A program made the position numbers and the translations under genes. A stretch of DNA of 64,000 nucleotides from a virus, in the IMG/VR virus record IMGVR_UViG_3300027970_000006; one strand, 5' to 3'. The notes beneath the pieces are model-generated. The model was not told the origin of the DNA, did not search any database, and saw only the letters and a program-made list of their open reading frames with translations. Each line of letters opens with the position of its first letter. Position 1 is the first letter of the stretch. Positions 1-64,000 of the stretch are shown piece by piece.

Positions 1-177
1 GGAAATTATAAGTGTTATATTGAAACAAAATTTCAATTTCCATACGAACAAACATTAATGAGCCATTGTTTTAAAGAAACAATAAAGGGTAGAATTAGTA
101 GTGGGGTTTTACTTATGACACCAACTGAACACGACAGGTTTGATTTCTACGAAGGTAGTTTAAGAAAAGAATTTTAA
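1..177 (+). CDS. C-terminal fragment of an upstream protein (GNYKCYIETKFQFPYEQTLMSH...RKEF*), function unknown
   Basis: Open frame 1 from the window edge to TAA at 175-177; translated manually, not in the ORF track. Confidence 0.7.
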   Translation, partial: GNYKCYIETKFQFPYEQTLMSHCFKETIKGRISSGVLLMTPTEHDRFDFYEGSLRKEF

Positions 178-183
178 TTCAAG

Positions 184-190
184 TATTTAT
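184..190 (+). promoter_or_regulatory. TATTTAT putative late promoter (representative copy; see findings for the full list)
   Basis: Recurs in the sense orientation upstream of about 19 genes. Confidence 0.65.
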
Positions 191-205
191 TGAAAAATAA
201 CTTGA

Positions 206-1246
206 ATGGAGTTTTTCATTAAAAAGGGGGCAACTCTTCCTGTATTAAAAATAAATGTAATAAAAGACGGACGAAGTGACTACGATAGAACTATGCGGTT
301 TTTAGAAGAAACTGACATATTTTTTTCTATGGTAAACACAGAAACAGGTATTCCAAAATTTACTACCAGACCTGCGGGTGTGATGAAAAAAGAACAAATT
401 GATCCGACATTAGAACCTGAATACTATGTTTATTATCAATTTACACCAAAAGACACGAAAAGTGTTGGTAGATATCAAGGTCAATTTTTATTCAGAAATG
501 AAACAGGAATTTTAACATTACCACTAAATCAAAACATATTTGTAAACGTAACGGATAGTTTTATAATAAATGATTATGAATATCAAAGTTGTTATGTTGT
601 AGATTTTCCTTGTTGTAAATCACAACCTTTACCACCACCAATTCCTCCAATACCAACAACTACCACATCAACCATAGCACCAACTACAACATCAACCACT
701 TCAATAAATGTTACAACAACATCTACAACCTTAGGTCCTGAACCAACAGGTTATACTGAGTGGGTTGTGTCATTTGGGTCGGGTAGTGTTAATAACGCTT
801 GTTCACAAACTGGTCAATTTGTAACCGCATATACACCTGTAATGTCGGCTTTAACAATTGGTCAAACTCTTTGGGCGACACCAAGTTTTGACACTTATTC
901 TTTTGCGACTAATGGCGGTTGGTTTAAAGTTTTAAAAAGAAATGGATTACCTTACTCACCAAATACAGTAGTGTATGTTGGTGCGTATAGTTTATTATTC
1001 GGTAATTATACTCAAGTGATTTATTCCCATGAGTGTGGAACTTCATTTCCTTGTAAATGTTTTACATATACTAAAACACAAAATAATGTGTTTAATTCGC
1101 GATATGTGAATTGTAATGGTAATGGTACTGCAATAACTTTACCATTTAATGGATCTCAAACTTTCTGTGCCGCCTTTACACAACCATATGACTACATAAG
1201 TGTTTCGGGAGGAAATAACAATTGTGTTAATGGAGTTTGTCCTTAA
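206..1246 (+). CDS. Virion fibre/decoration protein: BppU-like N-terminal domain, Pro/Thr-rich linker, Cys-rich C-terminal domain
   Basis: N-terminus MEFFIKKGATLPVLK...YYQFTPKDTKSVGRYQGQF resembles BppU-type baseplate-upper domains; PPPIPPIPTTTTST linker; TATTTAT upstream. Confidence 0.6.
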   Translation: MEFFIKKGATLPVLKINVIKDGRSDYDRTMRFLEETDIFFSMVNTETGIPKFTTRPAGVMKKEQIDPTLEPEYYVYYQFTPKDTKSVGRYQGQFLFRNETGILTLPLNQNIFVNVTDSFIINDYEYQSCYVVDFPCCKSQPLPPPIPPIPTTTTSTIAPTTTSTTSINVTTTSTTLGPEPTGYTEWVVSFGSGSVNNACSQTGQFVTAYTPVMSALTIGQTLWATPSFDTYSFATNGGWFKVLKRNGLPYSPNTVVYVGAYSLLFGNYTQVIYSHECGTSFPCKCFTYTKTQNNVFNSRYVNCNGNGTAITLPFNGSQTFCAAFTQPYDYISVSGGNNNCVNGVCP

Positions 1247-1284
1247 TTAAAATCGCAACTAAGGTATTTATAAAGAAAGTATAG

Positions 1285-2505
1285 ATGGAGTTTACTATCG
1301 GTCAGAATTCAAATTTGCCATTATTGAAGTTACAAGTCGTAAAAGACGGTATAAGTAATTACGAGTCTATGATGAGTTTTATTGAGACTTCATCAATATT
1401 TTTTTCTATGTCGGACACCGAAACTGGTGTTTTAAAAATCAATTCCGAAGCGGCAAGTTTTGTTGAGAAAATGGAAATGAATCCAAATGCAAGTCCTGAA
1501 TTTTATGTGTATTACAGATTTACTCCACAAGACACAAGTAAACCAGGTCGTTATGAAGGTCAATTTGTATTTATAAATGAAACAGGGACACTTGTTTTAC
1601 CGATTAGAGAAAGGTTATTCATTAATGTTGTTGAAAGTTATTTATCAAATGATCTTCCTTATAATAATTGTTATGTTTTAGATTATAATTGTTGTATAAC
1701 TCCATTCCCAACACCAACCCCAACTCAGACCCCATATCCTGTATTAAGTAATACACCAACCCCTACACCAACATCAACCGTTACTCCTACCGTTACTCCT
1801 ACCGTTACGCCAACTAATACCGTTACGCCAACTAATACTCCAACTAATACTCCAACTAATACCGTTACACCAACTAATACACCAACTAATACACCAACAC
1901 CCACAGTAACTCCAACATTAACTCCGACAAATACCCCTACGGTAACACCTACAAACACACCAACTAACACCCCTACGGTAACACCTACAAACACTGTAAC
2001 CCCTACGGTAACACCTACAAACACTGTAACCCCTACGGTAACACCTACAAACACTGTAACCCCCACAATTACACCTACAAATACCCCCACTCCAACAGTA
2101 ACACCTACACAACAGTTTGGTTATATGAACGTAAAAGTTGCTTTAGACCCATTATCTTTATCTCAACCATATAGTATTTATTACGCGATCAATCCTTCTT
2201 TCATATCAACACAACCTTTTCCAACAGGATTGACGTGGAACCTATTAAATACTCAATCAGCAACAACTTGTCCTACTTTGACAAGTTTTGGATTGATACA
2301 GATTCCTATTGGGAATGTGTTGTATTTTCATTTAAGAGATAGTCTTGGTACTACGGTTTATCAGACTTCTGGTGGCGTTTTTGGTAATGATCCATGTGTT
2401 TCATCATTTGATTTTTATACCCATAATTTCTCTTTTGGGGGGCCGGGAACATTTGATTACGGTCTAAGGTTAATTTATCCACCATCAGGAGTCCCTTACC
2501 CTTAA
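1285..2505 (+). CDS. Paralog of 206..1246: BppU-like N-domain, long TPT(N/V) mucin-like linker, distinct C-terminal domain
   Basis: First ~135 aa clearly similar to the previous gene ([12 protein letters not shown]; [19 protein letters not shown]; CYVLDYNCC). Confidence 0.65.
1705..2110 (+). repeat. Coding tandem repeats encoding TPTN/TPTV (12-bp units and a 30-bp unit acacctacaaacactgtaacccctacggta)
   Basis: Perfect 30-bp copies at 1981-2010 and 2011-2040, a partial third copy, and ccaactaatac(t/a) units at about 1810-1895. Confidence 0.9.
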
Positions 2506-2519
2506 TTTTTTATTTTTAG

Positions 2520-2551
2520 TTGATAAGAGTAAATTTTACTTCTATATTTAT
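2520..2551 (+). promoter_or_regulatory. Sigma70-like promoter TTGATA-N17-TATATT overlapping a TATTTAT motif, upstream of the DNA polymerase gene
   Basis: TTGATA 2520-2525, TATATT 2543-2548, TATTTAT 2545-2551. Confidence 0.55.
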
Positions 2552-2607
2552 TTACGAAGGTAAATGCCGACCTTATTCGGTAGCTAATACACCAAAAGTA
2601 AATAATT

Positions 2608-5424
2608 ATGATATCACAAGAAGAAATTGAAAATTTCCTACAAGGAAACGACGCAGAAGAATATATCGTATCAGTAGAATATGATTATGTATCCGACAAA
2701 ATTTTTAAAATAAAAGAAGTTCCTGGAAAAGGAAAACAAATACAAAAAGATAGTCTCATATCTTTTGCATGGGTCGGAGATTTAAAAAATCTAAACTTTT
2801 ATTCAAAATCAAAAGCAGTACAAAAAGAAGCCATGTCAAAACATGGGATCATTATTGAAAAACTCAGAACCGATGGGAACGAAAGGTTAGAGAATGGTTT
2901 AACATTTATGGTCAAATCAACAAAAGGTTATAGAAATTTAATTCAGTTTTTTAGAGAAGGTGGAGTTGATCCGTGGGGTGAAAACGTTAAAGATCTTATA
3001 ATGGTATTACCCCCCGTTGAGCAATACCTCATCTCAAAAGAAAAGAGATTATTCAAAGGATTTGAGGATTACAACGATATCACAAGAATGGTATTTGACC
3101 TTGAGACCACATCTTTAGAACCTAAAGATGGTAGAATATTCATGATTGGGATTAAAACAAACAGAGGGTTCAAAAAAGTAATTGAATGTACCAATGAAGA
3201 TGAAGAAAGAAGGGGTATCACTGAATTCTTTCGTATTATTGAAGAACAAAAACCATCCATTCTTTCAGGGTATAACTCATTTAACTTTGACTGGCATTGG
3301 ATTTATGAAAGATGTAAACTCTTAAACCTTGATATTAAAAAAATTGCCAAATCATTAAATCCCCAAAAATCTATTTCACAAAAAGATTCCATGTTGAAAT
3401 TAGCAAATGAGGTTGAAAAGTTTACTCAAACTCAAATGTGGGGTTATAACATTATTGATATTCTACATTCAGTTCGTCGTGCTCAAGCGATTAACTCAAA
3501 CATCAAAGAAGCTGGTTTGAAGTATATTACCAAATATATTGAAGCAGAATCTTCGGATCGTATTTACGTTGATCATGATAAAATTGGATCTATGTATCGT
3601 GATAAAGAAGACTATTGGTTAAATATTGAAAATGGTAAATATAAAAAAGTTGGTGTTGATTCTAAAATTGATGATATTTGTTCAAGACATTCAAATGTTT
3701 ATATTAAAACAACAGGGGACGACATTATTGAGCGTTATCTTGACGATGACTTAGAAGAAACTCTTTTGGTTGACGAGGAATTCAATCAAGGTTCATTCTT
3801 GTTGGCGTCACTTCTTCCAACAACTTATGAACGAGTTTCAACAATGGGGACAGCGACTCTTTGGAAAATGTTGATGTTAGCTTGGTCTTATAAACATGGA
3901 CTTTCAATACCATCCAAAAACGACAAAGGGAACTTCGTAGGTGGACTTTCTCGTCTGATTAGAACAGGATACTCAAAGAACGTATTAAAACTTGACTACT
4001 CGTCTCTATACCCATCTATTCAGTTGGTTCATGATGTATTTCCTGAGTGTGATGTAACAGGTGCGATGAAAGGTCTATTATCATACTTTCGTAATACTCG
4101 TATCAAATACAAACAATTAGCTGAGGAATATGCGTCTATTGATAAAAAGAAATCAACTTCTTATGACCGTAAACAATTACCAATTAAGATCTTTATTAAC
4201 TCCATGTTTGGGGCTTTGTCTGCACCACAAGTATTTCATTGGGGTGATATGGATAAAGGGGAAATGATTACTTGTACTGGTCGTCAGTACCTTAGAATGA
4301 TGATTAACTTCTTTATGGATCGTGGTTACACACCACTCGTAATGGACACGGACGGTATTAACTTTTCGGTTCCTGAAGGTGTTGAAGAAAGACGATATGT
4401 TGGTAAAGGTCTTAATTGGAAAGTAGTTGATGGTAAAGAATATATTGGTGAAGAGGCAGATGTTATGGAGTTTAATGATCTTGCAATGAGAGGTGAAATG
4501 GCTCTTGACACCGATGGACAATGGCCGGCATGTATTAACTTGGCACGAAAAAACTACGCTCTTATTACCGCAAAAGGTAAAATTAAACTTACAGGAAACT
4601 CAATCAAGTCTAAGAAAATGCCAATCTACATTGAGAAGTTTTTAGATAAGGGGATCAAATTACTTCTTGATGGTAAAGGTCAAGAGTTTGTAGAGTGGTA
4701 TTATGAATACGTACAACAGATATTTGACCTACAAATTCCTTTAATGGATATTGCAAACAAAGCAAAAGTGAAACAAAGTATTGATGATTATATTATTCGT
4801 AGTAAACAAACAACAAAGGCTGGAAGTTTAATGTCTCGTCAAGCACATATGGAACTTGCAATTAAAGAAGGTCTTAATGTAAATCTTGGTGATGTAATAT
4901 TCTACGTAAACAACGGAACTAAAGCGTCACACGGAGATGTTCAAAAAGTGAATAAACCAAAGAAAGGTTGGTCTCAAGAACATGTTAACACTTACGGAGG
5001 ACCAGTTCCTGATTCATTAGAGTCAATCATCCAACTTAATTGTTATAGAATTGACCCATCTGACTTAGAAAACAACCCAACTATGAAAGGTCAATACAAT
5101 ATCCAACGAGCAATTGCAACATTTAATAAAAGAGTTGAGCCATTACTTGTGGTGTTTAAACAAGAAGTTAGAAACAACTTGTTGGTTAAAAATCCTGAAG
5201 ACAGACCATTTTTTACTAAAGTTCAATGTGAATTAATTAACGGACAACCATTTGATGAAGGTGATCAAGATAAGTTAGAAGATGTTATGGAAATATCAGA
5301 TGAAGAAATGTTGTTTTGGAACAGGGTTAATGAAACTCCATTTCATATGTATAAGTTGGCGGATGAAAGTATGTTAAAATACGTTCCTGAAAATGAGTTA
5401 ATCAAGTTTCATCCCGTCACTTGA
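2608..5424 (+). CDS. polB: Family B DNA polymerase with 3'-5' exonuclease
   Basis: ExoI FDLETT, ExoII GYNSFNFD, region II LDYSSLYPS, region III KIFINSMFG, region I MDTDG. Confidence 0.96.
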   Translation: MISQEEIENFLQGNDAEEYIVSVEYDYVSDKIFKIKEVPGKGKQIQKDSLISFAWVGDLKNLNFYSKSKAVQKEAMSKHGIIIEKLRTDGNERLENGLTFMVKSTKGYRNLIQFFREGGVDPWGENVKDLIMVLPPVEQYLISKEKRLFKGFEDYNDITRMVFDLETTSLEPKDGRIFMIGIKTNRGFKKVIECTNEDEERRGITEFFRIIEEQKPSILSGYNSFNFDWHWIYERCKLLNLDIKKIAKSLNPQKSISQKDSMLKLANEVEKFTQTQMWGYNIIDILHSVRRAQAINSNIKEAGLKYITKYIEAESSDRIYVDHDKIGSMYRDKEDYWLNIENGKYKKVGVDSKIDDICSRHSNVYIKTTGDDIIERYLDDDLEETLLVDEEFNQGSFLLASLLPTTYERVSTMGTATLWKMLMLAWSYKHGLSIPSKNDKGNFVGGLSRLIRTGYSKNVLKLDYSSLYPSIQLVHDVFPECDVTGAMKGLLSYFRNTRIKYKQLAEEYASIDKKKSTSYDRKQLPIKIFINSMFGALSAPQVFHWGDMDKGEMITCTGRQYLRMMINFFMDRGYTPLVMDTDGINFSVPEGVEERRYVGKGLNWKVVDGKEYIGEEADVMEFNDLAMRGEMALDTDGQWPACINLARKNYALITAKGKIKLTGNSIKSKKMPIYIEKFLDKGIKLLLDGKGQEFVEWYYEYVQQIFDLQIPLMDIANKAKVKQSIDDYIIRSKQTTKAGSLMSRQAHMELAIKEGLNVNLGDVIFYVNNGTKASHGDVQKVNKPKKGWSQEHVNTYGGPVPDSLESIIQLNCYRIDPSDLENNPTMKGQYNIQRAIATFNKRVEPLLVVFKQEVRNNLLVKNPEDRPFFTKVQCELINGQPFDEGDQDKLEDVMEISDEEMLFWNRVNETPFHMYKLADESMLKYVPENELIKFHPVT

Positions 5425-5745
5425 TAAGATATACCACACTCCTTGTATGTTTTTAAGTTCTATACAAGCGCCACGCCCAATGTTAATTTCATCCCAATCA
5501 TCATCAATTCTCCCAACATCAGGAATTATTGAGCAATTAGTTAAAGATTTTATTGTGATTTTATCTGTTGTGGTTGAGTTTAATTTTATCTTACATTGAC
5601 TAACATCTCGTACTAATAACAAATTTTCGCCATTAGTCGTATAAACGGATTCACTAACGACAATTGTGTCAAAAGTATTTAGGTTTATAGACCTTCCCCC
5701 TCTAAATACCGTTTTTCTAATTGGTGATTCTCTATGTATTGCCAT
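5398..5745 (-). CDS. Small beta-rich hypothetical (likely structural) protein
   Basis: 115-aa ORF directly downstream of the neck gene; overlaps the convergent polymerase 3' end by 27 bp. Confidence 0.7.
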   Translation of the reverse strand: MAIHRESPIRKTVFRGGRSINLNTFDTIVVSESVYTTNGENLLLVRDVSQCKIKLNSTTTDKITIKSLTNCSIIPDVGRIDDDWDEINIGRGACIELKNIQGVWYILSSDGMKLD

Positions 5746-5750
5746 AAAAA

Positions 5751-6878
5751 TTAAATTACATATATTTGACGAGGCATTGCTCTAAACTTTAATTGTTTGT
5801 TAAGATTTTCAGCCAACAAAGCTTCTCTCTCCATTATTTTTTCAGGACGAAGTCTTGTAAGTCTGCCATCAGCACCAATAAGTTCATCAATCAATTTAGT
5901 TTTTTCATCTTTAGCTTCGGTTGATAAAGATGCGTAATCCATTTGTAAATCACCATCAGGAGCTTTTAAATTACCACTAAACTTACCACGAACTCTTGCC
6001 AACGTTTCTTTACAATATGCGGTAAACCATCTTCTAACCCAAACTTGAGCGGGGTTATTTAGTTTATACCAACTAATTTTATCGTATGGAACATCTGAAG
6101 GTAATAAAATAATATCAGGATTATCTGCCAAACACTTATCTCTATCTCCTTGTGAAGTATCATAATACCAATACCAAACTTGTCCTTTTGATAATTCTGC
6201 GTTTCCAAAATCAAATTTACCCCCCGGTGTGTTTAGAAGGTGTAACGCTTTTTTTCCACCAGGAAGTGCGGTAATATAATAAGTTAAATCTCCTGCGTAT
6301 ATTCTTCTTTGGATGTTAACTTCTTGCATTCTTAATAGGGTGTCAAACGCTGGTGTTAAATAATAACTTCCTGCCATATTACCAATCTGAGCAAGACCTC
6401 CTCCACCTCCAAGACCTGTTCCAATTCCAACACCAGCAAAACCTCCTAAACCAAACATTAGGTTGTTTAACGTTGATGGTGTAAACCATAAAACCTCATT
6501 TATTTCACGACCTGCCGGTATTTCATATATTTGTTGGTTAGGAACTAACTGAATGTAATCTTTTTTAATTTCCCAGTCACCTCCGGCTTGTAGACCAACT
6601 ATTTTAGAATATGCGTATGTGTATCTTGTTTCAAAATCTAAACTTTTTGTGATAAATGCTCTTGATAGAGATTGTGTGTCTAGATTTAAATTATAAAGTG
6701 ATGTCCATTGTGATTCTGTTAACCAATCTTGAACATATTGCGAATATTCGTCAATGGAATATTCCAACAAAGTATCCATCATTTCATCTTCTAATTCAAC
6801 AGATCTAAGAGGTGCCCCCAATAAATGTCTTACCTTTTGATAGAATTGACTTCTTTCTGGTTCATTAATAATTGCCAT
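5751..6878 (-). CDS. Neck / head-tail adaptor protein (T4 gp13-like)
   Basis: LLGAPLRSVELEDEMMD N-terminal motif, Gly-rich internal loop, KETLARVRGKF C-terminal motif. Confidence 0.75.
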   Translation of the reverse strand: MAIINEPERSQFYQKVRHLLGAPLRSVELEDEMMDTLLEYSIDEYSQYVQDWLTESQWTSLYNLNLDTQSLSRAFITKSLDFETRYTYAYSKIVGLQAGGDWEIKKDYIQLVPNQQIYEIPAGREINEVLWFTPSTLNNLMFGLGGFAGVGIGTGLGGGGGLAQIGNMAGSYYLTPAFDTLLRMQEVNIQRRIYAGDLTYYITALPGGKKALHLLNTPGGKFDFGNAELSKGQVWYWYYDTSQGDRDKCLADNPDIILLPSDVPYDKISWYKLNNPAQVWVRRWFTAYCKETLARVRGKFSGNLKAPDGDLQMDYASLSTEAKDEKTKLIDELIGADGRLTRLRPEKIMEREALLAENLNKQLKFRAMPRQIYVI

Positions 6879-6907
6879 AGGAGTTTTCTTTATAAATATC
6901 TTAAAAT

Positions 6908-9007
6908 TTATTTAAGTACTTGTTGAATATCCATTTTAAATCTGTCGTTCTTTGATAACTTATTAATGATATCTTGAGGAATATTATCCCCCAACTTATT
7001 AACACCGTATTGTGATCCTAATTGATTGAATAAATCTAATATTTCTTTTGTTTTTTCGTCACCAAGCAAAAAAGATGTATATTCTTCATCAGAGATTATT
7101 GGAAATTTTATTGATCCTTTTGTTGGTGCAGTGTCAGAGTCAGTTAATTTCAATACTTTAGTTGAAAATCTAATTTGTTTTGACCCTTTGGTTTTTGGGT
7201 TTACGGTCATTCCCGGTGTTTTTATTATGTTTTTTAATTTTTCTTTATCATAATAAAATAAAACTATTTTAAAATCTTCTTGAGGTATTCCAAGTAACAT
7301 TCCATCAACATCTTTTAACAAATAATCTATTAAGTCTTCTGCAATATTTTTAAAATCTTGATTTGTGCTATTGATAAGATAACTTATTGGGTTTGGGGTA
7401 TTGGACATTAAAATAAGTTCTTTTTTATTTTCATCACTTCCTGTGTAGTTGTTTATATATTCACCTAAAGAATAATTAACACCTTTAAGAACAACAGACT
7501 CATTTAAATCTCTAATAATTTTACAAGAAATTTTTTCAGATTGTGGAGTAATAATATCATATGGGGTATTTAATCCTTCAGATATTGTCCCCCCTAATAA
7601 ACCAGATATTAATCCCTCAAATTCAAACCCTCTAACCCTACTTCTGTAAAATCTACTATAATAGTTATTAAACCTAAATCTTGATCTTTCTGATACTGTA
7701 TTTAAATCCAAAGTCATAAGTCCATTTATGGTTCTATCAAAATTCAAATTACCCCTTTCAATTTCGGCAGTTATAATGTTATTTATTGCAACATTAGCAC
7801 TTTCCATATCTAAAGGAATTAATCTAATTTTTTGTAATTCTTTTTCCATTGTTTGTTTTAAACCCATATTTGTCTCTTCGTTTTCTAATAAAAATTTTAA
7901 ATGAGATTCATTTAATTTCTTTTTTGTTTTTACTTTTGATAGATAAAGTTGATTTACAAAATCCCAATTAACAACATCCCAAAACTTTTGTATGTATTCG
8001 TCTCTTTTGTTTTGGTATTTTAAGTAATAAGCGTGTTCCCAAACATCAAGACCTAAAATTGGATAACCCCCCTTTTTAACAATATTCATTAAAGGGTTAT
8101 CTTGATTTGGTAAAGACATGATTTTTAATTTTCCTTCTTTTGTTAAATATAACCAAGACCACCCTGACCCAAAACGATCTTTGGCGGCTTGATTAAATTT
8201 ATCTTTCATTTTTTTAATGTTCCCAAAATCTTTTTTAATTTTTTCATAAACTTCACCATGAGGTCTTTGTTTTTTGGGAGACAACATTTTCCAAAATAAT
8301 GCGTGATTAAAAGCCCCTCCAGCATTATTTCTAATGACATTATCAAATTTACTAATGGATCTAATGATTTCTTCTAATGTCATATCACCATCTTTATCTT
8401 TAAGTGCTTTGTTTAATTTATCAACATAACCTTTATAATGTTTTTTGTAATGAACATTCATTGTTTTTGTATCAATAAATCTAGATAAAGACGAATATGA
8501 ATATGGAAGTTTTTCCACACCTATTGTTTTCATTTCAACCAACAAACTTTCTTTGATTGATGTTTTTTCTGATATTAGTATTTCTTCGTTTAATATATTA
8601 ATTCTTTTTTCAATTCCTTTACCTTCATACATTTTTGGTTCGTAATCTGGATTTTCTTTTTCAAATATCTTAACAATTCTTCCTGCAAATGCGTTTGCTT
8701 CGTCTTCATTTTGACCACCAATGTTTGGTCCGTGTTCTCTTTTTAGAATATCCATTTGATATTCATGAACCCATTCATGCGCTAATGTTCTCATAATATC
8801 TCGGTTCATTCTATCACCAACCAATACTTTTATAACATTATCACCCCTTCTGCTACCTGTAGACATTTCTCCTTTCTTTTGATTTAAAAAAAATATCTTT
8901 AAATCATTTTTTAATGGAAATTCTCGTTGCAAAAGTTTTACAAACTTATTAATAAAGTCAGAATGTTTTTTAAAATCTTTATTTTCGTAACTGAATGATA
9001 CTTTCAT
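6908..9007 (-). CDS. Three-domain fusion: ImmA/IrrE-like HExxH metallopeptidase + Fe/Mn superoxide dismutase + PD-(D/E)xK-like nuclease
   Basis: RTLAHEWVH...EDEANAFAG; SOD motifs LPYSY, HYKKHY, NNAGGAFNHALFW, FGSGW, NQDNP, DVWEHAYY; C-terminal GFEFEGLISGLLGG...PYDI...ISCK. ATG at 9007 preferred to the 9025 start. Confidence 0.85.
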   Translation of the reverse strand: MKVSFSYENKDFKKHSDFINKFVKLLQREFPLKNDLKIFFLNQKKGEMSTGSRRGDNVIKVLVGDRMNRDIMRTLAHEWVHEYQMDILKREHGPNIGGQNEDEANAFAGRIVKIFEKENPDYEPKMYEGKGIEKRINILNEEILISEKTSIKESLLVEMKTIGVEKLPYSYSSLSRFIDTKTMNVHYKKHYKGYVDKLNKALKDKDGDMTLEEIIRSISKFDNVIRNNAGGAFNHALFWKMLSPKKQRPHGEVYEKIKKDFGNIKKMKDKFNQAAKDRFGSGWSWLYLTKEGKLKIMSLPNQDNPLMNIVKKGGYPILGLDVWEHAYYLKYQNKRDEYIQKFWDVVNWDFVNQLYLSKVKTKKKLNESHLKFLLENEETNMGLKQTMEKELQKIRLIPLDMESANVAINNIITAEIERGNLNFDRTINGLMTLDLNTVSERSRFRFNNYYSRFYRSRVRGFEFEGLISGLLGGTISEGLNTPYDIITPQSEKISCKIIRDLNESVVLKGVNYSLGEYINNYTGSDENKKELILMSNTPNPISYLINSTNQDFKNIAEDLIDYLLKDVDGMLLGIPQEDFKIVLFYYDKEKLKNIIKTPGMTVNPKTKGSKQIRFSTKVLKLTDSDTAPTKGSIKFPIISDEEYTSFLLGDEKTKEILDLFNQLGSQYGVNKLGDNIPQDIINKLSKNDRFKMDIQQVLK

Positions 9008-9008
9008 G

Positions 9009-9437
9009 TTAATTTGGAACCTCAAAGAATATAAAATCGGACTCTAAAATATAAGGTCCTAAGTTTGTTATGTATCTTACGGACGCTTTATAATCACCTG
9101 TCATCATAGGTGTATAAAAACTTGAGGTTCCCTCAAAAATAATATCTGAGTTAAAATACCAAGTCCATGTTGTTGATCTTACGGGTATTGGAAATTGGGT
9201 TGGTGTCATTGCAAATAAATTAGTCCCATCGTTCATTATATCTAATCTATTTCCAAAAACTAAAGATAACATCGCATTTTTAAGTTCATCAATTTGACCT
9301 TGTAAATCAACGTCCACTTGATCATTAATTGAGTCCTCTGTGGAAATTTTTGTTTCTAACGATTCGTCTATTGAATCTAATGAATTAAGTTCTTCACTTA
9401 GTCCACTAATCTGATCTTGATTTAATTTTGTTGGCAT
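9009..9437 (-). CDS. Small protein with coiled-coil N-half and Ig-like C-terminal motif; putative decoration/fibre
   Basis: Heptad-like LSEELNSLDSIDESLETKI; WTWY...GT...Y.P...GDY..SV pattern; late motif upstream. Confidence 0.5.
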   Translation of the reverse strand: MPTKLNQDQISGLSEELNSLDSIDESLETKISTEDSINDQVDVDLQGQIDELKNAMLSLVFGNRLDIMNDGTNLFAMTPTQFPIPVRSTTWTWYFNSDIIFEGTSSFYTPMMTGDYKASVRYITNLGPYILESDFIFFEVPN

Positions 9438-9449
9438 AAATTATTTATT

Positions 9450-9461
9450 TATAAATAAATA
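9450..9461 (-). promoter_or_regulatory. TATTTATA putative late promoter for the 9437 gene and the SOD fusion
   Basis: TATAAATAAATA on the + strand just upstream of the minus-strand start. Confidence 0.6.
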
Positions 9462-12323
9462 TCACCTTTTGTTAATTAGATTTAATATTTCTTCTGCAAC
9501 ATCACCAACATTTTGAGATATCTGATCTCCCATAACGGTTCTAATGATTTCTTTTTTCTTATTTAAAATATCATAAATCGCTCCCTCGATTGTGTTTTCA
9601 TATAAAGGATAATAAACTAACACGTTTGATTTTTGTCCATAACGATATGCCCGATCTTCTGCTTGAGCATGTTCTGCAGGAACAAATGATAAATCATTCA
9701 TTATAACAACCTCGGCAGATGTTAAAGTTAAACCAACACCGGCCGCCTTTAAATTCCCAACAAAAACTTTAATTTTTTCATCATTTTGAAATGAGTCAAC
9801 CGCTTGTTGACGAACTGCATTTGAACAACTTCCGTCAAGATAAACCGCTTTTTTTCCAAAATGTTGATAGATTGTTTGAAGGGTATCGGTAAAATTTGTG
9901 AAAATAATTATTTTTTTATCTTGTTCTAAAATGTTTTCGGCAAATTCTATTGTTTGTTTTGTTTTTTCATTTGCAATTACTTTTCTAACTTTCATTAACT
10001 TTGAAAACTGAACCGTAAGTGATGAAGACTCATCTGTGTTTTTATCATACCAATCATAATATTCACCCATAAGATCTTCATATTCTTTTGATTTTAATCT
10101 TAAATAAACAGGTGTAATAATTTTATCGGGTAAATCTAAAACATCTTCTTTTAATCTACGAAGAATTTGTTTTGAAGTTCTATCTCTTAATTCTTCAAGG
10201 TTAGACGCTCCCGACACATTCCATACTTTTCTGTTTCCTGCTTTAAATTGATACCCCTGACAATATCGGATGGCATACGCCATCCAATTTTGTGCGACGG
10301 AGCTTTCAATGATATTCAAAAGATTATAATAATTCATAGGTCGTGAAGTCATCGGTGTTCCCGTTAACAACCACACTCTATTAATTTTTTTAACAAAACT
10401 ATTTATGATTTTTGTTCTTTGTGCTTGAGCGTTTGAGATCATATGTGCCTCATCCAAAATAACTAAATCAAAATTACATTGTTCTAATAAAGTTAATTCC
10501 TTACTCTTTGGGTCGTGAAAGTTTTTTAATATATCATAGTTGATGATCACAAAATCATGTTCGGTTGAAAACTTTTTTCCTTCACAAATAAAAATAGACC
10601 TGTCAGAGTAATTTTCAATTTCTCTTTGCCAATTTATTTTTAATGATGCCGGACAAACAATTAATATTTTTTTTGATCCTGTTTCTAAAGATGCGATAAT
10701 TGTTGATGTTGTATTATGAGTTACGATACAATGTTCGGTTACATATAGTTTATCAGGAGAGTCTACTGAAATACAAACACTTTTTTCAAACCCAACCTTT
10801 TCAATATTTTTAATAAATCTACCAGTTGGATATTTTGTTGGTTCAACATACCTTTCGGATTTTCGTTTTAATCTGAAAGGGTTCAGTCCTTTTGGTAGTT
10901 TAATATTAACCCTATATGCTAACTGACCTTTCTTTTTTTCACCATTATGAGTGTATGTCGGGATACGTGTTTTAACCCTTGCGATACCACCTAATGTTTG
11001 AACCACCTCAACAACATCATCACAAAGTTGTTTTGAAATGGTGGAGAATTCAGTCCCTAAAAACTTCCCACTACCATTAAACATACAATGACCGTCAGTA
11101 TCCATTAATCCTTGTAAAATTGATAATCTATTTTCAATTGATGAATATTTGTATATTTCTGGAATAAATTTGTTATGGGAACGGGTGTGTTCGATACCTA
11201 AATCATATAAAGACAAATTCACATTAATATATCCATTTCTTTTATTACCTTGTGATTTATTTTCTTTTAAATTTAGTGAAGTAAATAAATTATCATAATC
11301 GTCTTTATGAACTGAAAATCTAATATTTTTTTTATTGAACGAACCATCACCTAGAGCAAGACCTAACAAATATGGGTCAATTGGAAGATTGTCGTTACGT
11401 TCAAATTGAATTGATTCTACAATAGGAATTTGCCATTTATTATTTCCGTTTGGTGATTTGAAATAAGTTTCAATTTCATATTCGTTATCTTTATTATAAC
11501 CAATACCTTTAACTCTAATTTTACCACCTTCAAACATTTGTTTTGTTGATAACACTAAAGATTTTTTTCGTCTTTCGTTTTTTCTATTTTTACCATAATT
11601 GGGCGATGAAACAGACCACAAATGTTCATCACCGGCCAAAATAGAAAATCCGTCATTAAATGTAATTTTATATGTTTCCTTAACTCCCTGTGGAAATACA
11701 CCAACTACATTATGGGGTTTACCGTCACTACCAATAACTTTATCTCCAACTCTAATATCCCCAATTTTTTTTGTTCCTGATGGAGTATAAACTGGAGTTT
11801 TTACGGGCAAGAATTTACCGAGTCCCATATCGTCTGCCAAAATAAATCTTTTTGATCCTGCCAATTTTTCAATTGCAATTTTTTGATGAGAAAGTGGAGG
11901 ACGATGTGAATACTTCGTATAATCAATAGAAACAGATTGGACATTATGTGTTTTAATTAATGCTGATTTAGGAACCCAAAATTCTGATAGTTTATCTTCA
12001 TCAAAAAACTTACCCCAAACATGATAAGATTTTTCTTTTTCAACCAACAACTTTTCAATATAAATTTGTTCGGGTGTTTTTAACAAACATCTTTCCTCTG
12101 AAAACTTTTTAGAAAAATAACTATCAAGATCAACCCATTTACGAGCAACTTTAGGTGTTGTGTCGTAATAGGATATAATATAATCTGATTGAGTTCTTGT
12201 TGGGTAAAACTTTTTGGATGATTCTTTTTTGTTTTTAAGATATAAGATATAGTTATTGGCTCCACTATAGGTGTCAAGTAATTCTAATGCTTTATGCTCA
12301 ATAAGAGGTTTTATATTTTCCAA
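9462..12323 (-). CDS. SNF2-family (SMARCAL1/HARP-like) helicase containing an intein
   Basis: LADDMGLGK|T Walker A split by the intein, DEAH, LTGTP, GVGLTL, QAEDRAYRYGQ; TTG start at 12323 is likely (track start 12368). Confidence 0.92.
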   Translation of the reverse strand: MENIKPLIEHKALELLDTYSGANNYILYLKNKKESSKKFYPTRTQSDYIISYYDTTPKVARKWVDLDSYFSKKFSEERCLLKTPEQIYIEKLLVEKEKSYHVWGKFFDEDKLSEFWVPKSALIKTHNVQSVSIDYTKYSHRPPLSHQKIAIEKLAGSKRFILADDMGLGKFLPVKTPVYTPSGTKKIGDIRVGDKVIGSDGKPHNVVGVFPQGVKETYKITFNDGFSILAGDEHLWSVSSPNYGKNRKNERRKKSLVLSTKQMFEGGKIRVKGIGYNKDNEYEIETYFKSPNGNNKWQIPIVESIQFERNDNLPIDPYLLGLALGDGSFNKKNIRFSVHKDDYDNLFTSLNLKENKSQGNKRNGYINVNLSLYDLGIEHTRSHNKFIPEIYKYSSIENRLSILQGLMDTDGHCMFNGSGKFLGTEFSTISKQLCDDVVEVVQTLGGIARVKTRIPTYTHNGEKKKGQLAYRVNIKLPKGLNPFRLKRKSERYVEPTKYPTGRFIKNIEKVGFEKSVCISVDSPDKLYVTEHCIVTHNTTSTIIASLETGSKKILIVCPASLKINWQREIENYSDRSIFICEGKKFSTEHDFVIINYDILKNFHDPKSKELTLLEQCNFDLVILDEAHMISNAQAQRTKIINSFVKKINRVWLLTGTPMTSRPMNYYNLLNIIESSVAQNWMAYAIRYCQGYQFKAGNRKVWNVSGASNLEELRDRTSKQILRRLKEDVLDLPDKIITPVYLRLKSKEYEDLMGEYYDWYDKNTDESSSLTVQFSKLMKVRKVIANEKTKQTIEFAENILEQDKKIIIFTNFTDTLQTIYQHFGKKAVYLDGSCSNAVRQQAVDSFQNDEKIKVFVGNLKAAGVGLTLTSAEVVIMNDLSFVPAEHAQAEDRAYRYGQKSNVLVYYPLYENTIEGAIYDILNKKKEIIRTVMGDQISQNVGDVAEEILNLINKR
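10713..11813 (-). mobile_element. 367-aa class 3-type intein with LAGLIDADG homing endonuclease
   Basis: Starts FLPVKTPV after GLGK; block B DEHLW; LLGLALGDG and LQGLMDTDG; block F VCISV; block G IVTHN followed by T. Confidence 0.92.
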
Positions 12324-12383
12324 ACCTATTCTTTTAATAAAAATAATAATAAAAGTAATATTTATCAATAAAAAAGATTTTTT

Positions 12384-12896
12384 ATGAGAAATAATGTTCC
12401 AATAACAAGGTTAGGCAAATTTTTTGGTGAGAAAGACTTTGAATTAGAGGTTTCAATCGGTCAAGAATGGTTAATTGGTGACATGAACTATACTTGTGTA
12501 TTGTATAGAATTGATAGAAATAAAATTAAAACAGATGATGTTTATGGTGAGGTTGTTAAAGATGGTATAAAATTTTTACCCCCTGTTGAGTTCAACGCTT
12601 ATGTTGGAATTGCAGCACCTGAAAACAAAATGGTTGGGACAACCAAAATGGATCAAATGGAACCGGGAAATATAACAATGTCAGTTTATTTAAAAACATT
12701 AGAAGATTTACAAATTGACATAGACTTTGGTGATTATGTTGGTTATTACGATACTGAAAACTTTGTTCGTTATTATACGGTTGTAAATGATGGTCGTGTA
12801 GTTTCGGACATTAAACATACGTATAAAGGTTACAAACCATTTTACCGTAGTATAATCGCGGCTCCTGTCGGACCAAATGAATTTAGAGGATTATAA
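12384..12896 (+). CDS. Head closure / neck protein (putative)
   Basis: DDVYGE motif, size and position before the tail-terminator-like gene. Confidence 0.55.
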   Translation: MRNNVPITRLGKFFGEKDFELEVSIGQEWLIGDMNYTCVLYRIDRNKIKTDDVYGEVVKDGIKFLPPVEFNAYVGIAAPENKMVGTTKMDQMEPGNITMSVYLKTLEDLQIDIDFGDYVGYYDTENFVRYYTVVNDGRVVSDIKHTYKGYKPFYRSIIAAPVGPNEFRGL

Positions 12897-13933
12897 TGGC
12901 ACTACCAAAACAAGTTAAACCAACAATACCTTTAAATTATCCTAAGACTCTTCTTCCAAGAAGAGAAGAAATAAAGGATATGATTACAAAGGACGGAACT
13001 TATTTACCTAAGTCATTATTACATGCAGACTTAGATAGAGGGTTTTTAGATTTTGTTAAGGAAAAATTCAATATTGTTTCAGAAGGAAATAGAATACCTG
13101 TTGTTGATATTTTAATTACAACTCAAAACTGGTCTCAATTTGTTGAAACTTGGGATTTTCAAAATATTGATAAAAACTTAGAGCCTCCATTTATAACCGT
13201 AATTAGAAATCCTGAAGTTAAATATGGAAATAACCCTGCGGTTATGTATAACATACCAAATAGACGAATGTATTATTATATGGAAGTTCCAACATGGGAT
13301 GGAAATAGACAGGGTGCTGACATTTATAAAATACCACAACCAGTCCCAATTGATTTAAAATATACCGTGGCAATAGTTTGTAATAGAATGAGAGAAGCAA
13401 ATACTCTTAATCAAAGAGTTATGGAAACATTCGCATCAAGACAAGCATATCAAACAATCAACGGACATTATATTCCAATTATTAATGATTCTTTTTCTGA
13501 TGAATCTGTTAATGATTTAGAAAAAAGAAAATATTATATTCAAAAATATGATTTCACAATGATGGGATTTTTAATTGATGAAGATCAATTTGAAGTTTAT
13601 CCTGCACTTTCAAGAACATTCCAAATGTTTGAAGTGGATCAAAGACCAATAAAAAGACCCCAAAAGAAACAACAACCACCACAATTGGAATCTATATCCT
13701 TTTCATACCCAAATAGTGCAACAACAGAAGAAAGACTTTTTGCTTATACTTGTAATTTATTTTTACTAGAAACAACAAATGTAATTTCTTTTTCTGTTTT
13801 CATTAACGATCAATATGTTGGTGATGATTTAGAACTTGTTCAGATTAATAATGGGGATGTGTTAAAAATTGTCGTGACAATTGGTGATACAGGTCAAGAA
13901 CCTTCAGTAGTTTTTACACAAAGTTTAATTTAA
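12896..13933 (+). CDS. Tail terminator / sheath stabiliser (T4 gp15-like)
   Basis: PQPVPIDLKYTVAI...EANTLNQRVM motif; position before the sheath; TAATG translational coupling. Confidence 0.6.
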   Translation: MALPKQVKPTIPLNYPKTLLPRREEIKDMITKDGTYLPKSLLHADLDRGFLDFVKEKFNIVSEGNRIPVVDILITTQNWSQFVETWDFQNIDKNLEPPFITVIRNPEVKYGNNPAVMYNIPNRRMYYYMEVPTWDGNRQGADIYKIPQPVPIDLKYTVAIVCNRMREANTLNQRVMETFASRQAYQTINGHYIPIINDSFSDESVNDLEKRKYYIQKYDFTMMGFLIDEDQFEVYPALSRTFQMFEVDQRPIKRPQKKQQPPQLESISFSYPNSATTEERLFAYTCNLFLLETTNVISFSVFINDQYVGDDLELVQINNGDVLKIVVTIGDTGQEPSVVFTQSLI

Positions 13934-14094
13934 TTTTCTCCGTATATATCCTTCTTTTCTTTACACTTTTCTAAAATTAAGTTTTCCAAAAACTTATACA
14001 TTTTAATACCTCTCTTATCACAATATTTTTTAAGAACATTGTGAACATCTTCGTCAATTTTTAAATTTTTTATCTTTTTGAGTTCTTTATCCAT
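13930..14094 (-). CDS. 54-aa ribbon-helix-helix DNA-binding protein (absent from the ORF track)
   Basis: MDKELKKIKNLKIDEDVHNVLKKYCDKRGIKMYKFLENLILEKCKEKKDIYGEN*: beta strand KNLKI, helix, G turn, helix; has its own TATTTATA on the minus strand. Confidence 0.75.
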   Translation of the reverse strand: MDKELKKIKNLKIDEDVHNVLKKYCDKRGIKMYKFLENLILEKCKEKKDIYGEN

Positions 14095-14182
14095 AGGGCA
14101 GAAAAAAGGCAGAATAAAATCATACCAAGATATAAATAGTTTTTATTTTGTAAAGTTTTTGATGAAAACCAAAGTATTTATA
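14095..14182. promoter_or_regulatory. Divergent TATTTATA promoters (RHH gene and sheath) with GGCAGAA direct repeat
   Basis: TATAAATA 14131-14138 (minus-strand motif), TATTTATA 14175-14182, GGCAGAA at 14097-14103 and 14108-14114. Confidence 0.6.
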
Positions 14183-14214
14183 GAAAAAATAAATAATTAA
14201 AAGTATTTTACAAT

Positions 14215-17200
14215 ATGGCAACTAACAGTAAGGTTTTTGTTTCGCCCGGTGTGTATACTTCTGAAGTTGACTTAAGCTTTGTAGCACAAAGTGTGGGTGT
14301 AACTACATTAGGTATTGTTGGGGAGACTTTAATAGGTCCAGCTTTTGAACCTATTTTCATTACAAATTTCACAGAATTTGAAACTGTTTTTGGGGCAACT
14401 TCTCCAGAAAAATTCATAAACACTCAAATTCCAAAATACGAAGCTTCGTATATTGCCAAGGCATACCTTCAACAATCTAATCAGTTATTTGTAACTAGAA
14501 TTCTTGGTTTATCAGGATATGACGCAGGCCCATCTTGGTCTGTAACAACTGTCGCTAACGTGAACCCATCAACAATTGGTGTTTGGTGTTTAAGTTCCGT
14601 TACAGATTTTACAACTTGTGAGACTATTTGTGTAACACCAAAAGAATTATCATTTACGGTTCCTTTTACAGCTTGTACAAACTCTCAAACAACAATTGGT
14701 TATACTACTGATTTTCCCGATGAAATTCAAAATATACTATTTGATCAATATGAACAATTTAATGGATCTGTATCTACTTTAGATTCACAAATTAGAAACT
14801 TAATTTTTGATGTAATAACCGATTCTCAACCATTCGTTGCAGAAGATGAATACATTTCTTACTTTGGTTCAATAGACACTAATGACTATAATACTTTAGA
14901 AGGTGCTGGATGGACAGCAGCAACTAACGTATTTAACGTTCCTTCAGTTTCTTTAGATGATACTGACTTAACATCTCCTTTGAATGACTCTTGGTATTAT
15001 GCCCTATTCACAAACACGGGGAATACTAATTATAGTGGTTATTCTTTCTTTACTTATATTTCAGGTTTAACTTCTTATTACCCTAACCCAACGCCAACAC
15101 CACAAGCGTCGGCTTCACCAACACCAACTCCTTCATTTGTTAATCCTTGTATTACACCTTCACCATTTACATCTCCAACACCGACACCGACACCTGTTAA
15201 CATAGATTGTTATTCAGGAACAATTGTTGGTAAAATTTATTACTATACTGGTACATCATATGTGAATTATGATAATGTGGTTGTTGGAACATTAAGGTCA
15301 AGAGGTATTTCAACTTATACAAATGCAACTAACCCAACTTATTCTGTAACAGGAACATCAGACGTAACACTTAATATGGCAGGTCAATACTCAACCGTAT
15401 TAAAAAACCCATACGCAACTTTTGGTGTAAACGTTGTTGATAAATTTGGAACAAATTATTCATTTGAAACTTCATTTACTCAAAACGATCCTGAATATTG
15501 GACTAAGGTATTTGGAGTAACTAACTTCCAAAAACCAAGAATTGAGGTTCCTGTTTTTGCTGAAGAAAATTTCCAATCATTCTTAAACTTCTCATGGAGA
15601 AAAGGATATATTAGAGGTTTAAATCCTAACTTAATTGCTCTTGACTCAGCACAAAGTGGTGATCCTGATTCAATTGGTTGGTATTTAGATAAATGGCAAA
15701 CACCTGTTTCACCTTTTGTTGTTTCAGAATTAAGAGGTAATAAAGTTTACGACCTATTTAGATTCTATACAATTTCTGATGGTGACGCAGCAAACACATT
15801 GGTTAAAATATCAATTATTAATCAATCATATAATAATTTAACGTTTGATGTATTGATTCGTAGTTATTTTGATACAGACGCAAACCCTGTGGTACTTGAG
15901 AAATTTACAAATTGTGGTATGGATCCGGGTCAAAATAATTTTATCGCAAATAAAATTGGTTCTTTAGACGGAGAATACGCACTTAATTCAAGATATGTAA
16001 TGGTTGAAATGAGTGAAGACGCTCCGATTGACACACTTCCTTGTGGATTTAACGGGTTTAATTTTAGAAACTACGCAGGTGCTAATTCACCATTCCCAAT
16101 TATTAAAGGTAAATATGACTTCCCTGGTGAAGTTATTTATAACCCACCATTTGGTTTATCTTCAGGTAACGATAATGCATTAGTAAGTCCGGGAGATAAC
16201 GTAAGAAGAACTTACTTAGGTATTTCTAATTCTTATGGATGGGATCCGGCATTCTTTGAATATATTGGTAAGAGAAACCCGATTAACTCTTGTGATATAG
16301 ATGGTCTTCCATTTAATTATAGATCTGAAGGTTTCCATATGGACGTAAATGCAAGTGGTTTAACAATCGGACCTGAATTCTCAACAAGTGGTGAACCAAG
16401 ATTTGTTTGTGGTAATTCATCATTCCTTACAGAACCAGAATTACCAACAAACGCTTATTACAGATTATTCGCACGTAAATTCACATTCTTAGTTCAAGGT
16501 GGATTTGATGGTTGGGATATCTATAGAGAATGGAGAACAAATACCGACGAATATCAAATTGGTAGAAGAGGTTTCCTTAACGGAGCATGTCCTTCATCAA
16601 GATACCCTACCGCAGTTGGTTGGGGAGCGTTTAAAGAAATTTCTTTGGGTGATGGAACACAAAACTTTGCTAATACCGACTATTATGCGTACTTGTTAGG
16701 TCAACAAACATTCGCAAACCCTGAAGCAACTAACATTAACGTATTTGTTACACCTGGTATTGATTATGTTAATAATAGTAATCTTGTTGAAGACGCAGTT
16801 CAAATGATTGAATTCAACAGAGCCGATTCACTTTATATTTGTACAACCCCTGACTACGACTTATATTTACCAACAACAACTGGTATTGATGGGTTTATCT
16901 ACCCTACAGAAGCGGTTAACAATTTGGATAACACAGGAATTGACTCAAACTATACCGCAACATATTATCCGTGGGTATTGACAAGAGATAGTGTAAATAA
17001 CACTCAAATCTATATTCCACCAACGGCTGAGGTAACAAGAAACTTGGCACTTACAGATAACATCGCGTTCCCGTGGTTCGCAGCGGCAGGTTACACTCGT
17101 GGTATTGTTAATTGTATTAAAGCTCGTAAGAAGTTAACACAAGAAGATAGAGACATTCTTTATGTTGGTAGAATTAATCCAATTGCCACTTTCTCTGATG

Positions 17201-17565
17201 TTGGTACGGTAATTTGGGGTAATAAAACTCTACAAGTTAGAGAATCTGCTCTTGACAGAATCAACGTTAGAAGATTGTTATTACAAGCTCGTAAGTTGAT
17301 TTCAGCGGTATCTATCAGATTGTTGTTTGAACAGAACGACGCACAAGTAAGACAAGACTTCTTAAATGCGGTTAACCCGATCTTAGATGCTATCAGAAGA
17401 GACCGTGGTTTATATGACTTCCGTGTAACGGTTTCTTCAGATCCTGAAGATTTAGATAGAAACCAATTAACAGGTAAAATCTATATCAAACCAACAAGAT
17501 CTCTTGAATTTATTGATATTACATTCTATATTACTCCAACAGGAGCATCTTTTGAAAATATCTAA
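14215..17565 (+). CDS. Contractile tail sheath protein (gp18-like) with large insertions
   Basis: SPGVYTSEVDLS N-terminus; PWFAAAGYTRG, INPIATF, IWGNKTLQ, RINVRRLLL, IKPTRSLEFI C-terminal motifs. Confidence 0.96.
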   Translation: MATNSKVFVSPGVYTSEVDLSFVAQSVGVTTLGIVGETLIGPAFEPIFITNFTEFETVFGATSPEKFINTQIPKYEASYIAKAYLQQSNQLFVTRILGLSGYDAGPSWSVTTVANVNPSTIGVWCLSSVTDFTTCETICVTPKELSFTVPFTACTNSQTTIGYTTDFPDEIQNILFDQYEQFNGSVSTLDSQIRNLIFDVITDSQPFVAEDEYISYFGSIDTNDYNTLEGAGWTAATNVFNVPSVSLDDTDLTSPLNDSWYYALFTNTGNTNYSGYSFFTYISGLTSYYPNPTPTPQASASPTPTPSFVNPCITPSPFTSPTPTPTPVNIDCYSGTIVGKIYYYTGTSYVNYDNVVVGTLRSRGISTYTNATNPTYSVTGTSDVTLNMAGQYSTVLKNPYATFGVNVVDKFGTNYSFETSFTQNDPEYWTKVFGVTNFQKPRIEVPVFAEENFQSFLNFSWRKGYIRGLNPNLIALDSAQSGDPDSIGWYLDKWQTPVSPFVVSELRGNKVYDLFRFYTISDGDAANTLVKISIINQSYNNLTFDVLIRSYFDTDANPVVLEKFTNCGMDPGQNNFIANKIGSLDGEYALNSRYVMVEMSEDAPIDTLPCGFNGFNFRNYAGANSPFPIIKGKYDFPGEVIYNPPFGLSSGNDNALVSPGDNVRRTYLGISNSYGWDPAFFEYIGKRNPINSCDIDGLPFNYRSEGFHMDVNASGLTIGPEFSTSGEPRFVCGNSSFLTEPELPTNAYYRLFARKFTFLVQGGFDGWDIYREWRTNTDEYQIGRRGFLNGACPSSRYPTAVGWGAFKEISLGDGTQNFANTDYYAYLLGQQTFANPEATNINVFVTPGIDYVNNSNLVEDAVQMIEFNRADSLYICTTPDYDLYLPTTTGIDGFIYPTEAVNNLDNTGIDSNYTATYYPWVLTRDSVNNTQIYIPPTAEVTRNLALTDNIAFPWFAAAGYTRGIVNCIKARKKLTQEDRDILYVGRINPIATFSDVGTVIWGNKTLQVRESALDRINVRRLLLQARKLISAVSIRLLFEQNDAQVRQDFLNAVNPILDAIRRDRGLYDFRVTVSSDPEDLDRNQLTGKIYIKPTRSLEFIDITFYITPTGASFENI

Positions 17566-17583
17566 TTTGAATTAAAGAAAACT

Positions 17584-17610
17584 AAAGGGGGACAATTGTT
17601 CCCCTTTTTT
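17584..17610 (+). terminator. Intrinsic terminator after the sheath
   Basis: AAAGGGGGAC-AATT-GTTCCCC-TTTTTT hairpin with U tract. Confidence 0.8.
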
Positions 17611-17632
17611 ATTAAACAAGATATTTATTATT

Positions 17633-18463
17633 ATGAATTATAAAAAAGTTGTAAAAGAAATTATTTCTGAAATTATTCACGATCAGATGAAACCAACGAT
17701 GAAGTATTACGCTTTTGATTGGGACGATAATCTTATGTATATGCCAACCAAAATTTATTTAAAAGACGATAAAGGAAAAAGTGTTGGTATGTCTACCGAA
17801 GATTTTGCTGAATATAGAACGGAAATTGGAAAAGAACCTTTTAAATATGAAGGACACACCATTGTTGATTTTGACAATGATCCTTTTAGAGATTTTAGAG
17901 TAACTGGTGATAAAAATTTTATAAAAGACTCTCTTAACGCAGAGACAGGTCCATCTTGGGATGATTTTGTTGAGGCGGTTAATGAGGGGTCTATTTTTTC
18001 AATCATCACAGCAAGAGGTCATACACCATCAGTTCTTAAAAATGCTGTTTATAATTTAATTAAAAAGAATAAACACGGGTTAAACGAAAAAACTATTGTA
18101 AAAAATCTTAAAAAATATAGAGATCTTGCCGATGAAGATGAACTTTCTGACGACGAACTAATTAGAGTTTATTTAGATATGTGTAGATTTCATCCTGTAA
18201 GTTTCGGAGAAGGATCAGCTGCAAATCCAGAACAATTAAAAGTAAATGCAATGAAAGAGTTTATGACTTATGTTCAAAATCTTTCAAGACAACTTCAAGA
18301 GAAGGCATTTATGAAAAACAAAATCAGTAATTATTTTATACCTTATATTGGTTTTTCAGATGATGATTTAAGAAATGTTCAAACAATGAGAAAATATTTT
18401 AATGATGAAGATGAATTAAAAATATATCATACTAGTAAAGAAGGAAAAACTAAATATGAGTAA
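17633..18463 (+). CDS. HAD-superfamily phosphatase-like protein
   Basis: YAFDWDDNL (motif I), IITARGH (motif II), K..., GFSDDDLRNV (motif IV). Confidence 0.75.
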   Translation: MNYKKVVKEIISEIIHDQMKPTMKYYAFDWDDNLMYMPTKIYLKDDKGKSVGMSTEDFAEYRTEIGKEPFKYEGHTIVDFDNDPFRDFRVTGDKNFIKDSLNAETGPSWDDFVEAVNEGSIFSIITARGHTPSVLKNAVYNLIKKNKHGLNEKTIVKNLKKYRDLADEDELSDDELIRVYLDMCRFHPVSFGEGSAANPEQLKVNAMKEFMTYVQNLSRQLQEKAFMKNKISNYFIPYIGFSDDDLRNVQTMRKYFNDEDELKIYHTSKEGKTKYE

Positions 18464-18528
18464 CTGGTCTAGTTAATAGATTATTTAAAAAAAAATAGAA
18501 GTAAATAGAAAAATTTTTCATAAGATAC

Positions 18529-18536
18529 TATTTATA
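18529..18536 (+). promoter_or_regulatory. TATTTATA putative late promoter of the tail tube gene
   Basis: Same motif, 34 nt before the ATG. Confidence 0.65.
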
Positions 18537-18570
18537 GTAAAAATAAAACAAAAAATTAAAAAAAAACAAT

Positions 18571-19059
18571 ATGGCTGATTTATTAATGAAAATGCCGATC
18601 CCTTACGAACCGAAGAGGGAGAACCGATGGATTTTGAGATTTCCATCATCACTTGGTATCAATGAATGGTATGTTGAAACAACATCAAGACCAAAACTTA
18701 CAATTGCGTCAACGGAAATTCAATTTTTGAATACTTCAACATATGTTGCAGGTCGTTTTACTTGGGGAGAATTACCCGTTACTTTCCGTGATCCAATTGG
18801 ACCTTCTGCGTCTCAAGCGGTTATGGAATGGATTCGTTTATGTGCTGAGTCGGTAACAGGACGTATGGGTTATGCTGCGGGATACAAGAAAAATGTTGAC
18901 CTTGAAATGTTAGACCCAACAGGTGTTGTTGTTGAAAAATGGATTTTGGAAGGAACTTTTCTTTTAGGATACGATGGTGGATCACTTACATATTCTTCAG
19001 ATGGTGTTGCAAAAATAAGTTGTTCTATGAGAATGGATCGTTGTATTTTAGTTTACTAA
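18571..19059 (+). CDS. Tail tube protein (gp19-like)
   Basis: YEPKRENRW, YVAGRFTWGELPVTFRDPI, YKKNVDLEMLDPTG...W; position after the sheath. Confidence 0.9.
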   Translation: MADLLMKMPIPYEPKRENRWILRFPSSLGINEWYVETTSRPKLTIASTEIQFLNTSTYVAGRFTWGELPVTFRDPIGPSASQAVMEWIRLCAESVTGRMGYAAGYKKNVDLEMLDPTGVVVEKWILEGTFLLGYDGGSLTYSSDGVAKISCSMRMDRCILVY

Positions 19060-19079
19060 TAAAAAAATAATATATATTC

Positions 19080-19110
19080 AAGACCTATTACTTTACTAGT
19101 GATAGGTCTT
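19080..19110 (+). terminator. Hairpin after the tube gene (terminator or processing site)
   Basis: AAGACCTATTAC-TTTACTA-GTGATAGGTCTT inverted repeat; short U tract. Confidence 0.55.
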
Positions 19111-19141
19111 TGTTATGTTTATAACAAAAGAATTTTATATT

Positions 19142-30400: not shown

Positions 30401-33400
30401 GCAACATTGAGAGAAAAATATGTGACAAATTCAGGTCAAGCAACTACTGATTTGGATTATATTTTAGCGACAATGAAAAAATTTGGTGCGGTTCATAAAT
30501 TACCATATTCTTGGATTTTAAAATATGGATCAATATGGCACAGATATAAAATATACAAAGAAACTGGTGTTGATATTTTAGATGAAGTTTGGAAAGATTT
30601 TAACTATAAAGAAAATTGGGATCCTGCAAATTCTGCAACAACATATTCATACAATCTTATAATAGATGGAACACCAAGAAATTTAATTTTAGATAACACA
30701 TCAGGAACACCACCATTAACAGACATTAATACAGGATTTTATCCACAATTGATGGATGATTTTAATGTCTTTTTACAAGGGTTAAAATTGTTTAGTGGTC
30801 AAACACAAGTAAGTGGGTCTTGTGTTAGTCAGAATATTACCGGTACTTGTGTGACCTATCAAGTTACAGGAACTTGCTCAACAACAGGAACAGGAATTAC
30901 AATTAATTCTATATCAAAAAATTATGTAAAAATTCCACACACAATTTATATTCCTTCATTAAATGCTAATATTTTATTAACAGGTCAAACATCTGGTACT
31001 ACAGGAGGAACAGGAAATTATACGACACCACTTAATTTTAACGCTGCCTTCACAAATTTACCATTTGTATTGGGTTCATTTGCGGATATAACTAACACAT
31101 CATCAACCCCAATTAAAGTTGGGAATATATTGAGTGGATCTACTTCTATATCTGTAATAACCGTACAAAGTATTTTTAGTGCATCAACAGGAACAACATC
31201 AATTTTTGAGGTTAGTAAAATTTCTGCAGAAACATTTAATTATACGGTTTTAAATCCGCCTCTACAGATAACCGCGATAGATTCAAATGTTATTTCGGGA
31301 GGAACAATATTAAACGGAGCATATTTAAATGGTAATGTTGTAATATCATCTCAAATATCTGGAACAACAGGTGGTGTTGGGTTATATTCCGTATCAACAA
31401 TACAACCACCAACAACAAGTCCATTTGTAGTTCAAGGTGCGTATGTTCAAGGAATTGGATCTTTGCAAATTCAAAGTTATTTAAATAATGGAAAATTGGC
31501 AATGTTAAACACAACTAACTCAACCATTTTTGAATTACCTGGATTTGATCCACAAACACCAACAAGAAGCATGAGAGTCAGTCCTTGGTCTGTAATTGTT
31601 AGTTCATCAACTCAACCTGATTTTTATTATGTCCTTCCATCTTTTGGGTCAAATGTTAATCAAGCGAAAGAAGAAGCATTTAAAAACGGAACTATGAAAG
31701 TTGAACTTTCAAACAACCCAGCGATGTTTAATGGATCTGTAAGATTATTTTGGAATGCACCACAATACGGATGGTTTGATAATTCAAAACTCAAAAAAAA
31801 TAATCCAGAAACATATCTTAAACAGATATTAAATGAACAAAAAGATCAACAAAACTTTTTAATAACTGGTGATGATACTGAATATACAAGTATTGAAGAA
31901 CTCTTCACAACTTTTAATACATCTGTGTTGGATAATTTTGAGTCTGAGTTTTTGAATTTTAGTAGATCTCTTTATGATTATGTTGATACGTTACCAAACC
32001 CAATTGTAAAACAAGAAAAAACAACCGCATCACAAGGGGAGATTACCGCAGATTCAAACACTGAAAAAGGATATAAGAACTTTCATTATTTAATGAGACA
32101 ATTACTTGTTATAAACAAACCATCTGGTGATTCACCAGAAACAAAACTTGAAAGTATAATTACAAATCAAAATAATACCTTCCAACAAATTTTAAGTGGA
32201 TTTATAAATTATGACGTTTGTTTTAAGTTTGGAAACCCTTCAAATTTTGATAGAAGATTGTTTTATACTTTTTCAACAAGATATATTGAAGATCCTATAA
32301 TATACGGACCTTATGATCAAGGAAATTTACCACCACAAGTTAGTTTATCACAATCAAAATTACAAAACCCAAAAACTTGGGAAGCCTTGGAATATTATGT
32401 TGGAAAATCATCAATACCAAAATTACAATATTCAAACAACGGGTCTTATATTACAGATTTTTTCATTGACCTTAACGTCCAATTTAATGAAAAAAATGTT
32501 CAAGATTTCGCCCCAATAATTAAAATATATGCAACTCAAAAATTACTTAAAAACAATTTAAATCTTAGTAGTTTTTACAATTTAATGGACACATACATTG
32601 ACGACTCTAATAACTATGTGGGAAATGTTTTAAATACAATGTTACCAATGGTAAGAAAAGAATTACCAAACATTTTTATAAGTGAAGACGGGTCTCAAAA
32701 TAGAGCTGATTTAGAGGCTGGTTTTACAGAACAAACAAGATCTGAATTGTGGGAAACGTTTAAGACTTTAAATGACACATGGATTGCCGGATTTGATTTC
32801 CAAAACAAAACTTTATTTGAGGATGTAATGTTGGTTGACAGAGCAAGTAGAAATGTCGGTGATAAAGTTTTGGTTGATATTTACGGAATTATTAAGCTGT
32901 TAGAAGACGGATCAACAGAAAAAAATAACGGAAGTAGTTCATATAAAAACACTTTGTTGGATATGGTTACAACCATTTTAATTGAAAACAACTTTCAACA
33001 TTTTATGTTACCGGCATATGTTAATTTTTATAACGTACAAGACGCTCAAAAAAACCCAACACCAAGACCTGACGGAACAATGGAATTTGGTAATATGTTA
33101 TTTGGGACTTTTTTAAATGTTGATTATAGACAAAGTTCCCCAAAATTTTTGTGTTACTATGTTAGTAAACCAAGTGAGCATTTGAATATGAATAATAATA
33201 TTGATTATAGATTTAGAGATGATGCTTTTGATTTAAGAAGAGCTAGTGACAATCCGTTAATTGAAAATCAAGCAACTAAAATAGATTGGGACAAATCCAA
33301 TAAAGTTGTTGGTTTTAATGTTGACCCAACAAAAGAAAATCAACAAATATTTAAATCATTTAGTGTTTCACAAGATCCGGGAAAACCAACAAGTGAGTCT

Positions 33401-34444
33401 TTACAGATTTTGGATCAAATGGCAAATGTGGATAAAAATAGAAGATCGTCAACACAAAGCGTTTCATTATTTAATTTATATAAAAATAGAAGTTATAATT
33501 GTTCTGTTGACATGATGGGTTGTGCTCTAATACAACCAATGATGTATTTTAATATTAGAAACATACCAATGTTTTCAGGGCCATATATGATTACAAAAGT
33601 AAGTCATGATGTTTCTGAAAATGGGTTTAGTACGGTTTTTGAAGGTGTAAGACAACCTTTTTATAGTTTACCAACCGTAGATAATTTCTTACAAACTTTA
33701 AATGTTAAAATTCTTTCACAATTACAAAGTAAGATACAAGAAAATGAATCAAAACAAAAAGAAAGTTCTGCGAATGTATTATTTCAGGCACAAAATACAA
33801 TTGCTAATTTACAATCTGAAGACACTTTAACTAAAAATCAAGATTGTGCAAATCAATTAAATTCTAGATATAACAACTTTACTGGCGTGGATATTCCACA
33901 ACCAACATCTGTTTCAGTGAAAACTTTCTTAAATGAATTAAGAAATATTTTAATAGAGTTAAAATATGATATGACAGGAAATACAACATATCAAACCGCA
34001 GCGGCGGCATTCACATTTGTTTTTGTTGATTCAGGAAATAATAATGGAACAGAAATAAGTGCTTACGAGAATAACTATAGCACGATAAACCTACAAGAAG
34101 TTTATGGGGACTCTTTCTTTGAATATATAAATAGGAAGTATTTCTGTGTTTCAAGAGGAACAGATAAAAACTTACCTATTGTTGCATTTAGATCTTTAAA
34201 AGATTTTATAAAGTTTGTTTTACTTAAAGTTGCAAATATACCAACATTTTTACAACAAGACTCAAATAAATTTCCATCAGATGATTTAGTACCATATAAT
34301 TTAGCAAAACAATATGTTTTACATTATCCGATCAATCAAAATAATGATGTTTATACTAAAATTGAAGCCGATAATGGTCAAATTGAAAAATTAAACGCGG
34401 AATTTTTAAAAGCTTATCAAATTTTTGAATCTTTATGGTCTTAA
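27395..34444 (+). CDS. Very large baseplate hub protein (gp27/VgrG-like ends)
   Basis: N-terminal LPYPQFTLTLKGYYG; C-terminal YNCSVDMMGCALIQPMMYF...GPYMITKVSHDVSENGFSTVFEGVR hub-type motif; 2349 aa. Confidence 0.6.
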   Translation: MVDNQENILVELDYDNISLIDPNKVIDEQGNVKDRLVKQEDLVYYANLECNVLPRTKLAVGSAMNDSQRTISVAKINFLNPGNKTFMDTAWSDELTGKGTLEGKGVNQPRQTAVKNPNQTNDYYITQNLWSNGTPGAVDNGFLGMKSIKMSIGTDFLPQIDVELEDIKGRALFEGGNNSPYSAFFQLPYPQFTLTLKGYYGKAIKFPIMLQTFTSTFDPGTHNFQIKLKFYGYKYTLLSYVNFGALMAVPQMYRNDVTQTPVSKTQGNQTSSSQTSTTTTSVSRGYQKMKEVYSDYKSKGLIPDDFPEITLNQLKYRLQKFIDDVLSQFEKENMGVLSDMTLYTNNLLAYQQKIFLYANASWYGSFMDKDNPIVLKQNSQNVYIFKKELDANKRSDSITKLKGDIQQYNDVLNQNGVFGINGKYTVGGITTKSNIDVPISLEKLQKKITISDIDFVKTYTAQKNAPKGNYKESDDVIVQFKQTIQSQLLVNDNITYFFEGPNSFMNITDNIAKTASETRKKVETEITASLSSKFNSQGNGGLGFIPSIRNILAVFYCQGETFLRLLDEVHKKAWDQRENQYRRAAIFGNTSTAPSVDLKTSTQNNEPIYPWPQVLKESVGEDNKEKFEIIYPGDQTVANTYRAYSPEVWPEVEFVEQFIKGYTERQLNNNDSKVFEANLKPLRISLNGIDFPTTNQIFQNKEESKYFYEIYERLLLNSFYSNFNRKSGYPLGMYEVESEDEAINIIQSLGADNPFLSKILKEYLLDSNNYVSFLKHISNEGQGESWQTFIRGEFVTPYIKNEVSNPNILLNSGIFNSLKSQPDVSLSNPKNLINIGKYLTGSSSSNEFDFIDTYPLLDLNWDKNNLANGKSLNNAKEAFDTKLVIQYNNIHKTITNFGLSTTVNDIRPFTYFNFQNLNVTPNTTSLKTFYNTRTYSNQLITEGNLYYSNYSNYLDASQTTSMLNTPYFINAIQKGVFNFRYKQTDLYPYKLGAYLFLNSLPLATLREKYVTNSGQATTDLDYILATMKKFGAVHKLPYSWILKYGSIWHRYKIYKETGVDILDEVWKDFNYKENWDPANSATTYSYNLIIDGTPRNLILDNTSGTPPLTDINTGFYPQLMDDFNVFLQGLKLFSGQTQVSGSCVSQNITGTCVTYQVTGTCSTTGTGITINSISKNYVKIPHTIYIPSLNANILLTGQTSGTTGGTGNYTTPLNFNAAFTNLPFVLGSFADITNTSSTPIKVGNILSGSTSISVITVQSIFSASTGTTSIFEVSKISAETFNYTVLNPPLQITAIDSNVISGGTILNGAYLNGNVVISSQISGTTGGVGLYSVSTIQPPTTSPFVVQGAYVQGIGSLQIQSYLNNGKLAMLNTTNSTIFELPGFDPQTPTRSMRVSPWSVIVSSSTQPDFYYVLPSFGSNVNQAKEEAFKNGTMKVELSNNPAMFNGSVRLFWNAPQYGWFDNSKLKKNNPETYLKQILNEQKDQQNFLITGDDTEYTSIEELFTTFNTSVLDNFESEFLNFSRSLYDYVDTLPNPIVKQEKTTASQGEITADSNTEKGYKNFHYLMRQLLVINKPSGDSPETKLESIITNQNNTFQQILSGFINYDVCFKFGNPSNFDRRLFYTFSTRYIEDPIIYGPYDQGNLPPQVSLSQSKLQNPKTWEALEYYVGKSSIPKLQYSNNGSYITDFFIDLNVQFNEKNVQDFAPIIKIYATQKLLKNNLNLSSFYNLMDTYIDDSNNYVGNVLNTMLPMVRKELPNIFISEDGSQNRADLEAGFTEQTRSELWETFKTLNDTWIAGFDFQNKTLFEDVMLVDRASRNVGDKVLVDIYGIIKLLEDGSTEKNNGSSSYKNTLLDMVTTILIENNFQHFMLPAYVNFYNVQDAQKNPTPRPDGTMEFGNMLFGTFLNVDYRQSSPKFLCYYVSKPSEHLNMNNNIDYRFRDDAFDLRRASDNPLIENQATKIDWDKSNKVVGFNVDPTKENQQIFKSFSVSQDPGKPTSESLQILDQMANVDKNRRSSTQSVSLFNLYKNRSYNCSVDMMGCALIQPMMYFNIRNIPMFSGPYMITKVSHDVSENGFSTVFEGVRQPFYSLPTVDNFLQTLNVKILSQLQSKIQENESKQKESSANVLFQAQNTIANLQSEDTLTKNQDCANQLNSRYNNFTGVDIPQPTSVSVKTFLNELRNILIELKYDMTGNTTYQTAAAAFTFVFVDSGNNNGTEISAYENNYSTINLQEVYGDSFFEYINRKYFCVSRGTDKNLPIVAFRSLKDFIKFVLLKVANIPTFLQQDSNKFPSDDLVPYNLAKQYVLHYPINQNNDVYTKIEADNGQIEKLNAEFLKAYQIFESLWS

Positions 34445-34479
34445 TATAATAATACAGATATTTATAATAAAAATTATAT

Positions 34480-34704
34480 ATGAATACAAAACTTATATTA
34501 GATAACTACTTGGGTAAAAACACAAGAGTTTCAGAGAAGGATAAAGGTAATGGTTACAAAGAAGTTTGTGATTTAGATACTGGAGACTGCTACACAGTAA
34601 GAATGAAAGATGGTTTGATTGAAAGAGTTGACAACACTAAAAATTCTTTTAAAAAAATCCAAGTAGAAACCAAGAATGGTATAAAAACATTATTAAACGG
34701 ATAG
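34480..34704 (+). CDS. Small hypothetical late protein (VCDLDTGDC motif)
   Basis: 74-aa ORF behind a TATTTATA motif. Confidence 0.7.
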   Translation: MNTKLILDNYLGKNTRVSEKDKGNGYKEVCDLDTGDCYTVRMKDGLIERVDNTKNSFKKIQVETKNGIKTLLNG

Positions 34705-34705
34705 T

Positions 34706-35377
34706 ATGAAATTAGATGAAAAAATATTAGAAGAAATTGCAAGATATAGGTCAATCAACACTTATATCACAGAACAAGATGTTCCACCAGCACCTGAAGG
34801 TGATGTTCCCCCACCACCTGACGCAGGAGCAGCACCGGCACCTGATGCAGGAGCAGCACCTGATGCAGGAGCAGCACCTGCCCCTCCAGCAGCCCCTGAA
34901 GGACAACCTATTGATGTTGCGGCAGATCCTGATGTTGAAGAAGTTGGAGCGGAAGGAGAAGGAGAAACTGAAGAGTTAGATATTACTGACTTGGTTGATT
35001 CTCAAAAAACAATGGCAGACAAACAAGAAGAATATTTTGAAAATCTTTTTGGTCAAATTAAAAAAATGGAAGAAAAACTTTCTGAAATGGATAGTTTGGT
35101 TCAAAAACTAGATTCATTAGATTCTAAAGTTGAAAAATACAGACCAAAAACGGCACAAGAAAAACTACAATTAAGAAGTTTAGATTCAGGACCGTTCAAA
35201 CAAAATTTGGCAGACTTCTTTAAAGACAAAGAAGATGAAATGGAAAAAACAGGAAAAAACGAATATGTTTTAACTCAAGACGAAGTTGAAAATTTTAGTC
35301 CATCAGAAATTGAAAAATCGTTTAACGAACCAATGGAAGATGAAGACGAAATTTTATTAAATAAATTTAATTATTAA
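34706..35377 (+). CDS. Acidic Pro/Ala-rich coiled-coil protein, possibly head scaffold/internal protein
   Basis: N-terminal KILEEIARY..YITEQ, PDAGAA repeats, coiled coil. Confidence 0.55.
   Translation: MKLDEKILEEIARYRSINTYITEQDVPPAPEGDVPPPPDAGAAPAPDAGAAPDAGAAPAPPAAPEGQPIDVAADPDVEEVGAEGEGETEELDITDLVDSQKTMADKQEEYFENLFGQIKKMEEKLSEMDSLVQKLDSLDSKVEKYRPKTAQEKLQLRSLDSGPFKQNLADFFKDKEDEMEKTGKNEYVLTQDEVENFSPSEIEKSFNEPMEDEDEILLNKFNY
34817..34879 (+). repeat. Three copies of cctga(t/c)gcaggagcagca encoding PDAGAA
   Basis: Directly visible 18-bp repeats. Confidence 0.85.
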
Positions 35378-35380
35378 TTT

Positions 35381-35409
35381 AAAAGGTCACAATTAGTGGC
35401 CTTTTTTTT
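35381..35409 (+). terminator. Intrinsic terminator
   Basis: AAAAGGTCAC-AATTA-GTGGCCTTTTTTTT. Confidence 0.8.
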
Positions 35410-35418
35410 AAAAACTTA

Positions 35419-35450
35419 TTTGACAATTACTTTTTACTACCTTATATTTT
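35419..35450 (+). promoter_or_regulatory. Early/middle promoter TTGACA-N17-TATATT upstream of SSB
   Basis: TTGACA 35420-35425, TATATT 35443-35448; also fits a Bacteroidota-like TTTG-N20-TAnnTTT(G) layout. Confidence 0.7.
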
Positions 35451-35481
35451 TTACACATAAACTTTTAAATTTTAATTACAC

Positions 35482-36348
35482 ATGGCGACAAATGTTTTAG
35501 ACGCGGTTTTGGCTCAATATGAAAGTTCAAAACAAAGTGGTTCTTCTTCCACTTCAAAAATGTCACAAGAAGAAAGAATGAAAAAATATTTCGCAGCTCT
35601 ATTGAAAGAGAACGAAAAACAAGGACAAAAACGTGTCCGAATCTTACCAACAACAGACGGATCTTCACCATTCAAAGAAGTGTGGTTCCACGAAGTTTTA
35701 TTGGACGGAAAATGGCAAAAATTCTACGATCCAGGAAAAAATGATAATGAAAGATCGCCTTTGAATGAGGTATATGAAGAACTTATGTCAACAGGTCGTG
35801 ATTCAGACAAAGAACTTGCAAAACAATATAAGGCTCGCAAATTCTATATTGTTAAAGTTATTGATCGTGATAACGAACAAGATGGTGTTAAATTTTGGAG
35901 ATTTAAACACAATTACAAACAAGAAGGAATTTTAGATAAAATTATTCCTATTTGGAAAGCTAAAGGTGATGTTACCGATCCTGATAAAGGACGAGACTTA
36001 ATTCTTGAATTAACAAAGGCAAAAACGCCAAAAGGAGCGACGTATACGGTTATTCAAACGGTTATGTATGATGACCCTTCATCAATCTCTGATGACACAG
36101 ATCAAATGTCTGATTGGGTTGGTAATGAAATGACTTGGGAAGATGTATACTCTAAAAAACCTGTTGAATATTTGGAAGCAATTGCAAGAGGAGAAACTCC
36201 ACGTTGGGATTCTGAAAAAGGTGGATATGTTTACTCTAACACCGAAACCGCAGAAGTTTCTATGGGAGGAAAATCAACACCTAAATCAATTAATGAAGTT
36301 GCTGACCCACAAGAAAACGATCAAGTTGATGAAGAATTACCATTCTAA
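35482..36348 (+). CDS. Single-stranded DNA-binding protein (gp32-like)
   Basis: RVRILP...PFKEVWFH, DVTDPDKGRDLIL, acidic tail ending DEELPF. Confidence 0.85.
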   Translation: MATNVLDAVLAQYESSKQSGSSSTSKMSQEERMKKYFAALLKENEKQGQKRVRILPTTDGSSPFKEVWFHEVLLDGKWQKFYDPGKNDNERSPLNEVYEELMSTGRDSDKELAKQYKARKFYIVKVIDRDNEQDGVKFWRFKHNYKQEGILDKIIPIWKAKGDVTDPDKGRDLILELTKAKTPKGATYTVIQTVMYDDPSSISDDTDQMSDWVGNEMTWEDVYSKKPVEYLEAIARGETPRWDSEKGGYVYSNTETAEVSMGGKSTPKSINEVADPQENDQVDEELPF

Positions 36349-36378
36349 ATTTAACTAAAAAAACCCTAAGTATTATCT

Positions 36379-36411
36379 AAACACCGATTTACAATGTCGG
36401 TGTTTTTTTTT
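36379..36411 (+). terminator. Intrinsic terminator overlapping a promoter for recA
   Basis: AAACACCGA-TTTACAATG-TCGGTGTTT plus T tract; TTTACA in the loop lies 17 nt before TATATT (36411-36416). Confidence 0.75.
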
Positions 36412-36434
36412 ATATTATAAATAAATAGAATATT

Positions 36435-37442
36435 ATGGCAATTAAAAAAAATGATTTTAGTTCATTAAAAAAGAAATTTTCCACATCAGCAAAATATAAA
36501 CCACAAAGATTTTTTGATTTGGGTCAACCATTTTTGGATGCGGTAGGACTTCCAGGTCCGGCCATGGGACATATTAATATGTTCTTGGGTCACTCAGATA
36601 CGGGAAAAACAACAGCGCTTGTTAAAACTGCGGTTGATGCTCAAAAGAAAGGTATTCTTCCTGTGTTTATCATTACAGAACAAAAATGGAGTTTTGAACA
36701 CGCCAAACTTATGGGTTTTGAATGTGAAGAAGTTGTTGACACCGAAACAGGAGAATTAGAGTGGGATGGTTTTTACATCTTTAATAATAATTTTGATTAC
36801 ATTGAACAAATTACAGCTTATATTAATGAATTATTGGATGCTCAAGAAAAGGGTGAATTAGATTACTCACTTTGTATAATGTGGGATTCAGTTGGATCAG
36901 TTCCATGTAAAATGACTTATGAGGGCCGAGGTGGAAAACAACACAATGCAGCTGCATTAGCCGACAAAATTGGCATGGGTATTAATCAAAGAATTTCAGG
37001 GTCTCGTAAATCAGATTCTAAATATGAGAATACCCTTATTATCGTAAACCAGCCTTGGGTTGAATTACCTGACAATCCATTTGGTCAACCTAAAATTAAA
37101 GCAAAGGGTGGTGAGGCAATTTGGTTAAACTCATCATTGGTATTCTTATTTGGTAATCAAAAAGGTGCGGGAACAACAAAGATTACCGCAACAAAAGACA
37201 AAAGAACGGTAAAGTTTGCGTCAAGAACAAAAGTATCGGTTATGAAAAATCACATCAATGGGCTTGGTTTTGAAGATGGGAAAATAATTGTAACACCACA
37301 CGGTTTTTTACCTGGTAAGGAATCGTCTGAAGAAAAAGCATCAATAGAACAATACAAGAAAGATTATGCCGAGTATTGGAAAGAAATAATTGGAGTTGAT
37401 GGTGACTTTGATTTGAAGGCGGAGAGAGAAGAATCAGAGTAA
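36435..37442 (+). CDS. uvsX: RecA/UvsX-like recombinase
   Basis: Walker A GHSDTGKTT, Walker B MWDSVGS, IIVNQ, KAKGGEA, KNHING. Confidence 0.88.
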   Translation: MAIKKNDFSSLKKKFSTSAKYKPQRFFDLGQPFLDAVGLPGPAMGHINMFLGHSDTGKTTALVKTAVDAQKKGILPVFIITEQKWSFEHAKLMGFECEEVVDTETGELEWDGFYIFNNNFDYIEQITAYINELLDAQEKGELDYSLCIMWDSVGSVPCKMTYEGRGGKQHNAAALADKIGMGINQRISGSRKSDSKYENTLIIVNQPWVELPDNPFGQPKIKAKGGEAIWLNSSLVFLFGNQKGAGTTKITATKDKRTVKFASRTKVSVMKNHINGLGFEDGKIIVTPHGFLPGKESSEEKASIEQYKKDYAEYWKEIIGVDGDFDLKAEREESE

Positions 37443-37462
37443 GAATCTTGTAATTATTTAAA

Positions 37463-38476
37463 ATGACTAAAACGTTATTGGTTGACGGAAACAACCTATT
37501 AAAAATCGGATTTCACGGAGTAAGAGATTTCTTTAATAAAGGAGAACACGTTGGAGGTATTTGGCACTTTTTAAATACCCTAAGACGTTTCCTTGAAGAA
37601 AATAACTATAACAAAGTTGTTGTATTTTGGGATGGAGAAACAAGCTCATCACAAAGAAGGTTATTATACCCAAAGTACAAATTGAACCGTAAATCCAACA
37701 ATCCAAAAAATGATTTTAAAGAAGAATCATTTTTAAATCAAAAACAAAGGGTTAAACAATACCTTGAAGAAATGTTTGTAAGACAATTGGACGTTGAGAA
37801 TTCAGAAGCCGATGATTTAATTGCTTACTATTGTCAGATTTCTGATGATGAAGATAAAACAATATTTTCTTCAGATAGAGACCTTACACAACTTATATCT
37901 GAAAAGGTAACGATCTATTCACCTAATACCAAGAAGTATTATAAGAATGGGGATATGATCAAAATTGACCAATTAGAGATCCCCCATTATAATGTTAAAA
38001 CCTATAAAATATTAACTGGTGATAGTTCAGATAATATTGATGGTATTTTTTATCTTGGTGAAAAAACTTTTATTAAATTATTTCCTGAAATACTTGAAAA
38101 GGAAATTAGTCTTACTGATATTTTAACAAAAGGTGAGGAATTATTAAAAGAACAAAAAGAAAATGTTGCGTTAAAAAACCTTTTAAGTGGAAAAACCAAA
38201 GAGGGAATATTTGGAGATGAGTTTTTTGTAATAAACGAAAAATTAGTTGACTTATCAAAGCCTTTGATTTCCGACGAAGGAAAAGAATTAGTTCAATCGT
38301 ATTACTCCGAGTCATTGGATCCTGACGGAAGGGGGCACAGGAACTTAATTCGTATGATGATGAACGACGGATTCTTTAAATACTTACCAAAGGGTGACGA
38401 CGCTTGGGTGAATTTTTTAAAACCATTTTTAAAGCTATCTAGAAAAGAAAAAAGTAATTTTAGAAACAAAAAGTAG
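37463..38476 (+). CDS. 5'-3' exonuclease / flap endonuclease (T4 RNase H-like)
   Basis: LLVDGNNL, VFWDG, YKLNR, EADDLIA, SSDRDLTQL, GDSSDNIDG. Confidence 0.92.
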   Translation: MTKTLLVDGNNLLKIGFHGVRDFFNKGEHVGGIWHFLNTLRRFLEENNYNKVVVFWDGETSSSQRRLLYPKYKLNRKSNNPKNDFKEESFLNQKQRVKQYLEEMFVRQLDVENSEADDLIAYYCQISDDEDKTIFSSDRDLTQLISEKVTIYSPNTKKYYKNGDMIKIDQLEIPHYNVKTYKILTGDSSDNIDGIFYLGEKTFIKLFPEILEKEISLTDILTKGEELLKEQKENVALKNLLSGKTKEGIFGDEFFVINEKLVDLSKPLISDEGKELVQSYYSESLDPDGRGHRNLIRMMMNDGFFKYLPKGDDAWVNFLKPFLKLSRKEKSNFRNKK

Positions 38477-38490
38477 AAACAAAAAAAACT

Positions 38491-38940
38491 ATGAAAGAAC
38501 AAGAAATAACAAAAGTGGAATTTTTGTTAACATGCAATGAAAACATTGTTGTCCAAAGATTTTTTAATGTTAGAGGATTTAACAAACATGCTCACAAGTC
38601 AGAAAATTTTTATGATCATATAAATTCAATATGTAATGAATTACAATATGATTTAAAGATGAGATCTGTAACTTATTTATTGAGCAATCAGTATGAGATT
38701 TTTGATAATCCGGATATCTTAAACACATCAATTACTGATGGACCGGAAAAATTTAATTTAATTATTAAGGTTGGAGACCTGACAATTTGTCATAGGCAGT
38801 TTGACGCGAAAGTATACCCCCCAAAGGTAAGATACACCGTAGACCTACGCCCAAAGTTAAAAACGATCATGTCGGGTCTAACTGACATTTTTTCAGGTAA
38901 AAATTTTAATTATTTTTATCCCGAACTTATTAAAAATTAA
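38491..38940 (+). CDS. Hypothetical protein in replication cluster
   Basis: 149-aa ORF with normal codon usage between exonuclease and helicase. Confidence 0.75.
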   Translation: MKEQEITKVEFLLTCNENIVVQRFFNVRGFNKHAHKSENFYDHINSICNELQYDLKMRSVTYLLSNQYEIFDNPDILNTSITDGPEKFNLIIKVGDLTICHRQFDAKVYPPKVRYTVDLRPKLKTIMSGLTDIFSGKNFNYFYPELIKN

Positions 38941-38973
38941 TAGTATTTATCATACGAAAGGAGAAACAAGACA

Positions 38974-40374
38974 ATGGCAACGAGTAAAAATTTTGAGTAT
39001 TTAGGAAATACATTTCAATTACAACTTTTAAATCAGATTATAGTAGATAAGGATTTTTCACATTCTATTATTGATGTAATTGAAAACAACTATTTTGAAA
39101 ACAAATACTTCAAAATCATAATTCAAATGATTAGGGAATATTATATCAAATATGATCATACACCATCATTTGAGACTCTTGAACAAATAACAAAATCAGA
39201 GTTACAACAAGAACTGGCATCAAAAATTGTGATGGACACAATTAAGAAAATTAAGGACGCACCTATTGATGGCGTTGGTTTTGTTCAAGAAAAGGCTTTA
39301 AAATTCTGTAAACAACAAGAGCTTCAAAAGGTAATGGGTAAGGCTCAGAAAATAATTGACGGAGGTGAGTTTGAAAATTACGACACATTAGAAGAGTTGG
39401 TTAAAACCGCACTTCAAGTTGGTGCAAAAGACACATCAATGACTGATATATTTTCAAACATTGATCAGGTATTAGAAGAAGACTATAGACACCCAATCCC
39501 TATGGGAATCCCTGGTATTGACCGACTACTTAAAGGTGGTTTGGCGAAAGGTGAGATTGGTGTAATTTTGGCACCAACTGGTGTGGGTAAATCAACAATT
39601 CTAACAAAGATTGCAAATCACGCATTTAATCTTGGATTTAATGTCCTTCAAGTGTTTTTTGAAGATAACCCAAAGGTAATTCAAAGAAAACATTACACAT
39701 TATTTACAAAGGTTCATCCTGACGATTTGTCAGAGAAAAAAGATTATGTTATGAAACGAGTTAGGGAAATTGAAGAGTCTATGCCAAACAAGTTGATAAT
39801 GAAAAAATTGGCTTCTGATACGATGACTATGTTACAAATCAAAAATCAAATTAGAAAAATGGTTTCTGATGGGATAAAAATAGACATGGTAGTTTTAGAT
39901 TATATTGATTGTGTTGTTCCAGACAAAAACTTGGGTGATGAATGGAAAAGCGAAGGATCGGTTATGAGAGCATTTGAGGCGATGTGTCATGAAATGGATC
40001 TTGTTGGTTGGACGGCGACACAAGGAAATAGAGCTTCAATTTCATCAGAAGTTGTAACAACAGATCAAATGGGAGGGTCAATTAAAAAGGCACAAGTTGG
40101 ACACGTAATTATATCTGTGGCCAAAACATTACAACAAAAAGAATTGAAACTGGCAACAATTGCAATTACAAAATCAAGAATTGGTGATGACGGGATTGTG
40201 TTTGAAAATTGTAAATTTGATAATGCAATGTTAGATATTGACACAGAAAGCTCTATGACATTCTTAGGGATTGAAGAACAAAAAGAAGAAAGACAAAGAC
40301 AAAGAGTTAGGGAGCTACTTGAAAAAAGAAAAGAAAAAGAGTCACAAAAGCCACAATCTTTTGTAAATAATTAA
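38974..40374 (+). CDS. dnaB: Replicative DnaB/gp41-like helicase
   Basis: Walker A APTGVGKST, VLDYID, WTATQGNR, KSRIG. Confidence 0.9.
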   Translation: MATSKNFEYLGNTFQLQLLNQIIVDKDFSHSIIDVIENNYFENKYFKIIIQMIREYYIKYDHTPSFETLEQITKSELQQELASKIVMDTIKKIKDAPIDGVGFVQEKALKFCKQQELQKVMGKAQKIIDGGEFENYDTLEELVKTALQVGAKDTSMTDIFSNIDQVLEEDYRHPIPMGIPGIDRLLKGGLAKGEIGVILAPTGVGKSTILTKIANHAFNLGFNVLQVFFEDNPKVIQRKHYTLFTKVHPDDLSEKKDYVMKRVREIEESMPNKLIMKKLASDTMTMLQIKNQIRKMVSDGIKIDMVVLDYIDCVVPDKNLGDEWKSEGSVMRAFEAMCHEMDLVGWTATQGNRASISSEVVTTDQMGGSIKKAQVGHVIISVAKTLQQKELKLATIAITKSRIGDDGIVFENCKFDNAMLDIDTESSMTFLGIEEQKEERQRQRVRELLEKRKEKESQKPQSFVNN

Positions 40375-40399
40375 ATCATAATTTTAAAATTAAAAAAAA

Positions 40400-42259
40400 A
40401 TGGATATTTCACAAAAAATATTAAGCAACATTACGGTGTATATGAAATACGCAAAATTCATTCCCGAATTAAATAGAAGAGAAACTTGGGAAGAATTGGT
40501 GACAAGAAATAAAGAAATGCACCAAAAAAAATACCCACAAATTAAAGAAGAAATTGAAAACGTTTATCAAATGGTATATGATAAAAAAATTCTTCCATCA
40601 ATGAGGTCTTTACAATTTGGCGGAAAACCAATTGAAATTTCACCAAACAGGGTTTATAATTGTGCATATTTGCCAATTGATCACCAAGATGCGTTTTCTG
40701 AAACTATGTTTTTACTTTTAGGAGGAACAGGAGTTGGGTTTTCAGTTCAAAAACACCACGTTGATAAATTACCTGAAATTAAAAAACCAAACCCAAATAG
40801 AACAAGAAGATATTTGATCGGTGATTCTATTGAAGGATGGGCGGACGCAATTAAAGTATTGGTTGAATCTTATTTTGGAATAAAATCATCAACACCAATT
40901 TTTGATTTTTCAGACATTCGTCAAAAAGGAGCGTTGTTGGTTACATCAGGAGGAAAGGCACCTGGCCCACAACCACTTAAAGATTGTATTCACAACATTA
41001 CAAAAGTATTTGAATCTAAAAACGATCGCGAAAAATTAACACCAATTGAAACTCACGATATCGTTTGTCATATCGCAGACGCAGTTCTTGCTGGTGGAAT
41101 TAGAAGGGCCGCTTTAATTTCGTTATTCTCTGCGGATGATGAAGAAATGATTTCTTGTAAGTCAGGAAATTGGTGGGAACAAAATCCACAAAGAGGAAGA
41201 GCAAACAATTCGGCGGTACTTCTTCGTCACAAAATAACCAAAGAATATTTTATGGGTCTTTGGAAAAGAATTGAATTGTCAGGAGCAGGAGAACCCGGAA
41301 TTTATTTATCAAACGATAAAGATTGGGGAACAAATCCTTGTTGTGAGATCGGACTTCGTCCTTATCAGTTCTGTAATTTATGTGAGGTAAATGCTTCTGA
41401 TATTGAATCACAAGAAGATTTTGAACAACGAGTAAAAGGGGCTGCGTTCATTGGGACACTTCAAGCGGGATATACTGATTTCCATTACCTTCGCGATGTA
41501 TGGAAAAGAACCACAGAAAAAGATGCTCTTATTGGTGTTGGAATGACGGGTATTGGATCAGGAGTTGTTTTAGGTTATGATATGGAAGCAGCTGCACAAT
41601 CTGTTAAAGATGAAAACGAAAGAGTTGCAAATCTTATTGGAATCAATGCGGCAGCAAGAACAACAACCGTTAAACCATCAGGAACATCATCTTTAGTTTT
41701 GGGAACCTCATCAGGAATTCACGCTTGGCATAATGATTATTATTTAAGAAGAATTCGTGTTGGAAAAAATGAGGCAATTTATTCTTATCTTGCAATCAAT
41801 CACCCCGAACTTGTTGAAGATGAGTTCTTTCGTCCACACGATACCGCAGTAATTACAATTCCACAAAAAGCACCTGAAGGGTCAATCTTGAGATATGAGT
41901 CAGTGTTTGAAATGTTAGAAAGAGTTAAAAAAGTTTCAAAAGAGTGGGTTAGATCTGGTCACAGAACAGGACAAAATACACATAATGTTTCGGCTACAAT
42001 TTCAGTTAAAGAAGATGAGTGGGAACAAGTTGGTGATTGGATGTGGAAAAATAGAAAATTTTACAATGGACTTTCAGTATTACCATACAACGGAGGAACT
42101 TATACCCAAGCACCTTTTGAAGATTGTATACAAGAAGATTTTGAAAGATTAGTTAAGACATTAACAAATGTTGACTTAACTAAAGTCATTGAATTACAAG
42201 ATAATACAAATCTTAGTGGTGAAGTTGCTTGTGGAGCGTCTGGATGTGAAATAGTATAA
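40400..42259 (+). CDS. nrdJ: Class II (adenosylcobalamin-dependent) ribonucleotide reductase
   Basis: PSMRSLQ, YNCAY, GGTGVG, GGIRRAA, TNPCCEI, VKPSGTSS, C-terminal CGASGC; no ATP cone; no small subunit nearby. Confidence 0.9.
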   Translation: MDISQKILSNITVYMKYAKFIPELNRRETWEELVTRNKEMHQKKYPQIKEEIENVYQMVYDKKILPSMRSLQFGGKPIEISPNRVYNCAYLPIDHQDAFSETMFLLLGGTGVGFSVQKHHVDKLPEIKKPNPNRTRRYLIGDSIEGWADAIKVLVESYFGIKSSTPIFDFSDIRQKGALLVTSGGKAPGPQPLKDCIHNITKVFESKNDREKLTPIETHDIVCHIADAVLAGGIRRAALISLFSADDEEMISCKSGNWWEQNPQRGRANNSAVLLRHKITKEYFMGLWKRIELSGAGEPGIYLSNDKDWGTNPCCEIGLRPYQFCNLCEVNASDIESQEDFEQRVKGAAFIGTLQAGYTDFHYLRDVWKRTTEKDALIGVGMTGIGSGVVLGYDMEAAAQSVKDENERVANLIGINAAARTTTVKPSGTSSLVLGTSSGIHAWHNDYYLRRIRVGKNEAIYSYLAINHPELVEDEFFRPHDTAVITIPQKAPEGSILRYESVFEMLERVKKVSKEWVRSGHRTGQNTHNVSATISVKEDEWEQVGDWMWKNRKFYNGLSVLPYNGGTYTQAPFEDCIQEDFERLVKTLTNVDLTKVIELQDNTNLSGEVACGASGCEIV

Positions 42260-42262
42260 GTT

Positions 42263-42490
42263 ATGGCAATAAACGCATCAAACGATTGGATACAACAGTT
42301 ATATGTTCAGGAGACTACAAAAATGTCACCTAAACCTGATTTTTATACAGACGATAATGGTAGAATCGTAATGACTGAAGAATACCATATTAAACGAGGA
42401 AGTTGTTGCGGATCACATTGTAAACATTGTCCTTACGAACCTATTTACCAAAAGGGAACTAAAAATTTACAAAAATCACTACTTCGGTAG
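42263..42490 (+). CDS. Small Cys-rich protein (DUF5522-like)
   Basis: TEEYHIKRGSCCGSHCKHCPY motif. Confidence 0.75.
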   Translation: MAINASNDWIQQLYVQETTKMSPKPDFYTDDNGRIVMTEEYHIKRGSCCGSHCKHCPYEPIYQKGTKNLQKSLLR

Positions 42491-42502
42491 TGATTTTTTT
42501 TT
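42471..42502 (+). terminator. Intrinsic terminator with C(UUCG)G tetraloop, overlapping the stop codon
   Basis: AAAAATCACTAC-TTCG-GTAGTGATTTTT plus T tract. Confidence 0.85.
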
Positions 42503-42537
42503 ACTTAAAAAAACGATAACTTATATTTATAAGTGAT

Positions 42538-42996
42538 ATGGCAAATGGTATTACTTATGGAATTTCTTTTCCTTTTGTTGACTCTTTCACTGGACGTTAT
42601 TTGGATGTGACAAATTCTACTGAGGGTGAGATTAGGGCAAATCTTGTTCATCTTTTATTAACAAGAAAAGGATCAAGGTATTTTTTACCTGATTTTGGAA
42701 CTCGTCTTTATGAATACATATTTGAACCTTTAGACGGACCAACATTTTCTGACATTGAGGCCGAGATAAGAAGTACAATTGGAACATATATGCCAAATTT
42801 ACAAGTAACAAACATTACTGTTGAACCGGCATCTGCGGGTTTAGAAGATAAAGGTTATACCGTGAATAGAGATGGAGAAAGGGAGTTTAAAGTTACAAAT
42901 ATCGCAACTTTAGAACACACCGCAAAAATCAAAATAGATTATCGTATAACAGATTCGGCTTTTGAATCTCAAGATTTTATCATTATCAATATTTAA
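42538..42996 (+). CDS. Baseplate wedge / sheath initiator (gp25-like)
   Basis: IRANLVHLLLTRKGSRYFLPDFGTRLYEYIFEP. Confidence 0.92.
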   Translation: MANGITYGISFPFVDSFTGRYLDVTNSTEGEIRANLVHLLLTRKGSRYFLPDFGTRLYEYIFEPLDGPTFSDIEAEIRSTIGTYMPNLQVTNITVEPASAGLEDKGYTVNRDGEREFKVTNIATLEHTAKIKIDYRITDSAFESQDFIIINI

Positions 42997-43004
42997 TATT
43001 ATAT

Positions 43005-44846
43005 ATGGCAGAGAAAAAAATATCATACACGGTTAGAGACTTTCAAGGAGTAAGAACTGAATTAATTAATTTTACAAGAACTTATTATCCTGATTTGGTT
43101 CAAAACTTTAATGATGCAGGTATTTTTTCTGTGATGTTGGATTTAAATGCTGCGGTTACCGATAATTTAAATTATCAAATAGATAGAAGTATACAAGAAA
43201 CCGTATTACAATTTGCTCAACAAAAAAATTCGGTATACAATATTGCAAGAACATACGGATTAAAAGTTCCCGGACAAAGACCATCGGTTGCTTTAATTGA
43301 CTTTTCAATTACGGTTCCGGCTTTTGGTGATAGAGAAGATTTAAGATATTGTGGTGTATTAAGAAGAGGATCACAAGTTAATGGTGGAGGACAACCATTT
43401 GAAACGGTATATGATATTGACTTTGCGTCACCAATCAATGCTGAAGGATCGCCAAATAGAGTTAAAATACCAAACTTTGATAGTAGTGGTAAATTATTAA
43501 ATTATACCATTGTTAAAAGAGAAGTTGTTGTTAATGGTATTACAAAAGTATATAAAAGAGTTATTACACCAAATGATTCAAAACCTTATTTAGAATTATT
43601 TTTACCTGAAAAAAATGTTTTAGGTATTACAAGTGTTTTATTAAAACAAGGAACACAATATTCAACGATACCTAACCCACAAGATTTTTTAACTTTGGGT
43701 CCCGAAAGATGGTTTGAGGTGGACGCTTTGGTTCAAGATAGGGTATTTGTTGAAGACCCAACAAAAGTTTCGGATCAGCCAGGTATTAAAGTTGGAACTT
43801 ATATTACCACATCAAACAAATTTATTTCTGAATATACACCACAAGGGTTTTGTAAAACGACTTTTGGTGGTGGAAACATTTCAGCAGACGAACAATTAAG
43901 ACAATTTGCTATTGACGGAAAAGGATTTGATTTAAGTAGATATACAAATAATTATGCTTTGGGCGCTGCTTTACCACCAAACACAACTTTGTTCGTTCAA
44001 TATAGAATTGGTGGTGGTTTATCAAGTAATTTGGGAATTAACACCATAAATCAAATTGGAACGGTTTCTTTTGCTGTTAACGGTCCTTCACAAAGTGTGA
44101 ATAATAGTGTTATCAATAGTTTACAATGTAATAATGTAACCGCAGCAATTGGAGGAGCGAATCCACCAACAACGGAAGATGTTAGAAATTTGGTCGCGTT
44201 TAACTTTGCGGCACAGAATAGAGCGGTAACCGTAAATGATTATAATTCACTTATTAGAACGATGCCTTCTCAATTTGGGGCACCAGCAAAAGTTGCGATT
44301 ACAGAAGAAAATAATAAGATAAGAATTAAAATGTTGTCTTATGACTCTAGTGGAACATTAACAAATGTTGTATCAAATACCTTAAAACAAAATGTTGCCA
44401 ATTATTTATCTAATTATAGAATGATAAATGATTATATATCTATTGAAGCTGCAGAAACGATTGACTTATCTGTTACTGTGGATGTTGTATTAGATAATAG
44501 CCAAAATCAAGGGGCAATCATTTCAAAAACAATTCAAATTATTACCGACTTCTTTAACCCATTGGTTAGAAATCTTGGTCAAAATGTTAACATATCAGAA
44601 TTAAGAAGATTAATTCAATCAGAAAATGGTATTGTAAGTATTACAGATATATTATTCTTTAATCAAGTTGGGGGTCAGTATTCATCTGCACAAACTTCTA
44701 TGCCATACGCAGATCCATTTACAAGACAAATTCGACCAACAGCAGATACTTTGTTTGCGACACCAACACAAACTTACCAAATTAGGTATCCAAATAAAGA
44801 TATTAATGTTAGAGTTTTGAACCTGAAATCAGTAAACTTTTCATAG
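43005..44846 (+). CDS. Baseplate wedge protein (gp6 / baseplate J-like)
   Basis: RDFQGVRTEL, IARTYGLK, AAIGGANP, AQNRAVTVNDY. Confidence 0.88.
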   Translation: MAEKKISYTVRDFQGVRTELINFTRTYYPDLVQNFNDAGIFSVMLDLNAAVTDNLNYQIDRSIQETVLQFAQQKNSVYNIARTYGLKVPGQRPSVALIDFSITVPAFGDREDLRYCGVLRRGSQVNGGGQPFETVYDIDFASPINAEGSPNRVKIPNFDSSGKLLNYTIVKREVVVNGITKVYKRVITPNDSKPYLELFLPEKNVLGITSVLLKQGTQYSTIPNPQDFLTLGPERWFEVDALVQDRVFVEDPTKVSDQPGIKVGTYITTSNKFISEYTPQGFCKTTFGGGNISADEQLRQFAIDGKGFDLSRYTNNYALGAALPPNTTLFVQYRIGGGLSSNLGINTINQIGTVSFAVNGPSQSVNNSVINSLQCNNVTAAIGGANPPTTEDVRNLVAFNFAAQNRAVTVNDYNSLIRTMPSQFGAPAKVAITEENNKIRIKMLSYDSSGTLTNVVSNTLKQNVANYLSNYRMINDYISIEAAETIDLSVTVDVVLDNSQNQGAIISKTIQIITDFFNPLVRNLGQNVNISELRRLIQSENGIVSITDILFFNQVGGQYSSAQTSMPYADPFTRQIRPTADTLFATPTQTYQIRYPNKDINVRVLNLKSVNFS

Positions 44847-44921
44847 TAATTTATTTTTTTCAACTTATAACTATTTTTATCAAAATAGCAAATAAACTAT
44901 TTATGAAAAAAACGTTTTTTA

Positions 44922-47900
44922 ATGGGTAAATCGTATAGAATAAGAACCGAAGTCGGTGTTGATAAGTATATAAATGTAAATTTAGAACAAGATTGGGAGT
45001 CTTTGGAGGTATTATCTTTAAAGATTTTAGCAAATGATGTATATACTAGATTTTGTGCTGATTATGGTGTTGTAACCGGTAGAGTTTTTGTTAATGGGGG
45101 TTTTGGATTACCAAATGCGAAGGTTTCGGTTTTTATTCCATTGGAATCTGCTGATGAATTAGACCCTGTAATTTCAGAATTATATCCATATAAAACCATT
45201 ACTGAAACTAATGAAGATGGTTATAGGTATAATCTTTTACCGAAGTTACCATCATATAACGGACACGTATCAACAGGATCATTTCCAAATAAAGGGGATA
45301 TTTTAATGGACGGATCGTATATTGAAGTATACGATAAATATTATAGATTTACTGTTACCACAAATGAAAGTGGTGACTTTATGATTTTTGGGGTTCCAGT
45401 TGGAACTCAAACAATTGTGATGGATGTTGATTTATCAGACATAGGATGTTTTTCATTATCACCACAAGATTTAATCCAACAAGGATTGGCGACAGAAACA
45501 CAAGTTAACGGCGCCAAATTTAAATCATCAACAAACCTTAGAGAACTACCACAAATTAAAAACTTGGTTTTTGATGTTGATGTTAGACCATTTTGGGGAG
45601 ACGCAGATCTTTGTCAAGTTGGAATTACAAGAGTTGATTTTGATTTAACAAAACAAGCAAATATAAATATACAACCAACGGCAATATTCATGGGGTCAAT
45701 TATTTCAACAACCGATGACGATGCGTTGAAAGTAAGTTGTAAACCAAAAAATAATACGGGGAATTTATGTGAGTTAGTTGCGGGACCTGGTGAAATTCAA
45801 GCTATTAGACAAACCATATTTTCAGATGATAATGGACTTCCAATATTAGAAAGATATGAAATAGAACAAGAAGGTAAGGTAATAGATGCTGACGGGACGT
45901 ATTTGTTAAATGTTCCAATGAATCTTGATTATGTTTTTACAAATGAATTTGGACAACAAGTAATTTCAAACGACCCAAAAAAAGGAATACCAACAAAAGG
46001 AAAATACCGATTTAGATTTAAATGGCAAAACGAACAAGGACTTCAAGGAAGTTTTCAAAGAGCAAATTTTTTAGTTCCAAACATCAAAGAGTATGGTTGG
46101 AATAATACATATAATTCATCAAACGACCCATTTACAAATTTATCACCAGGAACATACAATTATTCAATTTCCGCTGGATTAGTTACAGGAACTACCATAA
46201 TAAATAATCTTGGATATAATTTAGGGTTATCACAACCTGTAACCAACAACGTAAGTTCATATTCAATTTATCTTAATGGCCAATTGTATTTTGGAAGTTT
46301 AAATTCAATACCATTTGATTTTGGGGATACTATACAAATTGTGGGAACACCAATTGACTCCTCACAACCTCAATCATTTTCATTCACCTCATACCAAGAA
46401 GAATTATTTAATTTATTAAGATCATATGCTTTTAGCACCGATTGGGATGACTATGCAAATGTTCAGGAGGCTTTAAATTGTGAAGATACTTTTTATGAAT
46501 TTGGTTATAATAAAGTTTATACAACAACTATGTTTTTGGACCGATATAAAAAAGGTATTGGTAGAGCAAAACATTTGGGTATAAAAGAAATTGATAATAG
46601 ATCTTGTAAGTCAACCGTAAATACATTTCCTGTAAATGATATTATTAGAAATTTTGATGCGATATTTTTTGTTTTTAACATATTAATTAATATTTTAACT
46701 TTTCCGATTTTAGTACTTTTATTTGTCGCTCATTTTATTTCATTTTTGTGGCCTATATTAAAATATGTTTTAATTATATTGGGTATTGTATTAACAATAC
46801 AGGCGATTGATGATGCGCAAGCGGTATTTGAAAACGCTTCCGAAATTATTGAAGCACAACTTAGTGCAATAAACGCTAGTTTGGCGGGTCCTGTTGTTGA
46901 TACAGGAGCATTAGCTAAGGCTGTTAGATTACTTATAAAACAATTTGTATTAATTGCTAAAGCCGTGTTTTCTGCGGTATTAGCGGCCACTTTTACCGCT
47001 TTTGCAATATTTGCGGCGGTAAAAATAAAAGGATTCCCAAGAATTGGATTACCAATGATTTCATATCCTGATTGTACAAGTTGTGACTGCGATTGTAAAA
47101 ATGCAGACATGAGTGATGATTTTGACTCAAATTCTGTTTACAATGAAATTAATACTGCGGCACAATCATCGGGTGGAGGATCAAATAATACTCAGTTATC
47201 AACACCAAAAACATTAATTGCCCCCGTAAATTCTTCAGGTGCATACACTTTAGACCACCCAAATTTAAACAATGACCCAAATGGAAATGACCCTTTCCCC
47301 CCATGTAAATCATTTACAACTTTACTTGAAGCCACAAGTCAAGATGAAATAAGTGTTGATGTTGTTGTTAAGGCTTCTTTAGATTATATAAGAATTGCTT
47401 CTGGATCTGACGTTATTAGTTCAACAGACCCAAATAGGTATTTACCAAATGAGGCCTATTTATTAAAAGCACCACAACCATTTTTATTCTCGGCAGAAAA
47501 AAATGCGGGGGCGGACGATAGATTTTTTGCATATCCTACTTCTGTAACGTTTTCACAAAAATTAAATGAATTTAACACTAGAGATAAATACTTTAAAAGT
47601 AGTACGATAAGTGCGTTCGGAACTGGTGTTAATAGAATAAAAACAACCGTGAATCCAACATCGGGATCAACACCATATGAGGATCAGGTAATTGTTGTTT
47701 TAATGACCGCAGGATCTACCGAATCTTTAGGTGTTGGAAATATTATTACTTTCCAAGACCCAAATTATATGGACTCAGGATCTACTCTTAGGATGGTTAA
47801 TTTGACGGGAGCAACAATCAACCAATTCCAAAATAATTCAATAACAGGAACAACTTTTACAGGACAAACATCATTACCTTTAACTTATGCCGACCCATCA

Positions 47901-50519
47901 AATCCGTCAAATGGATTAACGGCAAATATTGTTATTAATTCACCACAAGTGAGTCAACTTCCTGTTGTAGGAAATCCTAATGTTGAGCAGTCATACCTTC
48001 AATATCCCACAGATCTTGAGTATTTTCAATTAATTACAGGAATAACATATACCGATTTTATAAACCAATCAAATTATACATCAGCGTCAGGATTTTATCC
48101 TCAAACTTATTTATTACACGACATAAGTTATATTGCACCATGTGGGGGTAGTAATACCCTTTCAAATATAATTGGTGTGATGGAAAATTATCAAACTTAT
48201 GAAATTTGTATTTTTGTAAGAGGTGTAGATCCGTTTACTACAAAACAAACTATATCTTATGACTTATCTAAAATATTTGGTAAATCTTATGGGAATATTA
48301 CAATACAAGGAGATTATTATTTAAATGTTCCAATACAACCATTAAACACATTATTAAAACCTACAACACATAATACCACAAATAATAATAATCAAACATT
48401 ATATTTCCCTTCATTTACTTTCACTCCAGACCCAATACAATATACCGCTTTTACATCTAATTTACCATATTATTATTTAAGTACCGATGATATTTTATCA
48501 ACAACCTATTCACCATATCCAGGTCAATGGCAAACAAATAACTTAAGTACGACATCATTACAACAAACAATTGCGAATGGTTATGGATTACCAATACCAT
48601 CAACATCTTACTATACTGTCGGAGGAACTTATTTAAGGTGGGTAAATGATTTTCAGTTTACAAATTTAAACATGCAAACAGGAAACAATAATAGTAACCC
48701 ACCTTGTAATCAAGATTGTCAAAAGGGTGAATATTTTAATACTGGCTCAACATTCTACACGGGAGTGAATAGTATGGGTAATTTATCGGCACTTTATTCT
48801 CCCGCCTATTATAGATATGGACTAAATCCAATATCTTTCCCAACGACATATAGTAATCGTATAGTGATGAGATCAGATAGATTACCAACATCTACAAACG
48901 TTCAAAACGGACCATCAGGAACTCAAACAGGATATGGTCTTCACCAAAATGATAACTTTTCATTTTATGGTCAAAATGGTAATGAAACTCAACCAACGAT
49001 AGGTGTAGGTGGAGACTTAATATCTGGTGAATCACAAGATGATGATCCGATCACAACAGGATTAACAGAAACATTAACTTGTGAAGGAATGGTTCCTTTA
49101 GAGTGTTATAGTGGTTCAGGAAACAATGTTGGTGTTTTACCAGCAGGACAATGCGCAATACCGTCAAATAGAATGGTAAATGGATGTTATTGTTTACTAA
49201 ACTACATAGAAACAGGTATTCCAGTGTTTAAAAAATTATATCTAATTCCGGAGTACTTTAGAGATGCTAAATTGTTTTTAGAATGGAAAACAAGATTTAC
49301 TATGAACTTCGCGGCTTGTAGAGGGGTGTTTGGACAAGTATTTCAGAATAATTGGATCAACGGGGTTTTATATATGTTTAATTTCAATAAAAGAACAACA
49401 TTTGGGGTTAACGCGACTAATCCAAATTATAATTATTGTGAAAATGTTATTGTATTTAACGAATTAAGTAATAATTTTTATTATAGATCATCACCTTGGA
49501 ATAATACAATACAAGAGTTTATTGGAAAAGACTCACCAAACTATAATTCACAAAGTTCGTTTAGTAATTTTCCTGGATTTGGATATAATGTAAAACAAAT
49601 ACAATTCCCAACGACCGTTGTTGACTTAGGGCCTAGAGATTATTTTATAAACGAAGTTTGTTGTTCTGGAGGTATTGATGGTTTTGGGTCTTATTATGGA
49701 AATCAATTAAAAGCCACATCATATCAAGACAATTCTGACATTATACAACTTGGGTTTCTTTCAAGAATACTTAATGATGGAGTTAGACAAAGAATGATTC
49801 CGATATCTAGTGGGGACAATTCAACTGAAGGGCAAGGAATTATTCAATTCTTTAATAGTACAAGAGGTGGTTATAGAATTGACGGAGATTGGGCTCAAAT
49901 GTTATCCATTAATTCAGAGTGGAAAGTTTTACCATTTATAAGTGAAAATGTGCCAAGTAATCAATATATCTTTTTTGGAGATAATGGGGCACCAACTCCT
50001 GATCAAATTAAACCTGTTATGGGATTATTTTTTCAGACACCACAAGAAAATTTAAAATATAGAAAAATTGAATCACCTGGAATTGAAACATATAATTTCA
50101 CTCCGTTAATTGAAGAAAAGTTTGGGTATTCTAAATCACAAGTGGTACCACATTATAAATGGTCTTTGAAAACGAGCTCCCCAAGCCAAAATATTTTTGG
50201 AACAGAAGATAATAATTGGTATACAAATGTTATTGGACAAGGGTTCTTTAAGAAAAAATATCAAGATTTAGATTTCACAACTTTAGGTGAAAAATATATA
50301 ACATCAACAACTAAATTGGGGTATATAACAAATTATACTTTAGCTGGTGTACCAGAACCACTCATACCCCCTTCAATAGTTAATCAGGGTATACCTAGTG
50401 GTAATGCTAATCAGTCGGTGGTTGTTGGAGCACCTTATCATTTTTACTTTGGTTTAAATAACGGAAAGACCGCCGTAGATAGATTCTATAAACTTTATGT
50501 AGCAACAGCAGAAGAGTAA
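44922..50519 (+). CDS. Large structural protein with carboxypeptidase-regulatory-like N-domain and internal hydrophobic (TM-like) segments
   Basis: GVVTGRV...LPNAKVSVF, TNESGDFMIFGVP; hydrophobic stretches at about 46660-47030. Confidence 0.6.
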   Translation: MGKSYRIRTEVGVDKYINVNLEQDWESLEVLSLKILANDVYTRFCADYGVVTGRVFVNGGFGLPNAKVSVFIPLESADELDPVISELYPYKTITETNEDGYRYNLLPKLPSYNGHVSTGSFPNKGDILMDGSYIEVYDKYYRFTVTTNESGDFMIFGVPVGTQTIVMDVDLSDIGCFSLSPQDLIQQGLATETQVNGAKFKSSTNLRELPQIKNLVFDVDVRPFWGDADLCQVGITRVDFDLTKQANINIQPTAIFMGSIISTTDDDALKVSCKPKNNTGNLCELVAGPGEIQAIRQTIFSDDNGLPILERYEIEQEGKVIDADGTYLLNVPMNLDYVFTNEFGQQVISNDPKKGIPTKGKYRFRFKWQNEQGLQGSFQRANFLVPNIKEYGWNNTYNSSNDPFTNLSPGTYNYSISAGLVTGTTIINNLGYNLGLSQPVTNNVSSYSIYLNGQLYFGSLNSIPFDFGDTIQIVGTPIDSSQPQSFSFTSYQEELFNLLRSYAFSTDWDDYANVQEALNCEDTFYEFGYNKVYTTTMFLDRYKKGIGRAKHLGIKEIDNRSCKSTVNTFPVNDIIRNFDAIFFVFNILINILTFPILVLLFVAHFISFLWPILKYVLIILGIVLTIQAIDDAQAVFENASEIIEAQLSAINASLAGPVVDTGALAKAVRLLIKQFVLIAKAVFSAVLAATFTAFAIFAAVKIKGFPRIGLPMISYPDCTSCDCDCKNADMSDDFDSNSVYNEINTAAQSSGGGSNNTQLSTPKTLIAPVNSSGAYTLDHPNLNNDPNGNDPFPPCKSFTTLLEATSQDEISVDVVVKASLDYIRIASGSDVISSTDPNRYLPNEAYLLKAPQPFLFSAEKNAGADDRFFAYPTSVTFSQKLNEFNTRDKYFKSSTISAFGTGVNRIKTTVNPTSGSTPYEDQVIVVLMTAGSTESLGVGNIITFQDPNYMDSGSTLRMVNLTGATINQFQNNSITGTTFTGQTSLPLTYADPSNPSNGLTANIVINSPQVSQLPVVGNPNVEQSYLQYPTDLEYFQLITGITYTDFINQSNYTSASGFYPQTYLLHDISYIAPCGGSNTLSNIIGVMENYQTYEICIFVRGVDPFTTKQTISYDLSKIFGKSYGNITIQGDYYLNVPIQPLNTLLKPTTHNTTNNNNQTLYFPSFTFTPDPIQYTAFTSNLPYYYLSTDDILSTTYSPYPGQWQTNNLSTTSLQQTIANGYGLPIPSTSYYTVGGTYLRWVNDFQFTNLNMQTGNNNSNPPCNQDCQKGEYFNTGSTFYTGVNSMGNLSALYSPAYYRYGLNPISFPTTYSNRIVMRSDRLPTSTNVQNGPSGTQTGYGLHQNDNFSFYGQNGNETQPTIGVGGDLISGESQDDDPITTGLTETLTCEGMVPLECYSGSGNNVGVLPAGQCAIPSNRMVNGCYCLLNYIETGIPVFKKLYLIPEYFRDAKLFLEWKTRFTMNFAACRGVFGQVFQNNWINGVLYMFNFNKRTTFGVNATNPNYNYCENVIVFNELSNNFYYRSSPWNNTIQEFIGKDSPNYNSQSSFSNFPGFGYNVKQIQFPTTVVDLGPRDYFINEVCCSGGIDGFGSYYGNQLKATSYQDNSDIIQLGFLSRILNDGVRQRMIPISSGDNSTEGQGIIQFFNSTRGGYRIDGDWAQMLSINSEWKVLPFISENVPSNQYIFFGDNGAPTPDQIKPVMGLFFQTPQENLKYRKIESPGIETYNFTPLIEEKFGYSKSQVVPHYKWSLKTSSPSQNIFGTEDNNWYTNVIGQGFFKKKYQDLDFTTLGEKYITSTTKLGYITNYTLAGVPEPLIPPSIVNQGIPSGNANQSVVVGAPYHFYFGLNNGKTAVDRFYKLYVATAEE

Positions 50520-50520
50520 A

Positions 50521-52323
50521 ATGCAGATAGATCCAACAACAAGAATAATAGAGTCGACACAACGATATAAGGGAGCCCCAAAAACGGATCAGTTTATCAA
50601 TATACCATTAAATCAGTCTAGTAAAGATTTAACAGAATTTGATAGAAGTGTTGATTTAAATCTTGCAAATGTGTTTGATGAAGAAAGACAATTATCCACA
50701 ATATTTAGACCTGTAACAAAATATTCAGTTTTGTTTGAAAACGCTTTAACGGGCACAACATTATACCCCCCGTTTAGAGACAATCTTTATTATACAAATG
50801 CGTTATCAAACGCAATATCATATTATCCTTCAGGTAATTCACCATCAGTTCCACCACAACCAATGAACCAAAATGTTCCTTGGGATGGATTTCCCCAATA
50901 TCCCGAGTTTGATTTTATACGAACCGATAATGATGTTTTGGGGTATACGATTGGAAACGGAAGACATTTAGATTTTAAATCAATTAGTGCGACCACATAT
51001 AATTGGTCACACTATTTAAGTTACGCATATCAAAATGATTACACTAAAAATCTTTATGCCATTGAGCCAAATACAAATATTTCTTGGAATTGGGTGGCAC
51101 AAGATGGGTTACCATATTATGTAACTCTTGGTAGTGATCAAACAACAAGGGTTATTAGTTTTAAATGTCCTGTTATGCATGGATTATCGGTTGGAGAATT
51201 TGTTCAACTATCAACAAACTATAATGGGAATGATTTTTTTCAAGTAACTAGTTTGGGAGATACGGCTTCAGGATCCGATGAATATATTTTTAACATATTA
51301 AATGTTGGATATACAGGAACTACGTTTCAAACCTTCACACAAGGAACATTCAAAAGGGTTATAAATGCGTCTAATTCTGCTGATACAATCAGTAAATATT
51401 ATGTTAGAAAACATAAAATATTAACAAATCCTGAATGTGCGGTATTGGTAAACGCAGGATACGAACAAAATGTTTATAACAATAAAACCAAATGTGAAAT
51501 AAAATCATTAACACCAAACCAAAGAAAACGAACATCAGTTAAAGAAGGATCAAGAGCATATACTTTATCATTTAATTGTGATGTGGATATTCTTGATTTA
51601 TTGGATAATGAAAACAGACCCGTTAGTGAATTATTTTTTACCACAATTTGGAGAGGTTATTTTGGGTGGACACAAAAATTAAAACAAGGTTGGTATTTTA
51701 ATACTTTTTTAGATCAAAAACAACCACAAATATGGTGGGATCAAAATAATGCAAATTCAAATACGACTATACTCCAAAATCAATATTTTTCATTATTAAA
51801 TAAAGGACCATTTTATTATAATGAATTATTAACAACAGGAGACACAATAGACGGAGATTTTTGTGAATGGAATAATTTTGAACAACTTGAAAGAGTAATT
51901 TCAATATATCAACATAAGATAACATATGACCAAAATTGGTTTAGTTTATCGGCAACCACACTAAACTCAAATAATTCTTTTGGGTATTTTTATCAACCAC
52001 ATAGTCCAATTCAAATTAGGGCTTTTTCTGATTATATTGAAGAAGGAAGTTCTTTAAATGTTGTTGGTATTCCTGATTATGCATATTACTCAACAATGAA
52101 TGCTTTATTTAGATGGAGAGATTTATATCCATATGGACTTGTTGATACAGATGGTGTTGGCGTTGATTTTCCTTTTTTAAATAACGCACATTACCCATTT
52201 ACAAACACAATATTTAGAGTTACCCCCGAAAATTACAACATACCAAGTGATTACGCTCAAACTGGAGCGGTTCCTATAAACATAACAACAATTGCTGACC
52301 CAATAGCCGATGAATGCGAGTAG
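50521..52323 (+). CDS. Structural (baseplate/tail) protein
   Basis: 600-aa ORF in the structural operon; WRDLYPYG C-terminal motif. Confidence 0.55.
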   Translation: MQIDPTTRIIESTQRYKGAPKTDQFINIPLNQSSKDLTEFDRSVDLNLANVFDEERQLSTIFRPVTKYSVLFENALTGTTLYPPFRDNLYYTNALSNAISYYPSGNSPSVPPQPMNQNVPWDGFPQYPEFDFIRTDNDVLGYTIGNGRHLDFKSISATTYNWSHYLSYAYQNDYTKNLYAIEPNTNISWNWVAQDGLPYYVTLGSDQTTRVISFKCPVMHGLSVGEFVQLSTNYNGNDFFQVTSLGDTASGSDEYIFNILNVGYTGTTFQTFTQGTFKRVINASNSADTISKYYVRKHKILTNPECAVLVNAGYEQNVYNNKTKCEIKSLTPNQRKRTSVKEGSRAYTLSFNCDVDILDLLDNENRPVSELFFTTIWRGYFGWTQKLKQGWYFNTFLDQKQPQIWWDQNNANSNTTILQNQYFSLLNKGPFYYNELLTTGDTIDGDFCEWNNFEQLERVISIYQHKITYDQNWFSLSATTLNSNNSFGYFYQPHSPIQIRAFSDYIEEGSSLNVVGIPDYAYYSTMNALFRWRDLYPYGLVDTDGVGVDFPFLNNAHYPFTNTIFRVTPENYNIPSDYAQTGAVPINITTIADPIADECE

Positions 52324-53116
52324 AATAAAAATTGTAAAAGATGATATTAACAAATATGTTAATATTCCCATTAATATGCAATGGGATTTTATGGGTAGGG
52401 ACGAAAGCATTTCTGAATATGAAACAGAGATGGTTAAACAGGTTACCGGAGTTGCTGCCGATTTTGAAATTGCAAGATTTAGTCATAATGTGTTTAATAA
52501 TGGTGACTCAGCAATTAATTATGAATTTAATTTTTATGATGACTCCCAACCAATAACGGCAACTACGGTTGGAGCATGGTCAAACACATATTTGAATAAT
52601 GGATTTTCAGTTCAAGACGTTTATTATTATTCAAAACCTTTCACAAAATCTTTTTTTAAATTAGATTTTTATGACACAAAAGAAGAAAAAACACAACAAA
52701 TTTATTTGTCAGTAATTCTCCCCGTTCAACAAGGATTGACACAAACCGTAGTTTTATCGCCAATCATACCTCCTGTTGAAATTAAAAAACCAAAAATGGT
52801 TTTGGATTATATTGGAAATGATAAAGAAGGGTTTTTTATTTATTGGTTAAGAAGTAGGGATTTTATAGATATATCAACTTTTTATATGACCGCCAAATTT
52901 TTTGATGCAAGAGAAGGAGTTTTTAAACAAATGACAAATACAAGACAAGATTTAATAACCCCAAGCAAGTTTGATTTTAATAATGAGGACTATTTTTATT
53001 ATAAGGTGGAATTAGATTATAACGATAAAACTTACGAAGTGTTTTCAACATCAACAACTCTAAGAGTTGGAGATTCAAACTCACCGATAATCTGGTATGA
53101 ATATGTTAACCCATAA
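52310..53116 (+). CDS. Structural protein
   Basis: 268 aa, KSFFKLDFYD motif, coupled to its neighbours. Confidence 0.55.
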   Translation: MNASRIKIVKDDINKYVNIPINMQWDFMGRDESISEYETEMVKQVTGVAADFEIARFSHNVFNNGDSAINYEFNFYDDSQPITATTVGAWSNTYLNNGFSVQDVYYYSKPFTKSFFKLDFYDTKEEKTQQIYLSVILPVQQGLTQTVVLSPIIPPVEIKKPKMVLDYIGNDKEGFFIYWLRSRDFIDISTFYMTAKFFDAREGVFKQMTNTRQDLITPSKFDFNNEDYFYYKVELDYNDKTYEVFSTSTTLRVGDSNSPIIWYEYVNP

Positions 53117-54291
53117 TGGAATTACAAGAATTTAAGTTTATTATTTCCCCTGAGAATATCAAAAGTGATATTATTTTTGTTCCATACACAGGAGAAACAG
53201 ATATTACAACAATCATTGATCCTTGTTGTTTAACAGCAACAACCACAAGCGCAACAACAACAGGAACAACAGGGGTTTATCTTCCAATGAGTTATATTTT
53301 AAGTGGAAACACAGGAGGGACTTCATTTTTAACTGGTTTATCGGTAAACATATTAATAACAGAATCTGCCGTTGACTTGGGTTATTATACACCTTTTGAT
53401 GGTTTAGTTTTACAAGCTGATGTGTTAAATAATTTTATTGTTACCGCAAATACAATTAACCCATATACTTATACTTTTTACAATACCTCTGATTTAGAAT
53501 TTGTTAAGTTTTTACAACTATGTACTTATACATTAGATTGGGGGGACGGATCACCACAACAGGCGGTTTTAGGTATTTCACCAATTACACATACATACGC
53601 AACTGCAAATAATAACTATACAATTACCTTGACCGCCAACTCGCCTTGGGGGATATCAAAAGTTCAAAAACCTATTTTAACACCATATAGTGCCGCCACA
53701 ATACCAAACCCACAAGGATCAATAACATTTTATCCCGCAGGTGGAAGTTGGTCGGCAAACCCTGTAAGCTATGATTATATCTTTACAGGAGATTCAAATA
53801 CAAACATTAACGACTACTATTCATACAACTACACATCAGTTCCATTTCCAATAACAGGATTTACAGAATCCACCGTAAATGATTTGGCACAATACGGACC
53901 TAAAATTAATTTATCAGGAGGTAAGTTTAAGTTGGGGATTCAAGTAACAGGAACAACAGGTGCTATCGGAACTTATTATGGCGTAGATCCAACAGGAACT
54001 TATAGTGCCTACACAATGAACGGAGCGATTTACCATGACTATGAAGATTTTACAATATATTTTACAGACTCATATGGATTAGTCCCTGGTGATTTAGAAT
54101 TATCGGCAATAACTAAAAATGAAGCTTTACTAAATGTTATTGACCAACCAGAAGTTATTACTAATGTTTATATTGAAAGAGGAAAATACACACCATTAGA
54201 AAATGTTATGAGATTAGGTGAGGTTGATAATGTTGGGGATTTACAGAAATACGGATACAAATATTTTACAATAGAAAAAGTATCAACATAA
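53116..54291 (+). CDS. Structural protein with PKD-like domain
   Basis: YTLDWGDGS...ITHTY...YTITLTA PKD signature. Confidence 0.65.
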   Translation: MELQEFKFIISPENIKSDIIFVPYTGETDITTIIDPCCLTATTTSATTTGTTGVYLPMSYILSGNTGGTSFLTGLSVNILITESAVDLGYYTPFDGLVLQADVLNNFIVTANTINPYTYTFYNTSDLEFVKFLQLCTYTLDWGDGSPQQAVLGISPITHTYATANNNYTITLTANSPWGISKVQKPILTPYSAATIPNPQGSITFYPAGGSWSANPVSYDYIFTGDSNTNINDYYSYNYTSVPFPITGFTESTVNDLAQYGPKINLSGGKFKLGIQVTGTTGAIGTYYGVDPTGTYSAYTMNGAIYHDYEDFTIYFTDSYGLVPGDLELSAITKNEALLNVIDQPEVITNVYIERGKYTPLENVMRLGEVDNVGDLQKYGYKYFTIEKVST

Positions 54292-54318
54292 CTATTTATA
54301 AAAAAGTAAGAAAAAAAA

Positions 54319-55224
54319 ATGGCAATTTCTAATTATGGCACAATAAGACCTTCAGACGTTAGTCCTGAAGATGTGGAAATTATATTGGTTTATACTGAAT
54401 CAAGAGACGACACACAAAATTTTACATTAACAACTTTAAACGCACAAGACGTTCTTAGACCTTATTTTAATAATAATGATACTGGTGGTAGTTCTGTTGA
54501 AATTTTGGGTGGTTTATATAACTTAAAATTACCGGCAGATCAATTTAATAAATTGGGTATTTATACCCTTATGATTAGACCCGCAGAAATAAGAACATTA
54601 ATTACCGATTGTGGTGTTTTATCCGCTTTACCAAATGTTAAGGGTATTGTTATTGACTTAAACAATGTTCCGGCACAATATAGAAATAAATTCGTTAATC
54701 AAGGTTTAGTTGGTTTTAGAGTGGAATATTTAAATCCCGACGGAACAAAAATACCAAACTTTTTTAGAATTATCACATCATCTTTTTATTGTGAACCAGT
54801 TGTTCAAAACCTTACAAATACAATTCAAAAATCTATTAGATATAAATATGTAGAAGGGGCAACTAACTTGTTATTTTGCACGTTATCCCCATCTTCATCA
54901 CCAACTAATAAACCAAGTGCAACCCCTTATATTGGACAACCAAATCAAAGTATTATTATTACCAATACATACTTTAACCCAATAAGCACCGAGATTGAGA
55001 TTGTTGACCAAGATATTTCAACACTTGCAATCGCTCTTTACGGAAACCAAACTAAATCTATTGAGGATGGTATTTACACCATTTACGATTCTAATAATAA
55101 CATATACAAACAATACAACTTGTATGAAATTAAAGATCAGTTCAATACTCTTCTTTATGAAGTTAGACAAGATCGTGGTGAAAATATTGATTTCTCAAAG
55201 GCATTTAATAATATAACCGCTTAA
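54319..55224 (+). CDS. Conserved-looking structural (baseplate) protein
   Basis: 301-aa ORF behind TATTTATA; coupled to the next gene. Confidence 0.55.
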   Translation: MAISNYGTIRPSDVSPEDVEIILVYTESRDDTQNFTLTTLNAQDVLRPYFNNNDTGGSSVEILGGLYNLKLPADQFNKLGIYTLMIRPAEIRTLITDCGVLSALPNVKGIVIDLNNVPAQYRNKFVNQGLVGFRVEYLNPDGTKIPNFFRIITSSFYCEPVVQNLTNTIQKSIRYKYVEGATNLLFCTLSPSSSPTNKPSATPYIGQPNQSIIITNTYFNPISTEIEIVDQDISTLAIALYGNQTKSIEDGIYTIYDSNNNIYKQYNLYEIKDQFNTLLYEVRQDRGENIDFSKAFNNITA

Positions 55225-58211
55225 TGGCAACAAATAAATTTACTTGTCCACCTCAAAGTAGTGCCGCTAACCAATTCTCCAATAATTTAGTTGGTGTTCA
55301 GTTGGTCACTGGAGGAGGTCTAACGCAAGCAAATTTTAATTTTACTACAGGTATTTCTGAAAAACAAAATCGGACATTCAACATAGGAACATTCTCAGAC
55401 CCAATTAATTTACAATCCATGAATATGGAAAGTAATATTGAGTCCGCAGAAATTTTAGCAAACAACTATAGAGTTTACCCAAATTACGATTTATCACAAG
55501 TAACAAACTTCACACAATACGGATCATTAGTAAAAAGATTTTCAACATCGGTTACAAAGATTATCAATTATTTTCCGGCAGCTTTAGAGGTGTCCCCAAC
55601 AACACCAAAATTCATTACCCAAGAAACCGCGATTAACATTTCATATGATTCGGTAGAAAATGATACAATTTTTGAAGTTTATTTAGGATCAATCCAAAAT
55701 CCATTTGAAATTGATTATAGTGTTAATTCTGAAGTAAACATGATGTTTAACGAACTTGAAGTTTCACCATTAAGGAATATGAAATTAGAGTATAAGAAAT
55801 ACGTGTTATATGTTAATGGTAATCAATATCCTGTAAATTACTTATACCCAACTGATAGTTCATCGGTAACATTAAAACTTATTGTTGATGGAAATCCGTT
55901 TAGTGGAAATCAAATTTCTTATGAATATTTGGTTATTAGACCAAGTGATTATGAAACAAATAAAGTTTTTAATTTGAATTTTGACACTGTTGAGCAATTT
56001 TTATTAAATAGACAAATAACTCCGGCATACACCGCAACTTTTACCGTTCCAAAAGAACAAGAAGACGGAACTTTTATTTTAACAACAGAAACCGCAACAT
56101 GGCCAAGATCAGGATTTTGGAATTTGGATATTAGATCAGGATCTTTTGATAATTATTTGATAAAAATTAATGATTTTGCATATAACTTAGATCAATATAC
56201 CACAAATATTGTTTCTAGATTTTTAACAACAGGGGCTCTTAAAGAATTTGACACACCCGATCAAAAGTTTGAAAAACTACTCCAAATATACGGAAGAAGT
56301 TTTGATGAAACAAAGACGTTTATTTCTGCGTTAGGAAACATTAATAGTATTCACTATACGGTTCAAAACGATATCCCATCACAATTATTAAAAAATTTGG
56401 CACAAACATTAGGATGGGTTACAAATTTTTCACCAATATCAAATGAAGAGTTATTACAGGCTGTATTCACAACACAACCAAATACTTTTCCAGGGTTACA
56501 AATAGGACAAACACCTGAAGAAATAAATTATCAGTTTTATAGAAATTTAATTCTAAACTCTGCATATCTCTTTAAATCAAAAGGGACAAGAAAATCTATA
56601 GAATGTTTATTAAGAATGATCGGTGCTCCAGAAGCGATTACCGAATTTAATGAATATATTTATGTTGCTGACCAAAGAATAAATATGAGTGAGTTTAATC
56701 AACAATACGCTCAAATTAGTACTGGTACATTATCAACACAAATCCCAATTTTAGACACTACCGACGTGTTTTCAATTCAAGGGGTTTCATATACAGGGTT
56801 TACAACAACATCAACAAACGTAAATGTTTTAACAACAAGAACTGATTACCCTGTTGATGAGTTTGGTTGTCCCAAAATGCCAACACCATCAGAAAGTTAT
56901 TTTTTCCAAATAGGCGGTGGGTGGTTTGAATCAACACCTCAACATAGAATGCCCGAATTTGCGATTCCAACAAATCAGGTCTTCACAGGAAATAACCCAA
57001 ATTATCAAACACAACTTTTACCTTTTAATTATGGGGAAGAATATCTACAAAGATATAGACATTTTCCTTATATGGACATGGGGTATAAATTAAGAAATGT
57101 TATTGATAATAAAAAAAGTTGGGTAGATACAAACTCAACTTTAAGAACAAGTTTTGAGGGGGGATTTAATTCGTATTATAATGTTGGTGAAGAGTGTTTA
57201 ACGTTAAATGTTAAAAACGTGGACATAATGATGAACCCAGCACAAGGATTAGCTTACGATGTTTGGTATATGTCCCGACAATATAATTTCCCAATACCAG
57301 AACAGGGTTTATTTTACACACCACCATCACCATGTTATATACCTAACCCATATCCAAAATTGGGTGGGGTAGATTGGACAACAATAGTCCCAAAACCAAA
57401 ACAAAAAACTTTCTTTGAGTTCGCTCAAACATTTTGGAGAAATATGATAAACACGAGAAATCGTCAATTTATCACCGATGGAAAAACAGGAGGATATCCG
57501 ACGTTACAATCAATATATTGGAGGTATTTAGAGTCCATTAAATTGGCTGGAGTTCCAAACAACAATTACACATATCAAACAATGATAGATTATGTGAATG
57601 GTATGGGAGATTATTGGATTCAAATGATTGAACAAATGGTTCCTGCTACCACAATTTGGAACACAGGAACAAGATTAGAAAATTCAATATTTCATAGACA
57701 AAAATTTGTATGGAGAAGACAAGAAGGTTGTAAGTTTCTTCCAATACCTTGTAAACCTTGTAATCTTACAACACAACTATATGTATTGGATTGTCCGGTA
57801 CAACAAGTGACTTGTGGACTATATCCTTGGACGACAAACCCAAATACCACATCATTTGGAATTGTATTAGGAGAAACCATGTTAGACTTCTTCTTGTCTC
57901 AAGGGTTGGATCCAAATAATTGTCAAATCAACACGATTGTGAGTAATTGGTATGTTGATATAAGAATAAATGGGTTGATATTAACACAATACGGTTTTTT
58001 CACTGGTGTTGGAACAAATGGGTTCCCAACTAGTAGTCAATGGGTTACAGCTTTGTCTGAGGCTTTTGATGGTTTACTAAACAATGGGTATGGTTATAAT
58101 ATTGATGAGACAGACGAAGAAATCGTTGTGTTCAATAATAATTGTCAACCAAATTTTGACGACCTTCAAATTAATGTTGGGATAAACTTTGAAGTGTATT
58201 GTAACGGGTAA
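55224..58211 (+). CDS. Baseplate wedge protein (gp7 / P2 tail protein I-like motif)
   Basis: LLKNLAQTLGW...YRNLILNSAYLFKSKGTRKSIE. Confidence 0.65.
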   Translation: MATNKFTCPPQSSAANQFSNNLVGVQLVTGGGLTQANFNFTTGISEKQNRTFNIGTFSDPINLQSMNMESNIESAEILANNYRVYPNYDLSQVTNFTQYGSLVKRFSTSVTKIINYFPAALEVSPTTPKFITQETAINISYDSVENDTIFEVYLGSIQNPFEIDYSVNSEVNMMFNELEVSPLRNMKLEYKKYVLYVNGNQYPVNYLYPTDSSSVTLKLIVDGNPFSGNQISYEYLVIRPSDYETNKVFNLNFDTVEQFLLNRQITPAYTATFTVPKEQEDGTFILTTETATWPRSGFWNLDIRSGSFDNYLIKINDFAYNLDQYTTNIVSRFLTTGALKEFDTPDQKFEKLLQIYGRSFDETKTFISALGNINSIHYTVQNDIPSQLLKNLAQTLGWVTNFSPISNEELLQAVFTTQPNTFPGLQIGQTPEEINYQFYRNLILNSAYLFKSKGTRKSIECLLRMIGAPEAITEFNEYIYVADQRINMSEFNQQYAQISTGTLSTQIPILDTTDVFSIQGVSYTGFTTTSTNVNVLTTRTDYPVDEFGCPKMPTPSESYFFQIGGGWFESTPQHRMPEFAIPTNQVFTGNNPNYQTQLLPFNYGEEYLQRYRHFPYMDMGYKLRNVIDNKKSWVDTNSTLRTSFEGGFNSYYNVGEECLTLNVKNVDIMMNPAQGLAYDVWYMSRQYNFPIPEQGLFYTPPSPCYIPNPYPKLGGVDWTTIVPKPKQKTFFEFAQTFWRNMINTRNRQFITDGKTGGYPTLQSIYWRYLESIKLAGVPNNNYTYQTMIDYVNGMGDYWIQMIEQMVPATTIWNTGTRLENSIFHRQKFVWRRQEGCKFLPIPCKPCNLTTQLYVLDCPVQQVTCGLYPWTTNPNTTSFGIVLGETMLDFFLSQGLDPNNCQINTIVSNWYVDIRINGLILTQYGFFTGVGTNGFPTSSQWVTALSEAFDGLLNNGYGYNIDETDEEIVVFNNNCQPNFDDLQINVGINFEVYCNG

Positions 58212-60397
58212 TGAGTATTTCTGTTTATAATTTTAATGTAACTGGTGATTGTAGTAATACAAATTCGGGATCCGTATATTTTAATATTACAGGATCAACA
58301 CCCCCGTTTGCAGTTACCTGTATTACCTCTGGTTGTCCATTACCAACATCAGCAGCCACATTAAGTTATTCAGCGTCAAGTTTATCGGCAGACACTTATT
58401 TTTTACAAATTATTGATGGGGTATCTAACTCATATTTACAAGCGGTTTATATTTCATCAGGAACAACAGCAACAATTGACTCTCAAAACACTAGTTGTGG
58501 TTTAGATAATGGGATTATTACAGGATTTACGTCTGGGGTTTATGGTATTGCAACATTTACACTTTATGATGGGAGTGATAATTATGTGACATCAGCCACA
58601 ACACCAAATTCATATTATGATTTCACATCTTTATCTGCCGGTACTTATTATATTGTCGCAAATGATGGGGGTGGGTGTACAGGAATAACCGCCTCTGTAA
58701 TTTTAACACCATCAACAGGTCTTACATTTGGGGCATATATCGTAAATGATGGTAGTTGTATTGGAACCCCAAGTGGTAAATTATTTTTAACAGGTTTAAC
58801 ATTACCAAGTTCGGCCTATACAATAACTTGGTCACCAAATGTTAATGGACAAACAGGAACTACCGTGACAGGACTAACAGGAGGGGTTTATTTGGCGACG
58901 GTAACAGACCCAAATAATTGCACCACCACAAATTCATTTAACGTTAACACCGTTGGTGCATTAACTTCTGCTGGTTTTATAACGATAGACCAACCAACAT
59001 GTTTTTTTAATGATGGTGTGGTTGAGTTTATAATTACAGGTGGAACCGCGCCATATTTTTTCAGTGGATCATCAGGTCAGGTAGAAATTACTTTTAATCA
59101 ATCAGTTATTTTTACAGGATTATCATCGGGGGGTTATAGTTTTTTAGTGACAGATGCAGGGCTTTGCACCATTTACGACTCTGTTTCTTTAATAACACCA
59201 AATTCATTTAGTACCGTTGCCGTTAATACGACACCATCAACTTGTTCTGCTAATGACGGGACAATTCAAGTAATAGTTGACAATGGATTATCAACACAAC
59301 CAAGTTTACTAATCTCAATTTCTGGAACATCAGGAACACAACAAATTGGAACATTAGGAAACCCAAGTCAAACATTTTATGGTTTACCAAATGGAACTTA
59401 TTTGGTAGAGGTAGAGTCCGCAGGGTGTACTTACACAGCAACAACAAATATAACATCTGTCAATTTATATACCGTAACAGCAACAACCACAGGAACTACT
59501 TGTGGGTCAAGTAATGGGATATTACAAGTTTTAGTTTCCACTGGCGGAACCTTACCTTATTTATTTACCTTAGTTGGCCCTTCATATTCTCCTGTGTCAA
59601 CAACATCACCCGTTGGAACTTTTACAAATCTTACTTATGGAAATTATACACTTACGGTACAAGATTCAGGATCTCCATCGTGTGTGCAGACATTTCCTGT
59701 TTATATTGATTATAGTCAAAATGTGTTTTTTAATTTATACCCAAATCAACCATTTAACGGAAATGACGGATCAATAACTACAATTATCACATCAGGAGAA
59801 CCACCATTTACATTAACTTGGACTGGTAATGTTTCTGGTCAAACAGGGTCAACAATTACCGGATTAACTTCAGGATCTTACTCATTAACTGTAACAGACT
59901 CAAGTGGGTGTACTTTAACAAAAACTATAAAATTATCAGGAACAAAAAAATATAGTAATTACCGATATTATAATATATGTGAAAATACTTTTTCAAATAG
60001 TGGGTTAGTGACCAAAAGAGATATTAGATCTATGTATTTAGAAGGCTTTAATGACCTTACAAGTGGTGATACTAATTGTATAATAAATGAAGCAACATTT
60101 ACAATATTTGCACAAATTGGATCTCAATCTGCTCAAACCGAATTTTATACATCATCAGGGTCTACTGATTATCCTAGTGATACTATATGGGCTCAAACAA
60201 TAACAAATACATTGGATTCATTTTTAGGTATATCAGGAACAACGGTTGATATCATATCAAATAGAATTACCGTAAAAACAACTTGTGAAGACATACCAAA
60301 GGGTTGTATAATTGAACCAATAAACCCACTACAAGATAATCAAATAACCGTTAATCTTATCATTGATTATGACATATCTTGTGTTTCTTGTATTTAA
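58211..60397 (+). CDS. SprB-repeat adhesin-like tail fibre/spike protein
   Basis: Repeated C...G.I...TGGT.PY.(F/Y)...GL..G.Y..TVTD..GC units. Confidence 0.75.
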   Translation: MSISVYNFNVTGDCSNTNSGSVYFNITGSTPPFAVTCITSGCPLPTSAATLSYSASSLSADTYFLQIIDGVSNSYLQAVYISSGTTATIDSQNTSCGLDNGIITGFTSGVYGIATFTLYDGSDNYVTSATTPNSYYDFTSLSAGTYYIVANDGGGCTGITASVILTPSTGLTFGAYIVNDGSCIGTPSGKLFLTGLTLPSSAYTITWSPNVNGQTGTTVTGLTGGVYLATVTDPNNCTTTNSFNVNTVGALTSAGFITIDQPTCFFNDGVVEFIITGGTAPYFFSGSSGQVEITFNQSVIFTGLSSGGYSFLVTDAGLCTIYDSVSLITPNSFSTVAVNTTPSTCSANDGTIQVIVDNGLSTQPSLLISISGTSGTQQIGTLGNPSQTFYGLPNGTYLVEVESAGCTYTATTNITSVNLYTVTATTTGTTCGSSNGILQVLVSTGGTLPYLFTLVGPSYSPVSTTSPVGTFTNLTYGNYTLTVQDSGSPSCVQTFPVYIDYSQNVFFNLYPNQPFNGNDGSITTIITSGEPPFTLTWTGNVSGQTGSTITGLTSGSYSLTVTDSSGCTLTKTIKLSGTKKYSNYRYYNICENTFSNSGLVTKRDIRSMYLEGFNDLTSGDTNCIINEATFTIFAQIGSQSAQTEFYTSSGSTDYPSDTIWAQTITNTLDSFLGISGTTVDIISNRITVKTTCEDIPKGCIIEPINPLQDNQITVNLIIDYDISCVSCI

Positions 60398-60400
60398 GTT

Positions 60401-60625
60401 ATGGCAAATCAAGTAACCATAAATACCATTTCAGGATTAACAACACCATTTAGTGGTTATTGTTGTGATGTTTACGGAAATCAATGTTCTTATATTGGAG
60501 TAATTAGTAGTTTACCAACAACAATTACATTACCAATTCAATTTAATACCGCACCAGCAATAGGATTAAAACTTATTAAAGATAATGGGTGTGAAAGGTT
60601 AGAAACAATTTACTGCACAACATAA
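60401..60625 (+). CDS. Small Cys-rich structural/accessory protein
   Basis: 74 aa; YCCDVYGNQCSY and KDNGCE motifs. Confidence 0.6.
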   Translation: MANQVTINTISGLTTPFSGYCCDVYGNQCSYIGVISSLPTTITLPIQFNTAPAIGLKLIKDNGCERLETIYCTT

Positions 60626-60659
60626 TACACTTGTTTTAAACTTTTCATATAATTAAAAT

Positions 60660-61640
60660 ATGGAAGAAATATTGTTTGTTTCGGCACAACCTGACGTGCC
60701 ATATTTTATATGGCAAATTAAGTTGTATGTTCATAATTTTATAGAAAATGGAATTAACCCAAATCAAATTCATGTTGTATTAGGTCTTGTACAAGGCAAA
60801 ACAACACCATCAAAAGAATCTGAAGAGTTAAAAAACTTAAATATAAATATTCATTATTTTGTTGACGAAAGAATATCAAAACATTATATCCCGTCAATAA
60901 AACCATATTTAATTTCAAAGTGGATTCAGTCAAACCCAAAACATGGTGAGTTATTTTTTCTTCACGACGCAGATATAATTTTTAGAGAACTACCGAACTT
61001 TGATCGGTTGTTGAACGATGATGTCAATTATTTATCTGACACCATTGGATATATTGGATATAATTATATTATGGATTGTTGTGATAGATATGAAAATCGT
61101 CATCCATCTTCAGAAAAAGGTCAATTGATAAAAGAAATGGCCGTAGTTATTGATATTGATGTTGAAACAATAAAGATAAACCAAGAAAACTCTGGTGGAG
61201 GACAATACCTTATAAAAAACACAAGTTGCGAGTTGTGGGATAAGATATATAAAGATTCAACCAAACTTTATGATAAAATGATATCATACCAAAGAAGATT
61301 TCCAATATCCCCTGGTGAGATACAATTTTGGACTGCAGAAATGTGGTCAGTTCTTTGGAATTTATGGTTGTATAATCATCAAACAAAAATAACAAAAGAA
61401 TTGGATTTTTCTTGGGCAACAGACCCAATTGAAATCTATGATGAAAAACCCATATTACATATGGCAGGAGTCACCGATAATTTGAAAACTACAAAATTTT
61501 TTAAAGGGGACTATATTAATATTGACCCAATAACAAAACTTAAAGAAAATCCGAATCAGTTTGATTATGTTGATTTTAAAAGTTCAACGATTAAATACAT
61601 TGAGAATATGAGATCTTATATTAAAAAATACAATGTTTGA
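60660..61640 (+). CDS. GT-A glycosyltransferase resembling peptide O-glycosyltransferases (GT95 HPAT / GT96 SERGT-like)
   Basis: YIPSIKPY..SKW, FLHDADIIF (DxD), GGGQYLI, WTAEMW, ILHMAG motif order. Confidence 0.6.
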   Translation: MEEILFVSAQPDVPYFIWQIKLYVHNFIENGINPNQIHVVLGLVQGKTTPSKESEELKNLNINIHYFVDERISKHYIPSIKPYLISKWIQSNPKHGELFFLHDADIIFRELPNFDRLLNDDVNYLSDTIGYIGYNYIMDCCDRYENRHPSSEKGQLIKEMAVVIDIDVETIKINQENSGGGQYLIKNTSCELWDKIYKDSTKLYDKMISYQRRFPISPGEIQFWTAEMWSVLWNLWLYNHQTKITKELDFSWATDPIEIYDEKPILHMAGVTDNLKTTKFFKGDYINIDPITKLKENPNQFDYVDFKSSTIKYIENMRSYIKKYNV

Positions 61641-61657
61641 TTATTTATTATTATTAG

Positions 61658-64000: not shown

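Follow-up and report, generated by a model that had tools for sequence, protein, structure and literature searches.

The open reading frame (ORF) at 60660..61640 of the window, the 64,000-nucleotide stretch of viral DNA that was analyzed, starts with ATG on the plus strand and encodes a protein of 326 amino acids. It sits in a series of plus-strand genes; 34 bases separate it from the preceding 74-codon ORF and 17 from the fibre-like gene that follows. The motif order Y..S.KP / DAD / GG.Y / W.AEM / ILH, which a first-pass annotation had listed for this protein, was found complete: Y76-IPS-IKP82, D103-A-D105, G179-GGQY183, W224-TAEM228 and I265-LH267 follow one another along the chain. The protein was identified as a glycosyltransferase from its DAD (residues 103-105) and His267 and its GT-A model; it matches phrog_4417. 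Relatives are encoded on more than 216 viral contigs, and the gene is therefore real. Eighty of these contigs, in which the protein is 66-93% identical and the locus syntenic, were kept for comparison; across them the gene is better conserved (66-93% identity) than the surrounding fibre genes (31-83%).

The placement of a glycosyltransferase between SprB-repeat fibre genes, also proposed in the first-pass annotation, was borne out. The downstream neighbor (61658..63733, plus strand) encodes a fibre-like protein of 691 amino acids with SprB repeats scoring above the Pfam cut-off (43.5 bits). The upstream fibre-like gene (58211..60397, plus strand; 728 amino acids, 17% Thr and 13% Ser) is syntenic in relatives; its SprB match is sub-threshold (18.8 bits), and repeated C..NG...TGG..P(Y/F) units are visible in it by eye. 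Between this gene and the glycosyltransferase gene lies a small Cys-rich ORF on the plus strand (60401..60625; 74 amino acids) that ends in ...IYCTT. Its orthologs in relatives run on into long (PT)n tracts (164-394 amino acids) from this point, so the ORF is read as truncated at the would-be start of a linker. The CVLT site of the 61658..63733 protein is likewise occupied by poly-Thr or (PT)n inserts in relatives, the short form being that of the window's clade. The plus-strand ORF at 63763..64000 is the start of a protein of ~830 amino acids cut by the window end. An ortholog that is 99% identical over this start contains the linker CLVQPGYSP-T6-YFPN-T6-INPY-T6-LCPTC, the three T6 runs of which fall past the window end.

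Thr-rich tracts and glycosylation genes of the jumbo-phage lineage

Further tracts are found far from the glycosyltransferase gene. Two plus-strand paralogs near the window start are candidate acceptors: the first (206..1246, 346 amino acids) has a Pro/Thr tract encoded by bases 605-706, and the second (1285..2505, 406 amino acids) has a 145-residue (TPTN/TPTV)n tract encoded by bases 1690-2124. They have in common a 137-residue N-terminal beta-sandwich domain (50% identity), which in the first paralog is followed by CC, the Pro/Thr tract and a C-terminal domain. The N-terminal domain was modeled with medium confidence only (pLDDT 65), and its best structural match, the N-terminal anchoring domain of BppU, a baseplate protein of TP901-1 (Z 6.1, 20% identity), lies within the noise of the list; for both reasons, a virion location of the paralogs remains an inference. 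PTPTP-type linkers occupy an insertion (15061..15222, plus strand) of the tail sheath protein (14215..17565; PF17482/phrog_23), and a short Thr-rich tract, TATTTSATTTGTT, follows a PCC motif at 53233..53271 (plus strand) in the protein encoded at 53116..54291. The tract at 25130-25192, within the gene at 21986..27079, is Pro-rich rather than Thr-rich. The first-pass annotation had described Pro/Thr tracts in several structural genes of the window. The tracts at 605-706, 1690-2124, 15061-15222 and 25130-25192 are indeed present, but neither the structural status of the two paralogs nor the identity of 21986..27079 as a hub gene has been shown.

Close relatives of the 326-residue protein sit on viral contigs of 272-318 kb with CheckV completeness of 93-100%, and in one of these relatives, G001, collinearity extends over the entire window (76-85% nucleotide identity). 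Thus, the window is assigned to an aquatic jumbo myovirus. A Bacteroidota host is suggested by the SprB repeats and by the T9SS sorting domain of a G001 protein. Replication genes are intermingled with tail genes in the window: DNA polymerase (2608-5424), tail sheath (14215-17565), DnaB-type helicase (38974-40374), ribonucleotide reductase (40400-42259) and baseplate wedge (43005-44846) genes were located. The G+C content is ~30-35%, and scans for promoters and terminators returned counts at chance level.

In the 80 related contigs, the fibre genes around the glycosyltransferase gene are rich in poly-T and (PT)n linkers, many of them flanked by Cys, and orthologous linker sites switch between TTTTTT and TPTPTP forms. 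This exchange suggests that Thr is the selected feature; as far as the sequences can tell, what is conserved in the tracts is Thr, not Hyp or Pro. The window's own clade has few Thr-rich tracts beside the gene, the large ones lying 59 kb off or past the window end. Jumbo-phage relatives without the gene did not turn up, because a profile-based search of viral contigs returned this same lineage only and brought no further diversity. Since every relative found there has the gene, the lineage offers no matched control.

Other putative genes for glycan synthesis are found around the window start. As to the suspicion that the window opens with the tail of a glycosyltransferase-like gene, bases 1-177 (1..177, plus strand) supply the final 58 codons of a gene; its 555-residue ortholog in G001 contains an HtrL_YibB domain. 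Two genes upstream of the HtrL-like gene in G001, outside the window, is a GT60 gene (PF11397, E 3e-69). One PF11397 gene (E about 1e-57 to 1e-69) is present in each of G001 and a more distant relative, G002, and both also have some six to eight GT2-type ORFs. The order polymerase, PT-type protein, GT60 is kept in G002, in which a GT25 gene replaces the HtrL-like one. Together with the domain fusions of the family described below, this arrangement fits a modular system in which a conserved starter is combined with variable extenders. Because relatives carry GT60 and several GT2-type genes as well, the pairing of enzymes with tracts in this phage cannot be assigned. The GT60 polypeptide alpha-GlcNAc transferases of Dictyostelium and Trypanosoma act on Thr-rich or PTVT-type mucin-like tracts. 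They are thus tied to Thr-rich tracts, as the phage glycosyltransferase appears to be, although the two belong to different families. In relatives a GT60 gene adjoins the PT paralogs, outside the window, and elsewhere a GT60 domain is fused to the phage family itself.

Family and fold of the 326-residue protein

Near-full-length similarity was found to phrog_4417, a profile of unknown function (E 4.9e-66; residues 6-317 against profile positions 3-288 of 293). A Pfam search with the 326-residue protein found no family even at E <= 10, and a sequence search of the PDB with the same protein gave no useful match. When 1.84 billion cluster representatives were scanned in full with HMMER, 830 relatives were returned, many of them 500-1400 residues long. 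On this evidence, the protein belongs to a very large, unnamed and mostly phage-borne family, phrog_4417. D105, H267, G180, G270 and K282 are invariant across an alignment of 56 members, and D103, Q182, W224 and M228 reach at least 90% conservation there; the DxD and His positions are also at least 90% conserved across 150 cluster representatives. Judged by conservation, the DxD and the late His correspond to the DxD at the end of a central strand and the C-terminal metal ligand expected of a GT-A enzyme. In other members the family domain is fused to GT2, GT7C, GT25, GT6, GT32, GT60 or O-FucT domains, or to sulfotransferase, methyltransferase or radical-SAM/SPASM domains, and such fusions would fit the building of glycans on peptides.

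The AlphaFold2 model, built from the alignment of 56 relatives, has a pLDDT of 97.4 and a GT-A fold, in agreement with the first-pass description of the protein as a GT-A enzyme with a DAD motif. The Rossmann-like alpha/beta/alpha architecture of this fold is supported by the model itself, by Foldseek and by VIA-align. In Foldseek, 371 PDB chains match the model at E <= 0.001, and among the matches listed all are GT-A enzymes. VIA-align placed glycogenin first (Z 15.3; 229 residues aligned, rmsd 3.6), followed by the Skp1 alpha-galactosyltransferase Gat1 (Z 14.8), the catalytic domain of UGGT (Z 14.4), LgtC (Z 14.3), WbbM (Z 14.1) and GlyE (Z 13.7). Both programs put retaining GT8/GT24-type enzymes at the head of the structural matches, the TM-scores for GT8 enzymes being 0.45-0.5. 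Glycogenin, Gat1, LgtC, UGGT and GlyE, the best solved matches of this type, align over 212-244 residues (Z 13.7-15.3) and have the DxD and late His in common with the phage protein. However, identity in the structural alignments is just 7-12%, and the phage protein has no sequence match to PF01501, which also matched nothing in five phage genomes with homologs. Membership in GT8 (PF01501) was accordingly rejected on sequence for want of a Pfam match, although the fold itself is of the GT8 type.

The GT8-type neighbors include both protein- and LPS-modifying enzymes, and the fold therefore leaves the acceptor unsettled. A structural match to a DNA- or LPS-modifying glycosyltransferase had been named beforehand as an observation that would refute a role in virion glycosylation; the LPS transferases LgtC and WbbM are among the nearest folds, but protein-modifying enzymes are there too. 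Chlorovirus PBCV-1 A64R (PDB 2p6w), a virus-encoded cytoplasmic GT-A enzyme that acts on the virus's own major capsid protein, is another structural match (Z 10.9). It ranks well below the GT8-type enzymes, however, and comes from a eukaryotic virus; its glycan attachment also differs. The model of the phage protein begins directly with a beta strand (residues 5-11), and inspecting the sequence revealed no membrane segment; a cytoplasmic location is therefore expected.

Is the family related to the plant enzymes with which the first-pass annotation had compared it? Hydroxyproline arabinosyltransferases (HPAT; PF23452, GT95) and peptidyl-serine galactosyltransferases (SGT1; GT96) of plants and algae act on hydroxyls of Pro/Ser/Thr-rich peptide stretches, placing arabinofuranose or galactose on Hyp or Ser. 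Their motif order is the same as that of the phage family, and the phage enzyme is proposed to act on comparable stretches; it differs from them in having no N-terminal membrane anchor and in its likely acceptor, Thr rather than Hyp. The 326-residue protein did not reach the PF23452 gathering threshold, giving no match at all, and the same model found nothing in five phage genomes (two jumbo-phage relatives and three cultured phages). PF23452 was the sole family matched twice among the 56 family members (two of them, at E 0.09), and HPAT was the commonest named family among the language-model neighbors (19/30). When 30 prokaryote genomes holding family members were scanned, three bacterial ORFs scored above the PF23452 cut-off (25.7-34.6 bits), two ORFs being from Acidimicrobiia genomes and one from Myxococcales, each <5 kb from a family gene. 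The phage-family HMM scores these three ORFs at 17-24 bits. In hhalign, the family aligns with them at a probability of 93.4% (E 2.5e-7, 244 columns) with the Y..(S/N).KP, DxD, W.(A/S)(E/D)M and I.H motifs in register. Homology to PF23452-positive bacterial proteins is thus detectable, with the reservation that the HPAT side of the alignment consists of three sequences only and no plant member was compared. A search for longer relatives, aimed at plant SGT1, returned only fused phage and bacterial forms. The proposed likeness to GT95/GT96 gains some support from the hhalign link to bacterial HPAT-positive proteins, while a PF23452 score for the protein itself is lacking and its nearest solved folds are of the GT8 type. 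The alignments lead to the conclusion that the phage family stands outside the HPAT family, as a distant sister to it.

The gene and poly-Thr virion proteins in other phages

Homologs of the gene directly follow the major tail protein gene in Enterococcus phage phiFL1A, Clostridium phage phiCTP1 and Staphylococcus phage SA2, and follow the capsid gene in VPE25. All four have a poly-Thr tail at the end of the tail-tube protein, and phiFL1A has one on the capsid protein as well. A matched control was provided by 20 viral contigs of Enterococcus phages encoding orthologous phiFL1A-type tail-tube proteins (65-100% identical). Where the gene is present, the tail tube and the capsid protein 2 kb upstream have poly-Thr tails in 9/9 loci; where it is absent, a tailed tail tube was seen in 0/11 loci and a tailed capsid in 0/9 readable ones (Fisher p = 6e-6, the loci not being independent). 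The 11 loci lacking the gene include tail-tube proteins 82-88% identical to tagged ones. Two separate genes change along with the enzyme gene, and a simple inserted cassette is therefore no explanation.

The pairing of gene and poly-Thr was also found in VPE25-like, SA2-like, phiCTP1, Lactobacillus Bacchae and Chryseobacterium MA9V-3 phages, and VPE25-like and SA2-like relatives without the gene (88% and 39% identity) are without tails as well. The pairing recurs in at least seven unrelated phage groups, counts being uncorrected for shared ancestry. In a genome-wide count in four of these phages, runs of at least five Thr are almost confined to virion-gene modules; in phiFL1A the ends of the capsid and tail-tube proteins are their only location. 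The co-occurrence of the glycosyltransferase with Thr/Pro-rich proteins, the absence of which the first-pass annotation had named as refuting, is thus strong both throughout the jumbo lineage and in several unrelated phage groups.

A similar bias was observed in 80 loci from prokaryote genomes. The immediately upstream gene is Thr-rich in 23/75 cases (31%), the downstream gene in 0/79, and genes at least three positions away in 19/403 (4.7%; p = 6e-10, uncorrected for ancestry). A Thr-rich tract is present in 17/18 loci of Bacillota prophages. Chromosomal copies from Chitinophaga, Pedobacter, Mucilaginibacter and Sphingobacterium have no Thr-rich neighbors and are fused to a GT7C-type domain; they adjoin genes for a LanC-like protein, GT1 and HlyD, and one copy also lies beside a gene for a Cys-rich peptide bearing a double-glycine leader. 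For these Chitinophagia/Sphingobacteriia copies, the neighborhood points to putative peptide substrates, but not virions. Since they sit in clusters resembling those for peptide modification, the acceptor of the family is not always a virion protein.

Known virion O-glycosylation in mycobacteriophages is the nearest parallel in arrangement: phage-encoded transferases place glycans on C-terminal extensions of capsid and tail-tube subunits (Freeman et al., 2023, Cell Host Microbe 31:1216, as cited in PMC12619734 and PMC13313380). The same two-protein tagging of capsid and tail tube recurs in the Enterococcus, Staphylococcus and Clostridium phages, and the combination of a phage glycosyltransferase with Ser/Thr-rich tags on both proteins is met in the Gram-positive phages that bear homologs. 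Unlike in mycobacteriophages, the hosts are Bacillota and Bacteroidota rather than Actinobacteria, the tags are nearly pure poly-Thr and no glycan data exist; in the jumbo lineage, moreover, the tracts are internal linkers of fibre proteins and not C-terminal tails.

Proposed function and rival explanations

Taken together, the comparative evidence makes it likely that the 60660..61640 gene encodes a Thr O-glycosyltransferase for virion proteins. The co-occurrence described above likewise supports the first-pass suggestion that the phage glycosylates its own virion linkers, with no glycan having been measured. In the proposed mechanism, a soluble, metal-dependent GT-A enzyme with a DxD and a late His, distantly related to HPAT/SGT1 and encoded among late tail-fibre genes, would move a sugar from a nucleotide sugar to Thr hydroxyls in the poly-T or (PT)n tracts of virion proteins. 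This would take place in the host cytoplasm, before or during assembly. Both acceptor and donor are inferred. The candidate acceptors are the Thr-rich linkers of the adjoining fibre proteins and the two PT-tract paralogs at 206-2505. The linkage is inferred too, an alpha-linked sugar being the best guess because the nearest solved folds are all retaining enzymes. GT60, the HtrL-like protein encoded upstream of the window and, in relatives, GT2 enzymes would probably extend or complement the first sugar. Phages with this gene probably sugar-coat their own particles, although no sugar has been measured and any benefit to the phage, including the stiffening, protease shielding or adhesion put forward in the first-pass annotation, is likewise an inference. 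In the literature, no experiment on any family member and no description of the family or of phage poly-Thr tags were found.

In the jumbo phage, the enzyme might instead extend a glycan, the first Thr sugar being added by the GT60 polypeptide GlcNAc-transferase and the enzyme taking a later step as Gat1 does on Skp1. The single PF11397 gene in each of G001 and G002, the fusion of the family domain to PF11397 in P0145, P0153, P0158, P0291 and P0292, and the high rank of Gat1 among the structural matches would suit this arrangement. It is nevertheless considered unlikely, if worth keeping in view: the GT60 gene lies ~60 kb from the glycosyltransferase gene and adjoins the PT paralogs, not the fibre cluster, and five cultured phages with the gene and poly-Thr tags gave no match to PF00535, PF00534, PF01501 or PF11397 (GT2, GT1, GT8 and GT60), so that in those phages this enzyme must place the first sugar. 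The enzyme could also act on phage DNA or on host envelope glycans (LPS, teichoic acid or capsule), serving anti-restriction or superinfection exclusion and leaving the Thr tracts as plain flexible linkers. Phage glycosyltransferases are known for DNA glucosylation and serotype conversion (PMC12619734), and the closeness of the LgtC and WbbM folds is compatible with such a target. In Lactobacillus phage Bacchae, recA and a sigma factor are found close to the gene, yet even there the gene is flanked by three small poly-Thr-tailed proteins. Elsewhere the gene is inside structural operons of lytic and temperate phages, its gain and loss track poly-Thr tails on two separate virion genes, and the protein has no visible membrane segment; a DNA or envelope target is thus judged improbable. 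DNA modification and serotype conversion were rejected on gene context only.

Modification of a small secreted or ribosomally made peptide, in place of virion proteins, is suggested by the LanC-like protein, HlyD and double-glycine-leader peptide beside chromosomal members and by the fusion of some members to radical-SAM/SPASM domains. For the phage gene it is very improbable, as no such peptide, exporter or LanC gene is nearby in the window or its relatives, and the phage context is always one of virion genes. That same context, together with one GenBank record in which a homolog is called 'major tail protein', could be taken to mean that the protein has lost catalytic activity and serves as a structural or assembly component, keeping only a glycosyltransferase-like fold. 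This is hardly credible for a protein in which the DxD, the His and about ten other positions show little or no variation among 56 members and the domain of which is repeatedly fused to active-looking glycosyltransferase domains.

If the enzyme is a virion-protein Thr O-glycosyltransferase, what would be new? The best reading of the comparative evidence is an uncharacterised HPAT-related enzyme family working with poly-Thr or (PT)n tags in phage virion glycosylation. To our knowledge, phage-encoded virion glycosylation has been documented only for actinobacteriophages. A broader proposal, which seems somewhat more plausible than not but is held with reserve, is that this unnamed prokaryotic and viral sister family of plant extensin glycosyltransferases constitutes, with its poly-Thr/(PT)n tags, a widespread and undescribed cytoplasmic system of virion O-glycosylation, in which variable GT60, GT25, HtrL-like and GT2 add-ons diversify the glycans between related phages much as O-antigen clusters do in bacteria. 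Its range would take in both temperate and lytic phages with Enterococcus, Staphylococcus, Lactobacillus and Clostridium as hosts, along with Bacteroidota phages and aquatic jumbo phages of 300 kb. If the family acts as the comparative data suggest, sugar-coated virions would be common, also among phages studied for Enterococcus and Staphylococcus therapy, and a glycan shield on therapy phages would bear on antibody recognition and clearance. Abundant aquatic Bacteroidota jumbo phages would be included, and glycans on their fibre linkers could affect stability, protease resistance and adhesion. A tag plus one enzyme would also amount to a minimal system for O-glycosylating proteins in the bacterial cytoplasm, and the plant HPAT/SGT1 enzymes would gain prokaryotic and viral relatives.

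The closest cultured relative on a Bacteroidota host is Chryseobacterium phage MA9V-3. The two genes upstream of its homolog encode proteins with long internal poly-Thr/Ser tracts.

Bacterial HPAT-type ORFs and chromosomal family members

Three bacterial ORFs score above the Pfam threshold for HPAT (PF23452), and all lie near members of phrog_4417, the GT-A glycosyltransferase family of the window ORF at 60660..61640. Their positions are L307:1009-2142, L308:1336-2370 and L309:1327-2196, all on the minus strand. The distance to the family member is <5 kb in two Acidimicrobiia genomes, and in a Myxococcales genome the two genes are in tandem. The 'plant' HPAT family thus has members in bacteria, and these pair with the phrog_4417 family.

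In loci of Chitinophaga, Sphingobacterium and Mucilaginibacter (L234:5001-9107, L274:4078-7633 and L243:9193-9414, minus strand), chromosomal family members are fused to a Glyco_transf_7C-type domain. Their neighbours encode a LanC-like protein, a GT1, HlyD and a Cys-rich peptide of 73 aa that carries a double-glycine leader. The loci resemble clusters that produce glycosylated ribosomal peptides. In the family proteins P0273, P0274, P0276 and P0277 (~660 aa), the family domain is fused to radical-SAM and SPASM domains, a combination typical of peptide-modifying maturases. A homolog with 64% identity, adjoined by a poly-Thr protein, occurs on the 5.3-kb contig CAYGYN010000024.1 (L227), which was binned as 'Candidatus Woesearchaeota' and is probably a misbinned fragment of the window's phage lineage.

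Glycosyltransferase island at the Pro/Thr-tract paralogs

A variable glycosyltransferase island adjoins the Pro/Thr-tract paralogs in G001, the relative collinear with the whole window (132816-136601, equal to L204:12816-16601), and in the more distant G002 (298479-301460, equal to L314:8479-11460), on the minus strand in each. GT60 (PF11397) is its constant gene, present in both, whereas the second position is taken by an HtrL_YibB-like gene in G001, as at the window start, and by a GT25 gene in G002.

Threonine- and cysteine-rich proteins

In the cultured phages SA2 (Staphylococcus) and VPE25 (Enterococcus), short, almost pure poly-Thr ORFs overlap the 3' ends of the tail-tube gene (L005:4661-4924) and the capsid gene (LT615366.1, 77908-78063), respectively. 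These may be frameshift extensions, giving a fraction of subunits a far longer tag. The window's fibre-like proteins (206-2505, 53116-54291 and 58211-63733) are high in Cys, which is odd for cytoplasmic assembly. Their Thr-rich linkers typically have CC before them or a single Cys at the borders, as in DFPCC, DYNCC, DPCC and CLVQPG...CPTC.

Other proteins of the window and G001

Residues 158-556 of a 968-aa window ORF (9462-12368, minus strand) match profiles of terminase-large-subunit-type ATPases and residues 550-959 match those of DNA helicases, an unusual pairing in a single ORF. A 1345-aa protein of G001 (13700-17734, L198, minus strand) contains a CHU_C-associated Ig-like domain, a Thr-rich tract and a T9SS C-terminal sorting domain (Por_Secre_tail), and looks like a host surface adhesin captured by the phage.
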